Shown here: positions 1 through 64,000 of the stretch, piece by piece
Layout of the letters: each line of letters opens with the position of its first letter
Numbering within the stretch: the first letter of the stretch is position 1
Source of the DNA: a virus
Taxonomy: Duplodnaviria; Caudoviricetes
Virus record (IMG/VR): IMGVR_UViG_2828164553_000001
Span: 32,001-96,000 of that record
Strand: one strand, 5' to 3'
DNA length: 64,000 bases
Notes under the pieces: model-generated
Told to the model about the DNA's origin: nothing
Database searches by the model: none
Seen by the model: only the letters and a program-made list of their open reading frames with translations
Made by a program: the position numbers and the translations under genes

Positions 1-207
1 ATCGAGATTGCGCGCGCCGCAGCGCGCTTGGGAGAGCCTGGCCCCTTGTCCACCGGAGAGGCGCTCACTGCCGCTCTGGTGCTGAATCGCCACGACTGGC
101 TGGCCGAGATGGACCACACCATTGCCGAGGCGCTGGACCGGATCGACTCCGACACCGTGCAGCATCTGCGGGATGCCGAGCGCGCATTGCGCCAGGAGGG
201 GCCATGA
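1..207 (+). CDS. Phage hypothetical protein (5'-truncated by window)
   Basis: Frame 1 is open (IEIARAAARLGEPGPLSTGEALTAALVLNRHDWL...) to TGA 205-207, overlapping the next ATG (ATGA). Confidence 0.7.
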   Translation: MEIARAAARLGEPGPLSTGEALTAALVLNRHDWLAEMDHTIAEALDRIDSDTVQHLRDAERALRQEGP

Positions 208-476
208 CGCAACGTCAGGTCAACCACGATAGTCCTTTGCCACCCTGCACGAACGGGCACTTGGCTCGCCATATGCTCGACGCCCGCCGCCCCGAGGCGG
301 GCGGGGGGCACTTTATCGAATGTGTGTGTGGGCGCACACAAAAGCACCCCAGCTTCGAGTTGGCCATGACCGAATGGCGGCGTGCTCATCGCATCCGCCC
401 CCCTCGCCAGCCACGTCCCTGCGCACAGAACGTCGTGCAGCTCGGCCTGCGCTTCACCGGCACGCGTCAACGATGA
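204..476 (+). CDS. Phage hypothetical protein, Cys/His-rich (possible Zn binding)
   Basis: GGAGG RBS, ATGA coupling, CxxGH and HFIECxC motifs. Confidence 0.7.
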   Translation: MTQRQVNHDSPLPPCTNGHLARHMLDARRPEAGGGHFIECVCGRTQKHPSFELAMTEWRRAHRIRPPRQPRPCAQNVVQLGLRFTGTRQR

Positions 477-682
477 TCGAGGGCGCAAACATGGAAGGGT
501 TTCGCAGGGCTTGCGAGGCGCGCCACTGGCTAAGGCAGGGCTACGTGGACGCGGTCAGGGTGCGAGAACTGAGGCTCCGCATAGCCGCCCAGCGCGGCTA
601 TGCGGCTGCTGACTTGCTCGTGGAGGAAATGCGCGAGCAATGGCGGCACAGGCGGCAGTGGATCAAGGGGAACGGCGCGTGA
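473..682 (+). CDS. Phage hypothetical protein
   Basis: ATGA overlap at 473; C-terminal part of ORF 320..682. Confidence 0.65.
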   Translation: MIEGANMEGFRRACEARHWLRQGYVDAVRVRELRLRIAAQRGYAAADLLVEEMREQWRHRRQWIKGNGA

Positions 683-900
683 GCAGTCCGGTCATCACGT
701 TCGAGGACCTGCGTCGCCTCTGCGCGCCGGCCGGTCCTGCCCCACGCGCATCGACGGTAGTGCGTTGGGCACGCGATCAAGGCATTCGCTACAGATACGA
801 CGGTCGCGGCGGCATTTGGACAACTGTGGACGCACTCAACGCTGCGCTTGGCCTGCATAGCGCTCAGGGAGATACGACAAATACCATGGAGCTGATCTGA
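679..900 (+). CDS. Putative excisionase / small DNA-binding protein
   Basis: GTGA overlap at 679. 73-aa protein (ITFEDLRRL...VVRWARDQGIRY) coupled to the integrase. Confidence 0.55.
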   Translation: MSSPVITFEDLRRLCAPAGPAPRASTVVRWARDQGIRYRYDGRGGIWTTVDALNAALGLHSAQGDTTNTMELI

Positions 901-2087
901 TGGGACGCGGTAGAAAACGGAAGTTCAACCCAGATATTCCGGCGCATATTGACCAGGCAGCACTCCCGAAGGGCATTTATTGGGAAGACAATCGCTGGTA
1001 TCTCTTAGAAGCTCATCCGGAGGGGGGCCGTCCGCGAAAGCGGACGGTCGCCCACGCTGATATCCGGCTTTCTGAACTCCACAGCATTGCTGAAGCCGCC
1101 GCGGGCAATGAGGTCCGAGGCACATTGGCTTACCTCGCGGAACGCTTCGAGGCGTCCACGGAATTTGCAGAGCTGTCCAGGGACACGCAACGGGATTACC
1201 GATGGTGCGCGGAGATAGCGACTGCATATGTGCTCAAGGATGGTTCGCTGCTCGGCAAGATGCAGATTGCGCGCATCAATGTGCCGGCGATGCAGCGCCT
1301 GGTCGAGACCCTAGCGGGAGGTCGGCCAGCAACCAAACTGCAGCCGGCAATCGAGCCGCGCCCGAGCAAAGCCAACCATGTGTTGCGGTACCTGCGCCGC
1401 ACTTTCGGGTGGGGCATTCGTATGGGCCTATGCGAGCACAACCCTGCCAAGGGTGTCCGCCAAGCGAAGGAGCGCGGCGAGCACAACATGCCCGAATCCG
1501 ATGTATTCGCCAGCGTGCTGACCTTCGCGCGCGAACGCGGCAGCCTCAAGGCCCACACACGTGGCAGCGTACCGCCCTACCTCCACGCGGTGATGTTGCT
1601 CGCCTACAACGTGCGCCTGCGCGGTATTGAGGTCACAGATCTAACTGATGCGCACGCGGAGGCTGAGGGCATACGGAGCAGTCGGCGCAAAGGCTCACGT
1701 GACACGGTTACTGCCTGGAACGATGACCTGCGCCACGCCTGGGCCTGGTTGGCGGCCTATCGGCAACGAACCATGAACGCCCATGGGCGCCCTGTGCACA
1801 TGAAACCGGGGCAGCGCCGGCTTCTGGTGAATCAGTCGGGCACCCCCTTAAGCAAGTCAGCGCTCGACAGTGCTTGGCAACGAATGATCTCGCTCGCCAT
1901 CAGGGATAGGGTCATCACAGCTGAACAGCGATTCAGCTTGCATGGACTGAAGCATCGTGGCATCACCGATACCGCAGGCACCCGCGCAGACAAGCAGGAG
2001 GCGGCCGGACACGCGACGCAACAAATGACCAACAGATACGCCCACGATGTGCCGCTCGTCCAACCCCCTCACCGCAAACCTAACTGA
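900..2087 (+). CDS. int: Tyrosine recombinase / phage integrase (prophage 1)
   Basis: Catalytic-type motifs VRLRGIE, RKGS, HGLKH, AGH and NRY; lies next to a tRNA 3' end. Confidence 0.9.
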   Translation: MGRGRKRKFNPDIPAHIDQAALPKGIYWEDNRWYLLEAHPEGGRPRKRTVAHADIRLSELHSIAEAAAGNEVRGTLAYLAERFEASTEFAELSRDTQRDYRWCAEIATAYVLKDGSLLGKMQIARINVPAMQRLVETLAGGRPATKLQPAIEPRPSKANHVLRYLRRTFGWGIRMGLCEHNPAKGVRQAKERGEHNMPESDVFASVLTFARERGSLKAHTRGSVPPYLHAVMLLAYNVRLRGIEVTDLTDAHAEAEGIRSSRRKGSRDTVTAWNDDLRHAWAWLAAYRQRTMNAHGRPVHMKPGQRRLLVNQSGTPLSKSALDSAWQRMISLAIRDRVITAEQRFSLHGLKHRGITDTAGTRADKQEAAGHATQQMTNRYAHDVPLVQPPHRKPN

Positions 2088-2090
2088 CCA

Positions 2091-2480
2091 TCATTTAGTG
2101 CGATAAAGGCTGTCGAGGGGTAAGGCATCAAGCCCCTCTTCACCACACATCGACTTGTAAATCGCGTAGCACTGAGCAATTTTGCTCTTCACGAGTGGGG
2201 AGTCACGTTGGTCCAGTAGAGCGACAGCGTGGCCATCCTCATCCTGAACGCCTGTGCCGGACCGCCCAATGTCATCCCAGTCTTGCTGGTTCTCGACTTC
2301 TAATTCGGTGGCTCTTGTTCGGGTACTGCCGTTGAGAGCAACGGAGCAAGCAGCTGAAAAAAGCTTCTGATGCTCTACGAGCTCCTTGTACCCCTCTTCC
2401 TGCTCACCTATGCGAAAGTCACTCGTCATAACAACTGCCTCCCGTGTAGTGACGTAATTTCCCGGCAATTTTCCCGCCAC
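2091..2480 (-). CDS. Hypothetical protein between integrase and att
   Basis: 129-aa ORF convergent with the integrase; start uncertain. Confidence 0.45.
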   Translation of the reverse strand: MAGKLPGNYVTTREAVVMTSDFRIGEQEEGYKELVEHQKLFSAACSVALNGSTRTRATELEVENQQDWDDIGRSGTGVQDEDGHAVALLDQRDSPLVKSKIAQCYAIYKSMCGEEGLDALPLDSLYRTK

Positions 2481-2517
2481 AAAGAAAAACAGCCACTTCG
2501 CTTGCGCTAAGTGGCTG
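2481..2517 (-). terminator. Rho-independent terminator downstream of tRNA-Lys
   Basis: Minus strand reads CAGCCACTT-loop-AAGTGGCTG followed by TTTTTCTTT. Confidence 0.7.
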
Positions 2518-2524
2518 CTTTAAT

Positions 2525-2600
2525 TGGTGGGCCGTCAAGGATTCGAACCTTGGACCTATTGATTAAGAGTCAACTGCTCTACCAACTGAGCTAACGGCCC
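2525..2600 (-). tRNA. tRNA-Lys(CTT)
   Basis: Reverse complement GGGCCGTTAGCTCAGTTGGTAGAGCAGTTGACTCTTAATCAATAGGTCCAAGGTTCGAATCCTTGACGGCCCACCA; 76 nt with CCA end. Confidence 0.97.
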
Positions 2601-2615
2601 TGAAACTGGTCGCAC

Positions 2616-2644
2616 ATTGTATGTGCATTTTTGCTTCGTTGCAA
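2616..2644 (-). promoter_or_regulatory. Sigma70-type promoter for tRNA-Lys
   Basis: Minus strand TTGCAA-17 nt-TACAAT, ending 15 nt before the tRNA 5' end. Confidence 0.7.
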
Positions 2645-2688
2645 CACCCCGTGACACATCGGGTCAAACATTCCTGCAATTGCTCGTC

Positions 2689-2741
2689 ATCAGTGGGGTG
2701 GCTGAGGGGACTCGAACCCCCGACATCTGGAATCACAATCC
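2689..2741. repeat. att site (left) of T7-like prophage: displaced 3' half of tRNA-His
   Basis: 53-bp exact direct repeat of 46354..46406. Confidence 0.95.
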
Positions 2742-2833
2742 CGCCCTAGCCCGTAAGCATACAACGTTTTCTCGGATTTGTGACGCCGCGGGTGACGTAA
2801 AGATGACATCCGTGGCGTCACAGGTGACGCGCC

Positions 2834-2851
2834 AATTAGTCGGGGCTATAG
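2834..2851 (+). promoter_or_regulatory. Putative phage-RNAP promoter upstream of the RNAP gene
   Basis: AATTAGTCGGGGCTATA|G has T7-like geometry (17 nt, then +1 G) and matches 15833..15850 at 16 of 18 positions. Confidence 0.7.
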
Positions 2852-2907
2852 ACCAAACGAACTCTAAGTGGGGAGGAAGCACTCCTCCCCTCTACGCCAA
2901 GACAGTT

Positions 2908-2923
2908 ATCCCACATATGGGAT
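2908..2923. promoter_or_regulatory. Palindromic operator inside a possible sigma70 promoter (AAGACA-18-TATGAT)
   Basis: ATCCCACATATGGGAT; the motif recurs several times in this prophage. Confidence 0.7.
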
Positions 2924-3033
2924 ATGATCCGACCTCACTATAGAGGAGCCACTTATAGCTCTCTTCCAGTCCTACCGGAGATGCGCTTCAAGTGACATTT
3001 CCGGCCGTGCCGGTTTCAACTGTTCAGCCAATA

Positions 3034-3060
3034 CCTCCGCCTTCGGGCGGGGGCGTTTTT
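3034..3060 (+). terminator. Intrinsic terminator/attenuator just before the RNAP gene
   Basis: CCTCCGCC-TTCG-GGCGGGGG followed by a T-tract. Confidence 0.65.
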
Positions 3061-3101
3061 CGTTTGCCCATTCAATCTCAACTTCGGGACGCATTCCTAA
3101 T

Positions 3102-5522
3102 ATGCAATCTACCGCCCAGACGCTCCATGACCGCCAGCTCCAGCTGGAGTCCGAATCAACCTCCCTCGGCATTGCCCGCTACGAGAAGGCCCGCGCCAAT
3201 TCCGACGAGGCTGACACCGGCCCCGGCAAGAAGCTGGTCATGCAGGCGGTCGCGGCCACCGGCCAAGCCATCCGTGAGTTTGTCGAGAAGGCCAAACAGG
3301 GCGGCGGTGGCCGGAGACACACGGCGGTGAAGTGGCTGGAGCATCTCGACCCCGAGGGCTGCGCCTACCTAACTGCAGTGGTATGCGTGAACGCCCTGGC
3401 TGGTGAGCAGGCCAAGTTGACCGCCGTTGCGCGCTCTGTCGGCTCTGCCATCGCACAGGACGTGAACTACAAGAAGCTGCGGGACAACCACGCAGGCCTC
3501 TATCGAGTAATCCAGCAGCAGCTCAAGAAATCCACCTCCGCGCATCACTCGACCGGAGTGATGAACCACGCCCTCGCCAAGACCGAAACCGAAATGTTCG
3601 TGTTCACGCCGGACGAAGAGGCTCTGGTCGGCATGAAGCTGATCGACCTCTTCATCGAGGCGTCTGGACTGGCCGAAATCATCCTGACCAGACCCCGCCA
3701 GAACCAAACCGTCGCGATCCTGCAGGGCACCGCAGCGATCCGCGAGTGGCTCGCCAAGGCACACGAGAGCGCCTCGATGTTCCTGCCCGTGTGGATGCCC
3801 ATGCTGGTCCCACCCAAGGACTGGACGACACCCCGCGACGGCGGCTACCTCACCGACATCGGCGGGAGAGCGGACCTCGTGCGTACGCGCAACCGCGCCT
3901 ACAAGCGGGAGCTGGAGCAGGCCGACATGCCCAACGTCTACCGGGCGGTCAACCTCATCCAATCCACCCCCTGGAAAATCAACAAACCAATCCTGGAGGT
4001 GATGCAGGACGCATGGGCCGTGGGCGGCGGCTTTGCTGACCTTCCCGACCGCGACCTCTTGGAACTTCCAGAGCAGCCCGCCTTGCTGGTCAGCGATCCC
4101 GAGTTCTACAAGGAGCACCATGCCGATGAATTCAAGGCATGGAAGCGCAGCCGCGCCGAGGTCTACGAGGAGAACGCCCGCGGCACCTCCCGCCGCCTTT
4201 CGGCTGCACAGAAGATCGCTCTGGCCGAAAAGTTCAAAGACGAGGCGGCAATCTATTTCCCGCACAACCTGGACTTCCGCGGGCGTGTGTACCCTATTCC
4301 CTCAATCCTTACCCCACAGGGCGACGACCAAGCCAAGGCTCTGCTGACCCTGGCTGAAGGCGTGCCGCTGGGAGAGGATGGCGCGTTCTGGTTGGCAGTC
4401 CATGTCGCCAACTGCTTTGGCGTCGATAAGGTCGCCTTCGCAGAGCGCGTGTCCTGGGTGAGAGCAAATGAGGAGATGATCCTCGACTCCGCGCTTAACC
4501 CGCTCGACGGCCAGCGGGCCTGGTCCAATGCCGATTCGCCCTTTTGCGCCCTCGCCGCTTGCTTCGAGTGGCTGGGCTACTCAATCAACGGTAACGAGCA
4601 CATGTCACACCTGCCGGTCGCCCTGGACGGCTCTTGCAACGGCCTGCAGAACTTCTCGGCGATGCTCCGAGATTCCGTCGGCGGCGCAGCGACCAATCTT
4701 TTGCCGCAGGACAAGCCGGCCGACATCTACACAGCCGTGATGGACGTGGCCGCCGTGCGTGTAAGGGCAGAAGCAGAGGCAGGCAACGCTTGCGCTTTGT
4801 TCTGGGATGGCGCATTGACCCGCGGCATCGTCAAACAGCCGGTGATGACACTTCCTTACGGCGTCACCAAGTCCGGCATGCGCGGCCAAGTGCAGGCCAA
4901 CGCCAAAAAGGAGGGACTCTCGCCCTCCAACGAGCAGGCCGCTTACCTCGGCGACATTCTCTGGGACTGCATCGGCGAAGTCGTGGTGGCCGCGCGCCAA
5001 GCGATGGACTGGCTGAAGGAAGCATCGAAGGTCGCATCGGCGTCCGACCTCCCAATCGCGTGGACGACGCCGGCAGGCTTTCCTGTACTGCAGGAGTATC
5101 GGGAGGACCTCGGCAAGCGCGTCACGACGCACATCGGGGGAAAGCGCGTCGAATTAATCGTGGCTATGGACGGGAGCAAACTTGACCGCCGCCGCCAGGG
5201 TCTCGGCATCTCCCCCAACTTTGTTCACTCCTGTGATGCGAGCCACCTGATGCTGACCACCTGTCTCGCGTCAGACAACGGGATCACTAGCTTCGCGATG
5301 ATTCACGACTCCTACGGAATGCATGCCGGAAACACCGGAATCCTTGCCGCCTCGTTGCGTCACGCCTTTATTGAGCAGTACGAAAGCGACGTGCTGGGTA
5401 ACTTCAGAACCGAACTGGCCGAACAACTCCCGATAAAAAACGCTGCTGACCTTCCGAAGATTCCTCCCTTCGGTGACCTGGACCTCTCCGAAGTGTTGGA
5501 GAGCAGCTATTTCTTTGCCTAA
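3102..5522 (+). CDS. T7-like single-subunit DNA-directed RNA polymerase (gp1)
   Basis: Motifs LDFRGRVY, LDGSCNGLQ, RGIVKQPVMTLPYG, PNFVHSCDA, IHDSY and C-terminal YFFA. Confidence 0.98.
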   Translation: MQSTAQTLHDRQLQLESESTSLGIARYEKARANSDEADTGPGKKLVMQAVAATGQAIREFVEKAKQGGGGRRHTAVKWLEHLDPEGCAYLTAVVCVNALAGEQAKLTAVARSVGSAIAQDVNYKKLRDNHAGLYRVIQQQLKKSTSAHHSTGVMNHALAKTETEMFVFTPDEEALVGMKLIDLFIEASGLAEIILTRPRQNQTVAILQGTAAIREWLAKAHESASMFLPVWMPMLVPPKDWTTPRDGGYLTDIGGRADLVRTRNRAYKRELEQADMPNVYRAVNLIQSTPWKINKPILEVMQDAWAVGGGFADLPDRDLLELPEQPALLVSDPEFYKEHHADEFKAWKRSRAEVYEENARGTSRRLSAAQKIALAEKFKDEAAIYFPHNLDFRGRVYPIPSILTPQGDDQAKALLTLAEGVPLGEDGAFWLAVHVANCFGVDKVAFAERVSWVRANEEMILDSALNPLDGQRAWSNADSPFCALAACFEWLGYSINGNEHMSHLPVALDGSCNGLQNFSAMLRDSVGGAATNLLPQDKPADIYTAVMDVAAVRVRAEAEAGNACALFWDGALTRGIVKQPVMTLPYGVTKSGMRGQVQANAKKEGLSPSNEQAAYLGDILWDCIGEVVVAARQAMDWLKEASKVASASDLPIAWTTPAGFPVLQEYREDLGKRVTTHIGGKRVELIVAMDGSKLDRRRQGLGISPNFVHSCDASHLMLTTCLASDNGITSFAMIHDSYGMHAGNTGILAASLRHAFIEQYESDVLGNFRTELAEQLPIKNAADLPKIPPFGDLDLSEVLESSYFFA

Positions 5523-5525
5523 TAC

Positions 5526-5541
5526 ATCCCACATTTGGGAT
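5526..5541. promoter_or_regulatory. Palindromic operator immediately after the RNAP stop codon
   Basis: ATCCCACATTTGGGAT. Confidence 0.7.
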
Positions 5542-5564
5542 TAATCCCGAGAAAGGAACAAATC

Positions 5565-5699
5565 ATGAGCATCAATTTCAACGCAAGTCTCGGCACCTAC
5601 GTCGCACTGGATGCCTACGGCCAGGTCCTCGCGATCTACAGCCCGTCCGCTCACGGAACGGTCGAGGAGTTCCGCAACGAGATGGGCCGGGCTGAGTGA
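5565..5699 (+). CDS. Small hypothetical protein (44 aa)
   Basis: AAGGA RBS; MSINFNASLGTYVALDAYGQVLAIY...; GTGA overlap with the next gene. Confidence 0.6.
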   Translation: MSINFNASLGTYVALDAYGQVLAIYSPSAHGTVEEFRNEMGRAE

Positions 5700-5986
5700 T
5701 CGAGCCTCGCCTCCGCTCGCACGTATTGCACTCCCGAAGCGCGCATGCAGCCTCCCGCGGCGCCTTCGCAGCACTCAGCGGCGTGCAAATGGTCGAGCAC
5801 CCCGCGGACCAGCTCATTGGGCTGGCCTGCGCTTTTCGATTCACCGCTGAGGAGTGCGGGTATGACCCGCTTTCACTCCTGGCACTCACCGAACGCATGG
5901 AAGCGGACTGCCGCTTCCGTGAACTCAACACCCTGTCGGCCGTCCGCAAGTACGCCCAGGAAGAACTGGCGAAGAAGCTCCCATGA
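5696..5986 (+). CDS. Phage hypothetical protein
   Basis: Translationally coupled at both ends. Confidence 0.65.
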   Translation: MIEPRLRSHVLHSRSAHAASRGAFAALSGVQMVEHPADQLIGLACAFRFTAEECGYDPLSLLALTERMEADCRFRELNTLSAVRKYAQEELAKKLP

Positions 5987-6132
5987 CACGCGAAATCGAA
6001 CGGCTGCTGGAACAGGCCGCCTTGGAAAACGAACTGTATGGAGCGGTTTTCGCCTCCACCGATGCCCGCCTTATCGAAGCCGGCTACCTCCCCGAAGAAT
6101 CAGAATTCCATGACCCAGAAGAAAGCGAATAA
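5983..6132 (+). CDS. Small acidic hypothetical protein (49 aa)
   Basis: ATGA overlap; MTREIERLLEQAALENELYGAVFASTDARLIEAGY... Confidence 0.55.
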   Translation: MTREIERLLEQAALENELYGAVFASTDARLIEAGYLPEESEFHDPEESE

Positions 6133-6787
6133 GCGATACGTGTCCCCGGCCGGTGCCGCCATCTGGCCGCGGCTGAATGCCCCCGACACCAAGTACAACG
6201 CGGACGGCGAGTTCTCCGCCAAGCTCGCGATGGAAGAGTCAGACGCCGACACCCAGGCGTTCATCAAGAAGCTGACCGCAATCCGCGACGAAGCCTTTGA
6301 GCAGTTCAAATCCGAGAACCCGAAACATAAGAAGGCCGCACTGGCGGACTTCTTCGCTTCGGAAACGGACGACGAGGGTGACGAAACTGGCAGGGTTACG
6401 TTCAACTTCAAGATGAAGCACAAGATCAAGGCGAAGAAGACCGGCAAGGTCTACACAATGGTTCCGACCATCGTGAACTCCAAGAAGGAAGTGCTGAAGA
6501 ATCCGCCGAACATTGGCGGCGGCAGCCTTCTCAAGGTGAGCTTCGAGGCCGTCCCCTACTTCGCGGCGGCGGACAAGAAGTTTGGCATTTCGCTGCGCAT
6601 GGTCGGCGTCCAGATCATCAAGCTGGTCGAGTTCGGCGGCGCCAGCCGTGCAGCCGACGACTTCGATGAGGAGGATGGCGACGACATCGCAGACGGCGCA
6701 GATCGTCCGAGCGATGACGACGACTCCGATGATTCGGAAGACGACAGCGACAGCGACGGAGATGATGGCGACGACGGCGACTACTAA
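6110..6787 (+). CDS. T7 gp2.5-like single-stranded DNA-binding protein
   Basis: WPRLNAPD, IGGGSLLKVSF, GISLRMVGVQIIKLVEF and a very acidic tail ending in an aromatic residue. Confidence 0.92.
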   Translation: MTQKKANKRYVSPAGAAIWPRLNAPDTKYNADGEFSAKLAMEESDADTQAFIKKLTAIRDEAFEQFKSENPKHKKAALADFFASETDDEGDETGRVTFNFKMKHKIKAKKTGKVYTMVPTIVNSKKEVLKNPPNIGGGSLLKVSFEAVPYFAAADKKFGISLRMVGVQIIKLVEFGGASRAADDFDEEDGDDIADGADRPSDDDDSDDSEDDSDSDGDDGDDGDY

Positions 6788-7268
6788 GCCCTCGTCCAAG
6801 GTCACGAAGGGGGCGGCGCTTGCCGCCTCTTTCATTTTTTCCATAGACCCCGTTCCGGCTTCTCGCCCCCGCGTTACGCGCTGGGGCACGTACCACCTGA
6901 AGACCTACAAGACCTGGCTTGAAGCGGCAGGCAAGTACCTCAAGGGCCTATCCCACGTCGCAGGACACGGCATCCGCCCGGATACGCCACTGATCGTTGT
7001 CGCCGAGTTCGTCTGCCGAAAGCCCAAGACGACCAAGCTGTTGACGCCGAAGGGCGACATCGACAACTACCTGAAAGCCCCGCTGGACGCGATTACACAC
7101 GCCGGCCTGTGGGGCGACGACAAGTGGATCACCACCGTCGTCGCAACCAAGCGATTCCAGGAACCCGGCGAAGAGCCGCACACCGCGTTGTCAGTGTACG
7201 AAGCTCCGCGCGAGAGCCTGTTCAATCAACTCACTCAGTTCATCCGGGGGATCTTCCGGTGCGACTGA
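6765..7268 (+). CDS. rusA: RusA-family Holliday junction resolvase
   Basis: PVPASRPR and DIDNYLKAPLDAI...WGDD motifs; GGAGA RBS. Confidence 0.85.
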   Translation: MATTATTKPSSKVTKGAALAASFIFSIDPVPASRPRVTRWGTYHLKTYKTWLEAAGKYLKGLSHVAGHGIRPDTPLIVVAEFVCRKPKTTKLLTPKGDIDNYLKAPLDAITHAGLWGDDKWITTVVATKRFQEPGEEPHTALSVYEAPRESLFNQLTQFIRGIFRCD

Positions 7269-7630
7269 AAAAGATGGCCAACCCTGACCAGCTGTTCGTA
7301 ACCGCCTCAATGACGCGGCCGGACCACTCTGTCACTGGCGCCGAACTGGCGCGCATCCACCGCTCGCAGGGCTTCTCCAAGATCGCAGTCCACTACGTCA
7401 TCGAGCGCGACGGAACCGTCTTCGACGGCCGCGGTTTGGACGAGCCGGGCTGCTTGGCCGCGCGCGCAAACGACCGATCGATCCAGGCGTGTCTGGTCGG
7501 CGGTGTCGATGACGCCCTGACACCAACCAACAACTTTTCCAAGCAACAGCGAATGGCGCTGCGGCGAGTCGTGCGTAAGCACGGTCTTCCCGTGGTGTTC
7601 GACCGCGTGTGCCCACTACAGGAAATCTAG
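7259..7630 (+). CDS. T7 lysozyme (gp3.5) homologue, catalytically degenerate
   Basis: HYVIERDGTV...GR and SIQACLVGGVDD...NFSKQQ align with T7 gp3.5, but the Zn-ligand His residues and catalytic Tyr are missing. Confidence 0.85.
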   Translation: MRLKKMANPDQLFVTASMTRPDHSVTGAELARIHRSQGFSKIAVHYVIERDGTVFDGRGLDEPGCLAARANDRSIQACLVGGVDDALTPTNNFSKQQRMALRRVVRKHGLPVVFDRVCPLQEI

Positions 7631-7632
7631 CA

Positions 7633-8013
7633 ATGAAACTGTCCCGTCAAGCCAACCTGATCGTCGATCACCTCTACAACAACCAGCACATCACCTCGTG
7701 GCAGGCTGAGGGCGTCTACCGCGTCCGCCGCCTGGCGTCGCGCATTACCGAACTGAATCGTGCCGGCTACGACATCCGCAAGGAGCGTTGCGAAGACGCG
7801 ACGGGGCAGTCCTACACGCGCTACTCCTTCACCCGAGCGCAAAAGCGTCGCAGCACGCCGGTGCACCCGCAGACCCCCGAGCAGCCGCGCTTTCTGCTGG
7901 ATCGCCTGATCGACCTTTACCGCACCTACTGCGCGAAGGAACTGGGCCTGGGTGGCGATGACCTGGACACCGAGACCGAAGACTTCCGCCGCTTCCTCCA
8001 GGAGGCCAAGTAA
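7633..8013 (+). CDS. Winged helix-turn-helix DNA-binding protein
   Basis: ITSWQAEGVYRVRRLASRITELNRAGYDI pattern. Confidence 0.7.
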   Translation: MKLSRQANLIVDHLYNNQHITSWQAEGVYRVRRLASRITELNRAGYDIRKERCEDATGQSYTRYSFTRAQKRRSTPVHPQTPEQPRFLLDRLIDLYRTYCAKELGLGGDDLDTETEDFRRFLQEAK

Positions 8014-8183
8014 TGGAAAAGGTTCAATCCGCAATGCGCCTCGCCTTCGCAAACGCCACCAAAAACGTGCTGAAGGAAGAACGCGAGCGTACCTACGCGA
8101 TGGTCCGTTCGGCTTCCAACCGCCAACTGGGCGTGACCCACCGCAAGACCATGTGGTCGGTCGAGCGTGTCAGCCGACGCTGA
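8013..8183 (+). CDS. Small hypothetical protein (56 aa)
   Basis: GGAGG RBS; TAATG overlap. Confidence 0.55.
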   Translation: MEKVQSAMRLAFANATKNVLKEERERTYAMVRSASNRQLGVTHRKTMWSVERVSRR

Positions 8184-9801
8184 GTCTCAGTTCGTCGCCA
8201 AAGAGCCGTGCCCGAAGTGTGGTAGTCGCGACAACCTCGCGCGCTACGACGACGGGCACGGCTTCTGCTTCGGGTGCTCCCACTATGAGCCGGCAGATGG
8301 TGACGCCACACGCACGCAATCAAGGCCCCGCATGTCCGACGACTTTGCTCAGGGCGAAGCATCCGCCCTGGCCGCTCGCGGTCTGCAGGAAGAAACCTGT
8401 CGCAAGTTCTCCTATTGGGTAGGAAAGAACAAAGACGGCAAAACCTGCCAGATCGCCAACTACCGCCGCGACGGTCGCACCGTCGCTCAAAAACTCCGAT
8501 TCAAAGATAAGAAGTTCGCCTTCCTAGGCGACACCAAGGAAGCAGGACTGTTCGGCCAGCACCTCTGGCAACCCACGCGGCGATTAGTCATCACCGAAGG
8601 TGAAATCGACTGCCTTAGCGTGGCGCAAGTTCTCGGCCTGAAGTGGCCCGTAGTGTCAGTCCCGAACGGTGCGCAGGGCGCAGCCAAGGCCATCAAGCGT
8701 GAACTGGAGTGGGTCGAAAAGTTCGACGAAGTGGTCATCATGTTCGACATGGATGAGCCAGGCCAGACAGCCGCTCAGGAGGTCGCTGAAATCCTTTCGC
8801 CGGGCAAGGCACGCATCGCGCAGCTGCCGCTGAAAGATCCCAACGCGATGCTCCAAGCGGGCAACGGCGAAGCCATCGTCTCGTGCATCTACGAAGCTCA
8901 GACAGTTCGTCCAGACGGCATCGTGACCTTCGGCTCAGTACGCGAAAAAGCGCTGGCGCCAGTGGTCGTAGGGATGCCTTGGCCGTGGCCTGACCTGACC
9001 AACTACACGCTTGGACGACGCTACGGCGAAATCTATGGCCTGGGCGCAGGCACGGGCATGGGCAAGTCCGATGTGTTCGACGAAATCATCGTGTTCACGG
9101 CGACCACCTGCAACGAGAAGTGCGGCGTCCTCAAGCTGGAACAGCCACCTGCGGAAACCGCAAAGCGCCTGGCTGGCAAGTACGCATCCCGCCGCTTCCA
9201 TGTGCCCGACGCAGGCTGGACACAACAGGAGTTAGAAGACGCGTTCGACATCCTGGACAGCACCGGCAACGTCGTTCTTTACGACCACTTCGGCACCACC
9301 GACTGGGATGTCATCGCCTCCAAGATGCGGCACATGGCAGTTGCAGATGGCGTCAAACATATCTTCCTAGACCATCTGACGGCGCTCGCGGCCGACGCTG
9401 AGGACGAGAAGAAAGTGTTGGAACAGGTGATGGCTGCACTCGCCAAGTTGGCGATGGAGCTGAGCGTCTGCATCTACTTCATCTCGCACCTTACGACTCC
9501 CGAGAAGGGATCGCCCCACGAGGAAGGCGGGCGCGTGACCATCCGCCAGTTCAAGGGCAGTCGCGCTATTGGCTTCTGGTCGCACTTCATGTTCGGTCTG
9601 GAGCGCGATCAACAGGCGGCAGACATCTCCGTTCGCACCACAACGACTCTCCGCGTGCTCAAGGACCGCTACACCGGTCAAGCCGCGGGCAAGTGCATCT
9701 ACCTCCGCTACGACGAGCAAACCGGGCGACTCGTGCCATGCGCAGATCCCTACGCGGACAGCGGTGACGAGAGCTACGACGAAACACCGGGCGGCTATTG
9801 A
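8167..9801 (+). CDS. T7 gp4-like DNA primase/helicase
   Basis: Cys4 zinc finger, TOPRIM motifs EGEIDCLS and FDMD, Walker A GTGMGKS, FLDHL, LKDRYTG. Confidence 0.96.
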   Translation: MSADAESQFVAKEPCPKCGSRDNLARYDDGHGFCFGCSHYEPADGDATRTQSRPRMSDDFAQGEASALAARGLQEETCRKFSYWVGKNKDGKTCQIANYRRDGRTVAQKLRFKDKKFAFLGDTKEAGLFGQHLWQPTRRLVITEGEIDCLSVAQVLGLKWPVVSVPNGAQGAAKAIKRELEWVEKFDEVVIMFDMDEPGQTAAQEVAEILSPGKARIAQLPLKDPNAMLQAGNGEAIVSCIYEAQTVRPDGIVTFGSVREKALAPVVVGMPWPWPDLTNYTLGRRYGEIYGLGAGTGMGKSDVFDEIIVFTATTCNEKCGVLKLEQPPAETAKRLAGKYASRRFHVPDAGWTQQELEDAFDILDSTGNVVLYDHFGTTDWDVIASKMRHMAVADGVKHIFLDHLTALAADAEDEKKVLEQVMAALAKLAMELSVCIYFISHLTTPEKGSPHEEGGRVTIRQFKGSRAIGFWSHFMFGLERDQQAADISVRTTTTLRVLKDRYTGQAAGKCIYLRYDEQTGRLVPCADPYADSGDESYDETPGGY

Positions 9802-9833
9802 GCCGCATCCCATCTCATCCAAGGAACAACCGC

Positions 9834-10079
9834 ATGACCCTCAAGACCACACTGCTGGCAATCCACGCCTTCCTAACTCCGGCCCCGAGCGTTGACGCCA
9901 TCTGCGCTGACCTGGATCGCACCCTGGGCAAACTGGACGCAGCCGAAGGAAAGCTGCGCGACCGCGCTGCAATCGCCGAAGCAAAGGCTGCCAAGTTGGT
10001 ACAGGAAGCCGTCGGCCACCGCTCGCGCGCCTTGCGTGCCGGTCGGGTCGCCAGTCGTATCAAGGCCATCATCGAATGA
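9834..10079 (+). CDS. Phage hypothetical coiled-coil protein
   Basis: AAGGA RBS before ATG 9834; ATGA coupling. Confidence 0.65.
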   Translation: MTLKTTLLAIHAFLTPAPSVDAICADLDRTLGKLDAAEGKLRDRAAIAEAKAAKLVQEAVGHRSRALRAGRVASRIKAIIE

Positions 10080-10696
10080 GCTACGGCGCCTACATCAAGG
10101 GCATCTTTCTGGACATGCCGGCCGCCGCACGCATCGTCTCCATCCTCGGTGGCGGCGCCCTGCGCTCGTTCTATGACGGCACTGCCGCCAAAGACTACGA
10201 CTTGTTCTTCCGTTCCTATCAGGACTACCTCGTTGCCTTCGCTGCGTTCGCGGACCAGGGCAACCGGTACAGGGAGCTGGCAGCGCCCAACGGCACCTCT
10301 CAGTTCCACGACCTGAGCACCGGCCGTCTCTTCAACTTGGTCGGCTTCCACTTCGACACGCCGCACGGCCATCGGGATGCATTCGATTTCCGCTGTTGCA
10401 TGTTCGTGGCGTGGCTGGAATTCAACCTTCCGACCACATCAGCGCACCCCGATGCTCCTGCAGACGCCGCGGCGAAGCGTCTCGTTGTGATGAACAACAA
10501 CGGCGACGAACGTACTTATGCTCGGATGCACCGCTACCGGGACTACGGCTACCGCCTCGACTTGGGTCTTGGTGAGGAACTCATCAAGCAGCCGGGTGAC
10601 GTTCCCCTGCCAAGTTTCGAGCGCGTCAAGCAGATCCTCAAAAGCTACCCCAAGGCAGCACGAGGAGTAGGCTCCGATGGCCTGGCTCGTCTTTGA
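10076..10696 (+). CDS. Nucleotidyltransferase (PolyA/CCA-head-like)
   Basis: GGGALR...KDYDLFF and FDF motifs. Confidence 0.7.
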   Translation: MSYGAYIKGIFLDMPAAARIVSILGGGALRSFYDGTAAKDYDLFFRSYQDYLVAFAAFADQGNRYRELAAPNGTSQFHDLSTGRLFNLVGFHFDTPHGHRDAFDFRCCMFVAWLEFNLPTTSAHPDAPADAAAKRLVVMNNNGDERTYARMHRYRDYGYRLDLGLGEELIKQPGDVPLPSFERVKQILKSYPKAARGVGSDGLARL

Positions 10697-12590
10697 CATT
10701 GAGACCAACGGCCTACTCGACGAACTGACCACTATTCACTGCATCTCCCTCCAGGAAGTAACTCCGGAGGGAGTACCTGTGAGTGCTGTGCTCTCAGCCA
10801 ACCGCGTGAATGGGGAGCTGACCATCGAGCAGGCCTTGGAAATGCTTCAGGGCGCGGATGCCGTGGTCGGCCACAACATCGTCAACTTCGACGTGCCTAC
10901 CATCCGCAAGCTGTACCCGAAGTTCAAGATCAAGCGCGCACTGGACACGATGTTGCTGTCCACACTTCTTTGGCCTGACCTCCGCGACCGCGACTTCAAC
11001 TTCGCCAAGAAGAACCCCGGCAAGTTGCCAGGCCAGTTCATCGGCCGGCATTCGCTGGAGTCTTGGGGCTACCGCTTGGGCGAATGGAAGGGCGACTACT
11101 CCGCCGTGATGAAGGCCAAGGGCCTCGACCCGTGGGCTGAGTGGAATCAGGAGATGGACGACTACTGCGACCAGGACGTACGCGTCACGCAGAAGCTCTT
11201 CGCCCTCCAGATGACCAAGGGCCTGTCGCAAGAAGCGATTGACCTGGAGCACGGCATCGCACCCATCCTCCAGCGTCAAACCGCCTATGGCTTCCTGTTC
11301 GATCAGAAGAAGGCCGACAAGTTGCAACGCGAATTCATGGTCACAAAGGCCAGGCTCACAGACGAGCTGACCCGTGTGTTTCAGCCCTGGCGCGAGAGCC
11401 TCGGCATGTTCGTCCCGAAGGTCAACAACGCCAAGCTCGGCTACGTCAAAGGGGTACCACACGAGAAGTTTAAGTCCTACGTCTTCAATGCCGGCTCTCG
11501 CGATCACATCGCAAAGCGCCTGAAGGCCCTGCACGGGTGGAAGCCCGCTGTGTTCACGCCGGAGGGTCGCCCAAAGATCGACGAAGAGACCCTTGCGCAC
11601 CTCAAGTACCCCGAAATTCCCATGCTGTTGCGCTACCTGACTGTGGCGAAGCGCGCCGGGCAACTTTCCGAACCTCCGCCGAAGCTCAAGAAGGACGGCA
11701 CCCCAAGCAAGTCGAAGAAGAAATCCGAAGCCTGGATCACTCAGGTTAAGAAGGATGGACGCATCCACGGGCGGGTGAATCAGAACGCAGCGGTCACCGG
11801 GCGCATGACGCACTCGGGACCGAACATGGCACAGGTCCCCAAGGTCCAGAAGTGCAACGAGGGGATTCTCTTCGGCGAGGCAGGTGGCTGGGGCTATGAG
11901 TGCCGCGAGCTGTTCACCGTGCCCAAGGGCAAGAAGCTGGTGGGCGCCGACGCCTCGGGCCTGGAGCTGCGCTGCCTGGCGCACTTCATGGCCGCCTTCG
12001 ACGGCGGCGCCTACGCGACCGTACTGCTGGAAGGCGACATCCACGCCGAGAACCAGAACGCAGCCGGCCTGCCGTCGCGCGACAACGCGAAGACCTTCAT
12101 CTACGCCTTCCTCTATGGGGCCGGCGACGAGAAGATCGGGTCGATCATCGGGAAGGGCCGCAAACACGGCAAGGCGCTTAAGGAGAAGTTCCTCCAGGGT
12201 CTTCCAGCGCTCGCCAAACTGGTCAATGGCGTCAAGAAGCGCGCCAAGGCGAAGGGCTATCTCATCGGCCTGGACGGTCGGAAGCTGCACATCCGCAGCG
12301 ACCACGCTGCACTCAACACGCTCCTGCAGTCCGCAGGCGCGCTGGTCATGAAGAAGGGACTGCACATCCTGGACGTGCGCCTGCAGGAAGCCGGCCTTGC
12401 GCCGGGAGTGAACTACGAGTTCGTCGGCAACATCCACGACGAGTGGCAGATCGAGGTGGACGAGAAACATGCCGAGTTCGTCGGACGGTCAGCGGTCGCT
12501 TCGATCCGTGCGGCAGGCGATTACTTCGGCTTTCGCTGCCCACTCGATGGCGAATACAAGATCGGCAACAACTGGGCTGAAACCCACTGA
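10677..12590 (+). CDS. T7 gp5-like family A DNA polymerase
   Basis: Exonuclease motifs FDIET, GHNIVNFD, YCDQDV; polymerase motifs DASGLELR, KTFIYAFLYG, HDE. Confidence 0.97.
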   Translation: MAWLVFDIETNGLLDELTTIHCISLQEVTPEGVPVSAVLSANRVNGELTIEQALEMLQGADAVVGHNIVNFDVPTIRKLYPKFKIKRALDTMLLSTLLWPDLRDRDFNFAKKNPGKLPGQFIGRHSLESWGYRLGEWKGDYSAVMKAKGLDPWAEWNQEMDDYCDQDVRVTQKLFALQMTKGLSQEAIDLEHGIAPILQRQTAYGFLFDQKKADKLQREFMVTKARLTDELTRVFQPWRESLGMFVPKVNNAKLGYVKGVPHEKFKSYVFNAGSRDHIAKRLKALHGWKPAVFTPEGRPKIDEETLAHLKYPEIPMLLRYLTVAKRAGQLSEPPPKLKKDGTPSKSKKKSEAWITQVKKDGRIHGRVNQNAAVTGRMTHSGPNMAQVPKVQKCNEGILFGEAGGWGYECRELFTVPKGKKLVGADASGLELRCLAHFMAAFDGGAYATVLLEGDIHAENQNAAGLPSRDNAKTFIYAFLYGAGDEKIGSIIGKGRKHGKALKEKFLQGLPALAKLVNGVKKRAKAKGYLIGLDGRKLHIRSDHAALNTLLQSAGALVMKKGLHILDVRLQEAGLAPGVNYEFVGNIHDEWQIEVDEKHAEFVGRSAVASIRAAGDYFGFRCPLDGEYKIGNNWAETH

Positions 12591-12619
12591 CCAAAGCACG
12601 CACCTCCGATCCGGCAGGT

Positions 12620-12913
12620 GTGCTCCTTCGCAGCGCCCGTAGGCGGGCACAGAAGCGCGGCCTCCCGTTCGACCTGGAAAGGGACGACATACGGATTCCG
12701 AGCTTCTGTCCCGCCCTGGGCATTCCGCTGTTCCGCTCTGTCGGACTGAAGGCGCAGGGGCCGAACTCCCCAACCTTGGATCGCATAACGCCCGAGCTGG
12801 GCTATGTGCGCGGCAACGTCCGCGTCATCTCCAGCCGCGCCAACCAAATCAAATCAGACGCCACCCCAGCAGAGCTGCTGCAGGTGGCCTGTTTCTATCA
12901 GGAGCATCAATGA
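12620..12913 (+). CDS. HNH-type endonuclease
   Basis: CP...PTLDRI...GYVRGNVRVIS..AN..K pattern; start uncertain. Confidence 0.75.
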   Translation: MLLRSARRRAQKRGLPFDLERDDIRIPSFCPALGIPLFRSVGLKAQGPNSPTLDRITPELGYVRGNVRVISSRANQIKSDATPAELLQVACFYQEHQ

Positions 12914-13248
12914 GCACCGACAAAAATCGCGAGTTCTGGTTGTCCTCCATCCAGTCCCTGGAGAACGACCTGGCGCAGGCGCGCGACCGCCTTGCCGAGT
13001 ACGACCAGGCGCCTGAGCGGTTCCAGTTCGATACCGTGGAAGACGCTTCTGGCGTACTGGGCGATGTCCTGTGGTCCCGCGCTCACGCGGACTGCGAAGG
13101 TTCGTACAACTGCGGCGACGATGAGTACCGTCAGGAGTGCTACGTGCAGGGCGTCAAGCACGTCGCCATCTTCACGGCCGACTACAACCGTCACGACAAG
13201 ACCTACTACTACATCGACTTCTGGAATTGCCGGGTCGAAGTGGTGTGA
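12910..13248 (+). CDS. Phage hypothetical protein
   Basis: AGGAG RBS; ATGA and GTGA coupling. Confidence 0.7.
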   Translation: MSTDKNREFWLSSIQSLENDLAQARDRLAEYDQAPERFQFDTVEDASGVLGDVLWSRAHADCEGSYNCGDDEYRQECYVQGVKHVAIFTADYNRHDKTYYYIDFWNCRVEVV

Positions 13249-13625
13249 CCCCCAAGCAAATCCTCCAGACCTTCGCCGCATTGGTTGTCCTCGCCGCACT
13301 CGGCGCGGGCGGCTATGCCGCCTGGTCCTATCGCTCCATGGCGGAGCGCGTCACATCGCTTGAAGCAACGGCGCGTGACTACGAAGACCTCAAGAAATCC
13401 GTGGCGACCCTCCAGCAGGAGGCCGTTCGCCGTGCCTCTTTCGACAAAGCAATCCGGGACTTGCGCGCCGAGCGCAACCGTTCCGTGGAGACCGCCGCAA
13501 ATGAAAACCCTGTTGTTGCTGGCTACCTGCACCAGCGCATTCCTGACGAGCTGCGCAACGCGCACTTCGCTGATCGAACAGTACCTTCAGCCGTGTCAGG
13601 TCGAGGGCAAGCACAGCTCCCTTGA
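13245..13625 (+). CDS. Rz: Rz-like inner-membrane spanin
   Basis: N-terminal TM helix plus coiled coil; overlapped by a lipoprotein in another frame. Confidence 0.75.
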   Translation: MTPKQILQTFAALVVLAALGAGGYAAWSYRSMAERVTSLEATARDYEDLKKSVATLQQEAVRRASFDKAIRDLRAERNRSVETAANENPVVAGYLHQRIPDELRNAHFADRTVPSAVSGRGQAQLP

Positions 13626-13755
13626 CGCGGTGATGGCCGACCCGGCTTCCGAGACATACGACCTCTACCACTTCGGCGGCAACGCCCAGGACGCCCTTGC
13701 GCGCTGCAACGCCGACAAGGAATCCATCAAGCGCCTTCAGGAGGGCAAGCGATGA
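13501..13755 (+). CDS. Rz1: Rz1-like outer-membrane lipoprotein spanin
   Basis: Lipobox LTSC, LQPC, C-terminal ALARCNADKESI; GGAG RBS. Confidence 0.78.
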   Translation: MKTLLLLATCTSAFLTSCATRTSLIEQYLQPCQVEGKHSSLDAVMADPASETYDLYHFGGNAQDALARCNADKESIKRLQEGKR

Positions 13756-13967
13756 GCCTCACCCCAATGCCGCGCTGGTCGAAGGACACCGAAGTGTTCG
13801 TCCGGCCGTCACATTTCCACGCCGGTCCCGGTGTCGTCGAAATCCACACGCGCTACAAGGACCTCAACAACGTCCAGCACGCACCCGTCGAGCACATCGC
13901 CGAGGCGACGGAGGCTGCGCTGCGCGAGCTGGCCTATGAAGTAGGGCGCCGGGCGGTGTTCGCATGA
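13752..13967 (+). CDS. Phage hypothetical protein
   Basis: ATGA coupling at both ends. Confidence 0.6.
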   Translation: MSLTPMPRWSKDTEVFVRPSHFHAGPGVVEIHTRYKDLNNVQHAPVEHIAEATEAALRELAYEVGRRAVFA

Positions 13968-14290
13968 AGCGCCTACTGATACTCGCCGTTCTCGCCCTCA
14001 CGCTGGCCGGCTGCGACACCGACTTCCGCCCGCGCGAACCACGGGCCGATTACGGCTCGTGCCTGAGCGGCCACAACGAGACCAGCACGATGCTCACTGG
14101 CGGCGGCGTGGGTGCCTACATGGGTGGCGTCCCGCTGGGGAGCGGTATGCACATGGTCACCACGACGAGCTACGTCTGCGACAGGCATGAGTACCCCAAT
14201 GGCGACAGCCCGTCCTACTTTGCGGCCTACGACCAATACCTCGTGGACCTGGCGGCGTGGTACAAGCGGCACCCCGAGAAAGCACCTTGA
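13964..14290 (+). CDS. Putative lipoprotein
   Basis: MKRLLILAVLALTLAGC lipobox. Confidence 0.7.
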   Translation: MKRLLILAVLALTLAGCDTDFRPREPRADYGSCLSGHNETSTMLTGGGVGAYMGGVPLGSGMHMVTTTSYVCDRHEYPNGDSPSYFAAYDQYLVDLAAWYKRHPEKAP

Positions 14291-15099
14291 AGAAGCGCCA
14301 GCGACCCGTCCTGCTGATCGACGCGGACGTGCTGCGGTACTACATGGCCTTCAAGAACACCAAGTGCATCGACTGGGATGGCGACGGCGACACCATGGAG
14401 GTGTATCAGCCGGAAAAGGCCAAGGTCGAGGTGGCGGAGTACATCGCGGAGCTGGTCGAGAAGTTCGACGCCGCCGACTTTGTGCTCCCTCTGTCCTGCC
14501 CGGAGCACAACTTCCGAAAGGACTTGGAGCCGACGTACAAGCAGGCACGTCACGAGAAGCCGAAGCCTGCGCTGTGGTACGCCCTGGACGAATTCATCCA
14601 CGCGGAGTACGCCGACAAGATCATCAAGCGGCACTCGCTAGAAGGCGACGACATCCTCGGAACACTAGCCACGCATCCAGAACCTAGGCGGTGCCCTGGG
14701 CCGCGCATCGTTGTGTCTATTGACAAGGATCTTCAGACGATCCCCTGCCGGCTATACAACCCCAACAAGTCGGACCTCGGCGTGCGGACCATCGACCGCT
14801 ACGACGCAGACCTGTTCTGGATGAAGCAAGCCCTGATGGGCGACACCACTGACAACTACACCGGGTGCCCCGGCATCGGCGCCAAGCGCGCTGACGACGC
14901 CCTGATGCCCGTCCACGAAGCGTACCGCGACAGCTCCCCCGAGGGGCACTTAGCGGCCCTTTGGAAGGCCGTGGTGGATGTCTACGAGAAGAAGGGACTG
15001 ACGGCGAATGACGCCCTCATCCAAGCACGTCTGGCGCGAATCCTCCGCCACGGCGACCTCAACTACAAAACGAACAAGGTGAATCTTTGGAAACCGTAA
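14287..15099 (+). CDS. T7 gp6-like 5'-3' exonuclease
   Basis: LIDAD, YK..R, EGDD, SIDKDL, GDTTDNY.GCPGIG motifs. Confidence 0.93.
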   Translation: MKKRQRPVLLIDADVLRYYMAFKNTKCIDWDGDGDTMEVYQPEKAKVEVAEYIAELVEKFDAADFVLPLSCPEHNFRKDLEPTYKQARHEKPKPALWYALDEFIHAEYADKIIKRHSLEGDDILGTLATHPEPRRCPGPRIVVSIDKDLQTIPCRLYNPNKSDLGVRTIDRYDADLFWMKQALMGDTTDNYTGCPGIGAKRADDALMPVHEAYRDSSPEGHLAALWKAVVDVYEKKGLTANDALIQARLARILRHGDLNYKTNKVNLWKP

Positions 15100-15272
15100 T
15101 GCTATTTCTGACCATCGTCGCGTGGTTCGGCGTGGCCTACTTCACGCTGGGCTGGACTGTGTTTTGGGCCTTCGTCGCTCTTGGCCTCGGGCGGCAGGTG
15201 AAGGTAAAGCTGTTCAACATCCTCGCACCCGCCATGTGCTGGTGCTGGCTGATTGCTGGATGGGTTTCTTGA
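15099..15272 (+). CDS. Small membrane protein
   Basis: TAATG overlap; two hydrophobic segments. Confidence 0.55.
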   Translation: MLFLTIVAWFGVAYFTLGWTVFWAFVALGLGRQVKVKLFNILAPAMCWCWLIAGWVS

Positions 15273-15304
15273 ACCAGATGCCTCTGTTCCCGGCAGGTGG
15301 TCCG

Positions 15305-15838
15305 ATGAAGATCGTCGGCATCTCCGGCAAGGCTGGCTCTGGCAAGGACACCCTCGCCGGTTTTCTTGTCGAGCATCAAGGCTTCGTCCGTATCGCGCTA
15401 GCCGAACCATTGCGCCGCTTTGTGTCGGACATCACCGGCCTGAGCATGGAGGACCTGACCGCAGGCCCCCTGAAAGAAGCACCGCTCGACTGGCTGGGTG
15501 GTACTTCCCCCCGCCGCCTCATGCAGACCATCGGCACCGAATGGGGTCGAGACATGATCGACGAGAGCCTTTGGCTCAAAGTCGCCGCCCGCCGCGTTGA
15601 GGAGGCCCGTGCTTTCGGTGCTGCTGGTGTCGTCATTCCTGACGTACGTTTCGAGAATGAAGCGATGCTGGTGCGAGAACTGGGCGGCAGCGTGGTCGTC
15701 GTGGATCGACCGGGCGTCGCCTCAGTCGCAGACCATGCAAGTGAACGCCCCCTGCCCTCCGGGCTGGTGGACCACACCGTGGTCAATAGCGGGACGCTGG
15801 CGCAGCTTCGAGCGGCTGCGCAGGAATTGGCGAATTAG
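15305..15838 (+). CDS. Deoxynucleoside monophosphate kinase
   Basis: GKAGSGKDT P-loop, PRRLMQTIGTEWGR, DVRFENE, HASE. Confidence 0.88.
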   Translation: MKIVGISGKAGSGKDTLAGFLVEHQGFVRIALAEPLRRFVSDITGLSMEDLTAGPLKEAPLDWLGGTSPRRLMQTIGTEWGRDMIDESLWLKVAARRVEEARAFGAAGVVIPDVRFENEAMLVRELGGSVVVVDRPGVASVADHASERPLPSGLVDHTVVNSGTLAQLRAAAQELAN

Positions 15839-15881
15839 TCGGGCCTCTAGAGGGAAAACCCACGGTTTTCCCCTTTCTAGA
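15833..15881 (+). promoter_or_regulatory. Putative late phage-RNAP promoter with T7 phi10-like 5' hairpin
   Basis: AATTAGTCGGGCCTCTA|G followed by GAGGGAAAACC-CAC-GGTTTTCCCCTTTCTAGA, ahead of the virion module. Confidence 0.75.
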
Positions 15882-15907
15882 TCCACTCTAAGTTCACCTC
15901 AAGAATC

Positions 15908-16093
15908 ATGAACATTCCCCTGACCGCCGGTGAGCTGATCGACGAGCTGGCGCGCATCTACCCCGAGGTCATTTATGACCCTGATCAGGACCGAGAGGAG
16001 TTTCTCCTCAAGTCCGGTGAGCGTCGCCTGGTGCTTCGACTTCTGGTCGCTCGCGAGCAGGAACGCGAAGAGTCCCGAGGAGGCCACCACTAA
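15908..16093 (+). CDS. T7 gp6.5-like small protein
   Basis: Genomic position and ELIDELARIYPE...GERRLV pattern. Confidence 0.6.
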   Translation: MNIPLTAGELIDELARIYPEVIYDPDQDREEFLLKSGERRLVLRLLVAREQEREESRGGHH

Positions 16094-16260
16094 TGTGCAG
16101 CTCCAAACCCAAGACTCCGAAGACGGAAACACCGGACATTCTGGTCACCGCACGTGATGGCTCCGGCCAGTCTCAATCAGCCCAGGCCAGAAAGAAGTCT
16201 GGTCTGCGCACCGACATGAACTCGCCGCTCTACCAAGGATTGACCATTCCGCGTGGCTGA
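16093..16260 (+). CDS. T7 gp6.7/7.3-like small virion protein
   Basis: GGAGG RBS; MCSSKPKTPK...GLTIP; directly before the portal gene. Confidence 0.65.
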   Translation: MCSSKPKTPKTETPDILVTARDGSGQSQSAQARKKSGLRTDMNSPLYQGLTIPRG

Positions 16261-17824
16261 TGCCAGCAAAACCCTCGTATCCGCCAAGGAACGCTACGAC
16301 GAGCTGAAGCCCAACCGAAATAGTGCCGAGACCCGCGCTAAGGCGTGCACCAAGGTCACCATCCCATCACTGTTCGTTGATCCGAAGCAGAAGTCACAGA
16401 CTTTCACCGCTCCCGTACAGGGCACAGGCGCGCGCTGCGCTAACGCAATCGCCAACGCGCTTCTGCTGGCGGTCCTACCGCCCAACATCACTCCCTTCAC
16501 CCTGAAGCCCGACCTGTCCGAATCGGACAAGCTCATGCAGGAAGCAGGTATCCAGAAGGGCGAACTTGAGACGGCACTTTCGGAAATCGAACGTGCCGTC
16601 ATGGATGAAATCGAGGCCGGCGCCCAGCTGCGTTCTGTCCTGGCCGAGGGCTTCAAGCACTCCGCCGCGGCAGGAAACTGGCTGCTATACGTACCGGATC
16701 AAGGGCCAGGCAAGCTCTACCCACTGACCTCTTACGTCGCTGACCGCGACGGCCTGGGCAACGTGCTGGAGATTGTCACCCTCGACCTCATCGCAATCCA
16801 GATGCTTCCCCAAGAGGCACGAGACGCGATCCTGGCGAAGGTCTCCGAGTCCGAACGGCTGAAGAAGCTGGCAGAAGACACCGAGCTTTACACCCGCGTG
16901 TACCGCGACGAGAACAACGAGAACTGGCTGTGCTACCAAGAGGTCGAAGGGGTAATCATCTCCGGGACCGAGGGCAGCTATCCAATCGATGCTCCGCCGT
17001 GGATTCCCGTTTCGATCCCTCGACCCACCAGCGAGGACTATGGCCGCGGCCTAATCGAGGATTACCGAGGCGAGTTCGAGACTCTTGAGGCGCTCCGGAA
17101 GGCGCTCCGAAAAGGTGCTGCAGCTGCCGCGAAGATTCTTTGGCTGCTGAAGCCAACCTCGGCGATGAAGCCCGATCAGTTGACCAAGGCTGAGTCGGGG
17201 GCCTTCATTCGCGGCGACAAGAACGACATTTCCTCCCTGACACTGGACAAGTTCCAGGACCTCTCGTTCGTAAAGAGCGAAGCCGACACCACCGCCCGTA
17301 ATCTGGAGCTGGTCTTCGGCGTCGGCACTGCGATTCAGCGCAGCGGCGACCGAGTCACCCGAGAGGAAATCCAGTATCTCGCCCGTGTGCTTGAAGACAA
17401 CCGCGCCGGCCTTTATTCCGTGCTCGGCCCCGAGCTGATGGTTCCACTCATCCGCCGCATCCTTTTCCGTCTGCAACAGAACGGGGCAATCCCGGAGCTG
17501 CCGGAAGGTCTCATCAAACCCCGCATCACGGTAGGCGTCGCAGCTCTGGGCCGCGGCCATGACTTCGAGAAGCTTGTGCGCTTTGGCGAGACCGCTAAGG
17601 GCGTCATGGGCGAGCAAGAAGCCAGCCGCCGCATCGATTGGGGCGAGTGGCTGTCCCGACTAGGCGCCGCATCCGACATCACCACGAAGGGCCTGGTGCT
17701 TGACCCTGAAGCGGTCCAGCAGAACGACCAGGCCTCCGCAATGAACGAGGCTGCTGTCCGCGCCGCACCGAACATGGTGAACGCAGCGATGGCGGGCAGC
17801 CTCACGAATCAGGTACCGCAATGA
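16253..17824 (+). CDS. Portal / head-to-tail connector (gp8)
   Basis: EDYGRGLIEDY, RVTREEI, ALGRGHD motifs; position. Confidence 0.93.
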   Translation: MADASKTLVSAKERYDELKPNRNSAETRAKACTKVTIPSLFVDPKQKSQTFTAPVQGTGARCANAIANALLLAVLPPNITPFTLKPDLSESDKLMQEAGIQKGELETALSEIERAVMDEIEAGAQLRSVLAEGFKHSAAAGNWLLYVPDQGPGKLYPLTSYVADRDGLGNVLEIVTLDLIAIQMLPQEARDAILAKVSESERLKKLAEDTELYTRVYRDENNENWLCYQEVEGVIISGTEGSYPIDAPPWIPVSIPRPTSEDYGRGLIEDYRGEFETLEALRKALRKGAAAAAKILWLLKPTSAMKPDQLTKAESGAFIRGDKNDISSLTLDKFQDLSFVKSEADTTARNLELVFGVGTAIQRSGDRVTREEIQYLARVLEDNRAGLYSVLGPELMVPLIRRILFRLQQNGAIPELPEGLIKPRITVGVAALGRGHDFEKLVRFGETAKGVMGEQEASRRIDWGEWLSRLGAASDITTKGLVLDPEAVQQNDQASAMNEAAVRAAPNMVNAAMAGSLTNQVPQ

Positions 17825-17973
17825 CCGAACAGAAGACCCCCGCAGCCGAGAAGCAGAAGACGGCGACTGCCCCCGCGAAGACGTACCCGAACGTGACCCA
17901 GAAGGGCAACGTGACGGTCACCGAATACGCTGACGGCACAACCCACTACAACGCATTGGGAACGACCAAGTGA
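17821..17973 (+). CDS. Small hypothetical protein (50 aa)
   Basis: ATGA and GTGA coupling between portal and scaffold genes. Confidence 0.6.
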   Translation: MTEQKTPAAEKQKTATAPAKTYPNVTQKGNVTVTEYADGTTHYNALGTTK

Positions 17974-18716
17974 CCGAACAGGCCACCGAGACCCAGCCGG
18001 CCCCGGTCGCCGCCGAGGGCACCGAAGGTCAGCAGACCGAACGCCTGTATGGCGGCAAGTACAAAACGGTCGAAGAGCTGGAGGCTGCCTATGCGGCTGC
18101 CGCAACTCCGGCTGACCCCGCCGGCAACGTCGGCCTGAAGGCCACGAAAGAAGCCGCGACGGTGGGAGGCGAAGGCACGGATGGCGATGCCCACGAAGCC
18201 AATACAGCCGACGCCTTAAAGGCCGCTGGCCTCGACCAGACCGTGTTCACTCAGGAGTTTGCCGAGACCGGCACCATCTCCGAAGAGAGCTTCAAGTCGC
18301 TGGAAAAGGCTGGTTTTCCGAAAGAGCTGGTGGGCGTGTATCTGGATGGCCTCAAGGCCCGCCAGTCCACTTACGAGGCTGGAATCTTCGCCCCGGCAGG
18401 CGGCAAAGATGGCTACGCGAAGCTCCTGGAGTGGGCCGGCAAGAACCTGGAGGACGCCGCCATCGACGCCTTCAATGCCGCTGTTACCTCCGGCGACGCC
18501 GCACGTGCCAAGTTGGCTGTCGCTGGCCTGGCCGCGCAAGCGAAGACCTCCGCTCCGGCTGTTCTGATTAACGGCAAGGCCTCCCCTGCCCCAGGCGTGC
18601 AGCCGTATGCCTCGCGCGCAGAGGTACAGGAAGCGATCCGCAATCCGAAGTATCGCTCCGACCCTGCATACCGCGAGCGACACATGGCGCGCCTGCGCGC
18701 CTCCGACGTGTACTGA
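17970..18716 (+). CDS. Capsid scaffolding protein (gp9)
   Basis: GKYKTVEELEAAY, LEWA, NPKYRSDPAYR motifs. Confidence 0.9.
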   Translation: MTEQATETQPAPVAAEGTEGQQTERLYGGKYKTVEELEAAYAAAATPADPAGNVGLKATKEAATVGGEGTDGDAHEANTADALKAAGLDQTVFTQEFAETGTISEESFKSLEKAGFPKELVGVYLDGLKARQSTYEAGIFAPAGGKDGYAKLLEWAGKNLEDAAIDAFNAAVTSGDAARAKLAVAGLAAQAKTSAPAVLINGKASPAPGVQPYASRAEVQEAIRNPKYRSDPAYRERHMARLRASDVY

Positions 18717-18792
18717 GTCAACCCTCTCTCAATCAATCAATCCAGCCTCGCCTGTTCCCAGGTGAAGCGTACCCGCACCCCAAGGAAACAAA

Positions 18793-19743
18793 ATGGCAGA
18801 TTCCAATCCCAGCCGCATCGGTCAGATCAACAAGCAGGGCGATGCCTGGGCGCTGTTCATGCAGAATTACATGGCCGAGGTCGATACCTCGTTCATCGAG
18901 AACTACAAGCTGGAAGGCCGCGTCATGACGCGCACGATTTCTTCCGGCAAGTCTGCATCGTTCCCGGCAATCGGCAAAGTCGGCTCGCGTTACCACATCC
19001 CCGGTACCGACATCCTGGGCCAGACCGTGGACCACAACGAGCGCATTCTGACGCTCGACCCGATGCTTATTTCGGATGTTTTCATTGCGAACATCGACGA
19101 GGCGATGAACCACTTCGACGTGCGTGGCGAGTACACCCGCCTGCAGGGCGCCGAGCTGGCTCTGCAACGCATGAAGAACGAACTGCGTTGCGCCATCCGT
19201 GCAGCCCGCATCACTGAGTCGGTGGTGGACGGTCAGCCGGGCGGCCTGCGCATCGTGAATGCCGCGATGCTGACCGACCCGGTTGTGATCGCCAAGGCGT
19301 TCCGCGCCGCGCGCCAGAACTTCGACGAAAAGGGCATCTCGGAGAATCCGCAGGAGTTCACGGGCGCCCTGCGTCCGGCTCAGTATTACCTGCTGACCGA
19401 GAACAAGGACTTGATCGACCGCGACATCAACACCGAGTCGAAGGGCAGCTACAACGAAGCTGTCATCTCGTCCATCGCCCGCATCCCGCTGCTGAAGGTC
19501 AACGCCCTGCCGGGCACCGACGAGTCGGCCGATGCGACCCTGCAGGCCAAGTACCGCGGTGACTATAGCGGCACGGCCGGCGTCATCTTCCATCGCTCTG
19601 CGGTTGGCACCCTGCAGCTGCTGGGCCTGTCCGTCGAGGACGTGTACCAGGGCAACAAGCAGGGCACCCTGATGCTGTCCAAGTACGCGCTGGGCCACGG
19701 CGAGCTGCGCGGTGACGGTGCGGTCGAGCTGGGCAGCAAGTAA
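18793..19743 (+). CDS. Major capsid protein (gp10)
   Basis: RTISSGKSASFP, DVRGEY, YALGHGELR motifs. Confidence 0.95.
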   Translation: MADSNPSRIGQINKQGDAWALFMQNYMAEVDTSFIENYKLEGRVMTRTISSGKSASFPAIGKVGSRYHIPGTDILGQTVDHNERILTLDPMLISDVFIANIDEAMNHFDVRGEYTRLQGAELALQRMKNELRCAIRAARITESVVDGQPGGLRIVNAAMLTDPVVIAKAFRAARQNFDEKGISENPQEFTGALRPAQYYLLTENKDLIDRDINTESKGSYNEAVISSIARIPLLKVNALPGTDESADATLQAKYRGDYSGTAGVIFHRSAVGTLQLLGLSVEDVYQGNKQGTLMLSKYALGHGELRGDGAVELGSK

Positions 19744-19816
19744 GCAACACCCGCACCTCTCCAAGCGTAGCCGTCCCTAGCGGAAGCCGACCACGGAGAG
19801 GTGCGGTTCTCTCCCG

Positions 19817-19853
19817 ACCGGAGGTCTCTTAACGGGGACCTCCGGTTTTTTTT
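19817..19853 (+). terminator. T7 T-phi-like terminator after the capsid gene
   Basis: ACCGGAGGTCTC-TTAACG-GGGACCTCCGGT followed by a T-tract. Confidence 0.85.
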
Positions 19854-19874
19854 CGGCCACTTTAAGAGAACCGC

Positions 19875-20468
19875 ATGGACCTGACTCCGACCACTGAGCT
19901 TGAGGCCGTCAACGAGATGCTCGCCGTGATCGGCGAACAGCCCGTAAGCGCCCTGGAAGCGGTCGGCAACACCGACGTTGCCATTGCCATTCGCACCCTT
20001 CGCGGTGTATCGCGCGAGGTGCAGACCGCCACCTGGTGGTTCAACACCGACGAGAGCTACACGTTTGTCCTTAACGCAGAGAACCGTGCCCCGCTCCCCA
20101 AACTCATTCTGAGCATTCGGCCCTTGGGCCGGGGCTCCTCCCGGATCACCCACCGCAACGGCTTCCTCTACGACCTGACCAACGCCACCGACGTGTTCGC
20201 CGAAGACGTGGCACCGTCAGCCAAGGTGGTCTGGTTCGTGGACTTCGAGCTGCTACCAGAGACTGTCCGCCGCTACATCGCCATTCGTGCAGCCCGCATC
20301 TTCCAAAAGAACGTGCTGGGCAGCGAGTCACTCAACGGTTTCACCGAGGACCACGAAGGCGCCGCGCTGGCGCTGCTGATCGACGAGTCCCATGACTTTG
20401 AGTTCGCTGCCGGCGCCAACTTTCTCAACGACGATCCCGACACTTCCGCCATCGCGAACCGCACTTGA
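19875..20468 (+). CDS. Tail tubular protein A (gp11)
   Basis: TELEAVNEMLAVIGEQPV, WWFN, LPETVRRYI.IRAARIF motifs. Confidence 0.93.
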   Translation: MDLTPTTELEAVNEMLAVIGEQPVSALEAVGNTDVAIAIRTLRGVSREVQTATWWFNTDESYTFVLNAENRAPLPKLILSIRPLGRGSSRITHRNGFLYDLTNATDVFAEDVAPSAKVVWFVDFELLPETVRRYIAIRAARIFQKNVLGSESLNGFTEDHEGAALALLIDESHDFEFAAGANFLNDDPDTSAIANRT

Positions 20469-22585
20469 GTCTGGAAACTGGCAGCTATCCGTCCTTCTTG
20501 GGCGGTGTCTCACAGCAGGACGCATCCGTCCGCAACGCAACGCAAGTCACCGACGCTCACAACACCTGGCTGCATTCTGCCATGGGCACTGGCAAGCGCC
20601 CCGCGGCGCAGTTCGTCAAAGTGCTGGGCAACGATATCGCGCCACACGCGCACTTTCATTCCATCGTCCGCGATTCCGTCGAGCACTATCTGGTGGTTGT
20701 CGAGAGCGGCAAGGTACGCGTGTTCAACCACGAGAATGGCTACGAGTACGACGTACTGATGGCCGAAGGCTCGGCCGCGTACCTGGCAACCGACAAGCAG
20801 CCTTGGTCAGTGTTCCGCACCTGCACACAGTCGGACACCACGTTCATGGTGAACACTCAGGTGACGACCAAGATGAGCACCGAAAAAGCGCCTGGTCGCA
20901 TTACCGGATCGGTGCAGACCTTCACTGATCTGCCGAAGCCCGACAAGAACGTAGCGGTGCCTTCCGGTGCCATCTACGAAGTGCTCGGTGCCAGCGGAAA
21001 CAAGTACGACAATTTCGTGGTCCAACGCGCCGGCAAGGGCGTATGGCAGGAGATTGCCCGGCCTGGTGCTTACAACACCTTCGACAAGACCACGATGCCG
21101 CATCTACTGAAGCGCGTGGTTGATCCGATTCACGGCGACGGCCTGTTCTTCAGCTTCGGCCCCATGGACTGGGATAAGCGCCTCGCTGGCGACGACACCA
21201 CCATTGGTCCGCCCAGCTTCATCGACGAGAAGATCCGCGACGTGTTCTTTCATCGCGGCCGCCTTGGCCTGATGTCCACCGAGAACACCTGCCTCTCCGA
21301 AATCGACCATCCTTTCAACTTCTGGCGCACTACGACACAGCAGCTTCTCGACTCCGACGTGATCGACTTCGCGGTCCAATCACGAGGCGTCGCTCAGCTG
21401 CAGTTTGGCGTCCCGTTCCAGTCGTCGCTCCTGATGTTCGGCGACCGTGCCAACTTCCAGATGACCGCAGATCCAATGCTGACTCCGAAGACCCCAAAGG
21501 TGGACGAGTTGGTCAACTACGAGTGCTCCCTCTACGTCCGCCCGGTTCTGTTGGGCGACACCTTGTACTTCGCGTCCGACTCAGGGGCCTTCTCCGTCCT
21601 CCGCGAATACTTCGTTGACGACGTGTCGATTACCGGCGACGCCGCTGACGTGACCGCGCATGTGCCTCGACTGATCCCCGGCAAGCTCCGCGCGATGACT
21701 GCCGTTCCGGGAGCAGACGCGTTGGTGGTGGCCCCAGTCGATTCCCCTTCGCAGCTTTACACGTACTTCGTCCGGTGGGCCGGCAACGAGAAGTCGCAAT
21801 CCTCCTGGACACGGTGGGACCTCTCCGGCATCGGCCGCGTGGTCCACCTGCACTCCACATCCGACGACCTGTACGTCACTGCCGAATCTCCGGCAGGCGG
21901 CGTTGAGTTGCTGAAGCTGAGCCTCTCGTTGGTTGCAGCGGAGGGTGACTTCACCAAGGACTACGCGTTCCTACTGGACCGCCTGGTAGTGGTTCAGCCG
22001 AACTATTACGCGTTCGGCAATTACACCGACATCAACCTCCCCTACACGCTCGCCCGCTTGGACGGCCTGGTCATCGGCAAGACCGACGACTGGGCGTCTC
22101 CCGGCGAGCTGTTGGACCTGACGGACGCAACGCTCATCAACGGCGGCATGGGCATCCGCTTCCAAGGCAACTTGGCAGCTGGGCGCCTGGCAGTGGGTGT
22201 GAGCTATGACTCTTCAGTCGAGCTAACCCGCGCCTACCTCCGCGACCAGCGGAACAACTCGATCCTCGTTGGCCGCCTCCAGGTTCGTGACATCACTGTC
22301 GCGTACAAGGATGCCGCCTACTTCGAGGTAGAGGTCATTACCCGCGGCCGCGAGAGCGACCCGCAGGCGTACCTTGCATCCCACGCAGGACTGTTCACGT
22401 CCCGCACGCTGGGCGACGAAGTGTTCCGCCTGGGCAGCCCCAATTTCCACTCCGGCGAGCGCCGATTTCCCGTGCAAGCCCGCGCCGACAACTGCCGGAT
22501 CGTCATCCGCAATCGCCTGCCGTTCCAGTGCTGGTTCCAGTCTGCGCAGTACCGCGCGCTCTTCTCTTCAAGGAGTTCCGTTTGA
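20465..22585 (+). CDS. Tail tubular protein B (gp12)
   Basis: GGVSQQ, TMPHLL, PSF...FFHRGRL, QSSWTRW motifs. Confidence 0.93.
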   Translation: MSLETGSYPSFLGGVSQQDASVRNATQVTDAHNTWLHSAMGTGKRPAAQFVKVLGNDIAPHAHFHSIVRDSVEHYLVVVESGKVRVFNHENGYEYDVLMAEGSAAYLATDKQPWSVFRTCTQSDTTFMVNTQVTTKMSTEKAPGRITGSVQTFTDLPKPDKNVAVPSGAIYEVLGASGNKYDNFVVQRAGKGVWQEIARPGAYNTFDKTTMPHLLKRVVDPIHGDGLFFSFGPMDWDKRLAGDDTTIGPPSFIDEKIRDVFFHRGRLGLMSTENTCLSEIDHPFNFWRTTTQQLLDSDVIDFAVQSRGVAQLQFGVPFQSSLLMFGDRANFQMTADPMLTPKTPKVDELVNYECSLYVRPVLLGDTLYFASDSGAFSVLREYFVDDVSITGDAADVTAHVPRLIPGKLRAMTAVPGADALVVAPVDSPSQLYTYFVRWAGNEKSQSSWTRWDLSGIGRVVHLHSTSDDLYVTAESPAGGVELLKLSLSLVAAEGDFTKDYAFLLDRLVVVQPNYYAFGNYTDINLPYTLARLDGLVIGKTDDWASPGELLDLTDATLINGGMGIRFQGNLAAGRLAVGVSYDSSVELTRAYLRDQRNNSILVGRLQVRDITVAYKDAAYFEVEVITRGRESDPQAYLASHAGLFTSRTLGDEVFRLGSPNFHSGERRFPVQARADNCRIVIRNRLPFQCWFQSAQYRALFSSRSSV

Positions 22586-23043
22586 CCGTTCTCGAATATC
22601 GTCCGCCCAGCTCGGGGGACATCCTGAGCGTGGCCGCGCGTATGCGGGACGCCGACGTTTTGGAAGTCGCTGCTGCATGCGGCGACTCGCCTCTCGAAGC
22701 TCTCCTGAAGTCCTGCAACGACGCCGATGCGGTGTTCTGCATCGTCCTTGACGGGCACCCCGAGGGCATCTTCGGGGTCTCCTACGCGGGCGGCCTGGGA
22801 GCAACCGTATGGCTCTTGGGAACCGATGCCCTGGCAAACATCCCGCGTTTGATGGTGACCGAGACACGCCGCATCACCGATGATTGGCGCGACAGATTCG
22901 CCGTCCTGCACAACTTCGTGGACGACAGCAACGAGGTATCGAAGCGATGGCTGGCCGCCGTCGGTTTCAGTTTCTCGGAGCCAGTCCCCTATGGCCCCTC
23001 GCAGGTGCCGTTCCGCTATTTCTACAAGATCGGCCATGTGTGA
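22582..23043 (+). CDS. Internal virion protein A (gp13-like)
   Basis: WLLGT, HNFVDDSN...WLAAVGF; position. Confidence 0.8.
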   Translation: MTVLEYRPPSSGDILSVAARMRDADVLEVAAACGDSPLEALLKSCNDADAVFCIVLDGHPEGIFGVSYAGGLGATVWLLGTDALANIPRLMVTETRRITDDWRDRFAVLHNFVDDSNEVSKRWLAAVGFSFSEPVPYGPSQVPFRYFYKIGHV

Positions 23044-23500
23044 CGGCGGTGTTTTCTCCGTGCCGATCGCCATGGCAGTCATCGGAGCTGGCACCGCCGT
23101 ATACCAGGGCAAGCAACAAGCCAAAGCCATCGGCGAGCAGATGCAAGCCGAGCAGAACCAGATCGACGCGAAGGCGCAGGTGGACACGCTGCAACGCATG
23201 GCTGAAGCACGGTCCCTCCGTGCAACGGCGCGCGCATCGGCCGCAGAAGCAGCCATCGGTGGCAACTCCCTGCAGGCAATCGACAACGACATCATGGCCC
23301 AGGCAGGCCGCGACGTGGCGATGATCGAGGGCAACCGTGAGCGCGGCGTCGCCGCATCTTCCGCAGATGCCGCAGCTCGTACGCGAGTCGCCAACGCCGA
23401 GATGGTCGGCGGCGTAATCAATACAGCCGCGAGCGGCGCCACCAGCGCCTACAGCACCTATCAGATCAAGAAGCGAGGCGACACCAATGGCAAGGGTTAA
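23036..23500 (+). CDS. Internal virion protein B (gp14-like)
   Basis: MC start, hydrophobic N-terminus, GGNS motif; position. Confidence 0.8.
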   Translation: MCDGGVFSVPIAMAVIGAGTAVYQGKQQAKAIGEQMQAEQNQIDAKAQVDTLQRMAEARSLRATARASAAEAAIGGNSLQAIDNDIMAQAGRDVAMIEGNRERGVAASSADAAARTRVANAEMVGGVINTAASGATSAYSTYQIKKRGDTNGKG

Positions 23501-25679
23501 TGAGCGCGGCATTCAGCGCCGTGCCGTGATCGAGTCGCGGCAATCTGCACCCGAGCAGTACCGCATCCAGGTCAGCGGCGCAGCCGCACAAAGCTACTCT
23601 GCGGTCTCCAATATCTCCGCAGGCATCCTCGGGCGCCTGTCGGCTGCGGCCAGTGGCATTCAGCAGGACCGGCAGTTCCGCCAGAACGGCGAGGATACCC
23701 TTCAGGGCCAGCAGCAACGCACTCAAGAATCCGTCGAAGGCCAGGCCGCGCAGTCGGAAGATGCACTCGCATCTTTCACTCCGGCCTTCCGCCGCGGCTA
23801 CTTCGTGACCGAGGCGTCAAACAAGATCAACGACGCCAAGCGGGGCCTGATCGCGCGCGTCGCTGCGATGGACGTGGGTGAAGACCCGCAGGCGATCATC
23901 CAGGAAACCCTGGGTGGTCTGATGCAGCAGAAGGAGTTCCAAGACCCGCAAGTCATGGCACAGCTGCAGCCCGCGATCCAGCAGATGCGCCAACAGGCGC
24001 TCGATGTCCACTCCAAGACCGAGACAGCTGAACTTCTGGAGCGACAGACCGAGAACGTCGGCGCAATGCTGCGCACTGCAGCCCTCGACGGATCGCTACT
24101 GAAGCCAGGCGCCATCGAGAACTTCGCCAAGGCGCTTGACACCGAAGAATTCGCCTTTGTGTCCCGCAATGAGTTCTACGACCAGGCCGCTGGGCAGATC
24201 GTGGACGTGCTGGCGACCGGCGAGGGAAACATCCAGGCGCTCTCCGAGTTCGCCCGGAGGACCACCGACGAGAACGGCACCTCCCTATGGGATCGCAAGC
24301 ACGGCGAGGGGACCTGGGGCGACACTTTTACCCAAGCCGCCCGCGCTGGTGCTGCAATCCAGCAACGGATGCTGGAGGAGCGGCAGGCGTCCGTGCAGGC
24401 CGAGAAAGAGGTCACATGGCAGGACCAGGCCTATGTTGGTCGCATGACCCAGGCGAGCATCAATGCCAACGCGGATGCTCTTGGCCTGTCCGGCAAGGAT
24501 CGCCACACGTTCGTCCGCCATTGGTACGACCAGAACCAAGCCGGCATACGCCGGATGGAACAGGAAGCCAAGGAGGCGGCACGCCACAAGGAAACCATCC
24601 AAGTTCTTACAGCGGGGCAAGGACTCACGCTTGAGACTCACCAGCTGCAGAAGGCGTTCTCGAAGGAGTGGACGGATGCGGTCAAGGCTGGCAACAAGCA
24701 GGCGATGGGTACCGCCCTGGCCCGTGCTACGAGAGCCGGCGTAGTCATCCCCGCTGTGCAGGACCTCATTGGCCGCACCACTTCAACGAACCTGACGCAG
24801 AACTACGCCACCTACAAGGCTATCGCCGACATCGACCCCATTACCGCCATGCGGTACGTGTCGGAAGACAACGCGATTCTCATGAACGAATACCACGAGA
24901 ACCGAACGACATTCGGCATGAGCGAGCAAGAGGCACTTCAGCATGTCACACGTCCTGAGCAGAAAGCAGTCCGTGCTGAGGTCTCCGCGCGAATTGGCCG
25001 AGCTGCTACCGCGTACTTCAAGAAGATGGATGAGATGCCTGACGGCTCGCCTATGCCGCCGTGGCTGCATGATCGCGTCCAGCGTGAGGCGACTCGACTA
25101 GCAGTTCGCAACCCTATGGCCCCACCGGACGCCGCCGTCGCCACAGCATTCAAACGCGTTCAAGGCGACTTGGCGAACGTCAACGGTCGCTGGGTGGCCC
25201 GCGGGGGAATGCGGGCAGGAGCGGAATCGGGCGTAACGGAGTTTGTCAGGCGCGCGGCGGCAGATGCTGAAAAATCCGGGGCAATACCGAAGGGAACAGC
25301 AAGCGGAGTCTTTGCTGCACCTACAGAAGATGACCCAAACGTGTTCATTCTCCACAGCCGCGACGGCTTCCCCATTTATGGAAAGGCCAGCGACGGTACT
25401 CAGCGCCCTGTGCTGTTTGATCCCAACAAAACTGCTGCTGGCGTCAATCAGTGGAAACGCGACGAAGCGGAGAAGCAGGCCCGATTCGATGCGCAGAACA
25501 AGCCCAAGCTCACTGTAATGGGGCTCGACCCCACACAGGCGGCGGCAATGCGTACTGCCAAGGGCGACCCGTCGCTGAAGCCTACGGTACTGAAGCTGGG
25601 CGACAAACCCGCTCCAGCGGGGCCGAAGCGCACGGACGCCACCGACATGCTCGACTACCTCTCAACCTTCAAGAACTAG
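23487..25679 (+). CDS. Internal virion protein C (gp15-like)
   Basis: 730-aa helical protein at the syntenic position. Confidence 0.75.
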   Translation: MARVNERGIQRRAVIESRQSAPEQYRIQVSGAAAQSYSAVSNISAGILGRLSAAASGIQQDRQFRQNGEDTLQGQQQRTQESVEGQAAQSEDALASFTPAFRRGYFVTEASNKINDAKRGLIARVAAMDVGEDPQAIIQETLGGLMQQKEFQDPQVMAQLQPAIQQMRQQALDVHSKTETAELLERQTENVGAMLRTAALDGSLLKPGAIENFAKALDTEEFAFVSRNEFYDQAAGQIVDVLATGEGNIQALSEFARRTTDENGTSLWDRKHGEGTWGDTFTQAARAGAAIQQRMLEERQASVQAEKEVTWQDQAYVGRMTQASINANADALGLSGKDRHTFVRHWYDQNQAGIRRMEQEAKEAARHKETIQVLTAGQGLTLETHQLQKAFSKEWTDAVKAGNKQAMGTALARATRAGVVIPAVQDLIGRTTSTNLTQNYATYKAIADIDPITAMRYVSEDNAILMNEYHENRTTFGMSEQEALQHVTRPEQKAVRAEVSARIGRAATAYFKKMDEMPDGSPMPPWLHDRVQREATRLAVRNPMAPPDAAVATAFKRVQGDLANVNGRWVARGGMRAGAESGVTEFVRRAAADAEKSGAIPKGTASGVFAAPTEDDPNVFILHSRDGFPIYGKASDGTQRPVLFDPNKTAAGVNQWKRDEAEKQARFDAQNKPKLTVMGLDPTQAAAMRTAKGDPSLKPTVLKLGDKPAPAGPKRTDATDMLDYLSTFKN

Positions 25680-25686
25680 GAATCTA

Positions 25687-28600
25687 ATGCCGACCAGCAT
25701 CTTTGACCTCACTGCGCCTGCGAAACCGAGAGACCTCAATGAGGTTGTCGCGGAATCGACCCGCAATAACGAGGGTGGACATGTAGCCCGCGTTATGCGC
25801 CGAAAAGAAGCCGAAGCGGCCGACCAGAAGCGCAAGGACGAGACGCCGTTCGGTGAGCTGGTCGGCGCCTCCCAAGTGCAGGGTGGAATCGGCATGATCC
25901 ACCGCGCGTACCAGGAAGACTCGGTGCTTTCCCGTGCCGATCCGGAGTGGAAACTCCCCGAGAAGTTTCAGGCGGAGATGGACCAATTCGGGATCGGCAC
26001 GGATCAGTGGGAACTTTTCAGCCGCGCAACCTCGCAGGAGCATTATGAGCTTCTTCGGGAATTTGCACTTCAAAACGAGATGGCGAAGGAGACCCGTGCG
26101 TCCTTCGGCATGCTCTCAAACTTCGCGTCGGACATGACTGATCCGGTGTTCTTCGCCGCAGACGCTGCCACGGGCGGCCTCGCCCGAGGCGCACGTGCCG
26201 GACGCTTGGCGAATTCTATCCGCGCAGGCTTGGCAGCTGGTACGACCAATGCGGCGATGACGCTCGGAAACTCCAGGTTCAACTCTGAAATCGGAAGCGC
26301 GGATGTCGCTATCTCAGCGGCAGCGGGATTCGCATTAGGCAGCGCCCTCGGAGCACGACGAGGGGAGCATTTCGCGGAATCCGTGAAGGTCGAAGACCTC
26401 GCCAGAAGGGACATCACAGGATCATCCCAAAGCTTGGGCGCGGCGCGCTTGAATGGCCTTCCCGACAACCCAACCCCAGGAATCTCAGAACGCTCTCTTT
26501 CGGATGCGATGCAGGCCCAAGTTGACCGTGGCGTGGACGAGGTATCCATTCAACCTGCCTTCGCCAACATCCGCCTTGCCTTGTCGGCGCAGATGGGGAA
26601 GCTGAAAGATCCAACCGCGCGTGGCGTCGGTCGGTGGCTGTTCCGCGACGGCGTGGGCTACGCAGATCGAAACTTGGCTGTGAAGCAATCTGCAGGTGAG
26701 TACGCCAGCGTCAATCGCGCCACGCTGGAGACCCAGCTACATCGCGGCTTCAACGCAGCCTGGACGGCAGCGCGAGCGAAGCACGGACTGTCCCGCTGGG
26801 ACCGCGGCGGTGAGCTGGCGTGGAGCCGAAAGGTGGCAGATGTACTGCGAGGCGTAAAGGCCGACGACGAGACTGCAAACCAGGCCGCAGCTGCAATTCG
26901 GCCTGTACTCGATGCAACCTACGAGCTGGGCGTTCGTTCGGGCGTCTTGGAGCCAGGAAGCAAGAACCTTGACTACTTCCCGCAGATCCAGTCCAAGCAA
27001 GCGTATCAGCGCATCTTCGGAGAGATGGGCCTGAGCGAGGACCAAGGCGTCGAGCTGTATAAGCAGGCGATCATCGCCGACATGCGCAAGAACGGCGACG
27101 CCTCCAAGCTGGAGAAGTTCGACGAGATTGCTGGCGACTACGTAGGGACCTCCGACCGTGCCCTCCGGGCGCGCGAGAAGGCCGACGACCTGGGTGCGCT
27201 GACTTCCGACAAGCAGGCCGCTGTCCGCTCCGCCGAAGAGGCGCTGAAGGAGCTGGAGGGAATGCCCGGCAAGCAGGGCGACCGTCGCCGCAACGCAGCC
27301 CAGCGCCGCCTGGAGGACACCCGCCGCAAGCTGCAGCGACATAGCGAACGCTTGGACAAGGCCAAAGCTGGCCTAAAGGATGCGCTGGAGCATGAGCAGA
27401 AGACACTACACGCGAGGAATGAAGCCAAGAAGCTCGCCGACGACGGCGGCGTAGACGAGGAACTGGCCGAGCTATATGCCCGCGCACTTATCAAACGCGG
27501 CTCCAGCCTGGTAACTGGCGACACTGGCGCCCCCGTGCGTCCGCTCAACACCGAGTCATTGCAGGAACTCACCGATGCCCTGCGAGATGCTGGGGCGAGC
27601 GACGCGAAGATTACGTCGGTTCTTGGTCGGTACACCGCCCAGATGCAGGAAGGCGCCAAAGCGGGCGCGGCGAAGAAGCGTATCCGCTTCGACCCGAACA
27701 CCGAGATGACATTCACGAACCGCTACGGAGACGATGTGACCCTCAAGGTCACCGACTTCCTCGACAGCGACACCACCCGTGTCGTGTCGTCGCATATCCG
27801 TGAAGTTGTCGGCTGGTCGGCCATGGCTCAAAAGGGAAACATTCGGAACAAAGCGGAGCTGGACGCGCTTCAGCAGCTACTCCGCGAGCAAGCCATCAAG
27901 GCGGGAGATGATCCTGAGAAGACCCTGCGAATGTTGGACATCGGCGTCAAGTCAATCATGGGGCGCTCCACGGAAGTCAACCCAAACAGCACTGCGTCGC
28001 GCTGGTCGCGCGCGCTACGTGACACCCAGTTTCTCCGAGTGATGAACCAGGTTGGCTTCACGCTCTTCACAGAACTAGGGCCAACCGTGGCACACGCGGG
28101 CTTGATGAACACCGCGCGATCAATCGCCTTCATCGGAGACTTCCTCCGCCGCGGCGCGGACGGAACTCTGAAGTCTGGCGAGGCACGCTACATCGAGGAC
28201 CTCGTTGCGACTGGCACAGAGCACCTGCGCAGCCCTGCATTTATGCGGATTGAAGATGACGCTTTCATGCCATCGGTCTACGGCGACAGCAAGTTCGGCA
28301 GAACAATGGAGAATGCCACGATGCTCGGCCAGCGATTCACCAGCATCGCCTCGGGCATGGCCCCCATGAACACTGCCCTGCAGCGCATCGCAGGACGAGC
28401 AACGCTGATGAAGCTGCTTCAGCTAGCGAACGACAAGCGCGCTCTTTCGGAAGGAATGACCCGCCGGATGCGCTCCTACGGTCTCGATCAAGAGGCCCAG
28501 GACGCACTCTTCGCATCTCTCCGGGGCATCAAGAAGGTCGAAGACATCACGGAAGCTGGCCTGAGCTTGGCCGACCGTGAGCGAGTGGCGGCCTTCATGT

Positions 28601-29310
28601 TTCGCGTCACGCGTCAGCAGGTGATCGAAGGCGACGCCAGCGACTCCATCATGCTGATGCACTCGGCGGGCGGAAAGCTGGTCACGCAATTCCGTTCGTT
28701 CATGGCCTACAGCTATGAGCGGCATCTGCTGAACTCCGCCTACCACTGGAAGGACTGGAACACCTACATGATGGTCATGCTATCCAGCTCCATCGCAGCC
28801 CTGCAATGGGCCGCGCGCACGTCACTCAATACGGCGGACGATCCGGAGAAGCGCGAGAAGCAGCTTACGATGGGCAACTTCGTGGCCGCAGGAGTGTCTC
28901 AGTCCTCCTGGGGCGGCGTCATCCAGCCCATCGTGGACACTGCGCTGCCCCTCATGGGCCAAGACCCGGTGTTCGCCAACGCCCGCTCAACGGGCATGTC
29001 GACAAACATCGTGGGCGGTATCCCGGTAGTCGACTTCGCCAACCGCGTGATGGAAGCGTCCTCTATTCCGGCGCAAGCGCTCCGCGACGACCGTGAAGTG
29101 ACCCGTAAGGAGCTGGAGAGCGCAGCCAAGCTGTTCTGGTTCCAGAACCTGACAGGATGGCAGAACATCCAGCGTATGGCGCTCAAGGAGGCGGAGAGTC
29201 GCGGCTTGATAAGCGACGGCTCCGGTGAAGCTGCCGCACGTCGCGAAGACCGAGACAACAAGGAAGACTCTTGGACCGCAAAATCTCTCTTTGGCCTGGA
29301 CACTGAATGA
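25687..29310 (+). CDS. Internal virion protein D (gp16-like)
   Basis: 1207 aa; DYFP and QFRSF motifs; syntenic position. Confidence 0.8.
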   Translation: MPTSIFDLTAPAKPRDLNEVVAESTRNNEGGHVARVMRRKEAEAADQKRKDETPFGELVGASQVQGGIGMIHRAYQEDSVLSRADPEWKLPEKFQAEMDQFGIGTDQWELFSRATSQEHYELLREFALQNEMAKETRASFGMLSNFASDMTDPVFFAADAATGGLARGARAGRLANSIRAGLAAGTTNAAMTLGNSRFNSEIGSADVAISAAAGFALGSALGARRGEHFAESVKVEDLARRDITGSSQSLGAARLNGLPDNPTPGISERSLSDAMQAQVDRGVDEVSIQPAFANIRLALSAQMGKLKDPTARGVGRWLFRDGVGYADRNLAVKQSAGEYASVNRATLETQLHRGFNAAWTAARAKHGLSRWDRGGELAWSRKVADVLRGVKADDETANQAAAAIRPVLDATYELGVRSGVLEPGSKNLDYFPQIQSKQAYQRIFGEMGLSEDQGVELYKQAIIADMRKNGDASKLEKFDEIAGDYVGTSDRALRAREKADDLGALTSDKQAAVRSAEEALKELEGMPGKQGDRRRNAAQRRLEDTRRKLQRHSERLDKAKAGLKDALEHEQKTLHARNEAKKLADDGGVDEELAELYARALIKRGSSLVTGDTGAPVRPLNTESLQELTDALRDAGASDAKITSVLGRYTAQMQEGAKAGAAKKRIRFDPNTEMTFTNRYGDDVTLKVTDFLDSDTTRVVSSHIREVVGWSAMAQKGNIRNKAELDALQQLLREQAIKAGDDPEKTLRMLDIGVKSIMGRSTEVNPNSTASRWSRALRDTQFLRVMNQVGFTLFTELGPTVAHAGLMNTARSIAFIGDFLRRGADGTLKSGEARYIEDLVATGTEHLRSPAFMRIEDDAFMPSVYGDSKFGRTMENATMLGQRFTSIASGMAPMNTALQRIAGRATLMKLLQLANDKRALSEGMTRRMRSYGLDQEAQDALFASLRGIKKVEDITEAGLSLADRERVAAFMFRVTRQQVIEGDASDSIMLMHSAGGKLVTQFRSFMAYSYERHLLNSAYHWKDWNTYMMVMLSSSIAALQWAARTSLNTADDPEKREKQLTMGNFVAAGVSQSSWGGVIQPIVDTALPLMGQDPVFANARSTGMSTNIVGGIPVVDFANRVMEASSIPAQALRDDREVTRKELESAAKLFWFQNLTGWQNIQRMALKEAESRGLISDGSGEAAARREDRDNKEDSWTAKSLFGLDTE

Positions 29311-31340
29311 TTGAACAAAACCGAGGCCTGTCCTTCGTGGCTTACACCTACGAAGGCGGGCCTCGGCGCTTCACCTGCACGTTCCCGCGACTGAAGCAGG
29401 AACACGTGCGCGTGCTTGTGGGTGACCCAAAGTCACCCCGGACGGTACTCGGCAAGTGGATCAACGCCACGACCGTCGAGATTCCCGACCAATCCGAATA
29501 CCTCGCGACGCCTTACAGCGTCCTACTGCGCCGGGTTACGCCGTTCGCAGAACAGGCGATCCTCTTTCAGGACGCCGCAACACTGCCGGCAGGCCAGCTC
29601 AACACCGCCATCCGGCAGCTTCTCTTCGTACAGCAGGAGGTTGCCGAGTTTGGCGTCGGCACCGGAAGCGTGCCAGGCAGTGGGCTGCCGGGGAACGGCG
29701 GGGGCAACCTGCCGGATATCCAGACCATCGTCGACCAGGTCGTGCAGTCGCCGGCCTACCAGATTCTCCAGCAACGCATCCCAGAGATTGACGCCAACGC
29801 CGAACTCATCATGCAGGAGCTTCTCCGCTCCAATGAGTTCTTCGACACGAAGCGCGACTACGGAGACCGCATCTCCGAAGCGTCCACCCGCATCGCCCTC
29901 ATTGAAGACGGCGACAAGGTGACTGCTGAGCAGATCACCACGCTATTGGCTAGGATGGTCAGGAATGAGACCGATGTAGCGGCCAGCTTCGATCAGATCA
30001 ACCGGGCAATCGCCACGGAGACTGAAGCGCGTGTCGAATCGCTCACCGACATGCACGCGCAGATCGCCGCGGAGACCGGAACGCTTGTTGCTCAGGCGGT
30101 CGATAGTGTGGAGGTGGTAGTCAACAAGGTCGAGTCGAGAGTCACTACGGCCGAGGGCCGGCTGGCGGTCCACGGCGAATCCATCGCGGCTACCAATGAA
30201 TCATTGGAAGTCGTCGCCAATGATGCCCAGGCAAGCACCGAGTGGCGTCAGCTGTTTGCTGCGCAGTACGGCGCCCCGGGCGCTACCGGCGCATCGGTGG
30301 CCGCCGCCGTCAAGCAGCAGATCGACACCAAGGCGACACCAGCCGAAGCACGAAGCATCGCCAACACGTCAGTGACGGCGTTCGCAAACGGCACCTTCGC
30401 GGCCCTGCAGCAGTCCTATACGGCCTATGTGAGTGCGAACGACGCCAAGTGGTCCGGCACGTGGTCCCTTCGGATCAACGGAGGCGACCCTAACAACCCA
30501 GTCGTCGCAGGTATCGCACTCAGTGCGTACCCTGGCGGATCGGACTTCGTTGTCCAGTCGGATCGCTTCGCCATCACGACCCCGACCGCGGGCTATAGCG
30601 CTCGCAAGTTCCCCTTCGTGGTCGGGACCGTGGGCGGCTTGAGCACGGTAGGAATCACCGGGCAACTGTTGGTGGATGGATCGATCACCGCGAACAAGCT
30701 GACCGTGAACTCGCTGGCCGCCATCACCGCCAACATGGGCACCGTCAACGGCGGCACGTTCAAGACACACACGCTCGATGTCAACGGCAACATCGTCAAC
30801 GCGCACGAGTTTCGCGTCGAACTGTCGAACGTTGGCACATGGCCCATCTGGGTCGGGGCCGGAGACAAGAACGAGAACAATGCCGTCTTCTGGGTAGATC
30901 GCTCGGGCAACGCAGGCTTCAAAGGCCGAGTATCTGCGCCAAACATTGTCGGCAACTTCAATCGCCTGGCCCCTGTAGATTGGACCGGATCGGTGTCGAT
31001 GAATAACACCACGGGAATCGTCAACTTCACGCTACCTGCGCCTGTGCTGCTGGGCGAATCACACACCCCGCTGATCGTACTCAGTGCAGGCGTGGACCAT
31101 GCGTCTTCGGACAATGGGCGTGCCTTCATCTACATCCAGAAGCTAGTTGGTGCGGCCTGGGTGACAGTGGATACCTACTTCATCATTCAGGGCTCGGGCC
31201 ACAAGTTCAACCATGCGCTCAATTACGTCGGAGACCCGACAACGGCGGAAGCCACCTACCGTGTGGCCATCGCCGATTCTTCGCGCGGTGACCGCTTGAT
31301 CATCACCAAGGTCCGTGGATTCATCCAAGGACTCCGATAA
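29307..31340 (+). CDS. Tail fibre: T7 gp17 N-terminal adaptor plus J-like distal domains
   Basis: FTCTFP.L...V.V, RRVTP, FQDAA..QLN..QLLFVQQE adaptor; coiled coil; SDFVVQSDRFAI and GSITANKL segments. Confidence 0.85.
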   Translation: MIEQNRGLSFVAYTYEGGPRRFTCTFPRLKQEHVRVLVGDPKSPRTVLGKWINATTVEIPDQSEYLATPYSVLLRRVTPFAEQAILFQDAATLPAGQLNTAIRQLLFVQQEVAEFGVGTGSVPGSGLPGNGGGNLPDIQTIVDQVVQSPAYQILQQRIPEIDANAELIMQELLRSNEFFDTKRDYGDRISEASTRIALIEDGDKVTAEQITTLLARMVRNETDVAASFDQINRAIATETEARVESLTDMHAQIAAETGTLVAQAVDSVEVVVNKVESRVTTAEGRLAVHGESIAATNESLEVVANDAQASTEWRQLFAAQYGAPGATGASVAAAVKQQIDTKATPAEARSIANTSVTAFANGTFAALQQSYTAYVSANDAKWSGTWSLRINGGDPNNPVVAGIALSAYPGGSDFVVQSDRFAITTPTAGYSARKFPFVVGTVGGLSTVGITGQLLVDGSITANKLTVNSLAAITANMGTVNGGTFKTHTLDVNGNIVNAHEFRVELSNVGTWPIWVGAGDKNENNAVFWVDRSGNAGFKGRVSAPNIVGNFNRLAPVDWTGSVSMNNTTGIVNFTLPAPVLLGESHTPLIVLSAGVDHASSDNGRAFIYIQKLVGAAWVTVDTYFIIQGSGHKFNHALNYVGDPTTAEATYRVAIADSSRGDRLIITKVRGFIQGLR

Positions 31341-31350
31341 CGAGGAACAA

Positions 31351-33375
31351 ATGGCAGAAACACCAGGCTACGTTTCCAATGCAAAGCTTGCAGAGCGCAT
31401 CTCGGCATTGGTAGACCGCTGGAACACGCGCGAAAATCAGATGATCGCGCTTCTGGCTCAACCCGAAGGATACGTAACGGTCACTGACGGCCTCGGCAAG
31501 GATCACGTCCTACCGTCCTTTCTGCAGCTCTCCAGGGATGTCTCGGAGCTTGTGGACGAACTTACGGGCGCCGTCAGCGGCGCTTCCGAGTTCGCCAATA
31601 CGGCCCGACTGTACGCTGAGGGCGCGCAGGCGTCTGCCAACGATGCACAAACGAGCGCTGAAGACGCAGCCGTGCAACTCGCAGACGCGACCGGGCGGGC
31701 AGAAGCAGCGGCTGCAAGTGCGACCGCAAGCGCCGCAAGCGCCTCCGCCTCAGAGTCGAGCAACCAATCGGCCGGACTACACGACAGCGCTGCATCCGCC
31801 AGCGCAGCCGATGCTGATGCTGATGCGATCCAAGCATCGAACTCCAAGGCCCAGGCCGTGGCCTCCGCAAGCGCAGCAGCGTCAAGTGAAGTCCAGGCGG
31901 CTTCCTACGCCCACCAGGCGGAAGATTGGAGCGACCAGGCACAGTCGTGGGCAAACGCTCCGGCTGGTACTGAGATTGAGCCAGGAGCGTTTTCAGCTAA
32001 ACACTGGTCCGAGCAAGCCAAGGCATCCCTCACTGGCACACTGGTCTACCGAGGCGGCTGGGACGCCGGCACTGGCGCGTTCCCATCGAGCGGTAACACT
32101 GGCGCGTTCTACAAGGTCACCGGAGGCGGCGCGATTGGCGGACGTCAGTACAACCCCGGTGACCAGATCGTCCATAACGGCTCTGGCTGGGACCACATCG
32201 ACAACACCGAACAGGTCACGTCGGTAGCCGGCAAGTCCGGGGCGGTCCAGCTGGTGCCCAGCGACATCTCCGGCCTGGGCACTCTAGCGACGCGCGACAC
32301 CGTGGACTTCAGTAGCCATGTCATAAACAAGCCAGCTTCGTATCCTCCTAGCGGACATATGCACACGAAGGGCGATGTAGGGCTTTCAAACGTGGACAAC
32401 ACCTCCGACGCGAACAAGCCAGTCAGCACCGCTCAGCAGACTTCACTGGATTTCAAAGCACCAATCGACAAGCCAGTCTTCACCGGGGGCGTAACAGTTC
32501 GGAACAACTTCCTTCGAGTAAGCGGCTGGCAATCGGTTCCCAACGATGGCGTGGTCTATTTCGGAGCGAGTGATAGCTGGCTCTTCAAGCAGGGAGATGC
32601 TTTCAGATTTCAGGTTGAAGGAAAGTTTAATGCAGTCCTGGATTCCTCTGGGACTGTCTGGACATCCGGAAACTTTAATCCGGCCTCCAAGGCCGATGTT
32701 GGCGGACAGCCGCGCTTCGCTGGCGTTTTTGTTGGCGCCAACAACGATCAATACCTCTACACTGAAGATGCGAATCAAAGCGTGGTACTGCGCTTCGGCT
32801 ATGGCACTTCTTTCAAGTACGCGAAGTGGAATGGCGTCACCGGCGCTTTCACCGCGCCCCACCTAATCGCGGGCGGAACCGGCAACGGAGCTTACGTACA
32901 GATTGGCGATGACGCGCGTTTGGTTGACATTGGCAGGAGCCACACCACTGCTATCCAAAGTACAGCGAATGGAAATATCGGATTTCTGCAGTTCGGATCG
33001 GGACCGACAATTGGCTGGGATGGCGCCACCCTGCAAGCGGCGGGACAAGAAATCAAGCATGCAGGCAATACCGGGTATTACGGTGTAAGTGGGCGGCAGC
33101 ATAGCGACTGGAATACCTGCGTCACTCAGGGCATCTGGATGGCTGTAGGCGCCACCAACTCTCCTGACAATTCCGATTGGTGGCTAGGCCACGTAACCGT
33201 ACACAACGGCGATTGGGTGCAGCAGGAGGTAATCAACTTCACCTCAAATCCGCCCAAGCAGTTCCGCCGCCAAAGGCAGGGCGGTAGCTGGGGCGCCTGG
33301 CAACAATGCGGCATGGTCATCGTATCGACCACAGACCCTGGCGGCGCCGATGGCGTCCTTTGGATTCAGCCGTAA
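31351..33375 (+). CDS. Second tail fibre protein
   Basis: GAGGA RBS; Ala-rich stalk, VGLSNVDNTSDANKPVST repeat, WGAWQ knob. Confidence 0.85.
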   Translation: MAETPGYVSNAKLAERISALVDRWNTRENQMIALLAQPEGYVTVTDGLGKDHVLPSFLQLSRDVSELVDELTGAVSGASEFANTARLYAEGAQASANDAQTSAEDAAVQLADATGRAEAAAASATASAASASASESSNQSAGLHDSAASASAADADADAIQASNSKAQAVASASAAASSEVQAASYAHQAEDWSDQAQSWANAPAGTEIEPGAFSAKHWSEQAKASLTGTLVYRGGWDAGTGAFPSSGNTGAFYKVTGGGAIGGRQYNPGDQIVHNGSGWDHIDNTEQVTSVAGKSGAVQLVPSDISGLGTLATRDTVDFSSHVINKPASYPPSGHMHTKGDVGLSNVDNTSDANKPVSTAQQTSLDFKAPIDKPVFTGGVTVRNNFLRVSGWQSVPNDGVVYFGASDSWLFKQGDAFRFQVEGKFNAVLDSSGTVWTSGNFNPASKADVGGQPRFAGVFVGANNDQYLYTEDANQSVVLRFGYGTSFKYAKWNGVTGAFTAPHLIAGGTGNGAYVQIGDDARLVDIGRSHTTAIQSTANGNIGFLQFGSGPTIGWDGATLQAAGQEIKHAGNTGYYGVSGRQHSDWNTCVTQGIWMAVGATNSPDNSDWWLGHVTVHNGDWVQQEVINFTSNPPKQFRRQRQGGSWGAWQQCGMVIVSTTDPGGADGVLWIQP

Positions 33376-33839
33376 TGAGTGGCTGGCTTATCAAATGGGG
33401 CGGTGCATATCGACAGCCGTGGATAGTGCGCCTCAAATGGGGCGGCGCGTGGATCAATCCAGCTGCCGTTCGCCTCAGATGGGGCGGCGGCTGGGTGACC
33501 GTCTACACCGCCTACACCCCACTCTCCAGCAATGCCACTGGAAGCTCCGCTCAGTACAACAACGGCAATAGCCGCACACCTATGACCCGGCAGCTAGGAG
33601 CGCGCGCGACTGTCTACACCGCAGGAGGGAACGGGAACCTCACGTACTCCTGGTTCGTGAGCAGCTCTAGCCAAGTGTCGAATGTATCGCTTGGCCCATC
33701 TGGGCCGTACTGCGATGTAAATGTCACCGCCACTCTAAACCAAAGCGGAAGCGTCACCGTGGGATGCACCGTCACTGACGGACAGAGCAGCACCACCGCC
33801 TACGCGACGACTCGCTATGACTACTACAACACCGTCTAA
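33375..33839 (+). CDS. Tail-fibre tip adhesin-like protein
   Basis: TAATG overlap; three (K/R)WGG(A/G)(Y/W) repeats, then a Ser/Thr-rich Ig-like beta domain. Confidence 0.6.
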   Translation: MSGWLIKWGGAYRQPWIVRLKWGGAWINPAAVRLRWGGGWVTVYTAYTPLSSNATGSSAQYNNGNSRTPMTRQLGARATVYTAGGNGNLTYSWFVSSSSQVSNVSLGPSGPYCDVNVTATLNQSGSVTVGCTVTDGQSSTTAYATTRYDYYNTV

Positions 33840-34119
33840 GGACTCATTGAACAAAGAAGAACTTACGCTCCTCGGCACCCTAGGTGCTGTCGGAGCGCTG
33901 ATCGGCATCGCAAAGCTGCTGGTCTCCGATGAACCCCTCAAGCCTCGCCAGGTCATCGGCCGTGCACTACTGCACGCCGGTCTGGGCGTTGCCTCAGCCG
34001 CAATCCTTGTGCTGATCCCCGGCTTGGGCACTGCCGCAATCGTCGGCATCGCCTGTGTGTTCTCCTCGCTCGGCACTTCCGCACTGGAAGCGGCCTTCAA
34101 CAAGTACCTGAAGAAGTGA
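33817..34119 (+). CDS. Holin
   Basis: Multiple TM segments, basic C-terminus, gp17.5 position. Confidence 0.75.
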   Translation: MTTTTPSKDSLNKEELTLLGTLGAVGALIGIAKLLVSDEPLKPRQVIGRALLHAGLGVASAAILVLIPGLGTAAIVGIACVFSSLGTSALEAAFNKYLKK

Positions 34120-34361
34120 GCAAGGCAAGCAAGGATTCGATGGAACGCCTGCATGGCGCCATCGCAGACAAGCTGAGCGACACCATCGAGAACATGGAGG
34201 CAGGCGACAAGGGACTGGCCGCGTTACTGAACGTGGCCCGCCAATTCCTCAAGGACAATGGCATCGACTCCGTGGCAACTGAGACCAATCCGGTTGGCAA
34301 GGTAGCCGAGGCAGTCTCGAAGCATCCCTTCGATCCCTCCGAGAGCCTGAAGCACCACTGA
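34116..34361 (+). CDS. Terminase small subunit (gp18-like)
   Basis: LH...LLNVARQFLKDNGI; precedes the large subunit. Confidence 0.85.
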   Translation: MSKASKDSMERLHGAIADKLSDTIENMEAGDKGLAALLNVARQFLKDNGIDSVATETNPVGKVAEAVSKHPFDPSESLKHH

Positions 34362-36040
34362 TGGGGGCGTCGGGGATTACTTCCCTGCACGTCATCCACC
34401 CCTGGGAGGACTTCCGTAACTTCGCGTTCGACCTCTGGACGCATCTGGCCCTGCCGTCGCCAACGCCCGTGCAGTACGACATCTGTTCGTACCTCCAGCA
34501 CGGGCCGCGGCGCCGCATGGTCCAGGCGTTCCGAGGCGTGGGCAAGTCATTCCTCACGGCTGGATACGTGTGCTGGCTTCTCTGGAAAGACCCGCAGCAC
34601 AAGATCATGGTGGTCTCGGCGAGCAAGGAGCGCGCTGACGCGTTCTCGGTGTTCGTTAAACAGATCATCGAGACCTTCGAGCCGCTGTCGCACCTGCGCC
34701 CCCGCAGCGACCAGCGCAACTCCAACCTGGCCTTCGACGTTGGCCCTGCCCTCCCCGACCAATCGCCTTCGGTGAAGTCGGTAGGCATCACAGGCCAGCT
34801 TACCGGCTCGCGCGCTAACACGATTATTCCCGATGACATCGAGGTCGTGAAGAACTCGCAGACCATCGTGCAGCGAGAGAAGCTCGCAGAACTCATCAAG
34901 GAGTTCGATGCGGTACTGAAGCCAGGTGGACAGGTGATCTACCTCGGCACGCCACAGACCGAAGAGTCGCTCTACAACAAGCTGCCGGAACGCGGGTACG
35001 ACATCCGCATTTGGCCCGCACGCTTTCCGAAGGACATGAAGCAGCGCGTCGCATACGGCGCCATGCTCGCTCCAGTGATCGCGGCGGCGTTCGACGACAA
35101 TCAGGCCCTCGCCTGGACGCCGACCGACTCCAGGCGCTTCGACGAGAAGGACCTGATGGAGCGCGAAGCGTCCTACGGACGTGCTGGTTTCGCTCTGCAG
35201 TTCATGCTGGACACCACGCTATCTGACGCTGAGAAGTATCCGCTCAAGCTGTCGGACTTCATCGTCATGGACGTTGATCGCGAGGTCGCGCCGATCCGTG
35301 TCGTGTGGTCCTCCGGTAAACAGCAGGTGGTCGAGGAATTGCCCTCCGTGGGCTTTTCGGGCGACCGCTGGCACCAGCCGATGTACGTGGCTCCCGAGAT
35401 GGAAGAGTTCACCGGATCGCTGATGACCGTCGATCCGTCCGGACGGGGCGGCGACGAGACGGGCTTCTGCGTCACCAAAGTTCTGCGCGGCATGATTTAC
35501 CTGCGCCGCTCGGGCGGCTTCAAGGGCGGCTACGAGGACTCCACGCTGGAGGGCTTAGCGCACATTGCGCGCGCAGAGAAGGTCCAGCTAATCCTTGTCG
35601 AATCAAACTTCGGCGACGGCATGTTCAACAAGCTGTTCGAGCCGGTTCTGAAGCGGATCTACCCGTGCTCCGTCGAGGAAATCAAACACTCAACGCAGAA
35701 GGAGCGCCGAATCTGCGACACCATCGAGCCGGTTTTGAACCAGCATCGCCTGGTCGTGGACAAGGCCGTAATCCGCGCCGACGCGGACACCGAAAACCAC
35801 CACTACCAACTGTTCCACCAACTCTCCCGAATGACCCGCGACCGCGGCGCCGTCAAGCACGACGACCGCGTGGAACCGCTCGCAATGGCACTCGCGTACT
35901 GGGCCGACCAGCTTGCACGCAATGTTGAAGACGAAGAGTCGCGGCGCATGGAGGAACTGCAAGAACAGGACTACCTCGACTTCATCCAATCGGTCACTGG
36001 CCGTGCGGTGGACGAGGCGAACTTCTACGACAACTACTAA
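34361..36040 (+). CDS. Terminase large subunit (gp19)
   Basis: QAFRGVGKS, GQLTGSRA, LGTPQ, VDPSGRGGDETG, HDDR motifs. Confidence 0.97.
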   Translation: MGASGITSLHVIHPWEDFRNFAFDLWTHLALPSPTPVQYDICSYLQHGPRRRMVQAFRGVGKSFLTAGYVCWLLWKDPQHKIMVVSASKERADAFSVFVKQIIETFEPLSHLRPRSDQRNSNLAFDVGPALPDQSPSVKSVGITGQLTGSRANTIIPDDIEVVKNSQTIVQREKLAELIKEFDAVLKPGGQVIYLGTPQTEESLYNKLPERGYDIRIWPARFPKDMKQRVAYGAMLAPVIAAAFDDNQALAWTPTDSRRFDEKDLMEREASYGRAGFALQFMLDTTLSDAEKYPLKLSDFIVMDVDREVAPIRVVWSSGKQQVVEELPSVGFSGDRWHQPMYVAPEMEEFTGSLMTVDPSGRGGDETGFCVTKVLRGMIYLRRSGGFKGGYEDSTLEGLAHIARAEKVQLILVESNFGDGMFNKLFEPVLKRIYPCSVEEIKHSTQKERRICDTIEPVLNQHRLVVDKAVIRADADTENHHYQLFHQLSRMTRDRGAVKHDDRVEPLAMALAYWADQLARNVEDEESRRMEELQEQDYLDFIQSVTGRAVDEANFYDNY

Positions 36041-36053
36041 CCAAGGAACCACC

Positions 36054-36209
36054 ATGACCGAGTTTTTAATCACTGCCGCCGTCTTCCTGGCGTTCGGCCT
36101 GTTTATCCGTAACCGCATCCGCAAGGCCAAGGCAGCGTCCGCATCTTCGGCCGGCGCACCTGTCGGCGGCGGCTCCACTGGCACCAAGCCGCACACGCAG
36201 GTTCGTTGA
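36054..36209 (+). CDS. Small single-TM protein
   Basis: AAGGA RBS; MTEFLITAAVFLAFGLFIRNRIRK. Confidence 0.6.
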   Translation: MTEFLITAAVFLAFGLFIRNRIRKAKAASASSAGAPVGGGSTGTKPHTQVR

Positions 36210-36655
36210 GCGAATCCATCCGCATCGCAACCCCGCTCACCAAGGTGAGCGAGGGTTTGCGCCTTCGGGCATATGTGTGCCCGGCCGGCAAGCTAACTAT
36301 CGGATGGGGCCACACCGGCACCGACGTGAAGCCAAGTATGACGATCACCCCGGAGCGCGCTGAGCAGCTCCTGGAGGCCGACTTAAAGCGCGCCCTGGCA
36401 GGCGTAAGGGAGCACGTGCGCGTGCCTCTCAAAGCGCACCAGGAGGCCGCTCTCGTGGATTTCGTATTCAATCTGGGCGCAGAGCGGCTACGCACATCTA
36501 CCCTGCTGCGTCTGCTGAACTCTGGAAACTACACGGCAGTGTCCGCACAGCTGACCCGCTGGGTGTATGGCACGGTCAACGGAAAGAGCCGCAAGCTGCC
36601 CGGGCTGATCACCCGACGCGCCGCGAACGTGGCGATGTGGGAAACCAATTCTTGA
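36206..36655 (+). CDS. Endolysin (GH24 lysozyme)
   Basis: EG.RL.AY.CPAG..TIGWGHT catalytic motif, FNLG, GLITRR. Confidence 0.92.
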   Translation: MSESIRIATPLTKVSEGLRLRAYVCPAGKLTIGWGHTGTDVKPSMTITPERAEQLLEADLKRALAGVREHVRVPLKAHQEAALVDFVFNLGAERLRTSTLLRLLNSGNYTAVSAQLTRWVYGTVNGKSRKLPGLITRRAANVAMWETNS

Positions 36656-36740
36656 AGCGCCTTATCCGCAACTTCTGCATCGAGGTGGCCTGTGGCTTCC
36701 TCGCCGCGCTTGGGATTGTGGTGGTACTGGAGCGTCTGCT

Positions 36741-37094
36741 TTGACTCTCCTGCAACTTCTGGCCGCATGCCACTCGTGGAGCGAGCTGTGCGGCACGCTA
36801 GGCGCCATCTGGGGGGCGACCCCAGCGTACCTCCAGGGTCGCTGGTTCGCCTTCTGGGCGCACTATGAGCGCGGTCTGCGTGCGTCTTATCCCGCCTACG
36901 TTTCCTTGGTCGTCTTCGTGCTCCTGCCGATAACCCTGGTGATCGCCATTGCGACTGCCATCAAGGTACTCATGGTGCACATCTGTGGAGTTCTTCCGGA
37001 ACTCTCGCCGCGCTTCTGGCGAGAGCACGTTCGACCGCGAGACCTTCAAAATGGGCAAGCGCGCAGCACAGCTGCCGAAGGACACATGAAGTGA
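36741..37094 (+). CDS. Putative membrane protein
   Basis: Hydrophobic segment; start uncertain. Confidence 0.4.
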   Translation: MTLLQLLAACHSWSELCGTLGAIWGATPAYLQGRWFAFWAHYERGLRASYPAYVSLVVFVLLPITLVIAIATAIKVLMVHICGVLPELSPRFWREHVRPRDLQNGQARSTAAEGHMK

Positions 37095-37168
37095 GATAAG
37101 CGGGCACAGGGACGTGCCTGGCAAGGCGAAGTAGACCACTCCCAAGGCATCAATCCCAAACATGGACC

Positions 37169-37198
37169 TTGACTCACAACTGGGACTTGTGCTACCCT
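37169..37198 (+). promoter_or_regulatory. Sigma70-like promoter overlapping degenerate operators
   Basis: TTGACT-18-TACCCT with TGn extension; ATCCCA and TGGGAC half-sites. Confidence 0.5.
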
Positions 37199-37304
37199 AA
37201 GTGACTTATAGAGTACCTATAGGTTCTCGGTAAGAGTTCTTCTAGTTCAAACAACAGGGGGTACTCTAAGAGAACACTTCAAGTTCTCCTCCGGTGCTCT
37301 CCCA

Positions 37305-37568
37305 GTGCTCCTTAAGTACGTTCCTGCCGTCCTATCCCTCGTCATCCTGGCTGGATGCACTCAGCGCGCACCGCAAGCGATCCCGAAGGGACTGCTGGTG
37401 ACTGCTGACGGAGGTCAGATCATCGTGGTAGGCGACGGATTCAGCTGCGGCGGGGCCACCAAGGCCCACCCCGGCGAGGATGGCCTGAAGGACGCAGTTT
37501 CCAGCTGGGTAGAGTGCAAGCCTGACGCCTCCGCCAGTGCTCCTGCAGGGCCTCCCGATGGCTCGTAG
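37305..37568 (+). CDS. Putative lipoprotein
   Basis: Signal peptide with LAGC lipobox. Confidence 0.55.
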   Translation: MLLKYVPAVLSLVILAGCTQRAPQAIPKGLLVTADGGQIIVVGDGFSCGGATKAHPGEDGLKDAVSSWVECKPDASASAPAGPPDGS

Positions 37569-37631
37569 CTACGCACGTAGCGCCCCTCGGCTTTGACGCC
37601 CGCTATGGGGCACCTGGACGCCTTCCTGCGC

Positions 37632-37835
37632 CTATTCGATACCGCGCAGGGCCTTGGCTTCAGCTAGGTAGGCGTCTTTTTCCGGCGATGGCGGCTGTTT
37701 GCGTACCAAGTTGATGGTCGCGGCAGATGCTGAAATGGCGTCAGTGGTCGAGGTTGGGCGCAGGGACTGCAAAAGACCCTTAAGTACGTCACGCTGAGCA
37801 TTGAGGCGGGCTTCCAGTTCGGTGATCGTGGGCAT
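37632..37835 (-). CDS. Hypothetical protein
   Basis: AAGGA RBS on the minus strand; 67 aa. Confidence 0.55.
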   Translation of the reverse strand: MPTITELEARLNAQRDVLKGLLQSLRPTSTTDAISASAATINLVRKQPPSPEKDAYLAEAKALRGIE

Positions 37836-37884
37836 CGGGTCGTCCTTAGGGTCGAAATGTTTGGCGGAGATTTCCTTGAGGGTA

Positions 37885-38121
37885 TCTGACTCCGAAACGT
37901 CGCGCGAATCCCCCCTCCAGGGGGTCGCAGTGTGCCGCGATTCTTCTCTTCGACGGCCTGCTGCGGCTCTGCCGTCCCTCTCTGCGTCACCTGTCGCCCT
38001 AAGCCGTTGAATTGAAGCGCCCCGCGCTGGATTCCCTATCCAGACGCCACCCAGACCTCAGGCGATAGCGCACGCCTGGTGCGCTCCAGCCGTCCGCGTG
38101 TGTTCGCGTCTGTCTTTCCCT
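37885..38121 (+). other. Predicted direct terminal repeat (single copy in the prophage)
   Basis: TA|TCTGAC...TCCCCCC-TCCA-GGGGGT at the start and TCCCT|ATCTGT at the end mirror the T7 terminal-repeat boundaries as I recall them. Confidence 0.55.
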
Positions 38122-38303
38122 ATCTGTCGTTTTGCTTCTGACCATAGGCGGACACCTGCCGAGCACTTACGGCCCTGCCCTGCCCATGCATAGCCCTTGG
38201 CGCATATCCCAGCAGCCAGCGCGCTAGATGCCCACCCATCTAACACCGACCGGCCGCGGTCAGCGCTCTACCTATTCGTGCGTTCTCTCACATATTTCGT
38301 TAT

Positions 38304-38348
38304 ATCCCGAGATTGGGACTTGACCCGATCATGGAATTGATCTAGCTT
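38304..38348 (+). promoter_or_regulatory. Early sigma70 promoter 1 with adjacent operator
   Basis: ATCCCGAGATTGGGAC (38304-19) abuts TTGACC-17-TAGCTT. Confidence 0.7.
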
Positions 38349-38354
38349 ATATCC

Positions 38355-38570
38355 CATCGGCCAGCCACACCGGCCGGCGCGATCCCTGAGCCGCCCAGCG
38401 CGGCGCTAAGAGAAGCAATCGGATTCAACCGGCCCCAGCCCGTGCAATGCGCTACTGGGGCGGCCTTCAAGGGCCTGCGACTACGCCGAGAGGCAACCGC
38501 AGGGGAACCGAAAGAGGCCAAGGCGGCTAGAGGCCGCACGGTTCCGGGGTGCTCTCAGGCATAGCCGCAA
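38355..38570 (+). ncRNA. Candidate structured non-coding RNA 1
   Basis: Closing stem CCTGAG/CTCAGG encloses several hairpins; no credible ORF. Confidence 0.5.
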
Positions 38571-38571
38571 C

Positions 38572-38622
38572 ATCCCAACATTGGGAAATAACTTGACAAC
38601 GGGACGATTCCAGATTTAGGAT
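38572..38622 (+). promoter_or_regulatory. Early sigma70 promoter 2 with two operators
   Basis: ATCCCAACATTGGGAA, TTGACA-18-TAGGAT, and ATTCCAGATTTAGGAT overlapping the -10. Confidence 0.75.
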
Positions 38623-38628
38623 ATGTCC

Positions 38629-38925
38629 CACGGTCGCTGAGGCGGCCAGCTGGCAAAGCGGGAAGCTCTCCCGTCGCATTCCGACCCTTGCACGGGGTCG
38701 TAAATAACACGGTGCGGCTGGACCAGCTAAGGCGCGATGAGGCGTCGTTGCGGGAAGTCCGGGACGGGAATGGCTATGCCTTCGCCCACCCACATGACGA
38801 CCCCTCAACGACAGCGGAGCGGCACTGGCCCGAAACCGGCACGGCCTGACAATCCTGCACACCGCAGGAGAGTCGGGCCACTCAAGCGCCTCAGCAACAC
38901 GGGGGTGTTTGAGTGGCTTGATTCA
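38629..38925 (+). ncRNA. Candidate structured non-coding RNA / leader 2
   Basis: 9-bp closing stem GCTGAGGCG/CGCCTCAGC, internal hairpins, and an alternative 16-bp hairpin before the RBS. Confidence 0.5.
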
Positions 38926-38937
38926 CTGGAGAACCCG

Positions 38938-39090
38938 ATGGAACACGATGCGATCCCCTACGTTGCACCCGACGACCGCTTGATGGACACCGTGAGGTGG
39001 GAGCTGGCGTGCTACCGGACGAGTATCGGCCGTACTGAAGCTTTGTCCATTGCATCCCACATCTGGCACAAATCCCACGAAGGAGCGTGA
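38938..39090 (+). CDS. Early small hypothetical protein
   Basis: GGAG RBS; MEHDAIPYVAPDD... Confidence 0.55.
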   Translation: MEHDAIPYVAPDDRLMDTVRWELACYRTSIGRTEALSIASHIWHKSHEGA

Positions 39091-39091
39091 C

Positions 39092-39289
39092 ATGACTAGG
39101 CATAAGGAAGCGCACCACAGAAGAGTTCAAGCCGGCATGGGGAGGCCGGCAAGAAGAGCGCAGTACACCTGCCTGCGCGTCGTTGGCCGTTGGGTGCTGC
39201 GGCACCACGGCCTTGCGGTTGGCATCTATCCAACTCTGGGCGCACTTGTGGCGGCCCGGATCGAACACGAGGGACGCACTCATGGCTGA
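39092..39289 (+). CDS. Early hypothetical protein
   Basis: AAGGAG RBS. Confidence 0.55.
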   Translation: MTRHKEAHHRRVQAGMGRPARRAQYTCLRVVGRWVLRHHGLAVGIYPTLGALVAARIEHEGRTHG

Positions 39290-39518
39290 GCACGACGGGA
39301 TCACTGAGGGGCTGGAGTGCGACAACGCCGCAGTCATGGCCGGCTTCACTCGCGAAATATTCGCCAGGACAACGACGCTCGATCTGCACCTATTGATCCG
39401 CCCCGACACTGATTTAGACGGACACTTCCGCGCCTGGTGCACTGACGAGCAGGAGTGGCTGCGGATCGGGGGGTGGAACTTCTGCATTCAGGACGTAAAC
39501 TCTGGAGCGTCCGCATGA
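39282..39518 (+). CDS. Early hypothetical protein
   Basis: GAGGG RBS; ATGA coupling. Confidence 0.6.
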   Translation: MAEHDGITEGLECDNAAVMAGFTREIFARTTTLDLHLLIRPDTDLDGHFRAWCTDEQEWLRIGGWNFCIQDVNSGASA

Positions 39519-39676
39519 TCGAGGAGGACGCTTTGAAGCTCACCAAGCTGCGCGCTGAGATTCGCAAACTCAACCGCGAGTCGGACAAGCTGATGCTTGA
39601 GACTCGCTGGTATCCGATGGTCGTCACCACGGCGCTGTTCGCAGCGGTCGCGGCGGTCATCAAGTTGTTCGGCTGA
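39515..39676 (+). CDS. Early small coiled-coil/TM protein
   Basis: GGAG RBS; C-terminal hydrophobic helix. Confidence 0.6.
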   Translation: MIEEDALKLTKLRAEIRKLNRESDKLMLETRWYPMVVTTALFAAVAAVIKLFG

Positions 39677-39821
39677 ATGCCTGAAGTACCAGCGGGAGCG
39701 CTGCCCTAGCGCTACACCGGATGGGCTGCCTACGGCCCGGTGGCTGGTGAGTAAATCCTAGCAACCAGGTAAGCACCCGCACATCACTGGACGACGCGCC
39801 GCGCTGTCCGAAAATTCCCAC

Positions 39822-39844
39822 AAGCCGCCTCCGGGCGGTTTTTT
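39822..39844 (+). terminator. Intrinsic terminator in the early region
   Basis: AAGCCGCC-TCCG-GGCGGTT followed by a T-tract. Confidence 0.75.
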
Positions 39845-39864
39845 GTTGCCCGGAGAACGGCTGC

Positions 39865-40053
39865 ATGACATCGCACCAAAGCATCATCGACCGCGATATT
39901 GAGCAATACGAAAGCGACGTAGAGCACCACTCAATGGCGCTCCTGCGCTGTCCGAACGGTCAGGAGTGGCTGCACCGCCGCCGGAGGGATGCGGCCGCGT
40001 CAGCCGCAAGCGCGCTGCGGACGTACCGCGAAGCGCTGAAGGCCACCGCATGA
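39865..40053 (+). CDS. Early hypothetical protein
   Basis: GGAG RBS; ATGA overlap with ardA. Confidence 0.55.
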   Translation: MTSHQSIIDRDIEQYESDVEHHSMALLRCPNGQEWLHRRRRDAAASAASALRTYREALKATA

Positions 40054-40676
40054 GCAATCCACGCATCTACGTGGCCTGCCTGGCCTCCTACAACAATGGC
40101 GTCCTGCATGGGCGCTGGATCGAACTGGACGGGATGGACGCCGACGACGTGCAGGCGGAGATTGCCGCGATGCTGCGCGAGTCGCCACACCCGAACGTGA
40201 CCGCGGAGTGCCCGGAGTGCGAGGGCAGCGGCGACGCCGCCCCTGATCGTCCAGCGGGAGTCCCGCCGCTGTGCGCAATATGCAACGGCACCGGCAAGGT
40301 GCCAAGCGCTGAGGAATGGGCCGTCCATGACAGCGAAGACCTGCCGACCAGCTTCCGGGACACCGAACACCCCGACCTGTCCGCTTTGATGGAACGACTG
40401 GAGGAGCTGGAAGACCTCAGTGATGACGAACGCGAAGCCTTCGATGCCTTCTGCGAGGTCGAGGGGGAAGAGGACGTGGATACGTTCCGCGAGCGTTACA
40501 TCGGCGAGTTCAACAGCTGGGCGGAGATGGCCGAGCACCACGCGGACGAAACTGCGCTTCTTGAGGACGTCCCCGAGAACCTGCGGCGCTACTTCGATTA
40601 CGAAAGCTACGGCCGTGACATGCGGGCGGGGGGCGAGGCCTACGAATCGCACGGCCACTACTTCTGGAGCCACTGA
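40050..40676 (+). CDS. ardA: ArdA antirestriction protein with inserted CxxCxGxG zinc finger
   Basis: IYVACLASYNNG.L.G.W, EEWAVHD, YFDYESYGRD motifs; highly acidic. Confidence 0.88.
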   Translation: MSNPRIYVACLASYNNGVLHGRWIELDGMDADDVQAEIAAMLRESPHPNVTAECPECEGSGDAAPDRPAGVPPLCAICNGTGKVPSAEEWAVHDSEDLPTSFRDTEHPDLSALMERLEELEDLSDDEREAFDAFCEVEGEEDVDTFRERYIGEFNSWAEMAEHHADETALLEDVPENLRRYFDYESYGRDMRAGGEAYESHGHYFWSH

Positions 40677-40677
40677 C

Positions 40678-41208
40678 ATGAGCACCATCGAGCTGCACGG
40701 CCTGACCTTCGCCGTCGAGAAGGAACACGACTACGACGCCGGCGCGCCTTGGGACAGCGAGGAGGGACACGGGCCGGTCTCTGACTGGCGACACAAGCGC
40801 ACCAAGCGCCCCGGTGAGCTGGTGTTGAATCAGCACAGCCCGATGGAAGTCCGCTTCTACGACTTCGCGGAAGCCTGCAAGATCGCCCTACGTGATGGCT
40901 GGGGATCGCGCTACGCCGAGCCGGGCATGAGCAGGCGCCAGGTCGCCGCACTGGCCGCCCGCGAGGACTACGAACACCTCAAGGCGTGGTGCCGCGATGG
41001 TTGGGGATACATCGGCGTAATCGTCACGCTGCTTGATGCGGACGGCAACAAGACCGACTACAGCGATGAACTATGGGGCGTCGCGGATGACGGTTCACAC
41101 GCTGACACGATGGCTTGCGACCTCGCACTGAGTATCGGTGCGCTGGTGAACTGGGGACCGACTATTGAGCTGCCGGCGCGCACTGTCGAGTTGCGGAGGG
41201 CCGCATAA
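40678..41208 (+). CDS. Early hypothetical protein
   Basis: GGAG RBS; 176 aa. Confidence 0.7.
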   Translation: MSTIELHGLTFAVEKEHDYDAGAPWDSEEGHGPVSDWRHKRTKRPGELVLNQHSPMEVRFYDFAEACKIALRDGWGSRYAEPGMSRRQVAALAAREDYEHLKAWCRDGWGYIGVIVTLLDADGNKTDYSDELWGVADDGSHADTMACDLALSIGALVNWGPTIELPARTVELRRAA

Positions 41209-41286
41209 GCGGCTGTCACAACCAACACGCACACGGTGCTTCTGCGACAGGCGACTCGGGGCAGGGACACATGGATTTGGCCGCCA

Positions 41287-41838
41287 CTATTTCCGAAATT
41301 TCTGAAAACGAAGATAGCGCCCGAAGGCTGATTCGACTCGCCCACGCACATCGCCAATTTTTTTCTCTACTGCCCGCAGGGTTGCCATGTCATTCAGCGT
41401 GACCGCATCTGAGAGGTCGAAAGGCGACTTGCGCTCAAGACCTGTCGCCTCTCTCCGGATCAACTCCATATCGCTCCTGATTGCATACATGAGGCTTGTC
41501 ACCTCCCTGCCGAAGAGGAAGGACGCTTCAAGGAGGCAATCGTCAAATTCTGCAAGAACGTCCGCCGGGATGTCCTCGTACGGCTTGTGGAAACAATTGC
41601 TCTTTTGTCGGTACGCCGGCCCGCGCCGCCATCGGACCTCTGCCAGTACGCAATCTAGCAACCTTATTGTGGCCTTGTAGACCCTCAACCTTCGGTCATA
41701 CGAATCAAGCCGAAGTTTGATGGTTCCAGTTCGCCACTGAGCAACTGCGACCGCCACGCCCAATGCCGCGACGGCAGGGCCGAGAGTGGCTTTCATGAAT
41801 TCAATTACATCAACCATCGAGTCCCCAGTGATCAACAT
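41287..41838 (-). CDS. Moron: N-terminal TM hypothetical protein
   Basis: Reverse orientation, lower GC, hydrophobic N-terminal helix. Confidence 0.65.
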   Translation of the reverse strand: MLITGDSMVDVIEFMKATLGPAVAALGVAVAVAQWRTGTIKLRLDSYDRRLRVYKATIRLLDCVLAEVRWRRGPAYRQKSNCFHKPYEDIPADVLAEFDDCLLEASFLFGREVTSLMYAIRSDMELIRREATGLERKSPFDLSDAVTLNDMATLRAVEKKIGDVRGRVESAFGRYLRFQKFRK

Positions 41839-41889
41839 TCGGGGCTATTGGAGCACAGCTATGCAGTTTAAAAAGCTAGGAGCGCGGCG

Positions 41890-42156
41890 TTGAACAGCTT
41901 CTTCGATCCACGCGCCGACACTGCAGTCCACGCACCAGACGGCAAGGTATTTGCCTATGGTCCCCGCATCACCCGCGGGGGCACCTTCGGCAAACCTGAG
42001 TACGCCGAGCCTCCCAACCCCGGCGAGACGCCCGACCACTGGGAGGTCCGCTGGGTGGACTACTACGACAACGCGGGCCACTTCATAGACGGCTGGATCG
42101 CGGACTGCGCGGTCGAAGCGCACGCGAAGTTGCTGGCCAAGGCACTAAGTCAGTGA
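41890..42156 (+). CDS. Early hypothetical protein
   Basis: AGGAG RBS before a TTG start. Confidence 0.6.
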   Translation: MNSFFDPRADTAVHAPDGKVFAYGPRITRGGTFGKPEYAEPPNPGETPDHWEVRWVDYYDNAGHFIDGWIADCAVEAHAKLLAKALSQ

Positions 42157-42329
42157 AGGCGGTCGCAGACTTTAGACAGCATGCTGCCTCAATTAAAGCT
42201 AAGGCCTTGGGCCATTCTTTCAATTAGTAAAAGGCCGCCGACATAGCGTCGGCGACCAATGTTAAAACAGCTTTACTCAAAAGCTCCGAGATACTTCGCT
42301 TCTCAGCATAATTTCAAAAAAATTCAAAC

Positions 42330-42581
42330 CTACTTACTAGCCCGAGTTGGCGCGATGAAGTTAAAAAACCATCTCCAAGCTGACGTCACAGTCAACAAGC
42401 ACACTAGGCCCGAGAGAGCAGCCAAGATTACCATCCAGGGCTTCAGTGCTACAGGGAACGGCGGGTTCGAAAATGCGGCAGGCGCAACAAATCCAGACCA
42501 AACGCACACGATAAACGAAACCATGAATATTGCGGCAGTCCTCCCGCGAGGATAGCTTAATCCCAACATGTAGCACCTCAT
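42330..42581 (-). CDS. Small two-TM membrane protein (moron)
   Basis: Two hydrophobic helices; lies downstream of 42604..43494. Confidence 0.55.
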   Translation of the reverse strand: MRCYMLGLSYPRGRTAAIFMVSFIVCVWSGFVAPAAFSNPPFPVALKPWMVILAALSGLVCLLTVTSAWRWFFNFIAPTRASK

Positions 42582-42603
42582 GGATGAAATTTGACTTTTA
42601 AAG

Positions 42604-43494
42604 TTAGTCGTACTTGTAATTACAGGTAGTCTCAGGCTGCCCGTTTACGGTCCCTGTGACACAGATAACTCCATTGACTTTCCTCACGGGCGCCCCTTTC
42701 TCCATATTAACACCGATGATGAAAAGCTGATTCACAAACGCTGCCACATCCGTCTGACTCGACCCTGCGAAGTTGTAAACGGTCGTAACCCCAGGATTCT
42801 TGGGCAATTGATCTTTGTTTTGCGGTATTACATTGTTCGCGTTGTCTCGATATGATCCAGGCACCGGCTTAAACGTCTGAAAATCGCGATCCCAGAAATA
42901 TCGAGCCACTCCACCATCTGCATAACGCACGATGATTGGGATTTTGATATCACGCGCTAAAACTGGATTTACACCATTAACGATCATTTGAAGCATCCCG
43001 TAGAAGGGATGGCCGAGGAGCCAATTACTAACCGCCACTTGCCTACCAGGATTATACATGTCGTCATAAGGGGTTGTCGGAAATCCCGGCTGAGCAATGA
43101 TTTCAGGCTCTGCGGATGCTGTTCGCATAGCAGCCATGTAATTACTCATCCCGGACTCTACCGGCAGAACCGTGGGTACGATTACTGGGAGACAACCAGG
43201 GCGTGGCTGAGAACTGGGAGGACAAGGCACATCGCCTTCCCAGGTTCTTTGCATTCTCCACTTAAGAGTTCGGTCGTTACTGGCGTTTACGACATATATC
43301 TCTGTGGTGGAGGGCAAAGGTTGCGTTTGGGCGTACTGCCGCGCAGCTATCTGCATAGCTCCAGGCGCGCAACCTTCGCAGGAAATGGCTACTTCCTTGA
43401 CCTGTGCTGAAACATCACCGGTATATAAAAAAGAGCATACCGCGATTACCGGCAGTAATAGGGTGACTAGCTTTCCTGTGACCTTGTCGTGCAT
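42604..43494 (-). CDS. Secreted Cys-containing hypothetical protein (moron)
   Basis: GGAG RBS, Sec signal peptide (VSA-Q), three Cys pairs, AT-rich. Confidence 0.75.
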   Translation of the reverse strand: MHDKVTGKLVTLLLPVIAVCSFLYTGDVSAQVKEVAISCEGCAPGAMQIAARQYAQTQPLPSTTEIYVVNASNDRTLKWRMQRTWEGDVPCPPSSQPRPGCLPVIVPTVLPVESGMSNYMAAMRTASAEPEIIAQPGFPTTPYDDMYNPGRQVAVSNWLLGHPFYGMLQMIVNGVNPVLARDIKIPIIVRYADGGVARYFWDRDFQTFKPVPGSYRDNANNVIPQNKDQLPKNPGVTTVYNFAGSSQTDVAAFVNQLFIIGVNMEKGAPVRKVNGVICVTGTVNGQPETTCNYKYD

Positions 43495-43707
43495 TTCTCG
43501 CTCCATGATTTTAGGTTTTGTGCAGGCCCCCTGTTGCCCACGTCCGTTTATAGCACGTGAAGAAGCTGCGTCTACTTTCTTGACGCGATTCGCAGAAGGC
43601 GCGGCCTGCAAACGAATGGTCTTGCCGCATCTATGTCCTTCAATCGTTTCGAAAAATGGCAATACCACGCCTTTGGGAGGCTAATCTTGTGAACCACGTT
43701 GTGAAAA

Positions 43708-43958
43708 TGAACGTCGACGATCTTTTCGACTACATGTCGCAAAGGTCTGCGAAAGCGGGCAAGCGCGCTTTGGAGCGGGACAAGATCACAGCAGATGTTT
43801 CTTCGCGTCCTGCTGCGGAGACGTCAAAGATTGACCTGATCCTCGACTCCAGGGGACGCCCCCTGGTCTCCATCTGTGAGATGACCGGGCGCTTTAATAG
43901 CCGCCTGCGAGACACAACGCATGACACCTACGACGACGACGAGGGGGCCGATCAATGA
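43708..43958 (+). CDS. Hypothetical protein
   Basis: ORF with acidic tail and ATGA coupling; start uncertain (possibly 43690). Confidence 0.45.
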
Positions 43959-44149
43959 GCTGCGCCGCGCGTATGGTCACGACTTCGCACAACACGGGGA
44001 ACGATCTTCTGACTGCAATTGGCGATGCACTCGCAGCGGCACGTGTGGCGGCGCCTGAGGTGCCTGTCCAACTGCACGCGATTTCAAGGGAAGGCGGAGA
44101 GTGGGAGCTGACAGTAGTGCGTCGCCCGATGCCCGAGAGCAACTCTTGA
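43955..44149 (+). CDS. Hypothetical protein
   Basis: GAGGGGG RBS; ATGA overlap. Confidence 0.45.
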   Translation: MSCAARMVTTSHNTGNDLLTAIGDALAAARVAAPEVPVQLHAISREGGEWELTVVRRPMPESNS

Positions 44150-44644
44150 AGCCGGCAGAAGCGGCGCGAGAAGCGGGCATTCTTTTCGTGAAGACAGTGT
44201 TCCTTGCCTTTCTGTGCGGAGGCGTACTTCTAACACTCCTGGCGCCATTCCTGGCCTTATTTGCCCACGCTTGATGGCAGCCATGTCGCTGCCGGCACAA
44301 GAATTGCTAGTGATACTAACTTCGCATGGCATCTGAGGTTCTCGACTGAGATCGTTCTACACCCACCACATAACCCTAATTCGCGATATGGCCTAAATTT
44401 GATACGAGAGAAAGACTCAGTGAACTTCTTGAAGAGCCTGCTTGCTCTACTTTGCCGCCGTCCAAGATTCTTCCTAATCGAGGCTACGCCCAACCAGAAA
44501 GGCTTCTGGGTGGACGTGATCAACGTCAATTGCATGTATATCGGTCTCGGGATCGGTATCATTGCAATTGAGGGACATGACCCTTAATCGCGAAGAAGGA
44601 TGGATGCGGCTTCGCGCTCACCAGGCACATACGGAGCCGTCTCC

Positions 44645-45049
44645 ATGACACAGCTGACCACCGAAGAACTCGTGCAGATTCTCCACATCGCTCTTGGCGA
44701 GCTTCGCCAGGATGTTGAACCGGGGCTATTGGCATCCAAGATTCTCTGCCTCACTGCAACCTACAACCACCCGGGAACCCTGCAGTCCGAAATTACGAAG
44801 TACGTCAAAGACCTGACGCCTTCGGCAGCGTCCCGCCACATCATGGACTGGTCGTTTCGCGGCAAGACTCTCAAGCCGGGCGATCAGCCCAGCGGCATGG
44901 AATTTATCCAGCAGCAGGCCGATCCACTGTATCCGCGCCGCAACCTCCTCCACATGACCCCTAAGGGTCTTCAATACCTCTCAAACCTCACTGATCGCGT
45001 CAACGAGGCGCTGCAGAAGCGCGCCGTGCGTTCGGCGAAATCCGCATGA
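44645..45049 (+). CDS. MarR-like winged-helix repressor candidate
   Basis: GTLQSEITK...LTPSAASRHI HTH and DP..PRRNLLHMTPKG wing; GGAG RBS; directly upstream of the integrase. Confidence 0.75.
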   Translation: MTQLTTEELVQILHIALGELRQDVEPGLLASKILCLTATYNHPGTLQSEITKYVKDLTPSAASRHIMDWSFRGKTLKPGDQPSGMEFIQQQADPLYPRRNLLHMTPKGLQYLSNLTDRVNEALQKRAVRSAKSA

Positions 45050-45059
45050 TGGAGATGCA

Positions 45060-46322
45060 ATGCCGTTACGACTTAAGGGCACAGCCCCCCGACCCGGGGA
45101 GGCTGACCGTCGCTATTACATGATCGACGTGCAGGTGGAAAAGCGCCGGGAGCGACTATCCGCCGGAACTCGCGACAAGAACCTCGCGCTCCGTAAGGAG
45201 CAGAACATCATCGACGCGCTACGTGACGATCCTGAAGTCACTACGCTGGAACTCAAACGCATCCTCCGGGGCGAGCGTCTTGCCGCCATCCAGGATCGCC
45301 GCAGCGAAGATCGGGCCTGGACGCTGAAAGAAGCGTGCGACAAGTGCCTCAAGGACCGCGAGGACGGTGGCTGGGGTGCGGCGTCCTCCAACGACACCTA
45401 CGCAACTAACTGCCGCATGATCCAGAAATTCCTGGGAGCGGACACGCCGGTTGCCTTCATCGATCAAGAAAAGATTCGCGACCTTGCAGACCATCTCCTC
45501 GACGAAGAGGAGAACGCGCCTGCCACGGTAAACCGCAAGCTCTTCGCGCTGATGCACGTCTTGGCTTACGCCAAGCAGCACAAGCAGTACCCGAAGGAGC
45601 TCCCCAAGTGGAAACCGCACAAGGAAGGCGACAACGCTCGCCAGTTCGTGCTGACCGCGGAAGACGAGCGGGTGATATTCGATGCAATCGCCAAGCTCGA
45701 CGACCGACCGGACAACCCGCTCGGCGGCAACCAGGTCTCGCGCGACGCTGCGGACTTCGTTGACTGCTTTACCTTCTTGGCGGACGTTGGCTGCCGCTTC
45801 TCTCAGGCGCTGAAAGTGCGCTGGCGGGACATCGACTGGGACCTTATGCCGGGCGTCGTAGGCATCAAGTTCTGGCGCAAGGGAGAGCAGAAAGGAGGGA
45901 GGGTTCGCACTATTCCCTGCACATCCCGCGTGGTCGATGTACTCAAGCGGCGACGGGCGCTGGGAGGAGATGGCCCATTCTCGGGACTGCGCAGGCAGCG
46001 AGGCACCGAGCTATGGAACATGGCAAAAGCAAGGACCAACCTGGCTAGGGAAGAAGAGTGCGTTCCCCACTGCTTGCGGCACACGTGCGCAACCCGCTTG
46101 CTTGCTCGTACGGGCGACCTGAAGTTGGTTCAAGAATGGCTCGGACACACCAAGATTGAGACCACGGCGGCCATCTACGCGAAGGTGTTGGTGGACACAA
46201 AAGTGCGAGCGCTGAGTGCACTGCAAGACGGGTGGAATGGCGCGTCACCTATCCCAGATGTGGGAACAATCCAGGACTGCAACCTATCCCAACATCGGGA
46301 CGACCCGACAGTAACCCAGTGA
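45060..46322 (+). CDS. int: Tyrosine integrase of the T7-like prophage
   Basis: GCR, KGG, HCLRH, LGH and IY catalytic motifs; adjacent to att. Confidence 0.95.
   Translation: MPLRLKGTAPRPGEADRRYYMIDVQVEKRRERLSAGTRDKNLALRKEQNIIDALRDDPEVTTLELKRILRGERLAAIQDRRSEDRAWTLKEACDKCLKDREDGGWGAASSNDTYATNCRMIQKFLGADTPVAFIDQEKIRDLADHLLDEEENAPATVNRKLFALMHVLAYAKQHKQYPKELPKWKPHKEGDNARQFVLTAEDERVIFDAIAKLDDRPDNPLGGNQVSRDAADFVDCFTFLADVGCRFSQALKVRWRDIDWDLMPGVVGIKFWRKGEQKGGRVRTIPCTSRVVDVLKRRRALGGDGPFSGLRRQRGTELWNMAKARTNLAREEECVPHCLRHTCATRLLARTGDLKLVQEWLGHTKIETTAAIYAKVLVDTKVRALSALQDGWNGASPIPDVGTIQDCNLSQHRDDPTVTQ
46251..46301. promoter_or_regulatory. Two palindromic operators in the integrase 3' end
   Basis: ATCCCAGATGTGGGAA (46251-66) and ATCCCAACATCGGGAC (46286-301). 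Confidence 0.65.
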
Positions 46323-46353
46323 AGCTAAAGCCTTTTCGGTCAAAACAAGGGAA

Positions 46354-46406
46354 ATCAGTGGGGTGGCTGAGGGGACTCGAACCCCCGACATCTGGAATCA
46401 CAATCC
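46354..46406. repeat. att site (right) of the T7-like prophage
   Basis: Identical to 2689..2741. Confidence 0.95.
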
Positions 46407-46436
46407 AGTACTCTAACCAGCTGAGCTACAGCCACC
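46359..46436 (-). tRNA. tRNA-His(GTG)
   Basis: Reverse complement GGTGGCTGTAGCTCAGCTGGTTAGAGTACTGGATTGTGATTCCAGATGTCGGGGGTTCGAGTCCCCTCAGCCACCCCA, including G-1. Confidence 0.97.
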
Positions 46437-46467
46437 ACTGAAAACCTGCTTCCTACCGTACCGCCGA

Positions 46468-46512
46468 TGGCGCGCCCGACAGGACTCGAACCTGTAACCG
46501 CCGGCTTAGAAG
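46468..46512 (-). repeat. 3' fragment of tRNA-Arg(TCT), att site of prophage 3
   Basis: Reverse complement CTTCTAAGCCGGCGGTTACAGGTTCGAGTCCTGTCGGGCGCGCCA; the 5' half is absent. Confidence 0.88.
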
Positions 46513-46751
46513 TCAGGACAACTAAGCCGAAAAATCAACAGCTTGCTTCAATTCTTTTTCAGGAGTGGGCGTCCCGAAAGCCGCACCACGTCGAAGCAAG
46601 TCCGCTATTTTTCAGGAGCGGCGCGAGGAATGCAAGCGTTCGTTTTCAGCATGGGATCTTGGCCTGCACCGACAGCGCTTTAACCAGGTCAGCCAACCGC
46701 CCCAGGCGAGCATGCATCAGCGCCTCGTGCGGAGTAGCACATAGCGGTCCC

Positions 46752-46976
46752 TCAGCAATCGCGGTCGGGATCCTCAAGGCCATGCCACGCCAAGATCTCA
46801 TCAACCCGCCGGAGAACAAATTGAGCATCGTCATCCGTGATGGCGCTGTCCTCGATGACATCAGCCATACCGGCGAAAGCCTGCCAGAAGTGGCAACGGT
46901 CGGGGCTGCTTTTCAGCAGTGCCGGCACCGCCGCATCGAGGTTTTCTAGATGGGTTCTAAGTGCGGCTCTGTCCAT
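46752..46976 (-). CDS. Hypothetical protein
   Basis: 74-aa ORF beside the SOS cassette. Confidence 0.6.
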   Translation of the reverse strand: MDRAALRTHLENLDAAVPALLKSSPDRCHFWQAFAGMADVIEDSAITDDDAQFVLRRVDEILAWHGLEDPDRDC

Positions 46977-47036
46977 CAGGCCAGTATCGGCCCGAGCGTC
47001 TCAATGCTTGAGACAGTGCACCGTAGACTCGCGCAC

Positions 47037-47242
47037 ATGGACGAGACACAGCCAGGAAGCCTTTTTGAGCAATTGCAGCAGCGCCTCGCAGCTGCGTCTG
47101 AACCACTCAAAGTTCTTCAGGAATTTGAAGCCGAGTTGCTATTTGCGTCTCCTACGAAGCCGCGGCCGTTGCGGAACTGATCGGTTCTTGGGGCTACCGT
47201 CTTGGCGTGCTTGAACGACAAGACCTGATTGGGTACATCTGA
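47037..47242 (+). pseudogene. Small hypothetical gene with apparent frameshift near 47154
   Basis: MDETQPGSLFEQLQQRL... continues in another frame as EAAAVAELIGSWGYRLGVL...GYI*. Confidence 0.4.
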
Positions 47243-47457
47243 TGTGCCGGGGTCGGCGCTGCTCATACGCCTCACGGGTTGAGCGGCCATCTTGGCCCCG
47301 CGCCGACACAAATAGATTGCCTGCTTCTCGCGCTCTGCGAACTCGGCTTACGCCGTTTTGCACGTAGGGGAACTCCTTTCGTGCTCGTAGGGCGGAAGAC
47401 CATCGGTCGCGGGACAGGCCTTGCGCTGAACCCGTCAGCAACTGAGAGCTCTCGTTT

Positions 47458-47473
47458 TTAGTAACTTTGCTAA
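47458..47473. promoter_or_regulatory. Xanthomonadales-type LexA (SOS) box
   Basis: TTAGTAACTTTGCTAA versus consensus TTAG-N6-TACTA; 50 nt upstream of umuD. Confidence 0.7.
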
Positions 47474-47523
47474 TTTTGCAAGCCGTCTCGACCTTTGAGA
47501 CTTAGTCCCGCGAAAGTTCGGCC

Positions 47524-48003
47524 ATGCTTTCCCTTCCACCACCTCACACCTATGCGCGCCTGCTTGGACTGGCGTGCCTTGACCCGTCGCCGCTCGGGTT
47601 GCCACTCAGCGCACTCTGCATCCAGCTTGGCTTCCCGTCACCTGCCGAAGATTTCCAGGACGACGAGATCGATCTGAACCAGGTGCTGATCCGCAATCCG
47701 CCGGCCACGTTTCTCTACCGCGCTGAGCGCTGGAGCATGCTTCTTGCGGGTGTCTGCGACGGTGACATCTTGGTGGTGGATGGCTCCGCGCGACCAATCA
47801 GTGGCGACATGGTGCTGGCCATCTGGGACGGCAATCAGCCGGTCTGCAAGATCCTGCAGGTCGCTTCCGACCACATCGAGCTGCACAGCCGCAGCCCCCA
47901 TTGCGCGCCGATCATCCTGGCGCCAGGCACGGAGGTTGAGGTGTTTGCCGTGGTTGGCGTCGTCCGCCAGGTGATCCGTACCCATGCACGCGCTGGCCGC
48001 TGA
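47524..48003 (+). CDS. umuD: UmuD-like S24 peptidase
   Basis: [12 protein letters not shown] (catalytic Ser), [11 protein letters not shown] (catalytic Lys). Confidence 0.88.
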
Positions 48004-49289
48004 TGTTTGCCTTGATCGACGGCAACAACTTCTACGCCAGCTGCGAACGGGTGTTCCAGCCCGAGCTGCGGGGCAGGCCGCTGGTAGTACTGAGCAACAA
48101 CGATGGCTGCGCGATTGCAAGGTCAGATGAGGCCAAGGCACTTGGCGTGGCCATGGGCCAGCCGATCCATAAGGTGCCAACGCCTGTGCGCCGCCGGCTC
48201 GCCCTGCACTCCGCGAACTTTGGTCTGTATGGCGACATTGCCGCCCGCATCGGCGTAGTCCTTCGCCAGGCCGTGCCGCGCGTGGAGGTCTATTCGATCG
48301 ACGAATCATTTCTCGACCTCGCAGGCATCCGCGATCGCCGGGAGCTGGCGGTCAACTTGCGCGAGCGCGTTCACCAATGGACAGGCATTCCCAACTGCAT
48401 CGGCATCGCGCCGACCAAAACGTTGGCCAAACTCGCCAACCGGCTCGCCAAGAATGCGGCACGCACGCCGGGCAGCTACCCGGCCGACCTCGCCGGCGTG
48501 TGCGATTTGGCGGCACTTAGGCCCGGCGAGTTAGATGCCGTACTGCGTGCGACCACAGTCGGCGATCTATGGGGTGTGGGGCGGTACTGGAGCGCTCGTC
48601 TGCAAGAACGTGGTGTAGCGACGGCTGCAGATCTACGTGATGCGCCTGCAGGCGACCTGTTGGCAGAGTTCGGGGTCGTCATGGCGCGAACTCAGCGCGA
48701 ACTACAGGGTCATGCCTGCCTAGAGCTCGAGGAAATTGAGCCAGACCGTCAGCAGATCATGGTCAGCCGATCATTCGGCGTCTGGGTCACGGACCTACAA
48801 GACATGGCCGAGGCGCTGGCCACCTTCGCCATGCGTGCAACAGAGAAGCCCCGTATGCGCGGCCTGACTGCCTGCGCGATCGGCATCTTTGCCGAGACTG
48901 ATTCGTTCAAGCCGGGCGTGCCTCAACACAATCCGTCGCGCACAGCCGCCCTCCCCTCAGCAACGTCTGATAGCAAGCTCGTCCTCGCGACGGTGCGAAA
49001 CCTGTTCCGTGGCTTCATGCGAGATGGGTTCACTTATAAAAAGGCAGGCGTATTCCTCGCCGACCTTGCCAAGCCGGGCGACCTGCAGGGCGACCTGTTC
49101 ACCACTGCGCGAATCGGCGACGACAAGCTGATGGACACACTGGACGCGATCAATCGCCGATTCGGGCGAGGTACTGCTGGGCTCGGGGCAAGCGGGTGGC
49201 AGTCGTCGCCGGCTTGGGCATCGCGACAGGATCTGTTATCCGTCCGTTTCACGACTTCATTAAAGGATTTACCAAGAGCAATATGTTGA
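48003..49289 (+). CDS. umuC: UmuC-like Y-family DNA polymerase
   Basis: [36 protein letters not shown] motifs. Confidence 0.95.
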
Positions 49290-49397
49290 ACTCTACAGCC
49301 CCGCGCTCCGATGGACTGAAGAGGTCCGCCGGAGCGCCACCCGCTCACGACCCGCGTATGCAATAAGCAAGATTCATTAACTGGTAAATCAGCCGAA

Positions 49398-49844
49398 TTA
49401 AACAGGCTGCAAGGGCCGCACTTCAGTACGGCCGCCCCTACTACCGCCACCTGAAGAAGATTTCCCGCCGGAGTTTGCTCCACCTGTACTTTGTCGAACG
49501 TCGCCCCGGTCATAACGACTACCTCCGTCAAGAGGAGGATAAACCACCTGCCGAGCTGGTGGACCGCCCAGCCAGCCCGCTGAGTCCGTGCGAGTATAGG
49601 TAATACAAACGTTAGAGTTGCAGAGAATTACTTTATCTCCACCTTCAGCCACGAGACTGATACCCACTTTTTGCTTTATAAGTTCGACATTACTCCAGCT
49701 CGGCTGAGGGCTTTGCAGGTCATCGGTTGTATAATATGGACCACTGACAGATGCGGCCAAGAGGATTCCCACACCAAGAGCTGCCGCGGCGACTATCAAA
49801 ATGGATAGATTCTTATTCACAACGTTCCTTATTAATGAGAACAA
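49398..49844 (-). CDS. Secreted hypothetical protein with Gly-rich tail (moron)
   Basis: Hydrophobic N-terminus, CNSNVC; AT-rich. Confidence 0.65.
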   Translation of the reverse strand: MFSLIRNVVNKNLSILIVAAAALGVGILLAASVSGPYYTTDDLQSPQPSWSNVELIKQKVGISLVAEGGDKVILCNSNVCITYTRTDSAGWLGGPPARQVVYPPLDGGSRYDRGDVRQSTGGANSGGKSSSGGGSRGGRTEVRPLQPV

Positions 49845-50671
49845 CAGTCATTTAAAATTACACTCGCTTGCTCTTCACCGGCATGCACTTCGCTAGCAGA
49901 CATCGTTGACCTCAAGCGATCCAGTGACCCCAATCTAGTCCCGGGAACTTTGGCTTGGGCGGCTTTGTAATATGCGTAAGAACTCACATCATTCTTTGGC
50001 GCTAATATCCCGTCATCATATATTTCGCCGAGCCGCATCATTGCATCAATACTCCCAGCTGACGCGGATTCCGCCAGATATGTAACAGCCTCACGCTTAT
50101 ACTTCGTTATCCGCTGAGGATCTCTGATCATGTCAGTTGCATTGCCGACGATTGCCTCAGAGTCGGTGGCGAACAGAAGGCGAGCTTGAATGCTGCCATT
50201 TCGCGCTGCGGCCGCAAGCCAATCTCCTCTATTAGATAGAGACTCTTTCGTAATACCGTGACAATCAGCGAGTTGTTTGGAAATCGCTTCCTCCAATCTC
50301 TCCGGACCGATCCCAGCAGATGCGTATGCTTTCATCTCATCGTCGGAAAGCTGATTGGACATAGCCTGGAAACACTCATTGGCCTTTAGATAAATTCCAA
50401 AAGCAGCTTCGGCGTTGCCCTCTTGCGCTGCGCCCTCAAGCCTTTTCAGAACTTGCTCATAGGAGCCAGCTGGAACTTCCACCGAATTAATCTCGATAGA
50501 CGATCCAGCCACCGGAGCATTCCTTCTAGACTTAATCAAAACCGCCGAAGGTGCTTCTGAATGTCTACCTTTTGAGCCGTCAGATCGATCGTAAAAATTC
50601 GGAATGATCAGCGCACCAATAAGAACAGCAGCAATAACGCATGCCGCTAGCAAGTATCCTTTTTTTCTCAT
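49832..50671 (-). CDS. Membrane-anchored Sel1-like repeat protein (moron)
   Basis: N-terminal TM; AAQEGNAEAA, WLAAAARNGSIQA, ASAGSIDAMMRLGEIY..G repeats. Confidence 0.75.
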   Translation of the reverse strand: MRKKGYLLAACVIAAVLIGALIIPNFYDRSDGSKGRHSEAPSAVLIKSRRNAPVAGSSIEINSVEVPAGSYEQVLKRLEGAAQEGNAEAAFGIYLKANECFQAMSNQLSDDEMKAYASAGIGPERLEEAISKQLADCHGITKESLSNRGDWLAAAARNGSIQARLLFATDSEAIVGNATDMIRDPQRITKYKREAVTYLAESASAGSIDAMMRLGEIYDDGILAPKNDVSSYAYYKAAQAKVPGTRLGSLDRLRSTMSASEVHAGEEQASVILNDCCSH

Positions 50672-50858
50672 CCTTGCCCCCTACGCCCTTCCATCGAGCA
50701 AAAAAATACATTAGTAAAAAAATTCTGGACCACGCCCCAACCGAACACGACCGCAGCATACATACAAATGGTCCGAGGACGCAATCACAGCCTGCGGACT
50801 GGGATTCGCTCGGTCATGAGTTGCATAGAAAACGCCTGACACACCCGTGTTGAAATGG

Positions 50859-51650
50859 TCAGAAGAGAACTGCCTCGCTATCGACCCAAGATTTAATGAT
50901 GAGCTCCCGCGCCAAACTGCGTGATGCATGTCCTCCAATTGTGTAATGAAGCTGGAGAGGAACGATAGAGAATTCCTCGAACGTGCTTCTAATGGCAGGA
51001 TGATCGTTTAGCGATACAACACACTTGCCGCGACACGACCGCATTAGTTCTGCCATTCGCTCGTACTCACTGAAAGGGAAATCGACACCGTATCCTTCGG
51101 TCTGCCAGTACGGTGGATCAAGGTAGAACAGCGTTTCAGGCCGATCGTAGCGAGCAACACATTCGTGCCATGGCAGCCGCTCAATGACTACATTGGCCAG
51201 GCGCAGGTGCACTGCACTCAGTTCCTCCTCAATGCGCAGCAGGTTCAGTCGCGGCCCCACACCGCTGTCCACCAAACCGAAGGTCTGCCCTTCAACCTTG
51301 CCACCGAACGCCAGCTTCTGCAGGTAGTAGAACCGGGCAGCGCGTTGGATGTCGGTCAAGGTCTCAGGTCGCTCCATCTGTGCCCACTCGAACATCTCGC
51401 GCGACACCAGCGACCAGCGGAACATACGCACGAATTCGTCGAGGTGATGCCGCACGCAGCGGTACAGGCAGACCAGATCGCTATTGATGTCGTTGAGCAC
51501 CTCCAGTGGTGCTGGACGTGGCCGCATCAAGAGCGCGGCCGCGCCGCCGGCGAAGGCTTCGACATAGGTCTGGTGGGCCGGAAAGTGGGGATAGAGGTGT
51601 TTGATCAGGCGGCGCTTGCCGCCCGGCCAGGGAATCATGGGTCGGGTCAT
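50859..51650 (-). CDS. DNA adenine methyltransferase (Dam/D12 class)
   Basis: WPGGK, EAFAGG, LNDIN, YLDPPY motifs. Confidence 0.93.
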   Translation of the reverse strand: MTRPMIPWPGGKRRLIKHLYPHFPAHQTYVEAFAGGAAALLMRPRPAPLEVLNDINSDLVCLYRCVRHHLDEFVRMFRWSLVSREMFEWAQMERPETLTDIQRAARFYYLQKLAFGGKVEGQTFGLVDSGVGPRLNLLRIEEELSAVHLRLANVVIERLPWHECVARYDRPETLFYLDPPYWQTEGYGVDFPFSEYERMAELMRSCRGKCVVSLNDHPAIRSTFEEFSIVPLQLHYTIGGHASRSLARELIIKSWVDSEAVLF

Positions 51651-51789
51651 TGGGTTCTCAGCATTTGCGATGTCGGTAGCCGACACTGCGCCCGCTCTCG
51701 CGAGGGCGCAGGGTCTAGGCCAATGCCAGGTGGTGAGAACACCTGTGTTGCGGCGCTGGACGTGCAGTGACAGCTGCACGTCCAGCGCC
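51651..51789 (-). promoter_or_regulatory. Structured 5' leader of the methyltransferase gene
   Basis: 16-bp perfect hairpin at 51752-51789, further stems, and pairing to the region just before the start codon. Confidence 0.5.
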
Positions 51790-51794
51790 CTGTT

Positions 51795-52448
51795 TTAGGC
51801 TTCTGCCAATTGCTCGGCGGGCGCAAGGCTTGCGGAAATGGCGGCGTTGGTCGCAGCCTTGATGAGTGACTGCAGCTTCCATCCCTGCAGCTTCTGTGAC
51901 GTTGGAGCGCCGGGATATTGGATCACGTATTCGGGCGCAACCAGGGCAGCGATCGATTCGGCCAAGACCCCCAGGGTAGCGCCTCGGTCCTCCACCTGGA
52001 AGGTCACATTTCCAGTGTCGTTGATTGGGTTCCAGATGATGGTGATATACCGCGCAATCGGATCCGCGTCGGGATCGGGCACCACCACGTTTGCATCGTA
52101 GGCGGTGCGCGTGGCTGCTTTGATGCCGAGCAGCAGGTGCACGCCAGGCTCGTTGACCGTTTCCCCTGGCACCTGCCCCGCCTGCCCCGTTGCGGGGTCG
52201 ACCTGAGTGGTCGAGGGCGCGGTGATGTCGTAGCTGCGACCGATCAGGTCGCTGATCTGCACGGTGAGCACGCGCAGGAAGAAACGCTCGAGCGTCTGCG
52301 TCCAGCCATCGGGGTGCGGCTTGGTTGTGATCTGCTCGAGGTGGAACTCGACCGGCCCGTCGTTGGTGGCCGGGTTCCATCGGATCTCGATGCGTGGCGA
52401 CACGATCTTGGTCTGCGTGCCAAAGGTGGTGTTCTCGTTGATGAGCAT
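51795..52448 (-). CDS. Tail-associated hypothetical protein with internal duplication
   Basis: Follows the tail-tip genes; IRWNP/IIWNP and IKAAT each occur twice. Confidence 0.65.
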   Translation of the reverse strand: MLINENTTFGTQTKIVSPRIEIRWNPATNDGPVEFHLEQITTKPHPDGWTQTLERFFLRVLTVQISDLIGRSYDITAPSTTQVDPATGQAGQVPGETVNEPGVHLLLGIKAATRTAYDANVVVPDPDADPIARYITIIWNPINDTGNVTFQVEDRGATLGVLAESIAALVAPEYVIQYPGAPTSQKLQGWKLQSLIKAATNAAISASLAPAEQLAEA

Positions 52449-52450
52449 GG

Positions 52451-53128
52451 TCAATATCCAGTGACGTCGAGGATGGGCGCGCGCACCCAGGCCTGACCGT
52501 AATTGCCAGGGGGTGGCTGCGGGGTACCGCTGGTGCCGCTGCGCAGGTCCTGGGCAGTGTCGACGGTGGCAATGGACGCGACGTTGCCGTTGATGTTGAC
52601 CACTCCCTTGCGCCACAGGACCTGCACCTGCCACTGGGGGCCGCCACCGATCACGCCGCCGATGGCCAGCATGATGTTGCCGGTGGAGCCGGCCAGCGCG
52701 GCGTAGGTGCGGCCGGCCGGCAGCGTGATCGATCCGCCCTGATTCGCATTGCCCTGCAGCAACCCACGCACCTTCATGTACTTGAGTGTTGCGTCGAACA
52801 CGATCTGATTGTTCGACGGGTTGCGCACGACAAGGTAGTTGCGCTGCCCGAAGTTGGGCTCATCGAACACATAGGCGGTGAAGCTGCCGCCGGACGTCCA
52901 TCCGGAGAACGTGAAGGTGTTGCCGCTTTGCGTGCGCTGGCCGAGTGTCGCGTTGCTCTCTCCCAAGAAGGCCAGCACGGGGTTCGTGCCGGCCACGGTA
53001 AGGCTCCACGTCTTCAGCACGCCGCTGCCGCTGGGCGTAATGGTCTGCTTCGAAGCGAGGGCTAGATTCTTCCAGTCCTCAGAGATCACCACCCTATTGG
53101 GACCGGCATTGATGCGAACGAATGCCAC
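52451..53128 (-). CDS. Tail-tip accessory protein
   Basis: Beta-rich; YVFD and VFDA..KYMKV motifs; downstream of J. Confidence 0.7.
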   Translation of the reverse strand: MAFVRINAGPNRVVISEDWKNLALASKQTITPSGSGVLKTWSLTVAGTNPVLAFLGESNATLGQRTQSGNTFTFSGWTSGGSFTAYVFDEPNFGQRNYLVVRNPSNNQIVFDATLKYMKVRGLLQGNANQGGSITLPAGRTYAALAGSTGNIMLAIGGVIGGGPQWQVQVLWRKGVVNINGNVASIATVDTAQDLRSGTSGTPQPPPGNYGQAWVRAPILDVTGY

Positions 53129-53129
53129 G

Positions 53130-53441
53130 TCAAAACCTCCCGTAGAACAACGTGCCGCCGGCCCGGGCAGTCAAGTTCGCAGACGGCGCGCTCCAGGTGA
53201 TCGTGTTGCCGTCATCCGTGATGTATGGCAGCAGCGCATTGCCTGCCCCGCTATCGGCGACAAACCAGTAATAGAGTTGGTTTGCGCTGCCGGTGATCGG
53301 TACCGCCACTGAGCCGTTGGCTCCGCTGGCAATACCGATCGCGCCCATGTGCTGGGTGAGCAAGTCCGAGTCCGGTTGATCTGTGACTTCGAGAAGCACG
53401 ACATTCGTGGCTGCGTCTCGGACGCGTAGAAACGTCGTCAT
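53130..53441 (-). CDS. Tail-tip accessory protein
   Basis: GNTITWS...FYGRF; ATGA overlap with J. Confidence 0.7.
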   Translation of the reverse strand: MTTFLRVRDAATNVVLLEVTDQPDSDLLTQHMGAIGIASGANGSVAVPITGSANQLYYWFVADSGAGNALLPYITDDGNTITWSAPSANLTARAGGTLFYGRF

Positions 53442-56400
53442 ACGCCCGCTCCCATCGCGATCACTTGCACACCATTAGGGGCGTAGCAGTAGATCTTGCC
53501 GTTGACGATCTCACTGCGACCTTGTCCTCTGTCGACGTCAATGAACCGCACCTTGTCGAATGCAAAATCCAACGTTGCGCTCGTCCCGTTGTTGACCGAA
53601 CGCCAGCCGGCCACGCGATTGTTGACGTCCAGCGCAAGCGTAGCTGAGGCCTCATAGCTCCTGACCCCGTTCTCCGCGGTGGTCACGCGCGTCTCGATCG
53701 ATTGCGTGACCTGCGCATATTTGAGGTCCAGTCCCGCAGCTGAAGGCTGCCAACTTGACGGCACCGTTTGCGCCGGGCCCAGCTCCTCTAACATCGGTCG
53801 GACAAACCAGCTGTAGAGGTATGGTGCGGATGCTTTCCCCGATGAAAGCAGCTGCATCCTCGCGAAGGCTGCGTCACTCGGCGCAACACCGCTGGCAAAG
53901 GCGCGGATGTATTCGTTAAGCGTGATGCCGCCCGCGATGGACACCCAGTGGATTGGTGCTATACCGACTTCTTGCCCAGATCTGTTAGCCCAAACCAGTC
54001 GCACGGACACCTGCTCTGCTGTATGGCTTGCCATCCAACATGAGGCGCCGTACCGCTTGCCCGGCGTCACTGGTACATCTCGGCTTTGCACGAACACGTA
54101 GCCACTGGCACCACTGCTCTTGTAGAGCTGTAGATAAGCCATTCCAATCGGCTGCCAGCTATTGTTTAGCGTGGCAACTCCGCGCTCCAGCAATGTGCCA
54201 CCCCACGGGTCACTCACGATGCCCCAGCCATCCAACGATGTGTCCCAGCCGGCGTTGTAGAGCAGGTTGGCTCCCCCTCCGGTTTGCGAGCGAACGGAGG
54301 TCAATGCCGTGCCGAGCGACGTCACCTCATTGCCCTGTTGCGTGACCTGAGTCTGCAGCGCTTGCAAAGCGGATGCGTCAGCCTTGCCGCTCAGTGCGGA
54401 TTGAACCGAACCGATGAGCTGCGACAGTGCGTTTACGCCGTTTTCTGCTTGCGTCAAACGGGTGTTCATCGCCTGCACGGCAGATGTGTCTGCCTTTCCT
54501 GCGAGGCTGGACTGCACCCCGCGCACATCCTGCGCGACGATCTGCAACTCTCGCTCGATCTGCTGCACGTCGGTGGTGACCTGCTGCATTGCCACGCCGA
54601 TCGCGCCCACCGCTTCGGCCAAGCTCGCGTACTGCCCGATGAAAGACCAATACGCCGTGTCGGTGATCGCCGTGCCCACCGGCACGTCCTGCTTGGCCAC
54701 ATAGAGCCCGCCGGCGTGCTTTACGATCGAGCCGGCCGGCCACGCTTGGTCCGCCCACTCCGGAGCCTCGACAAGCGCCTGCAGGTTCGCCAAGTCCTGC
54801 GCCTGTTGAAAGAGCTTGTCAGCGAGCTCTTGATCGCGCGCCGCCGCTTCCAGAAAACCCTGCCGGATCTCTTCGGTGGTCTGATCGATCGCCTGCTGCA
54901 TCTCCTCCTGCAGCTCCGCCAGATTCTTGCCGAGGGTCTTTGTGATGTACTTCGCCGCCACCGACAGCGTGCCGTTGGTGTTGCGCGCGCGGATCGCGAA
55001 GACCCACGTGCCCGACGCCGGGATGGGCGAGTCGAACGCACCGGTGTGGTAGCCGCTATCGCCCACGGGCGTCATGGCCTCCCACGACGGCATCGGCGCA
55101 CCCTGCTCCGGTGCCTGGGTGTAGCGGATCTCCGCGCCGGCCAAGTTGGCCGACTGGATGGTGTCGGTCCAGAAGCCCCAGGTGTAGCGCCGGATGCCGC
55201 CGCCGACCTCCTCCACGTCGAACAGGTCGTAGTTCACCGGCGGCGCATCGGCGCCGATGGTCGTGTAGATCAGCGAGGCGCCCACGCCCAGCTGCCCCTC
55301 CGGGCCGAAAGGACGCACGTTGATGGTGTAGGTGCCGGCGCGCGGGATGCGCCACCGCGCCGTGCGGGTGCGCGTCTGTGCCACCTCTACCAGCTCGCCA
55401 TTGCCGTCCGACGCCGAGGCGTACACCACCGCGTGATCGAACGGGCCGGTGATGTCGAAGGTGGCCACCAGATCGGTGGCAGTGACATCGCCGGTGGTGA
55501 TCTGGTCTTCGCTGATTGCCAGGTTGCTGACGATTGGGCGTGTGGCCAGCGACGAGCCGCTCTCCGGCGGGATGTATCGGCCGGTCTTGACGAAGGTCCA
55601 GAACTCCGGCGACTCCGGCACCACGCTGATGCTGGCGCCCTTCAGATCGCTCTCCGGCTCGATCGCCACCACGCGCACACGCAGCCCCGGCGTGGCCTTG
55701 AAATCGTAGATCCACACGGTGTCGTGGGCTGGGTTGTCCTGCCAGCCGCCCTGCACCATTGAGTCTGCATAGCCCTCGCCTGGCAGCGGTGCGTCATCCG
55801 GCCATTCCTCGACCAGCTGGATGGTGTCGGTCGCCTCGGTGAAGTTGCGCACACGGAACGTGCGATAGACCGCCTCACCCGGGATGCGCAGGCCGATAAA
55901 GGCGCTGCGCGCATCTGGCGGCGGCACAGGCTCGTCCAGTGTCAGCGTGACGGTGCCAAGTAGCGGGCTGCGCTCTGCCGCGACGATGCGCCCGCCGAAT
56001 CCCCACTGCGTGAGGTCGTGCGAGATCGACAGCATCGACATGCGACGGTAGGACAGGTACTGCAGATCTTGCGCAAAGCCGATGTCCTTGTACTGAAACA
56101 GGCTCTGGGCGAGGTGGTAGCGCGCCATCTCGGCCGCATGCGCCTCGCGGCCGATGCCCTCACCGGTGAGACGCGCCGGGTTGAGCATGGTTTCCACGCC
56201 CGGCGCCGGCACGCGTAAGGTCTCGACTTTCTTGGTGGTGCTGTCGAAATAGCTGTACTCGATGCCGTCAGCAGCGGCGGCCAGCGTGTAGTCCACGCTG
56301 AAGCTGCCCTTCTTCATCTCGGCCATGTTGACCACGCCCGAGAGCGGCTGCTCGTCGGCGGCCCACACCACCGACAGGCGACCACTGGCCCAGGTGGTCT

Positions 56401-57886
56401 GCCCCATGCCAGCAAGGGCAATCGCCTGCAGCACCTCGTCGTGGCTGCGCTCTTCGGTCAGCCAATAGTCGTAGGTGTAGCCGTTCGCTTCGCAGTGCGC
56501 CATGAAGCCCTGCAACGACTCGATGTCGGTCTCCTCGTCGCTCTTGCCCATGCCGGCGATGAGCTTGCCGGTCTTGTCGTAATAGCCGCGAACGTACTTG
56601 AGAATGTGCGCGCCGGGGTTGCTGGTCTCCTCATTTACCCAGCTGCCGTTGCGACATACCGGAATCGGCGCGGCGATGTGCTCGGCACGCAGCTCATCCG
56701 GCTGGCCGTTGAGCTGGCCGGTGGCCTTCATCAAGATGCCGGTGCGCGCAATTCCCGCATAAGTCGCAGTGTCCGCCTGCACGCTGCCCATCGTCGACCA
56801 CTGAAAGTCGTTGCGCTGGGTGTTATCGCCCTCGTAGTTTCCCTGCCCCAGGATGCGCACGCGCACGTCGTATTGGCCCTTGGCCACATCTGCCGACACC
56901 GTTGCGCGCTTGCTGACGTCCAGCTTGTCGCCGGTGTACGTCTGGGTGGCCAGCGTGGCCCAGATCCCGGTGCCCGCGGGCGCGTACTGCACTTGCACGG
57001 TCTCGGACACGTTGTACTTCTTGCCCGAGGTGCCCACGCCGCCGAGCACGTACTCCAGGTTGATCTGGATGCGCACGGTGTCGGCGCTGGTGGTGCGGGT
57101 CACGAAGTCGGCCGTGTCCGGCAGCTCCCCACCATCGACTGTGTCCACGTTGCTGTACAGCGGAATGGTCTGCTCCGGCATCTGGCTGTAGCCGGCGTGG
57201 TAGATGCTCACGCCCTCATAGCTGGAGAGCGGTGTGTCGCCGTTGCTGTACGCCTCCACGCGCCCGACGCCAATACCGGGCGTGAGCACCATGGCGAGGT
57301 ACTGATCATCACCCTCGTAAAAGGTGTAAGGCTTACTCGCAATGTCTGCCGCGATGGTCGTGCGACCAAACAGCAAGCCCAGGGGCTCATAGGGGCGCAT
57401 GCGGTTGCGCGGCGCCCCCAGGCTGTAGACGGTGCCCGCCGCGCTCTGGGCGGCTGGGCTTTCGACCTTCGGCCCGAGGGTCTTGTTGATCAGGACTGAG
57501 CCGGCCACAAAGGCTGCCGTGTACGCGACCGCCGCGCCCGTGGTACCCAGCCCGGCGGCCCACGTCGCGCCCGCGCCGCCGGTGAAGTAGATCAGCGCCG
57601 CCATCGCCACGATATACAGCGCGTTTCTGCCGACCGCGCCGCGCACCTCGATGACCTGACCATCCTTCGGATAAACGTAGGCCCACAGGTGACGCGGCAC
57701 GACGCGCCCGCCGATGGAAACCGTCCACTCGCCCTGATCCAGGTCGATCACGTGCCGGTGCAGGAAGTCGCACAGGCGCTCGCCCGGCTGCAGGTCCATT
57801 GCAATGTGGCGCTGTCCCTCCAGCGTCACTGGATGCGGCGTCAGCACCAGCTGGCCGTCGCTCGCAGGCGTGGTCATCAGACCCAT
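53438..57886 (-). CDS. Tail tip / central fibre protein J (with I-like N-terminus)
   Basis: 1482 aa; TSNP, FN3-like region, coiled coil, and a carbohydrate-binding-like NLLYNAGW domain. Confidence 0.9.
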   Translation of the reverse strand: MGLMTTPASDGQLVLTPHPVTLEGQRHIAMDLQPGERLCDFLHRHVIDLDQGEWTVSIGGRVVPRHLWAYVYPKDGQVIEVRGAVGRNALYIVAMAALIYFTGGAGATWAAGLGTTGAAVAYTAAFVAGSVLINKTLGPKVESPAAQSAAGTVYSLGAPRNRMRPYEPLGLLFGRTTIAADIASKPYTFYEGDDQYLAMVLTPGIGVGRVEAYSNGDTPLSSYEGVSIYHAGYSQMPEQTIPLYSNVDTVDGGELPDTADFVTRTTSADTVRIQINLEYVLGGVGTSGKKYNVSETVQVQYAPAGTGIWATLATQTYTGDKLDVSKRATVSADVAKGQYDVRVRILGQGNYEGDNTQRNDFQWSTMGSVQADTATYAGIARTGILMKATGQLNGQPDELRAEHIAAPIPVCRNGSWVNEETSNPGAHILKYVRGYYDKTGKLIAGMGKSDEETDIESLQGFMAHCEANGYTYDYWLTEERSHDEVLQAIALAGMGQTTWASGRLSVVWAADEQPLSGVVNMAEMKKGSFSVDYTLAAAADGIEYSYFDSTTKKVETLRVPAPGVETMLNPARLTGEGIGREAHAAEMARYHLAQSLFQYKDIGFAQDLQYLSYRRMSMLSISHDLTQWGFGGRIVAAERSPLLGTVTLTLDEPVPPPDARSAFIGLRIPGEAVYRTFRVRNFTEATDTIQLVEEWPDDAPLPGEGYADSMVQGGWQDNPAHDTVWIYDFKATPGLRVRVVAIEPESDLKGASISVVPESPEFWTFVKTGRYIPPESGSSLATRPIVSNLAISEDQITTGDVTATDLVATFDITGPFDHAVVYASASDGNGELVEVAQTRTRTARWRIPRAGTYTINVRPFGPEGQLGVGASLIYTTIGADAPPVNYDLFDVEEVGGGIRRYTWGFWTDTIQSANLAGAEIRYTQAPEQGAPMPSWEAMTPVGDSGYHTGAFDSPIPASGTWVFAIRARNTNGTLSVAAKYITKTLGKNLAELQEEMQQAIDQTTEEIRQGFLEAAARDQELADKLFQQAQDLANLQALVEAPEWADQAWPAGSIVKHAGGLYVAKQDVPVGTAITDTAYWSFIGQYASLAEAVGAIGVAMQQVTTDVQQIERELQIVAQDVRGVQSSLAGKADTSAVQAMNTRLTQAENGVNALSQLIGSVQSALSGKADASALQALQTQVTQQGNEVTSLGTALTSVRSQTGGGANLLYNAGWDTSLDGWGIVSDPWGGTLLERGVATLNNSWQPIGMAYLQLYKSSGASGYVFVQSRDVPVTPGKRYGASCWMASHTAEQVSVRLVWANRSGQEVGIAPIHWVSIAGGITLNEYIRAFASGVAPSDAAFARMQLLSSGKASAPYLYSWFVRPMLEELGPAQTVPSSWQPSAAGLDLKYAQVTQSIETRVTTAENGVRSYEASATLALDVNNRVAGWRSVNNGTSATLDFAFDKVRFIDVDRGQGRSEIVNGKIYCYAPNGVQVIAMGAGV

Positions 57887-58269
57887 GTGTAATACCCCTC
57901 GATCCGTGCGCCGTAATCCGGCAGCTCGCGCACCCGGTGCAGCCAGCTGCTACCGAGCGCGCTGGTTGTGTGAAGTACCCAGCCCTCGTGGGCCAGGTAG
58001 AAGAAGACACCGACGTGCCCGGGCCGGATTTGGCCCTTATCGAACATCAACACCAGGTCGCCGTCCGCCGGCGTGTCGGTTGGCACGGCGTACGCCTGGG
58101 ACAGCTCGCCCAGGGCTGCCTGGCCAGCAGCACCACGCGGGCGCCGCGCTGGCATCTGCACCTGGCGACCGAACAGCTGGCGCTGGACCTGCACCACCAG
58201 GTCGGCACAGTCGTAGGCGTGGGCGTCGTACGGGATGTTGAGGAACCGCTCTACCTCACTGGCCCGCAT
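57877..58269 (-). CDS. NlpC/P60 tail protein (K-like)
   Basis: PY...YDCADL, GDLVL, HVGV, LH motifs. Confidence 0.85.
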   Translation of the reverse strand: MRASEVERFLNIPYDAHAYDCADLVVQVQRQLFGRQVQMPARRPRGAAGQAALGELSQAYAVPTDTPADGDLVLMFDKGQIRPGHVGVFFYLAHEGWVLHTTSALGSSWLHRVRELPDYGARIEGYYTWV

Positions 58270-58736
58270 CAGAAGATCCCCGGCAGCGTGTGCGGGTTGG
58301 CGCGGAGCTTCACTGCCTGCTGCCGCATGAAGAAGTCCACGCCGATCTGCGCGGTGATCAGCGGGCCGGCAGCGCGCACCTGCGTCAGCGGCAGATAGAA
58401 ACGCCGCGCAATCACGTCTGGCTGCGCGCGGTCCGTGATCAGGATCCGGCACATCACCGTCTCGTTGGGCTGCACATGCTCCAGGTCATCGGTAATGCCG
58501 CGCCCAACGTTGTCCACCTCCAGCTGTGCGCGCGGCGTCTGGCCAGCAGAATCCGTAGGGGGCGTGAAGCGGAACGGATACCCGAGATACGTATTGCCAT
58601 TGCTCACCCAGTCCTGCGTGTCGTTGGCAATGCGCAACACCGCGCCGAACGATGGCGCCGTCATCTCCAGCAGCTCCAGCGGGCCGGTGGTGGCATTGTC
58701 TGTCACGCGCTGGCGGCGCTCAAGGAAGGAGCTCAT
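58269..58736 (-). CDS. Minor tail protein (DUF1833/L-like)
   Basis: YPFRFTPP...LEVDNV, PGIF end; position. Confidence 0.8.
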   Translation of the reverse strand: MSSFLERRQRVTDNATTGPLELLEMTAPSFGAVLRIANDTQDWVSNGNTYLGYPFRFTPPTDSAGQTPRAQLEVDNVGRGITDDLEHVQPNETVMCRILITDRAQPDVIARRFYLPLTQVRAAGPLITAQIGVDFFMRQQAVKLRANPHTLPGIF

Positions 58737-59089
58737 CGCAAGAACTCAACGACCACATCGCGCTGCCATGGCCGATCTGCCCCATCAGCTGGGCGCAATT
58801 CGCCGATGCTGCCGCCCTCGAAGCGCGCCTGTACGGTTAGTCCCGTCAGCGGGTGGCGGAAGTCGAACCAACCGATGCGGCCGATGTCGTCGAAATACCA
58901 GCTTTCGAAAGACACCGCGTCGACCGGCGTGGCGAAGTCCAACGTCATGGCGAGCTTCATCAGCACGCGCGTATTGAGAACGCGTTGCTTGGGCACCCCG
59001 CGCTCCATCTCGGTACGCATCACCGCAGGATCGAAAGAACTGCGCACCGTGTCGTACAGCACACCTGCAAATAGCGGGAAAGCGGCCAT
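58733..59089 (-). CDS. Distal tail protein (M-like)
   Basis: RTEMERG.PKQR, FESWY...WFDF; follows the tape-measure gene. Confidence 0.8.
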   Translation of the reverse strand: MAAFPLFAGVLYDTVRSSFDPAVMRTEMERGVPKQRVLNTRVLMKLAMTLDFATPVDAVSFESWYFDDIGRIGWFDFRHPLTGLTVQARFEGGSIGELRPADGADRPWQRDVVVEFLR

Positions 59090-61772
59090 CAGCGGCGCGT
59101 CCTCGTGTCGAACCTGCTTTCGATGGCGCCGGCCATGCGTCCACCGCTGGCGATATTTTCGGCTCCGATATCCACAATCAGCTTGCGCAGTTCGCTGCCA
59201 TCCGGCGCACGGCTGCGCTCCTCACGCTGCTGCGCTGTTTGGCCTGAATAGTTGTTGATCTCTACAGCCACCTGGCCGCCGCTGCGTCCTGTCGCAGGCA
59301 TCACCGTGGTGCCTACCAGACCACCAACCGCGTAGCCGCGCCCGCTGCGGATGGCGCCCAGCATGGACAGGAAGGCAGCCGGTCCACCGATCGACGCGAT
59401 GTCGCGCTGACTCAGCACGCCCTCGCCTTTGTGCACGACACCGGCCGGTTGAAACTTTCCGCCCGGCCCGGTATAGCCACCGGTGTCCCAGCCCTGCAGC
59501 GGAATCGCCTCGCGCTGCACGGCTCCGACTTGGCCGCCGCCGAACACGCTACCCAGCAGGCTGGTGATTCCCTTGCGCACCGTGATCCGTGCAAAGTCGG
59601 CGATGATCGAGTTGGCCATGTCTCGAAAGCTGACTTTGCCATTACCGGTCGCTTTGACCACCATGTCCTCGAATGAGGTCAGCGCCGAGGTCGTCGCGCT
59701 TTCTACCGCACCCGCCGCATTGCTGGCCCCGTCGCGATAGTTCGCCCATGCGGCTGAAACGCCCCTACCCCAATCTGCCTGCGCTTGCGACATGCGCACG
59801 TAGCCGTCGCGAATCACTTGCACGCGGCGCTCGGTTGCCGCGCGCACGGCCTGTTCTTCAGCGGCCGCGGTCTGCTCATCGATCGTGCCCACTCGCTTGA
59901 GCAGGGCCAGCTCAGTCAGCCGCTGGGCCTGCTCGCGATACACCTCATTGAGCCGCTGCTGGATCTCGAACTCGCGATCGCCGGAGCCTACACGGGCAAC
60001 CATGGCGTCCATTTCCTCGCGCAGCGCGCCCGTGCTGGCATCGAGTGCAGCCTTATAGGAGGACAGTGCGTCCTCACGTTGTTTCAGCAACTTGCGCTCG
60101 TCGGCTGCCAACACGTCCAGCTTCGCGGCACCCTCGGTGCGCACCTTCGTCAGCTGCGCCTCCATCTCGCCGACCTGCTTGCCGACGTCGATCGCATCTT
60201 TGCCTGCGACACCGCGGCCCTTGAGATAGTCGATCTGCTTCTGCAGCGACTGCGCCTCGGCGTTGGTGCCGCGCTCAGTCAGCTCGCGCAGGCGTTGGTA
60301 GTAGGTCTCGGCCGACAGCTCGCGCGCCTGGTACTGGGCCTGCAACACCTTAGTGCTGGTTGCGATCTGCGCCTGCTCGGTGGTCAGCGCATCCCGGAGT
60401 GCCTGGACCCCAGCCGATCGGCCAGACGTTGCGATGCTCGCCGCGCCCTTTGCGCTGGCTGCCGCTGCGGCGTCGCGCATTGCACGCTCGCGTTGCTGTA
60501 GCACCTTGGTGTCGGTGATTCCTGCCTGCGCGGCCAGGGTGCGCATGTCCTTGATGCGCTCTTCGAGCTGCGCCTGCTTGCTCAGATACTGCACGCCCTC
60601 TTCTTGGAACTTCGTGCGCGCCTGCTCTTGCTTGCTGTCCACCTCTGAGTAGATGCCAGCCATGATGACCTTGACCGGCTTTTTGTTGGCCGCCTTCTGC
60701 AGCTCGTCGATCTGTTGCTGGAATTGCTTGAGCAGCCTGGTGCGGTTGGCATCGCTCAGACCTTGATAGACCCCACCGCCGCGGTTAACGCCGTCGATGT
60801 TGGACTGCAGCTGCTTGATCTTCTCCGTTGCGGTGTCGGGCCGGCCAACGCCGAGCATGGTGTCCCAAGCCTCAGAGGCGGCACCTTTGACCGCGCGCCA
60901 AGCGCGTTCCATGTAGCCCAGGTTTTCCTGCACATCGGCCGCCCGATCCTTGAGCGTGTCGGCGTAGATCTTGAACGCCGCCGCGACTGCCTGGACCTGG
61001 TTGCCCTGCTCGATCAGCGTCTTGATGTTGGCCAGCTGGGTCTGGTCCAGGAAGTGCATCGTCTCGTTGAGCTCAAGCAACGCAGCGACCGGGTCGGCCT
61101 TGATCTTGGCGAATTCGGCGACCGTCTCATTCACTGCCTTGCCCGTGCCGGCGCGCATCGTCTCGGCGGCGATCGCCACGGTCTCCAGCTGCTCGGCAGT
61201 GAACTTGCCGGTGGCCGCGACCTCCGTCAGTGCCGCTGCGGCACTGGAGGTTGTCACACCGGCGATGCCATCCATCTGCGCAGCCACTTCCGCCAGGCGC
61301 GCAGCCGTCTGCCCAGATTGGTTGCCCGTCAGGATCAAGGCCTGTTGGTAGGCGGTCGCCTCATCGCTGCCCAACTTCCATGCCAGCGCCACGGCAGCGA
61401 CGGCCGCCGCAGTGATCGAGAGCGGATTGAGCATGCCCACCAAGGCAGTCGAAACGCCAGACAGTGCAGGCCCCACGCCACCGAAGCTGTCCTTGATCTG
61501 GCCACCTTGCTGCACAAGCACCGTGAACCAGGGCATGCCACCTTGGAGGCTGGTAAAGATGTCCGTGAACTGCGCCGGCAACTGGCGCATGGCATTGCTG
61601 GTTTGCCCAGCAGAAATGCCCAGCTGCTTGATCGGGTCGTTTGCAGGCAGGGGGGTGCCAGCCTGCTTGCGCACGTCGGCCAGCTGCCCGCGCAGCAATG
61701 CGAGGCCCTGCTTGATGTCGTTCACGTCCGCACTAAAATGCGAACGCGCAAGTTTGCAGAAGGTTCGGCCAT
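59089..61772 (-). pseudogene. Tape-measure protein with N-terminal frameshift (59089..61725 remains open)
   Basis: LPAQFTDIFTSL..G...QQGGQIKD lambda-H motif. ATG 61772 (MAEPSANLRVRI) is out of frame with SADVNDIKQG because of two extra T at 61735-38. Confidence 0.8.
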
Positions 61773-62075
61773 CTACCTGATCAGGTCGTTGAGGTACTTG
61801 GTAAAGGCGGCAGGCTCGGCGCCCATCGCCATGCGCACGGCCTCAGCCGTTGCGGCTTGTTGCTGGCGTTGCTGCGTGCGCTCATCACGCGCCGCAGCAG
61901 CCGCGAACGCCCTGGCTTGCGCCAGGGTGTAGGTCATGACGTCTCGGCGTTGGTGGCCGCGGGCGATGAGGAAGTGGACGATGTCGACCCACCCGGCGGT
62001 GCCTGCGTCGCCACCATCGCGGGGATCGCCTTGCCTGCTGCCTGTAGCAGGCTCGGCAGGCGTTGGCCGAAAAAA
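61773..62075 (-). CDS. Tail assembly chaperone T-like extension (-1 frame of G)
   Basis: Open -1 frame (GWVDIVHFLIARGH...MTYTLAQ...) reachable from T TTT TTC. Confidence 0.6.
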   Translation of the reverse strand, partial: FFRPTPAEPATGSRQGDPRDGGDAGTAGWVDIVHFLIARGHQRRDVMTYTLAQARAFAAAAARDERTQQRQQQAATAEAVRMAMGAEPAAFTKYLNDLIR

Positions 62076-62410
62076 TCCTGGTTGAGCTCCACCAATGCCT
62101 CCACCAGCGTGGCCGCATCGGCCAAGCTGCCACCGGCAATCCAGTCTTGCGGCTTGCCGGTGACGAGCGCACCGCCCTTCGCGAACGCTTGCCCATCCTG
62201 CTCCAGCACGTCCATCAGTAGCGCGGCCACCTCGATCGATGCGCCAGCATTCGCCAGGCTTGCGGCGATGAGCACGCGGCCGATGATCGGCCGCGTAGCA
62301 GTGATAAAGGGACCGAGCTGCGCCAACGTCAGTGGCGACAGCAGCAGTTGCTCGCCGCGGTAGGTGATCGTTTGCGTCGGCGGACTCAGCACGTCGAGGT
62401 CGTCCATCAC
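61934..62410 (-). CDS. Tail assembly chaperone G-like
   Basis: Between the major tail and tape-measure genes; LNQDFF motif. Confidence 0.75.
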   Translation of the reverse strand: MMDDLDVLSPPTQTITYRGEQLLLSPLTLAQLGPFITATRPIIGRVLIAASLANAGASIEVAALLMDVLEQDGQAFAKGGALVTGKPQDWIAGGSLADAATLVEALVELNQDFFGQRLPSLLQAAGKAIPAMVATQAPPGGSTSSTSSSPAATNAETS

Positions 62411-63162
62411 TTCTCCGCATCCCAGGTGAAGTACTGCGACACGCCAGCCGGTTTGCTGGTGTCTTTGCTGAGCGTGCCGGTGACCGTGCCAGCGCCGTAC
62501 TGCTCGCCAATCAACGCCAGCTCACCGATCACCCCGCCAGAGACCCGGTAGGCCTGGGCGCGCACCTTCTTGCCGCTGCGCGCTTCGTTGAAGCCCAGGA
62601 ACAGCAGCTCGTACTCTTCGTTGGAGTTGACCAATGCCTGCAAGCGCTCGGCCGCGCCGAAGCTGTAGGTGACCTTGATGTTGGCGGCGCCATCGACCGG
62701 GACGGCAATCTTCGAATCTGCCGGCACGTAGAGCGCGCCGTTCTTGATGTCCCAGTCCTTGCCTTTTTCGTACACCGCATCACCGGTGACCGGCTTTACC
62801 GCAGTGATGTCGGCCGCCAAATTGGCCAGCGGGGTCACGCCATCCTTGTAAGCCACAACGGCCTCATCGGCTGCATTGCCGGCCACGATGGTCGTGGCGG
62901 TGCCGCGCAACACGTCGGCGAAGTTCTCCGCGCTGAAATCGTGCATGGTGAAGCTCACCTGCACTTCGGTGATCCGATCGACCGAATTCCGGTTACCACC
63001 GCCGGGCTGCGTGCTGTCGAGCAGGTTGATGCGGTTGGTCTGCGGCGAAAAGCTGAAGGCCGAGCAGTTACCAACACCGCGGAACGGCTTGGCCGCGCCG
63101 CGCTTACGCAGATGCAGCTCGCCGCTACCCAGGTAGCTGTAGTCAGGGGAATTGATGGGCAT
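62407..63162 (-). CDS. Major tail tube protein
   Basis: YLGSG, VGNC, GFNEA motifs; GAGGAG RBS; position. Confidence 0.85.
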   Translation of the reverse strand: MPINSPDYSYLGSGELHLRKRGAAKPFRGVGNCSAFSFSPQTNRINLLDSTQPGGGNRNSVDRITEVQVSFTMHDFSAENFADVLRGTATTIVAGNAADEAVVAYKDGVTPLANLAADITAVKPVTGDAVYEKGKDWDIKNGALYVPADSKIAVPVDGAANIKVTYSFGAAERLQALVNSNEEYELLFLGFNEARSGKKVRAQAYRVSGGVIGELALIGEQYGAGTVTGTLSKDTSKPAGVSQYFTWDAEK

Positions 63163-63192
63163 GGGTGCTCCTCGTAGGTGCCGCGTGCGGCG

Positions 63193-63627
63193 TCAGGTAA
63201 TGGGGATGTGCGTTTGGTAGGTGAGCAGCGCGCCAACCCAGCTCATGCCCGCCTCGGGCTTCACCGGCTCCATGGACACGTACTGCGGGAACTGGATGCC
63301 CGGGGGATAGCGGAACTGCTGGTCGGCCATGGCCAGCTCGATGTCTGCCACCAGCGCGTCCAGCCGCGCCTGCGCGGTGTCCAGCGGCGCGGGCGCCTTA
63401 ACCACGACCACCAACGTGGTCAGGCGATGCGTGCGCGTCAGTGCGCTCTCGCTTGCGCGCTGCTGTTTGGCCACCAGCACGGTCAACACGGCATTGGCGT
63501 CTTCGTCGACCTGGCCCGGCTCCAGCGTCAAGCTGGCGCCGGCATCGGTCTGGTAGCCGTTCGCTACGCTGATGCGCTGCAGGCAGCTGCCCACCGCAGC
63601 GCGCAGGTGTTCGCGCGGGCTAGCCAT
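63193..63627 (-). CDS. Tail terminator (U-like)
   Basis: ISVANGYQTDAG, LVADIELAM; position. Confidence 0.7.
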   Translation of the reverse strand: MASPREHLRAAVGSCLQRISVANGYQTDAGASLTLEPGQVDEDANAVLTVLVAKQQRASESALTRTHRLTTLVVVVKAPAPLDTAQARLDALVADIELAMADQQFRYPPGIQFPQYVSMEPVKPEAGMSWVGALLTYQTHIPIT

Positions 63628-63943
63628 GGTCGGCCACCCACTGGCTGACGGATTCGTCCTCGCGCACCCGCTCTGCCAGCACCAGGGTCTCGTCATCCAG
63701 CAGCACCCGCCCACGTTTGGCCGGCTGCACTTCGGCACGCTGCAGCGTCACAAGCGTGTAGCCAGTGCTCACCGGTGCGAGGTCGCTACCGAAGTCGCGC
63801 ACGTCGCGGTCGATCTGCACAGTGCACGGCACCGTCTCCGCAGCACCAGGCGCTTGATAGCGCGCGCCATCAGCCAAACCGACGTCGGCAAAGGCAGCAA
63901 ATGCGGTCGCATCGAATGCCTGCATAAACTCGCGCTGGTTCAT
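63620..63943 (-). CDS. Head-tail joining protein (FII-like)
   Basis: 107-aa beta-rich protein; position. Confidence 0.7.
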   Translation of the reverse strand: MNQREFMQAFDATAFAAFADVGLADGARYQAPGAAETVPCTVQIDRDVRDFGSDLAPVSTGYTLVTLQRAEVQPAKRGRVLLDDETLVLAERVREDESVSQWVADHG

Positions 63944-64000
63944 GCCTGCACCTTCTCAATCGCGCTGCGGATCGCCTTGTCCAGCTCGCGGTTGAAGTAG
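63940..64000 (-). CDS. C-terminus of tail completion (Z-like) protein, truncated by window
   Basis: ...YFNRELDKAIRSAIEKVQA* with ATGA overlap. Confidence 0.5.
   Translation of the reverse strand, partial: YFNRELDKAIRSAIEKVQA

Follow-up and report, generated by a model that had tools for sequence, protein, structure and literature searches.

In a temperate T7-like phage, what does a long structured leader do at what would be the head of the first early operon? The question is raised by RNA 2, the whole untranslated leader of about 309 nucleotides (38629–38937, + strand) that lies between promoter P2 and the first early gene in a viral stretch of 64,000 nucleotides (positions 32,001 to 96,000 of IMG/VR record IMGVR_UViG_2828164553_000001; hereafter the window). 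To our knowledge, temperate T7-like phages have been recognised only recently, and their early control is little understood. An earlier note, made from the sequence without database searches, had described at this place a large structured leader ahead of the first ribosome-binding site (RBS). Our results agree in that the RNA downstream of the early promoter is conserved, non-coding and strongly structured; the note had also given it mutually exclusive folds, which we redraw below.

The first 46 kb of the window, itself a piece of a 121-kb provirus record, are filled by a T7-like prophage of ~43.6 kb (limits ~2.75–46.36 kb; genome G+C, 61%) that is integrated in tRNA-His. The intact tRNA-His gene (46359–46435) lies at the integrase end of the prophage, and its 3' part is repeated (GGGGACTCGAACCCCCGAC, 2706–2724 and 46371–46389), the first copy within a region (2694–2745) that adjoins tRNA-Lys. 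Genes were identified for a single-subunit RNA polymerase (RNAP; 3102–5522), primase-helicase, family A DNA polymerase, portal and nozzle proteins, terminase (34361–36040), endolysin (36206–36655) and integrase (45060–46322). Since the prophage is bounded by tRNA-His, the interval from 38.3 to 42 kb corresponds to the left-end early region in the phage's own gene order, in which terminase and lysin are followed by two promoters, P1 and P2, and then by a packed early operon that includes an ArdA anti-restriction gene. The first gene of this operon has the Shine–Dalgarno (SD) sequence GGAGA (38928–38932, + strand), starts at ATG 38938, ends at 39090 and encodes 50 amino acids. Three more packed small genes (39092–39289, 39282–39518 and 39515–39676) are followed by a strong intrinsic terminator inside the operon (39822–39841), a further gene (39865–40053) and, downstream of the terminator, the ArdA gene (40050–40676), which carries an inserted CXXC-type zinc-finger-like segment with weak matches to Anti-TRAP and DnaJ-CXXCXGXG.

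A relative of the prophage, ~93–95% identical, is present in 20 RNA runs from seven studies, as contigs of 8–15 kb, each with a single depth value. One RNA-seq run contains a separate contig of 357 nt that covers 39473–39817, just before the terminator at 39822–41, with about five times the depth of its neighbours and with adapter sequence at 39473; the interval 39473–39841 ('element C') may be an abundant discrete RNA. Elsewhere in the window, a 19-bp hairpin with four G–U pairs (2776–2825), the second longest on the + strand of the prophage, lies just inside attL, with GTGACG words recurring in it; it could serve to process RNA upstream of the RNAP gene or, at the DNA level, as a target of recombination proteins. 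A search with DNA from beyond attR gave tRNA matches for the most part, the best match being 79%. A second prophage, lambda-like, on the minus strand and higher in G+C (65%), occupies ~50000–64000, with genes for a tape measure protein (59089–61725) and a tail tip protein J-like product (53438–57886).

Promoter P2 is of the sigma-70 type and lies on the + strand, with a –35 box TTGACA at 38593, a spacer of 18 nt and a –10 box TAGGAT at 38617 (to 38622); the two boxes match the consensus at 10 of 12 positions, and the transcript is predicted to start at ~38629–38630. The sequence of P2 is unchanged in eight close relatives, and an equivalent promoter is found, despite different flanks, in L008 (TTGACA-17-TAGATT), L022 (TTGACA-17-TAGGAT) and L015 (TTGACA-17-CATAAT). 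We infer that P2 is an active host promoter. Promoter P1, also of the sigma-70 type (–35 box at 38321), lies upstream of another structured unit, RNA 1 (38355–38570, between P1 and P2). A scan of the distant T7-like locus L011 found no equivalent promoters. Six nucleotides 5' of the –35 box of P2 lies the palindrome TCCCAACATTGGGA (38573–38586), which is kept in relatives and is likely to be an operator bound by a repressor. With at most one mismatch, TCCCA-N4-TGGGA occurs at seven sites in the window (2909, 5527, 38305, 38573, 39055, 46252 and 46287) against 1.8 expected; they accompany each of the two early promoters, flank the RNAP gene and also occur where the integrase gene ends, and together they are probably the operator set of one repressor. 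Upstream of the RNAP gene, the palindrome TCCCACATATGGGA is followed after 8 nt by the T7-type promoter-like GACCTCACTATAGAGGAG (2909–2948), and a terminator-like hairpin (~3036–3060) stands between GACCTCACTATAGAGGAG and the RNAP ATG at 3102.

The leader holds an open reading frame (ORF), 38737–39090, that could be read as an N-terminally extended first gene or, from AUG 38737, as the source of a short leader peptide. In the window, L002, L003 and L004, it stays open and shares the frame of the first gene, and 21-codon ORFs would arise in L022 and L015. In addition, an SD-like UAAGG and the AUG, within a small hairpin (38728–38739), are kept in four of five variants, with frames of 21–117 codons that encode no conserved protein. 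However, the frame is broken by 1-nt indels in L035, L005, L007 and L009, and the ORF from the homologous ATG has 117, 81, 37, 85 or 86 codons among the relatives. A motif search detects no ATG at the homologous motif in L022 and L015, where by eye an ATG in the same loop opens ~21 codons, and in L106 the AUG is lost (loop, GACGAA). The identical conserved nucleotides are read in other frames in L022, substitutions in RNA 2 show no third-position excess, and the ORF has no Pfam or PHROG match. The frame-breaking indels, the lost AUG and the lack of codon bias argue that the region is non-coding, although ribosomes could in principle initiate at the SD-like UAAGG and AUG; the untranslated character implied in the earlier note thus withstands the coding test, and we give a protein-coding role hardly any weight. 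All close relatives retain the 50-codon gene from ATG 38938 and its SD, and L008 retains the ORF. There, the homologue of the first gene (14547–14693, 48 amino acids) is without an ATG, GTG or TTG start and has an AUC after a strong SD, AAGGAGAGG.

As an RNA, the leader is strongly folded. The minimum free energy (MFE) of 38629–38940 is –142.6 kcal/mol, against a mean of –123.1 kcal/mol for shuffled sequences (z = –3.96; 0 of 100 shuffles did as well), and three sequence types have significant folds (z = –3.96 in the window, –4.39 and –3.08). The reverse strand of the region folds well too (z = –3.10); the abundance of G–U pairs and the promoter together assign the RNA to the + strand. Searches of Rfam 15 (riboswitches, RNase P, tmRNA, 6S and phage RNAs included) gave no match in the RNA 2 region at E up to 1 over 10 kb and, at E up to 10 over 661 nt, only a spurious match to a microRNA hairpin and no riboswitch class.

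From its 5' end, all on the + strand, the RNA begins with hairpin P1 (GGUCGC-UGAG-GCGGCC, 38632–38647), which has two covarying pairs, a C–G replaced by U–A in three sequences and a G–C replaced by A–U in L035; its equivalent in the L015 type covaries as well (GGUCGCA/UGCGGUC, GGCUGCA/UGCAGUC and GGCCGCA/UGCGGUC). Two hairpins follow that are present both in the MFE structure and in the alignment consensus fold, one (38657–75) with one compensatory change and several G–U changes and the other (38682–700) invariant and therefore uninformative on covariation. The central domain (38712–38842) is closed by helix P5 (GUGCGG 38712–17 / CCgGCAC 38836–42), which is kept with another sequence in L022 and the L015 type (GCGCCGG/CUGGCGaC, read from the sequences and present in their MFE folds). 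Within this domain, UAAGG and the small hairpin gCGC-GAUGAG-GCGu (38728–38745), which contains AUG 38737, precede a long irregular hairpin (38742–38815) with 5' strand GGGAAGUCCGGGACGGGAAUGG, tip GGC-UAU-GCC and 3' strand CCCACCCACAUGACGACCCC. The small hairpin covaries, with GCGC/GCGU in the window and L008 and GGCC/GGCC in L022, L015 and L106. The long hairpin is nearly invariant in the window, L008 and L022, its internal pairing being a prediction; L022 changes its tip to GGGGC-AUC-GCUCC and its base to GUAGG/CCUAC, and in the L015 type it is swapped entirely for an unrelated one. Past the central domain, the inner hairpin CCUGC-ACACC-GCAGG (38854–38868) covaries (CCCGC/GCGGG in L008, CAUGC/GCAUG in L015, a longer stem in L022). 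The alignment consensus fold also contained long-range core helices, one of which is contradicted by cross-type data that favour a local hairpin at 38732–45. As the interior of the core is nearly invariant, the core fold stays a prediction.

Mimicry of RNase P or of another host RNA was considered and rejected. Three RNase P-like words, GGAAAGUCCGGG in L022, GAAACCGGC and GGUGCGG...UAAG.GCGC, occur at sites 38751–38764, 38830–38842 and 38711–38736 of the window and 15189–15200 of L022; they are not colinear, and no RNase P model scores at E = 10. Their order differs from what we take to be the canonical succession, CR-I to CR-V, of bacterial RNase P.

The earlier note had enclosed the whole structure in a stem formed by the inverted repeat GCTGAGGCG (38636–44) and CGCCTCAGC (38887–95). 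All the words that it quoted are where it had placed them, and the closing words that it ascribed also to RNA 1 are present there (CCTGAG 38385–90 and CTCAGG 38554–59). The closing stem itself appears in the MFE fold, but covariation does not support it beyond the closest relatives: one compensatory change (L002) and wobbles in L003 and L004 stand against C·A mismatches in L007 and L009, and the stem is lost through decay in L008, has no counterpart in L022 and is lost in the L015 type. Two local hairpins that compete with it both covary. On alignment A2 (nine sequences), the locally folded model gives 98.4% paired cells and nine pairs changed on both sides, against 2.6 in shuffles, most of them in the 5' and 3' hairpins. 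Among the stems drawn inside the closing one, CGGGA/TCCCG, CGACCC/GGGTCG and CCTGC/GCAGG form in the MFE structure, whereas TGGCCCGA (38826–33) and TCGGGCCA (38873–80) do not pair in it; the two strands are complementary, yet their stem is not conserved, and relatives keep GGCCUGAC instead as the partner of 38872–79. In sum, covariation supports the 5' hairpin, the hairpin after UAAGG, the domain-closing helix and the 3' hairpin, and, as there are five variants only, it rests on few independent events.

We also rejected an interaction between the 5' and 3' ends as a feature of the family, because it is found in the window type (–28.8 kcal/mol) and the L015 type (–38.8 kcal/mol) with unrelated sequences and has no counterpart in L008 and L022. 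In the L015 type (15068–15083 with 15336–15349), a 5' tail, CCAUC..ACAACGG, complements the whole loop of the 3' hairpin, CCGUUGU-GAUGG, in a duplex of 12 bp (–38.8 kcal/mol) that is a possible pseudoknot and of which 5–6 bp are kept in L106.

The alternative hairpin of the earlier note, 38877–92 with 38902–17, is real and is part of a longer one. The 3' hairpin (38870–38924, + strand) has 23 uninterrupted pairs (38870–38892/38902–38924), six of them G–U and compatible with the + strand only, and a loop of 9 nt; it is the longest perfect + strand hairpin in the first 47 kb of the window and the longest in the prophage, and its helix ends 3 nt before the SD. Mutually exclusive folds do exist here, but the conserved alternative is another one than had been drawn, with 38872–79 paired either to 38843–50 or to 38915–22. 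Three segments on the + strand define it: segment 2 (GUCGGGCC, 38872–38879), the strand common to both alternative helices, pairs either with segment 1 (GGCCUGAC, 38843–38850) or with segment 3 (GGCUUGAU, 38915–38922), and the inner 13 pairs of the hairpin (38880–92/38902–14) form in both states. In 14 distinct sequences, all alignment cells of the segment 1:2 helix (100%) are paired, and two of its pairs have changed on both strands; for the 23-bp helix, which includes segment 2:3, these figures are 97.8% and eight pairs. On alignment A4, the segment 1:2 and 2:3 helices beat every shuffle, in paired cells and in covariation score, and all slid controls. Where L022 and the L015 type have G replaced by A in segment 2, both segment 1 and segment 3 have U in place of C. 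The segment 2:3 pairing is perfect in the window type and L022 and has one internal mismatch in L008 and in the L015 type. Forced folds of the two states differ by 0.8–4.2 kcal/mol in every type. As judged from the sequences, the 3' end of RNA 2 is thus bistable, conserved and next to the first RBS. Both SD and AUG lie outside the two alternative helices, and no U-tract follows the hairpin on its 3' side; as the SD is hidden in neither state, an effect on translation may be small.

Relatives were gathered from terminase-anchored IMG/VR loci, and gapped pattern scans added more. Homologues of RNA 2 occur, in five sequence variants, in related prophages only, some of which lie in Stenotrophomonas genomes. 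Seven close relatives are 86–98% identical in the RNA 2 region, and L008 is intermediate. L022 is a distant relative (nhmmer E = 1e-11; covariance model, 70.8 bits), and the L015 type, which keeps the scaffold with a different central hairpin, scores 28 bits (E ~2e-7). The gapped scans yielded copies in Stenotrophomonas maltophilia and S. sepilia and the variant L106, the named (Stenotrophomonas) copies being of the L015 type only; otherwise, pattern scans, exact and gapped, through collections of viruses, genomes and metagenomes led only to the same lineages. No cultured phage with RNA 2 was found, and a distant blastn search of 37800–39600 against 50,697 phage records, T7 included, gave no match. 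Model R1 has no match in more distant T7-like loci such as L011 and L026 and falls below threshold in two Stenotrophomonas genomes at whole-genome scale. It also detects no second copy in the window, with RNA 1 showing no detectable homology to RNA 2 on this model, and paralogy of the two was rejected.

RNA 2 is the most conserved part of the early region and is kept while early proteins are exchanged. Its core (38705–38855) is 97–99% identical in close relatives and 84–98% in L008. Between the window and L008, nucleotide identity is 89.6% in the RNA core and 84% in the terminase gene, and the downstream early genes are hardly alignable (~40–50%), so that the RNA core is conserved above the terminase gene and far above the early genes behind it. 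The first downstream gene varies between types, and the leader through GAUUCACUGGAGA is retained; GAUUCACUGGAGA is present in the L015 type too, before an unrelated first gene. Because the first gene varies, RNA 2 is not tied to one gene, and the pattern of conservation indicates that the constraint acts on the RNA, or on the RNA together with an RBS cassette, and not on a particular gene. RNA 1 is 95–99% conserved in close relatives and 56–80% in L008, and structured units stand at its place in L022 and L015.

RNA 2 is thus a representative of a small, previously undescribed family of ~300-nt structured RNAs in which a 5' hairpin is followed by a core of several helices, with a single conserved helix closing it, and by a 3' module of two states, the 3' helix of which is long enough to be an RNase III substrate. 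Our best reading, held tentatively, is that of an early leader processed by an RNase III-type enzyme, like T7 R0.3, with release of a stable structured RNA. Host RNA polymerase would transcribe the leader from operator-controlled P2, ~0.5 kb away from what is presumed to be the genome end. State A would have segment 2 paired with segment 1 and the 13-bp hairpin standing alone; in state B, segment 2 would pair with segment 3 and stack on the 13-bp hairpin to give the 23-bp helix, which would be the RNase III site and the counterpart of T7 R0.3. Once cleavage had parted leader and early mRNA, segment 2 would return to segment 1 and form with it a stable 3' hairpin on the released RNA, and segment 3 would be left single-stranded before the RBS, so that the first gene could be freely translated. 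The two folds would accordingly be the states before and after processing. Several observations speak for this leader model: a genome layout that matches T7 A1–A3 followed by gene 0.3, a promoter kept although its flanks differ, a non-coding region with a significant fold in three types, covariation in both helices of the 3' module with near-isoenergetic states, a 23-bp helix at the place of the T7 hairpin just before the SD of gene 0.3, and a core that outconserves terminase in an RNA independent of the identity of the first gene. Against it, the stem is perfect, unlike the bulged T7 sites, and has one segment 2:3 mismatch in L008 and the L015 type; neither state covers the SD itself; and a processing site alone leaves the near-invariant internal loops of the core unexplained. 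The very high conservation of the core suggests that the released RNA has a further job of its own.

It is conceivable, if unlikely, that RNA 2 is a new class of large phage regulatory RNA, with a core that senses or binds a small molecule or host factor within seconds after infection starts and a 3' module that decides on expression of the early operon, and so between lysis and lysogeny, or with an action in trans on host machinery or defence. Unlikely too is an early RNA that acts in trans, perhaps by titrating a host protein or a defence system as a decoy or sponge; its 5' and 3' hairpins would do no more than stabilise it, and translation downstream would be incidental. Such an RNA would be one of the earliest molecules to appear once the DNA has entered, before ArdA, its stable terminal hairpins and the extreme conservation at apparently unpaired positions would make sense, and it is compatible with release by processing. 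However, the most conserved 20-mer finds no complementary site in the window, the likeness to a host RNA was not upheld (the RNase P-like words are not colinear, and Rfam gave no match), and GGA-loop motifs are inconsistent between types. As a riboswitch-like sensor, the core would bind a metabolite, an ion or a host or phage protein, and segments 1, 2 and 3 would be the expression platform that sets how well the early operon is translated or how stable it is, and so influences lysis or lysogeny; to this belong the almost invariant loops, the conserved and nearly isoenergetic bistable module and a 5' untranslated position right behind a regulated promoter. We consider it improbable, given that no known riboswitch family was matched over 661 nt, even with E values up to 10, that SD and AUG are free of both helices with no terminator U-tract, and that the supposed aptamer hairpin is replaced as a whole in the L015 type while the platform stays.

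HK022 put and similar leader RNAs act on the transcribing polymerase, and a cis-acting antiterminator of this kind, with nascent RNA 2 modifying the polymerase for read-through of 39822–39841 to ArdA, the integrase and the RNAP gene, would account for a position directly behind an early promoter, for the second structured unit, RNA 1, behind P1, for the strong terminator inside the operon before the anti-restriction gene and for a core conserved independently of the genes downstream. This is quite improbable: no similarity to a described antiterminator RNA was detected, ~300 nt is much larger than put, and the RNA-seq contig of ~5x depth that ends near the terminator suggests termination there, a weak indication from one run. 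That RNA 2 is a functionless G+C-rich spacer with fortuitous stems, as the 61% G+C genome and the z of –3.10 for the reverse strand might suggest, is scarcely credible in view of conservation above terminase, compensatory changes in several helices and retention while neighbouring genes were exchanged.

RNA 2 is of interest because it would be among the first transcripts made as the genome enters the cell. If it is a processing site only, it carries the paradigm of T7 R0.3 over to a temperate lineage rich in G+C, and if the proposed processing is true, it offers a clean natural example of helix strands that re-pair after cleavage. If the core has a function of its own, RNA 2 is a phage RNA of a new kind that acts just as the infection of Stenotrophomonas-type hosts begins, of relevance to phage engineering and to lysogeny in the phages of such hosts.

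Compared with riboswitches and attenuators, RNA 2 shares a segment with two exclusive, evolutionarily maintained partners of near-equal energy, and differs in matching no known aptamer, in having no terminator U-tract and in an SD that is free in both states. With put it shares the position of a structured RNA, present as two copies or units, right behind early promoters and ahead of terminators that lie further downstream; it differs in having no detectable similarity, in being much larger and in its bistable 3' module beside the RBS. Closer in lifestyle is LUZ100, described as a temperate, integrase-bearing T7-like Pseudomonas phage with two conserved sigma-70 early promoters, P1 and P2, and with a MarR-type regulator proposed to bind sites flanking the phage promoter upstream of the RNAP gene (PMC10134795). 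The window shows at 2909–2948 the same layout as that proposed for LUZ100 phi1 and MarR (PMC10134795), whereas terminase identity is ~54% only. A term search of the LUZ100 paper found no mention of untranslated, sRNA, leader or RNase III (PMC10134795), and no RNA 2 homologue was found in the phage collection.

The nearest parallel remains T7 itself, the early precursor RNA of which is processed by RNase III (PMC4858673). In T7, promoters A1–A3 lie at 498–750 and gene 0.3 at 925. In both phages, tandem host-type promoters near the left genome end are followed by an untranslated leader of a few hundred nucleotides, a hairpin ends just 5' of the SD of the first gene, and the early operon carries an anti-restriction gene (Ocr in T7, ArdA here); a double helix of about two turns (23 bp) stands here immediately upstream of the first RBS. 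The promoters here have repressor-type operators, unlike those of T7, since the phage is temperate. In the distant blastn search, RNA 2 has no sequence similarity to the T7 leader or R0.3, and the T7 leader is weakly structured (z = –1.98, against about –4 here), whereas RNA 2 presents a perfect 23-bp stem within a conserved two-state module that follows a large, nearly invariant core. On this analysis, RNA 2 would seem best placed with the early leader and processing elements of the T7 type, as a new and more elaborate form.
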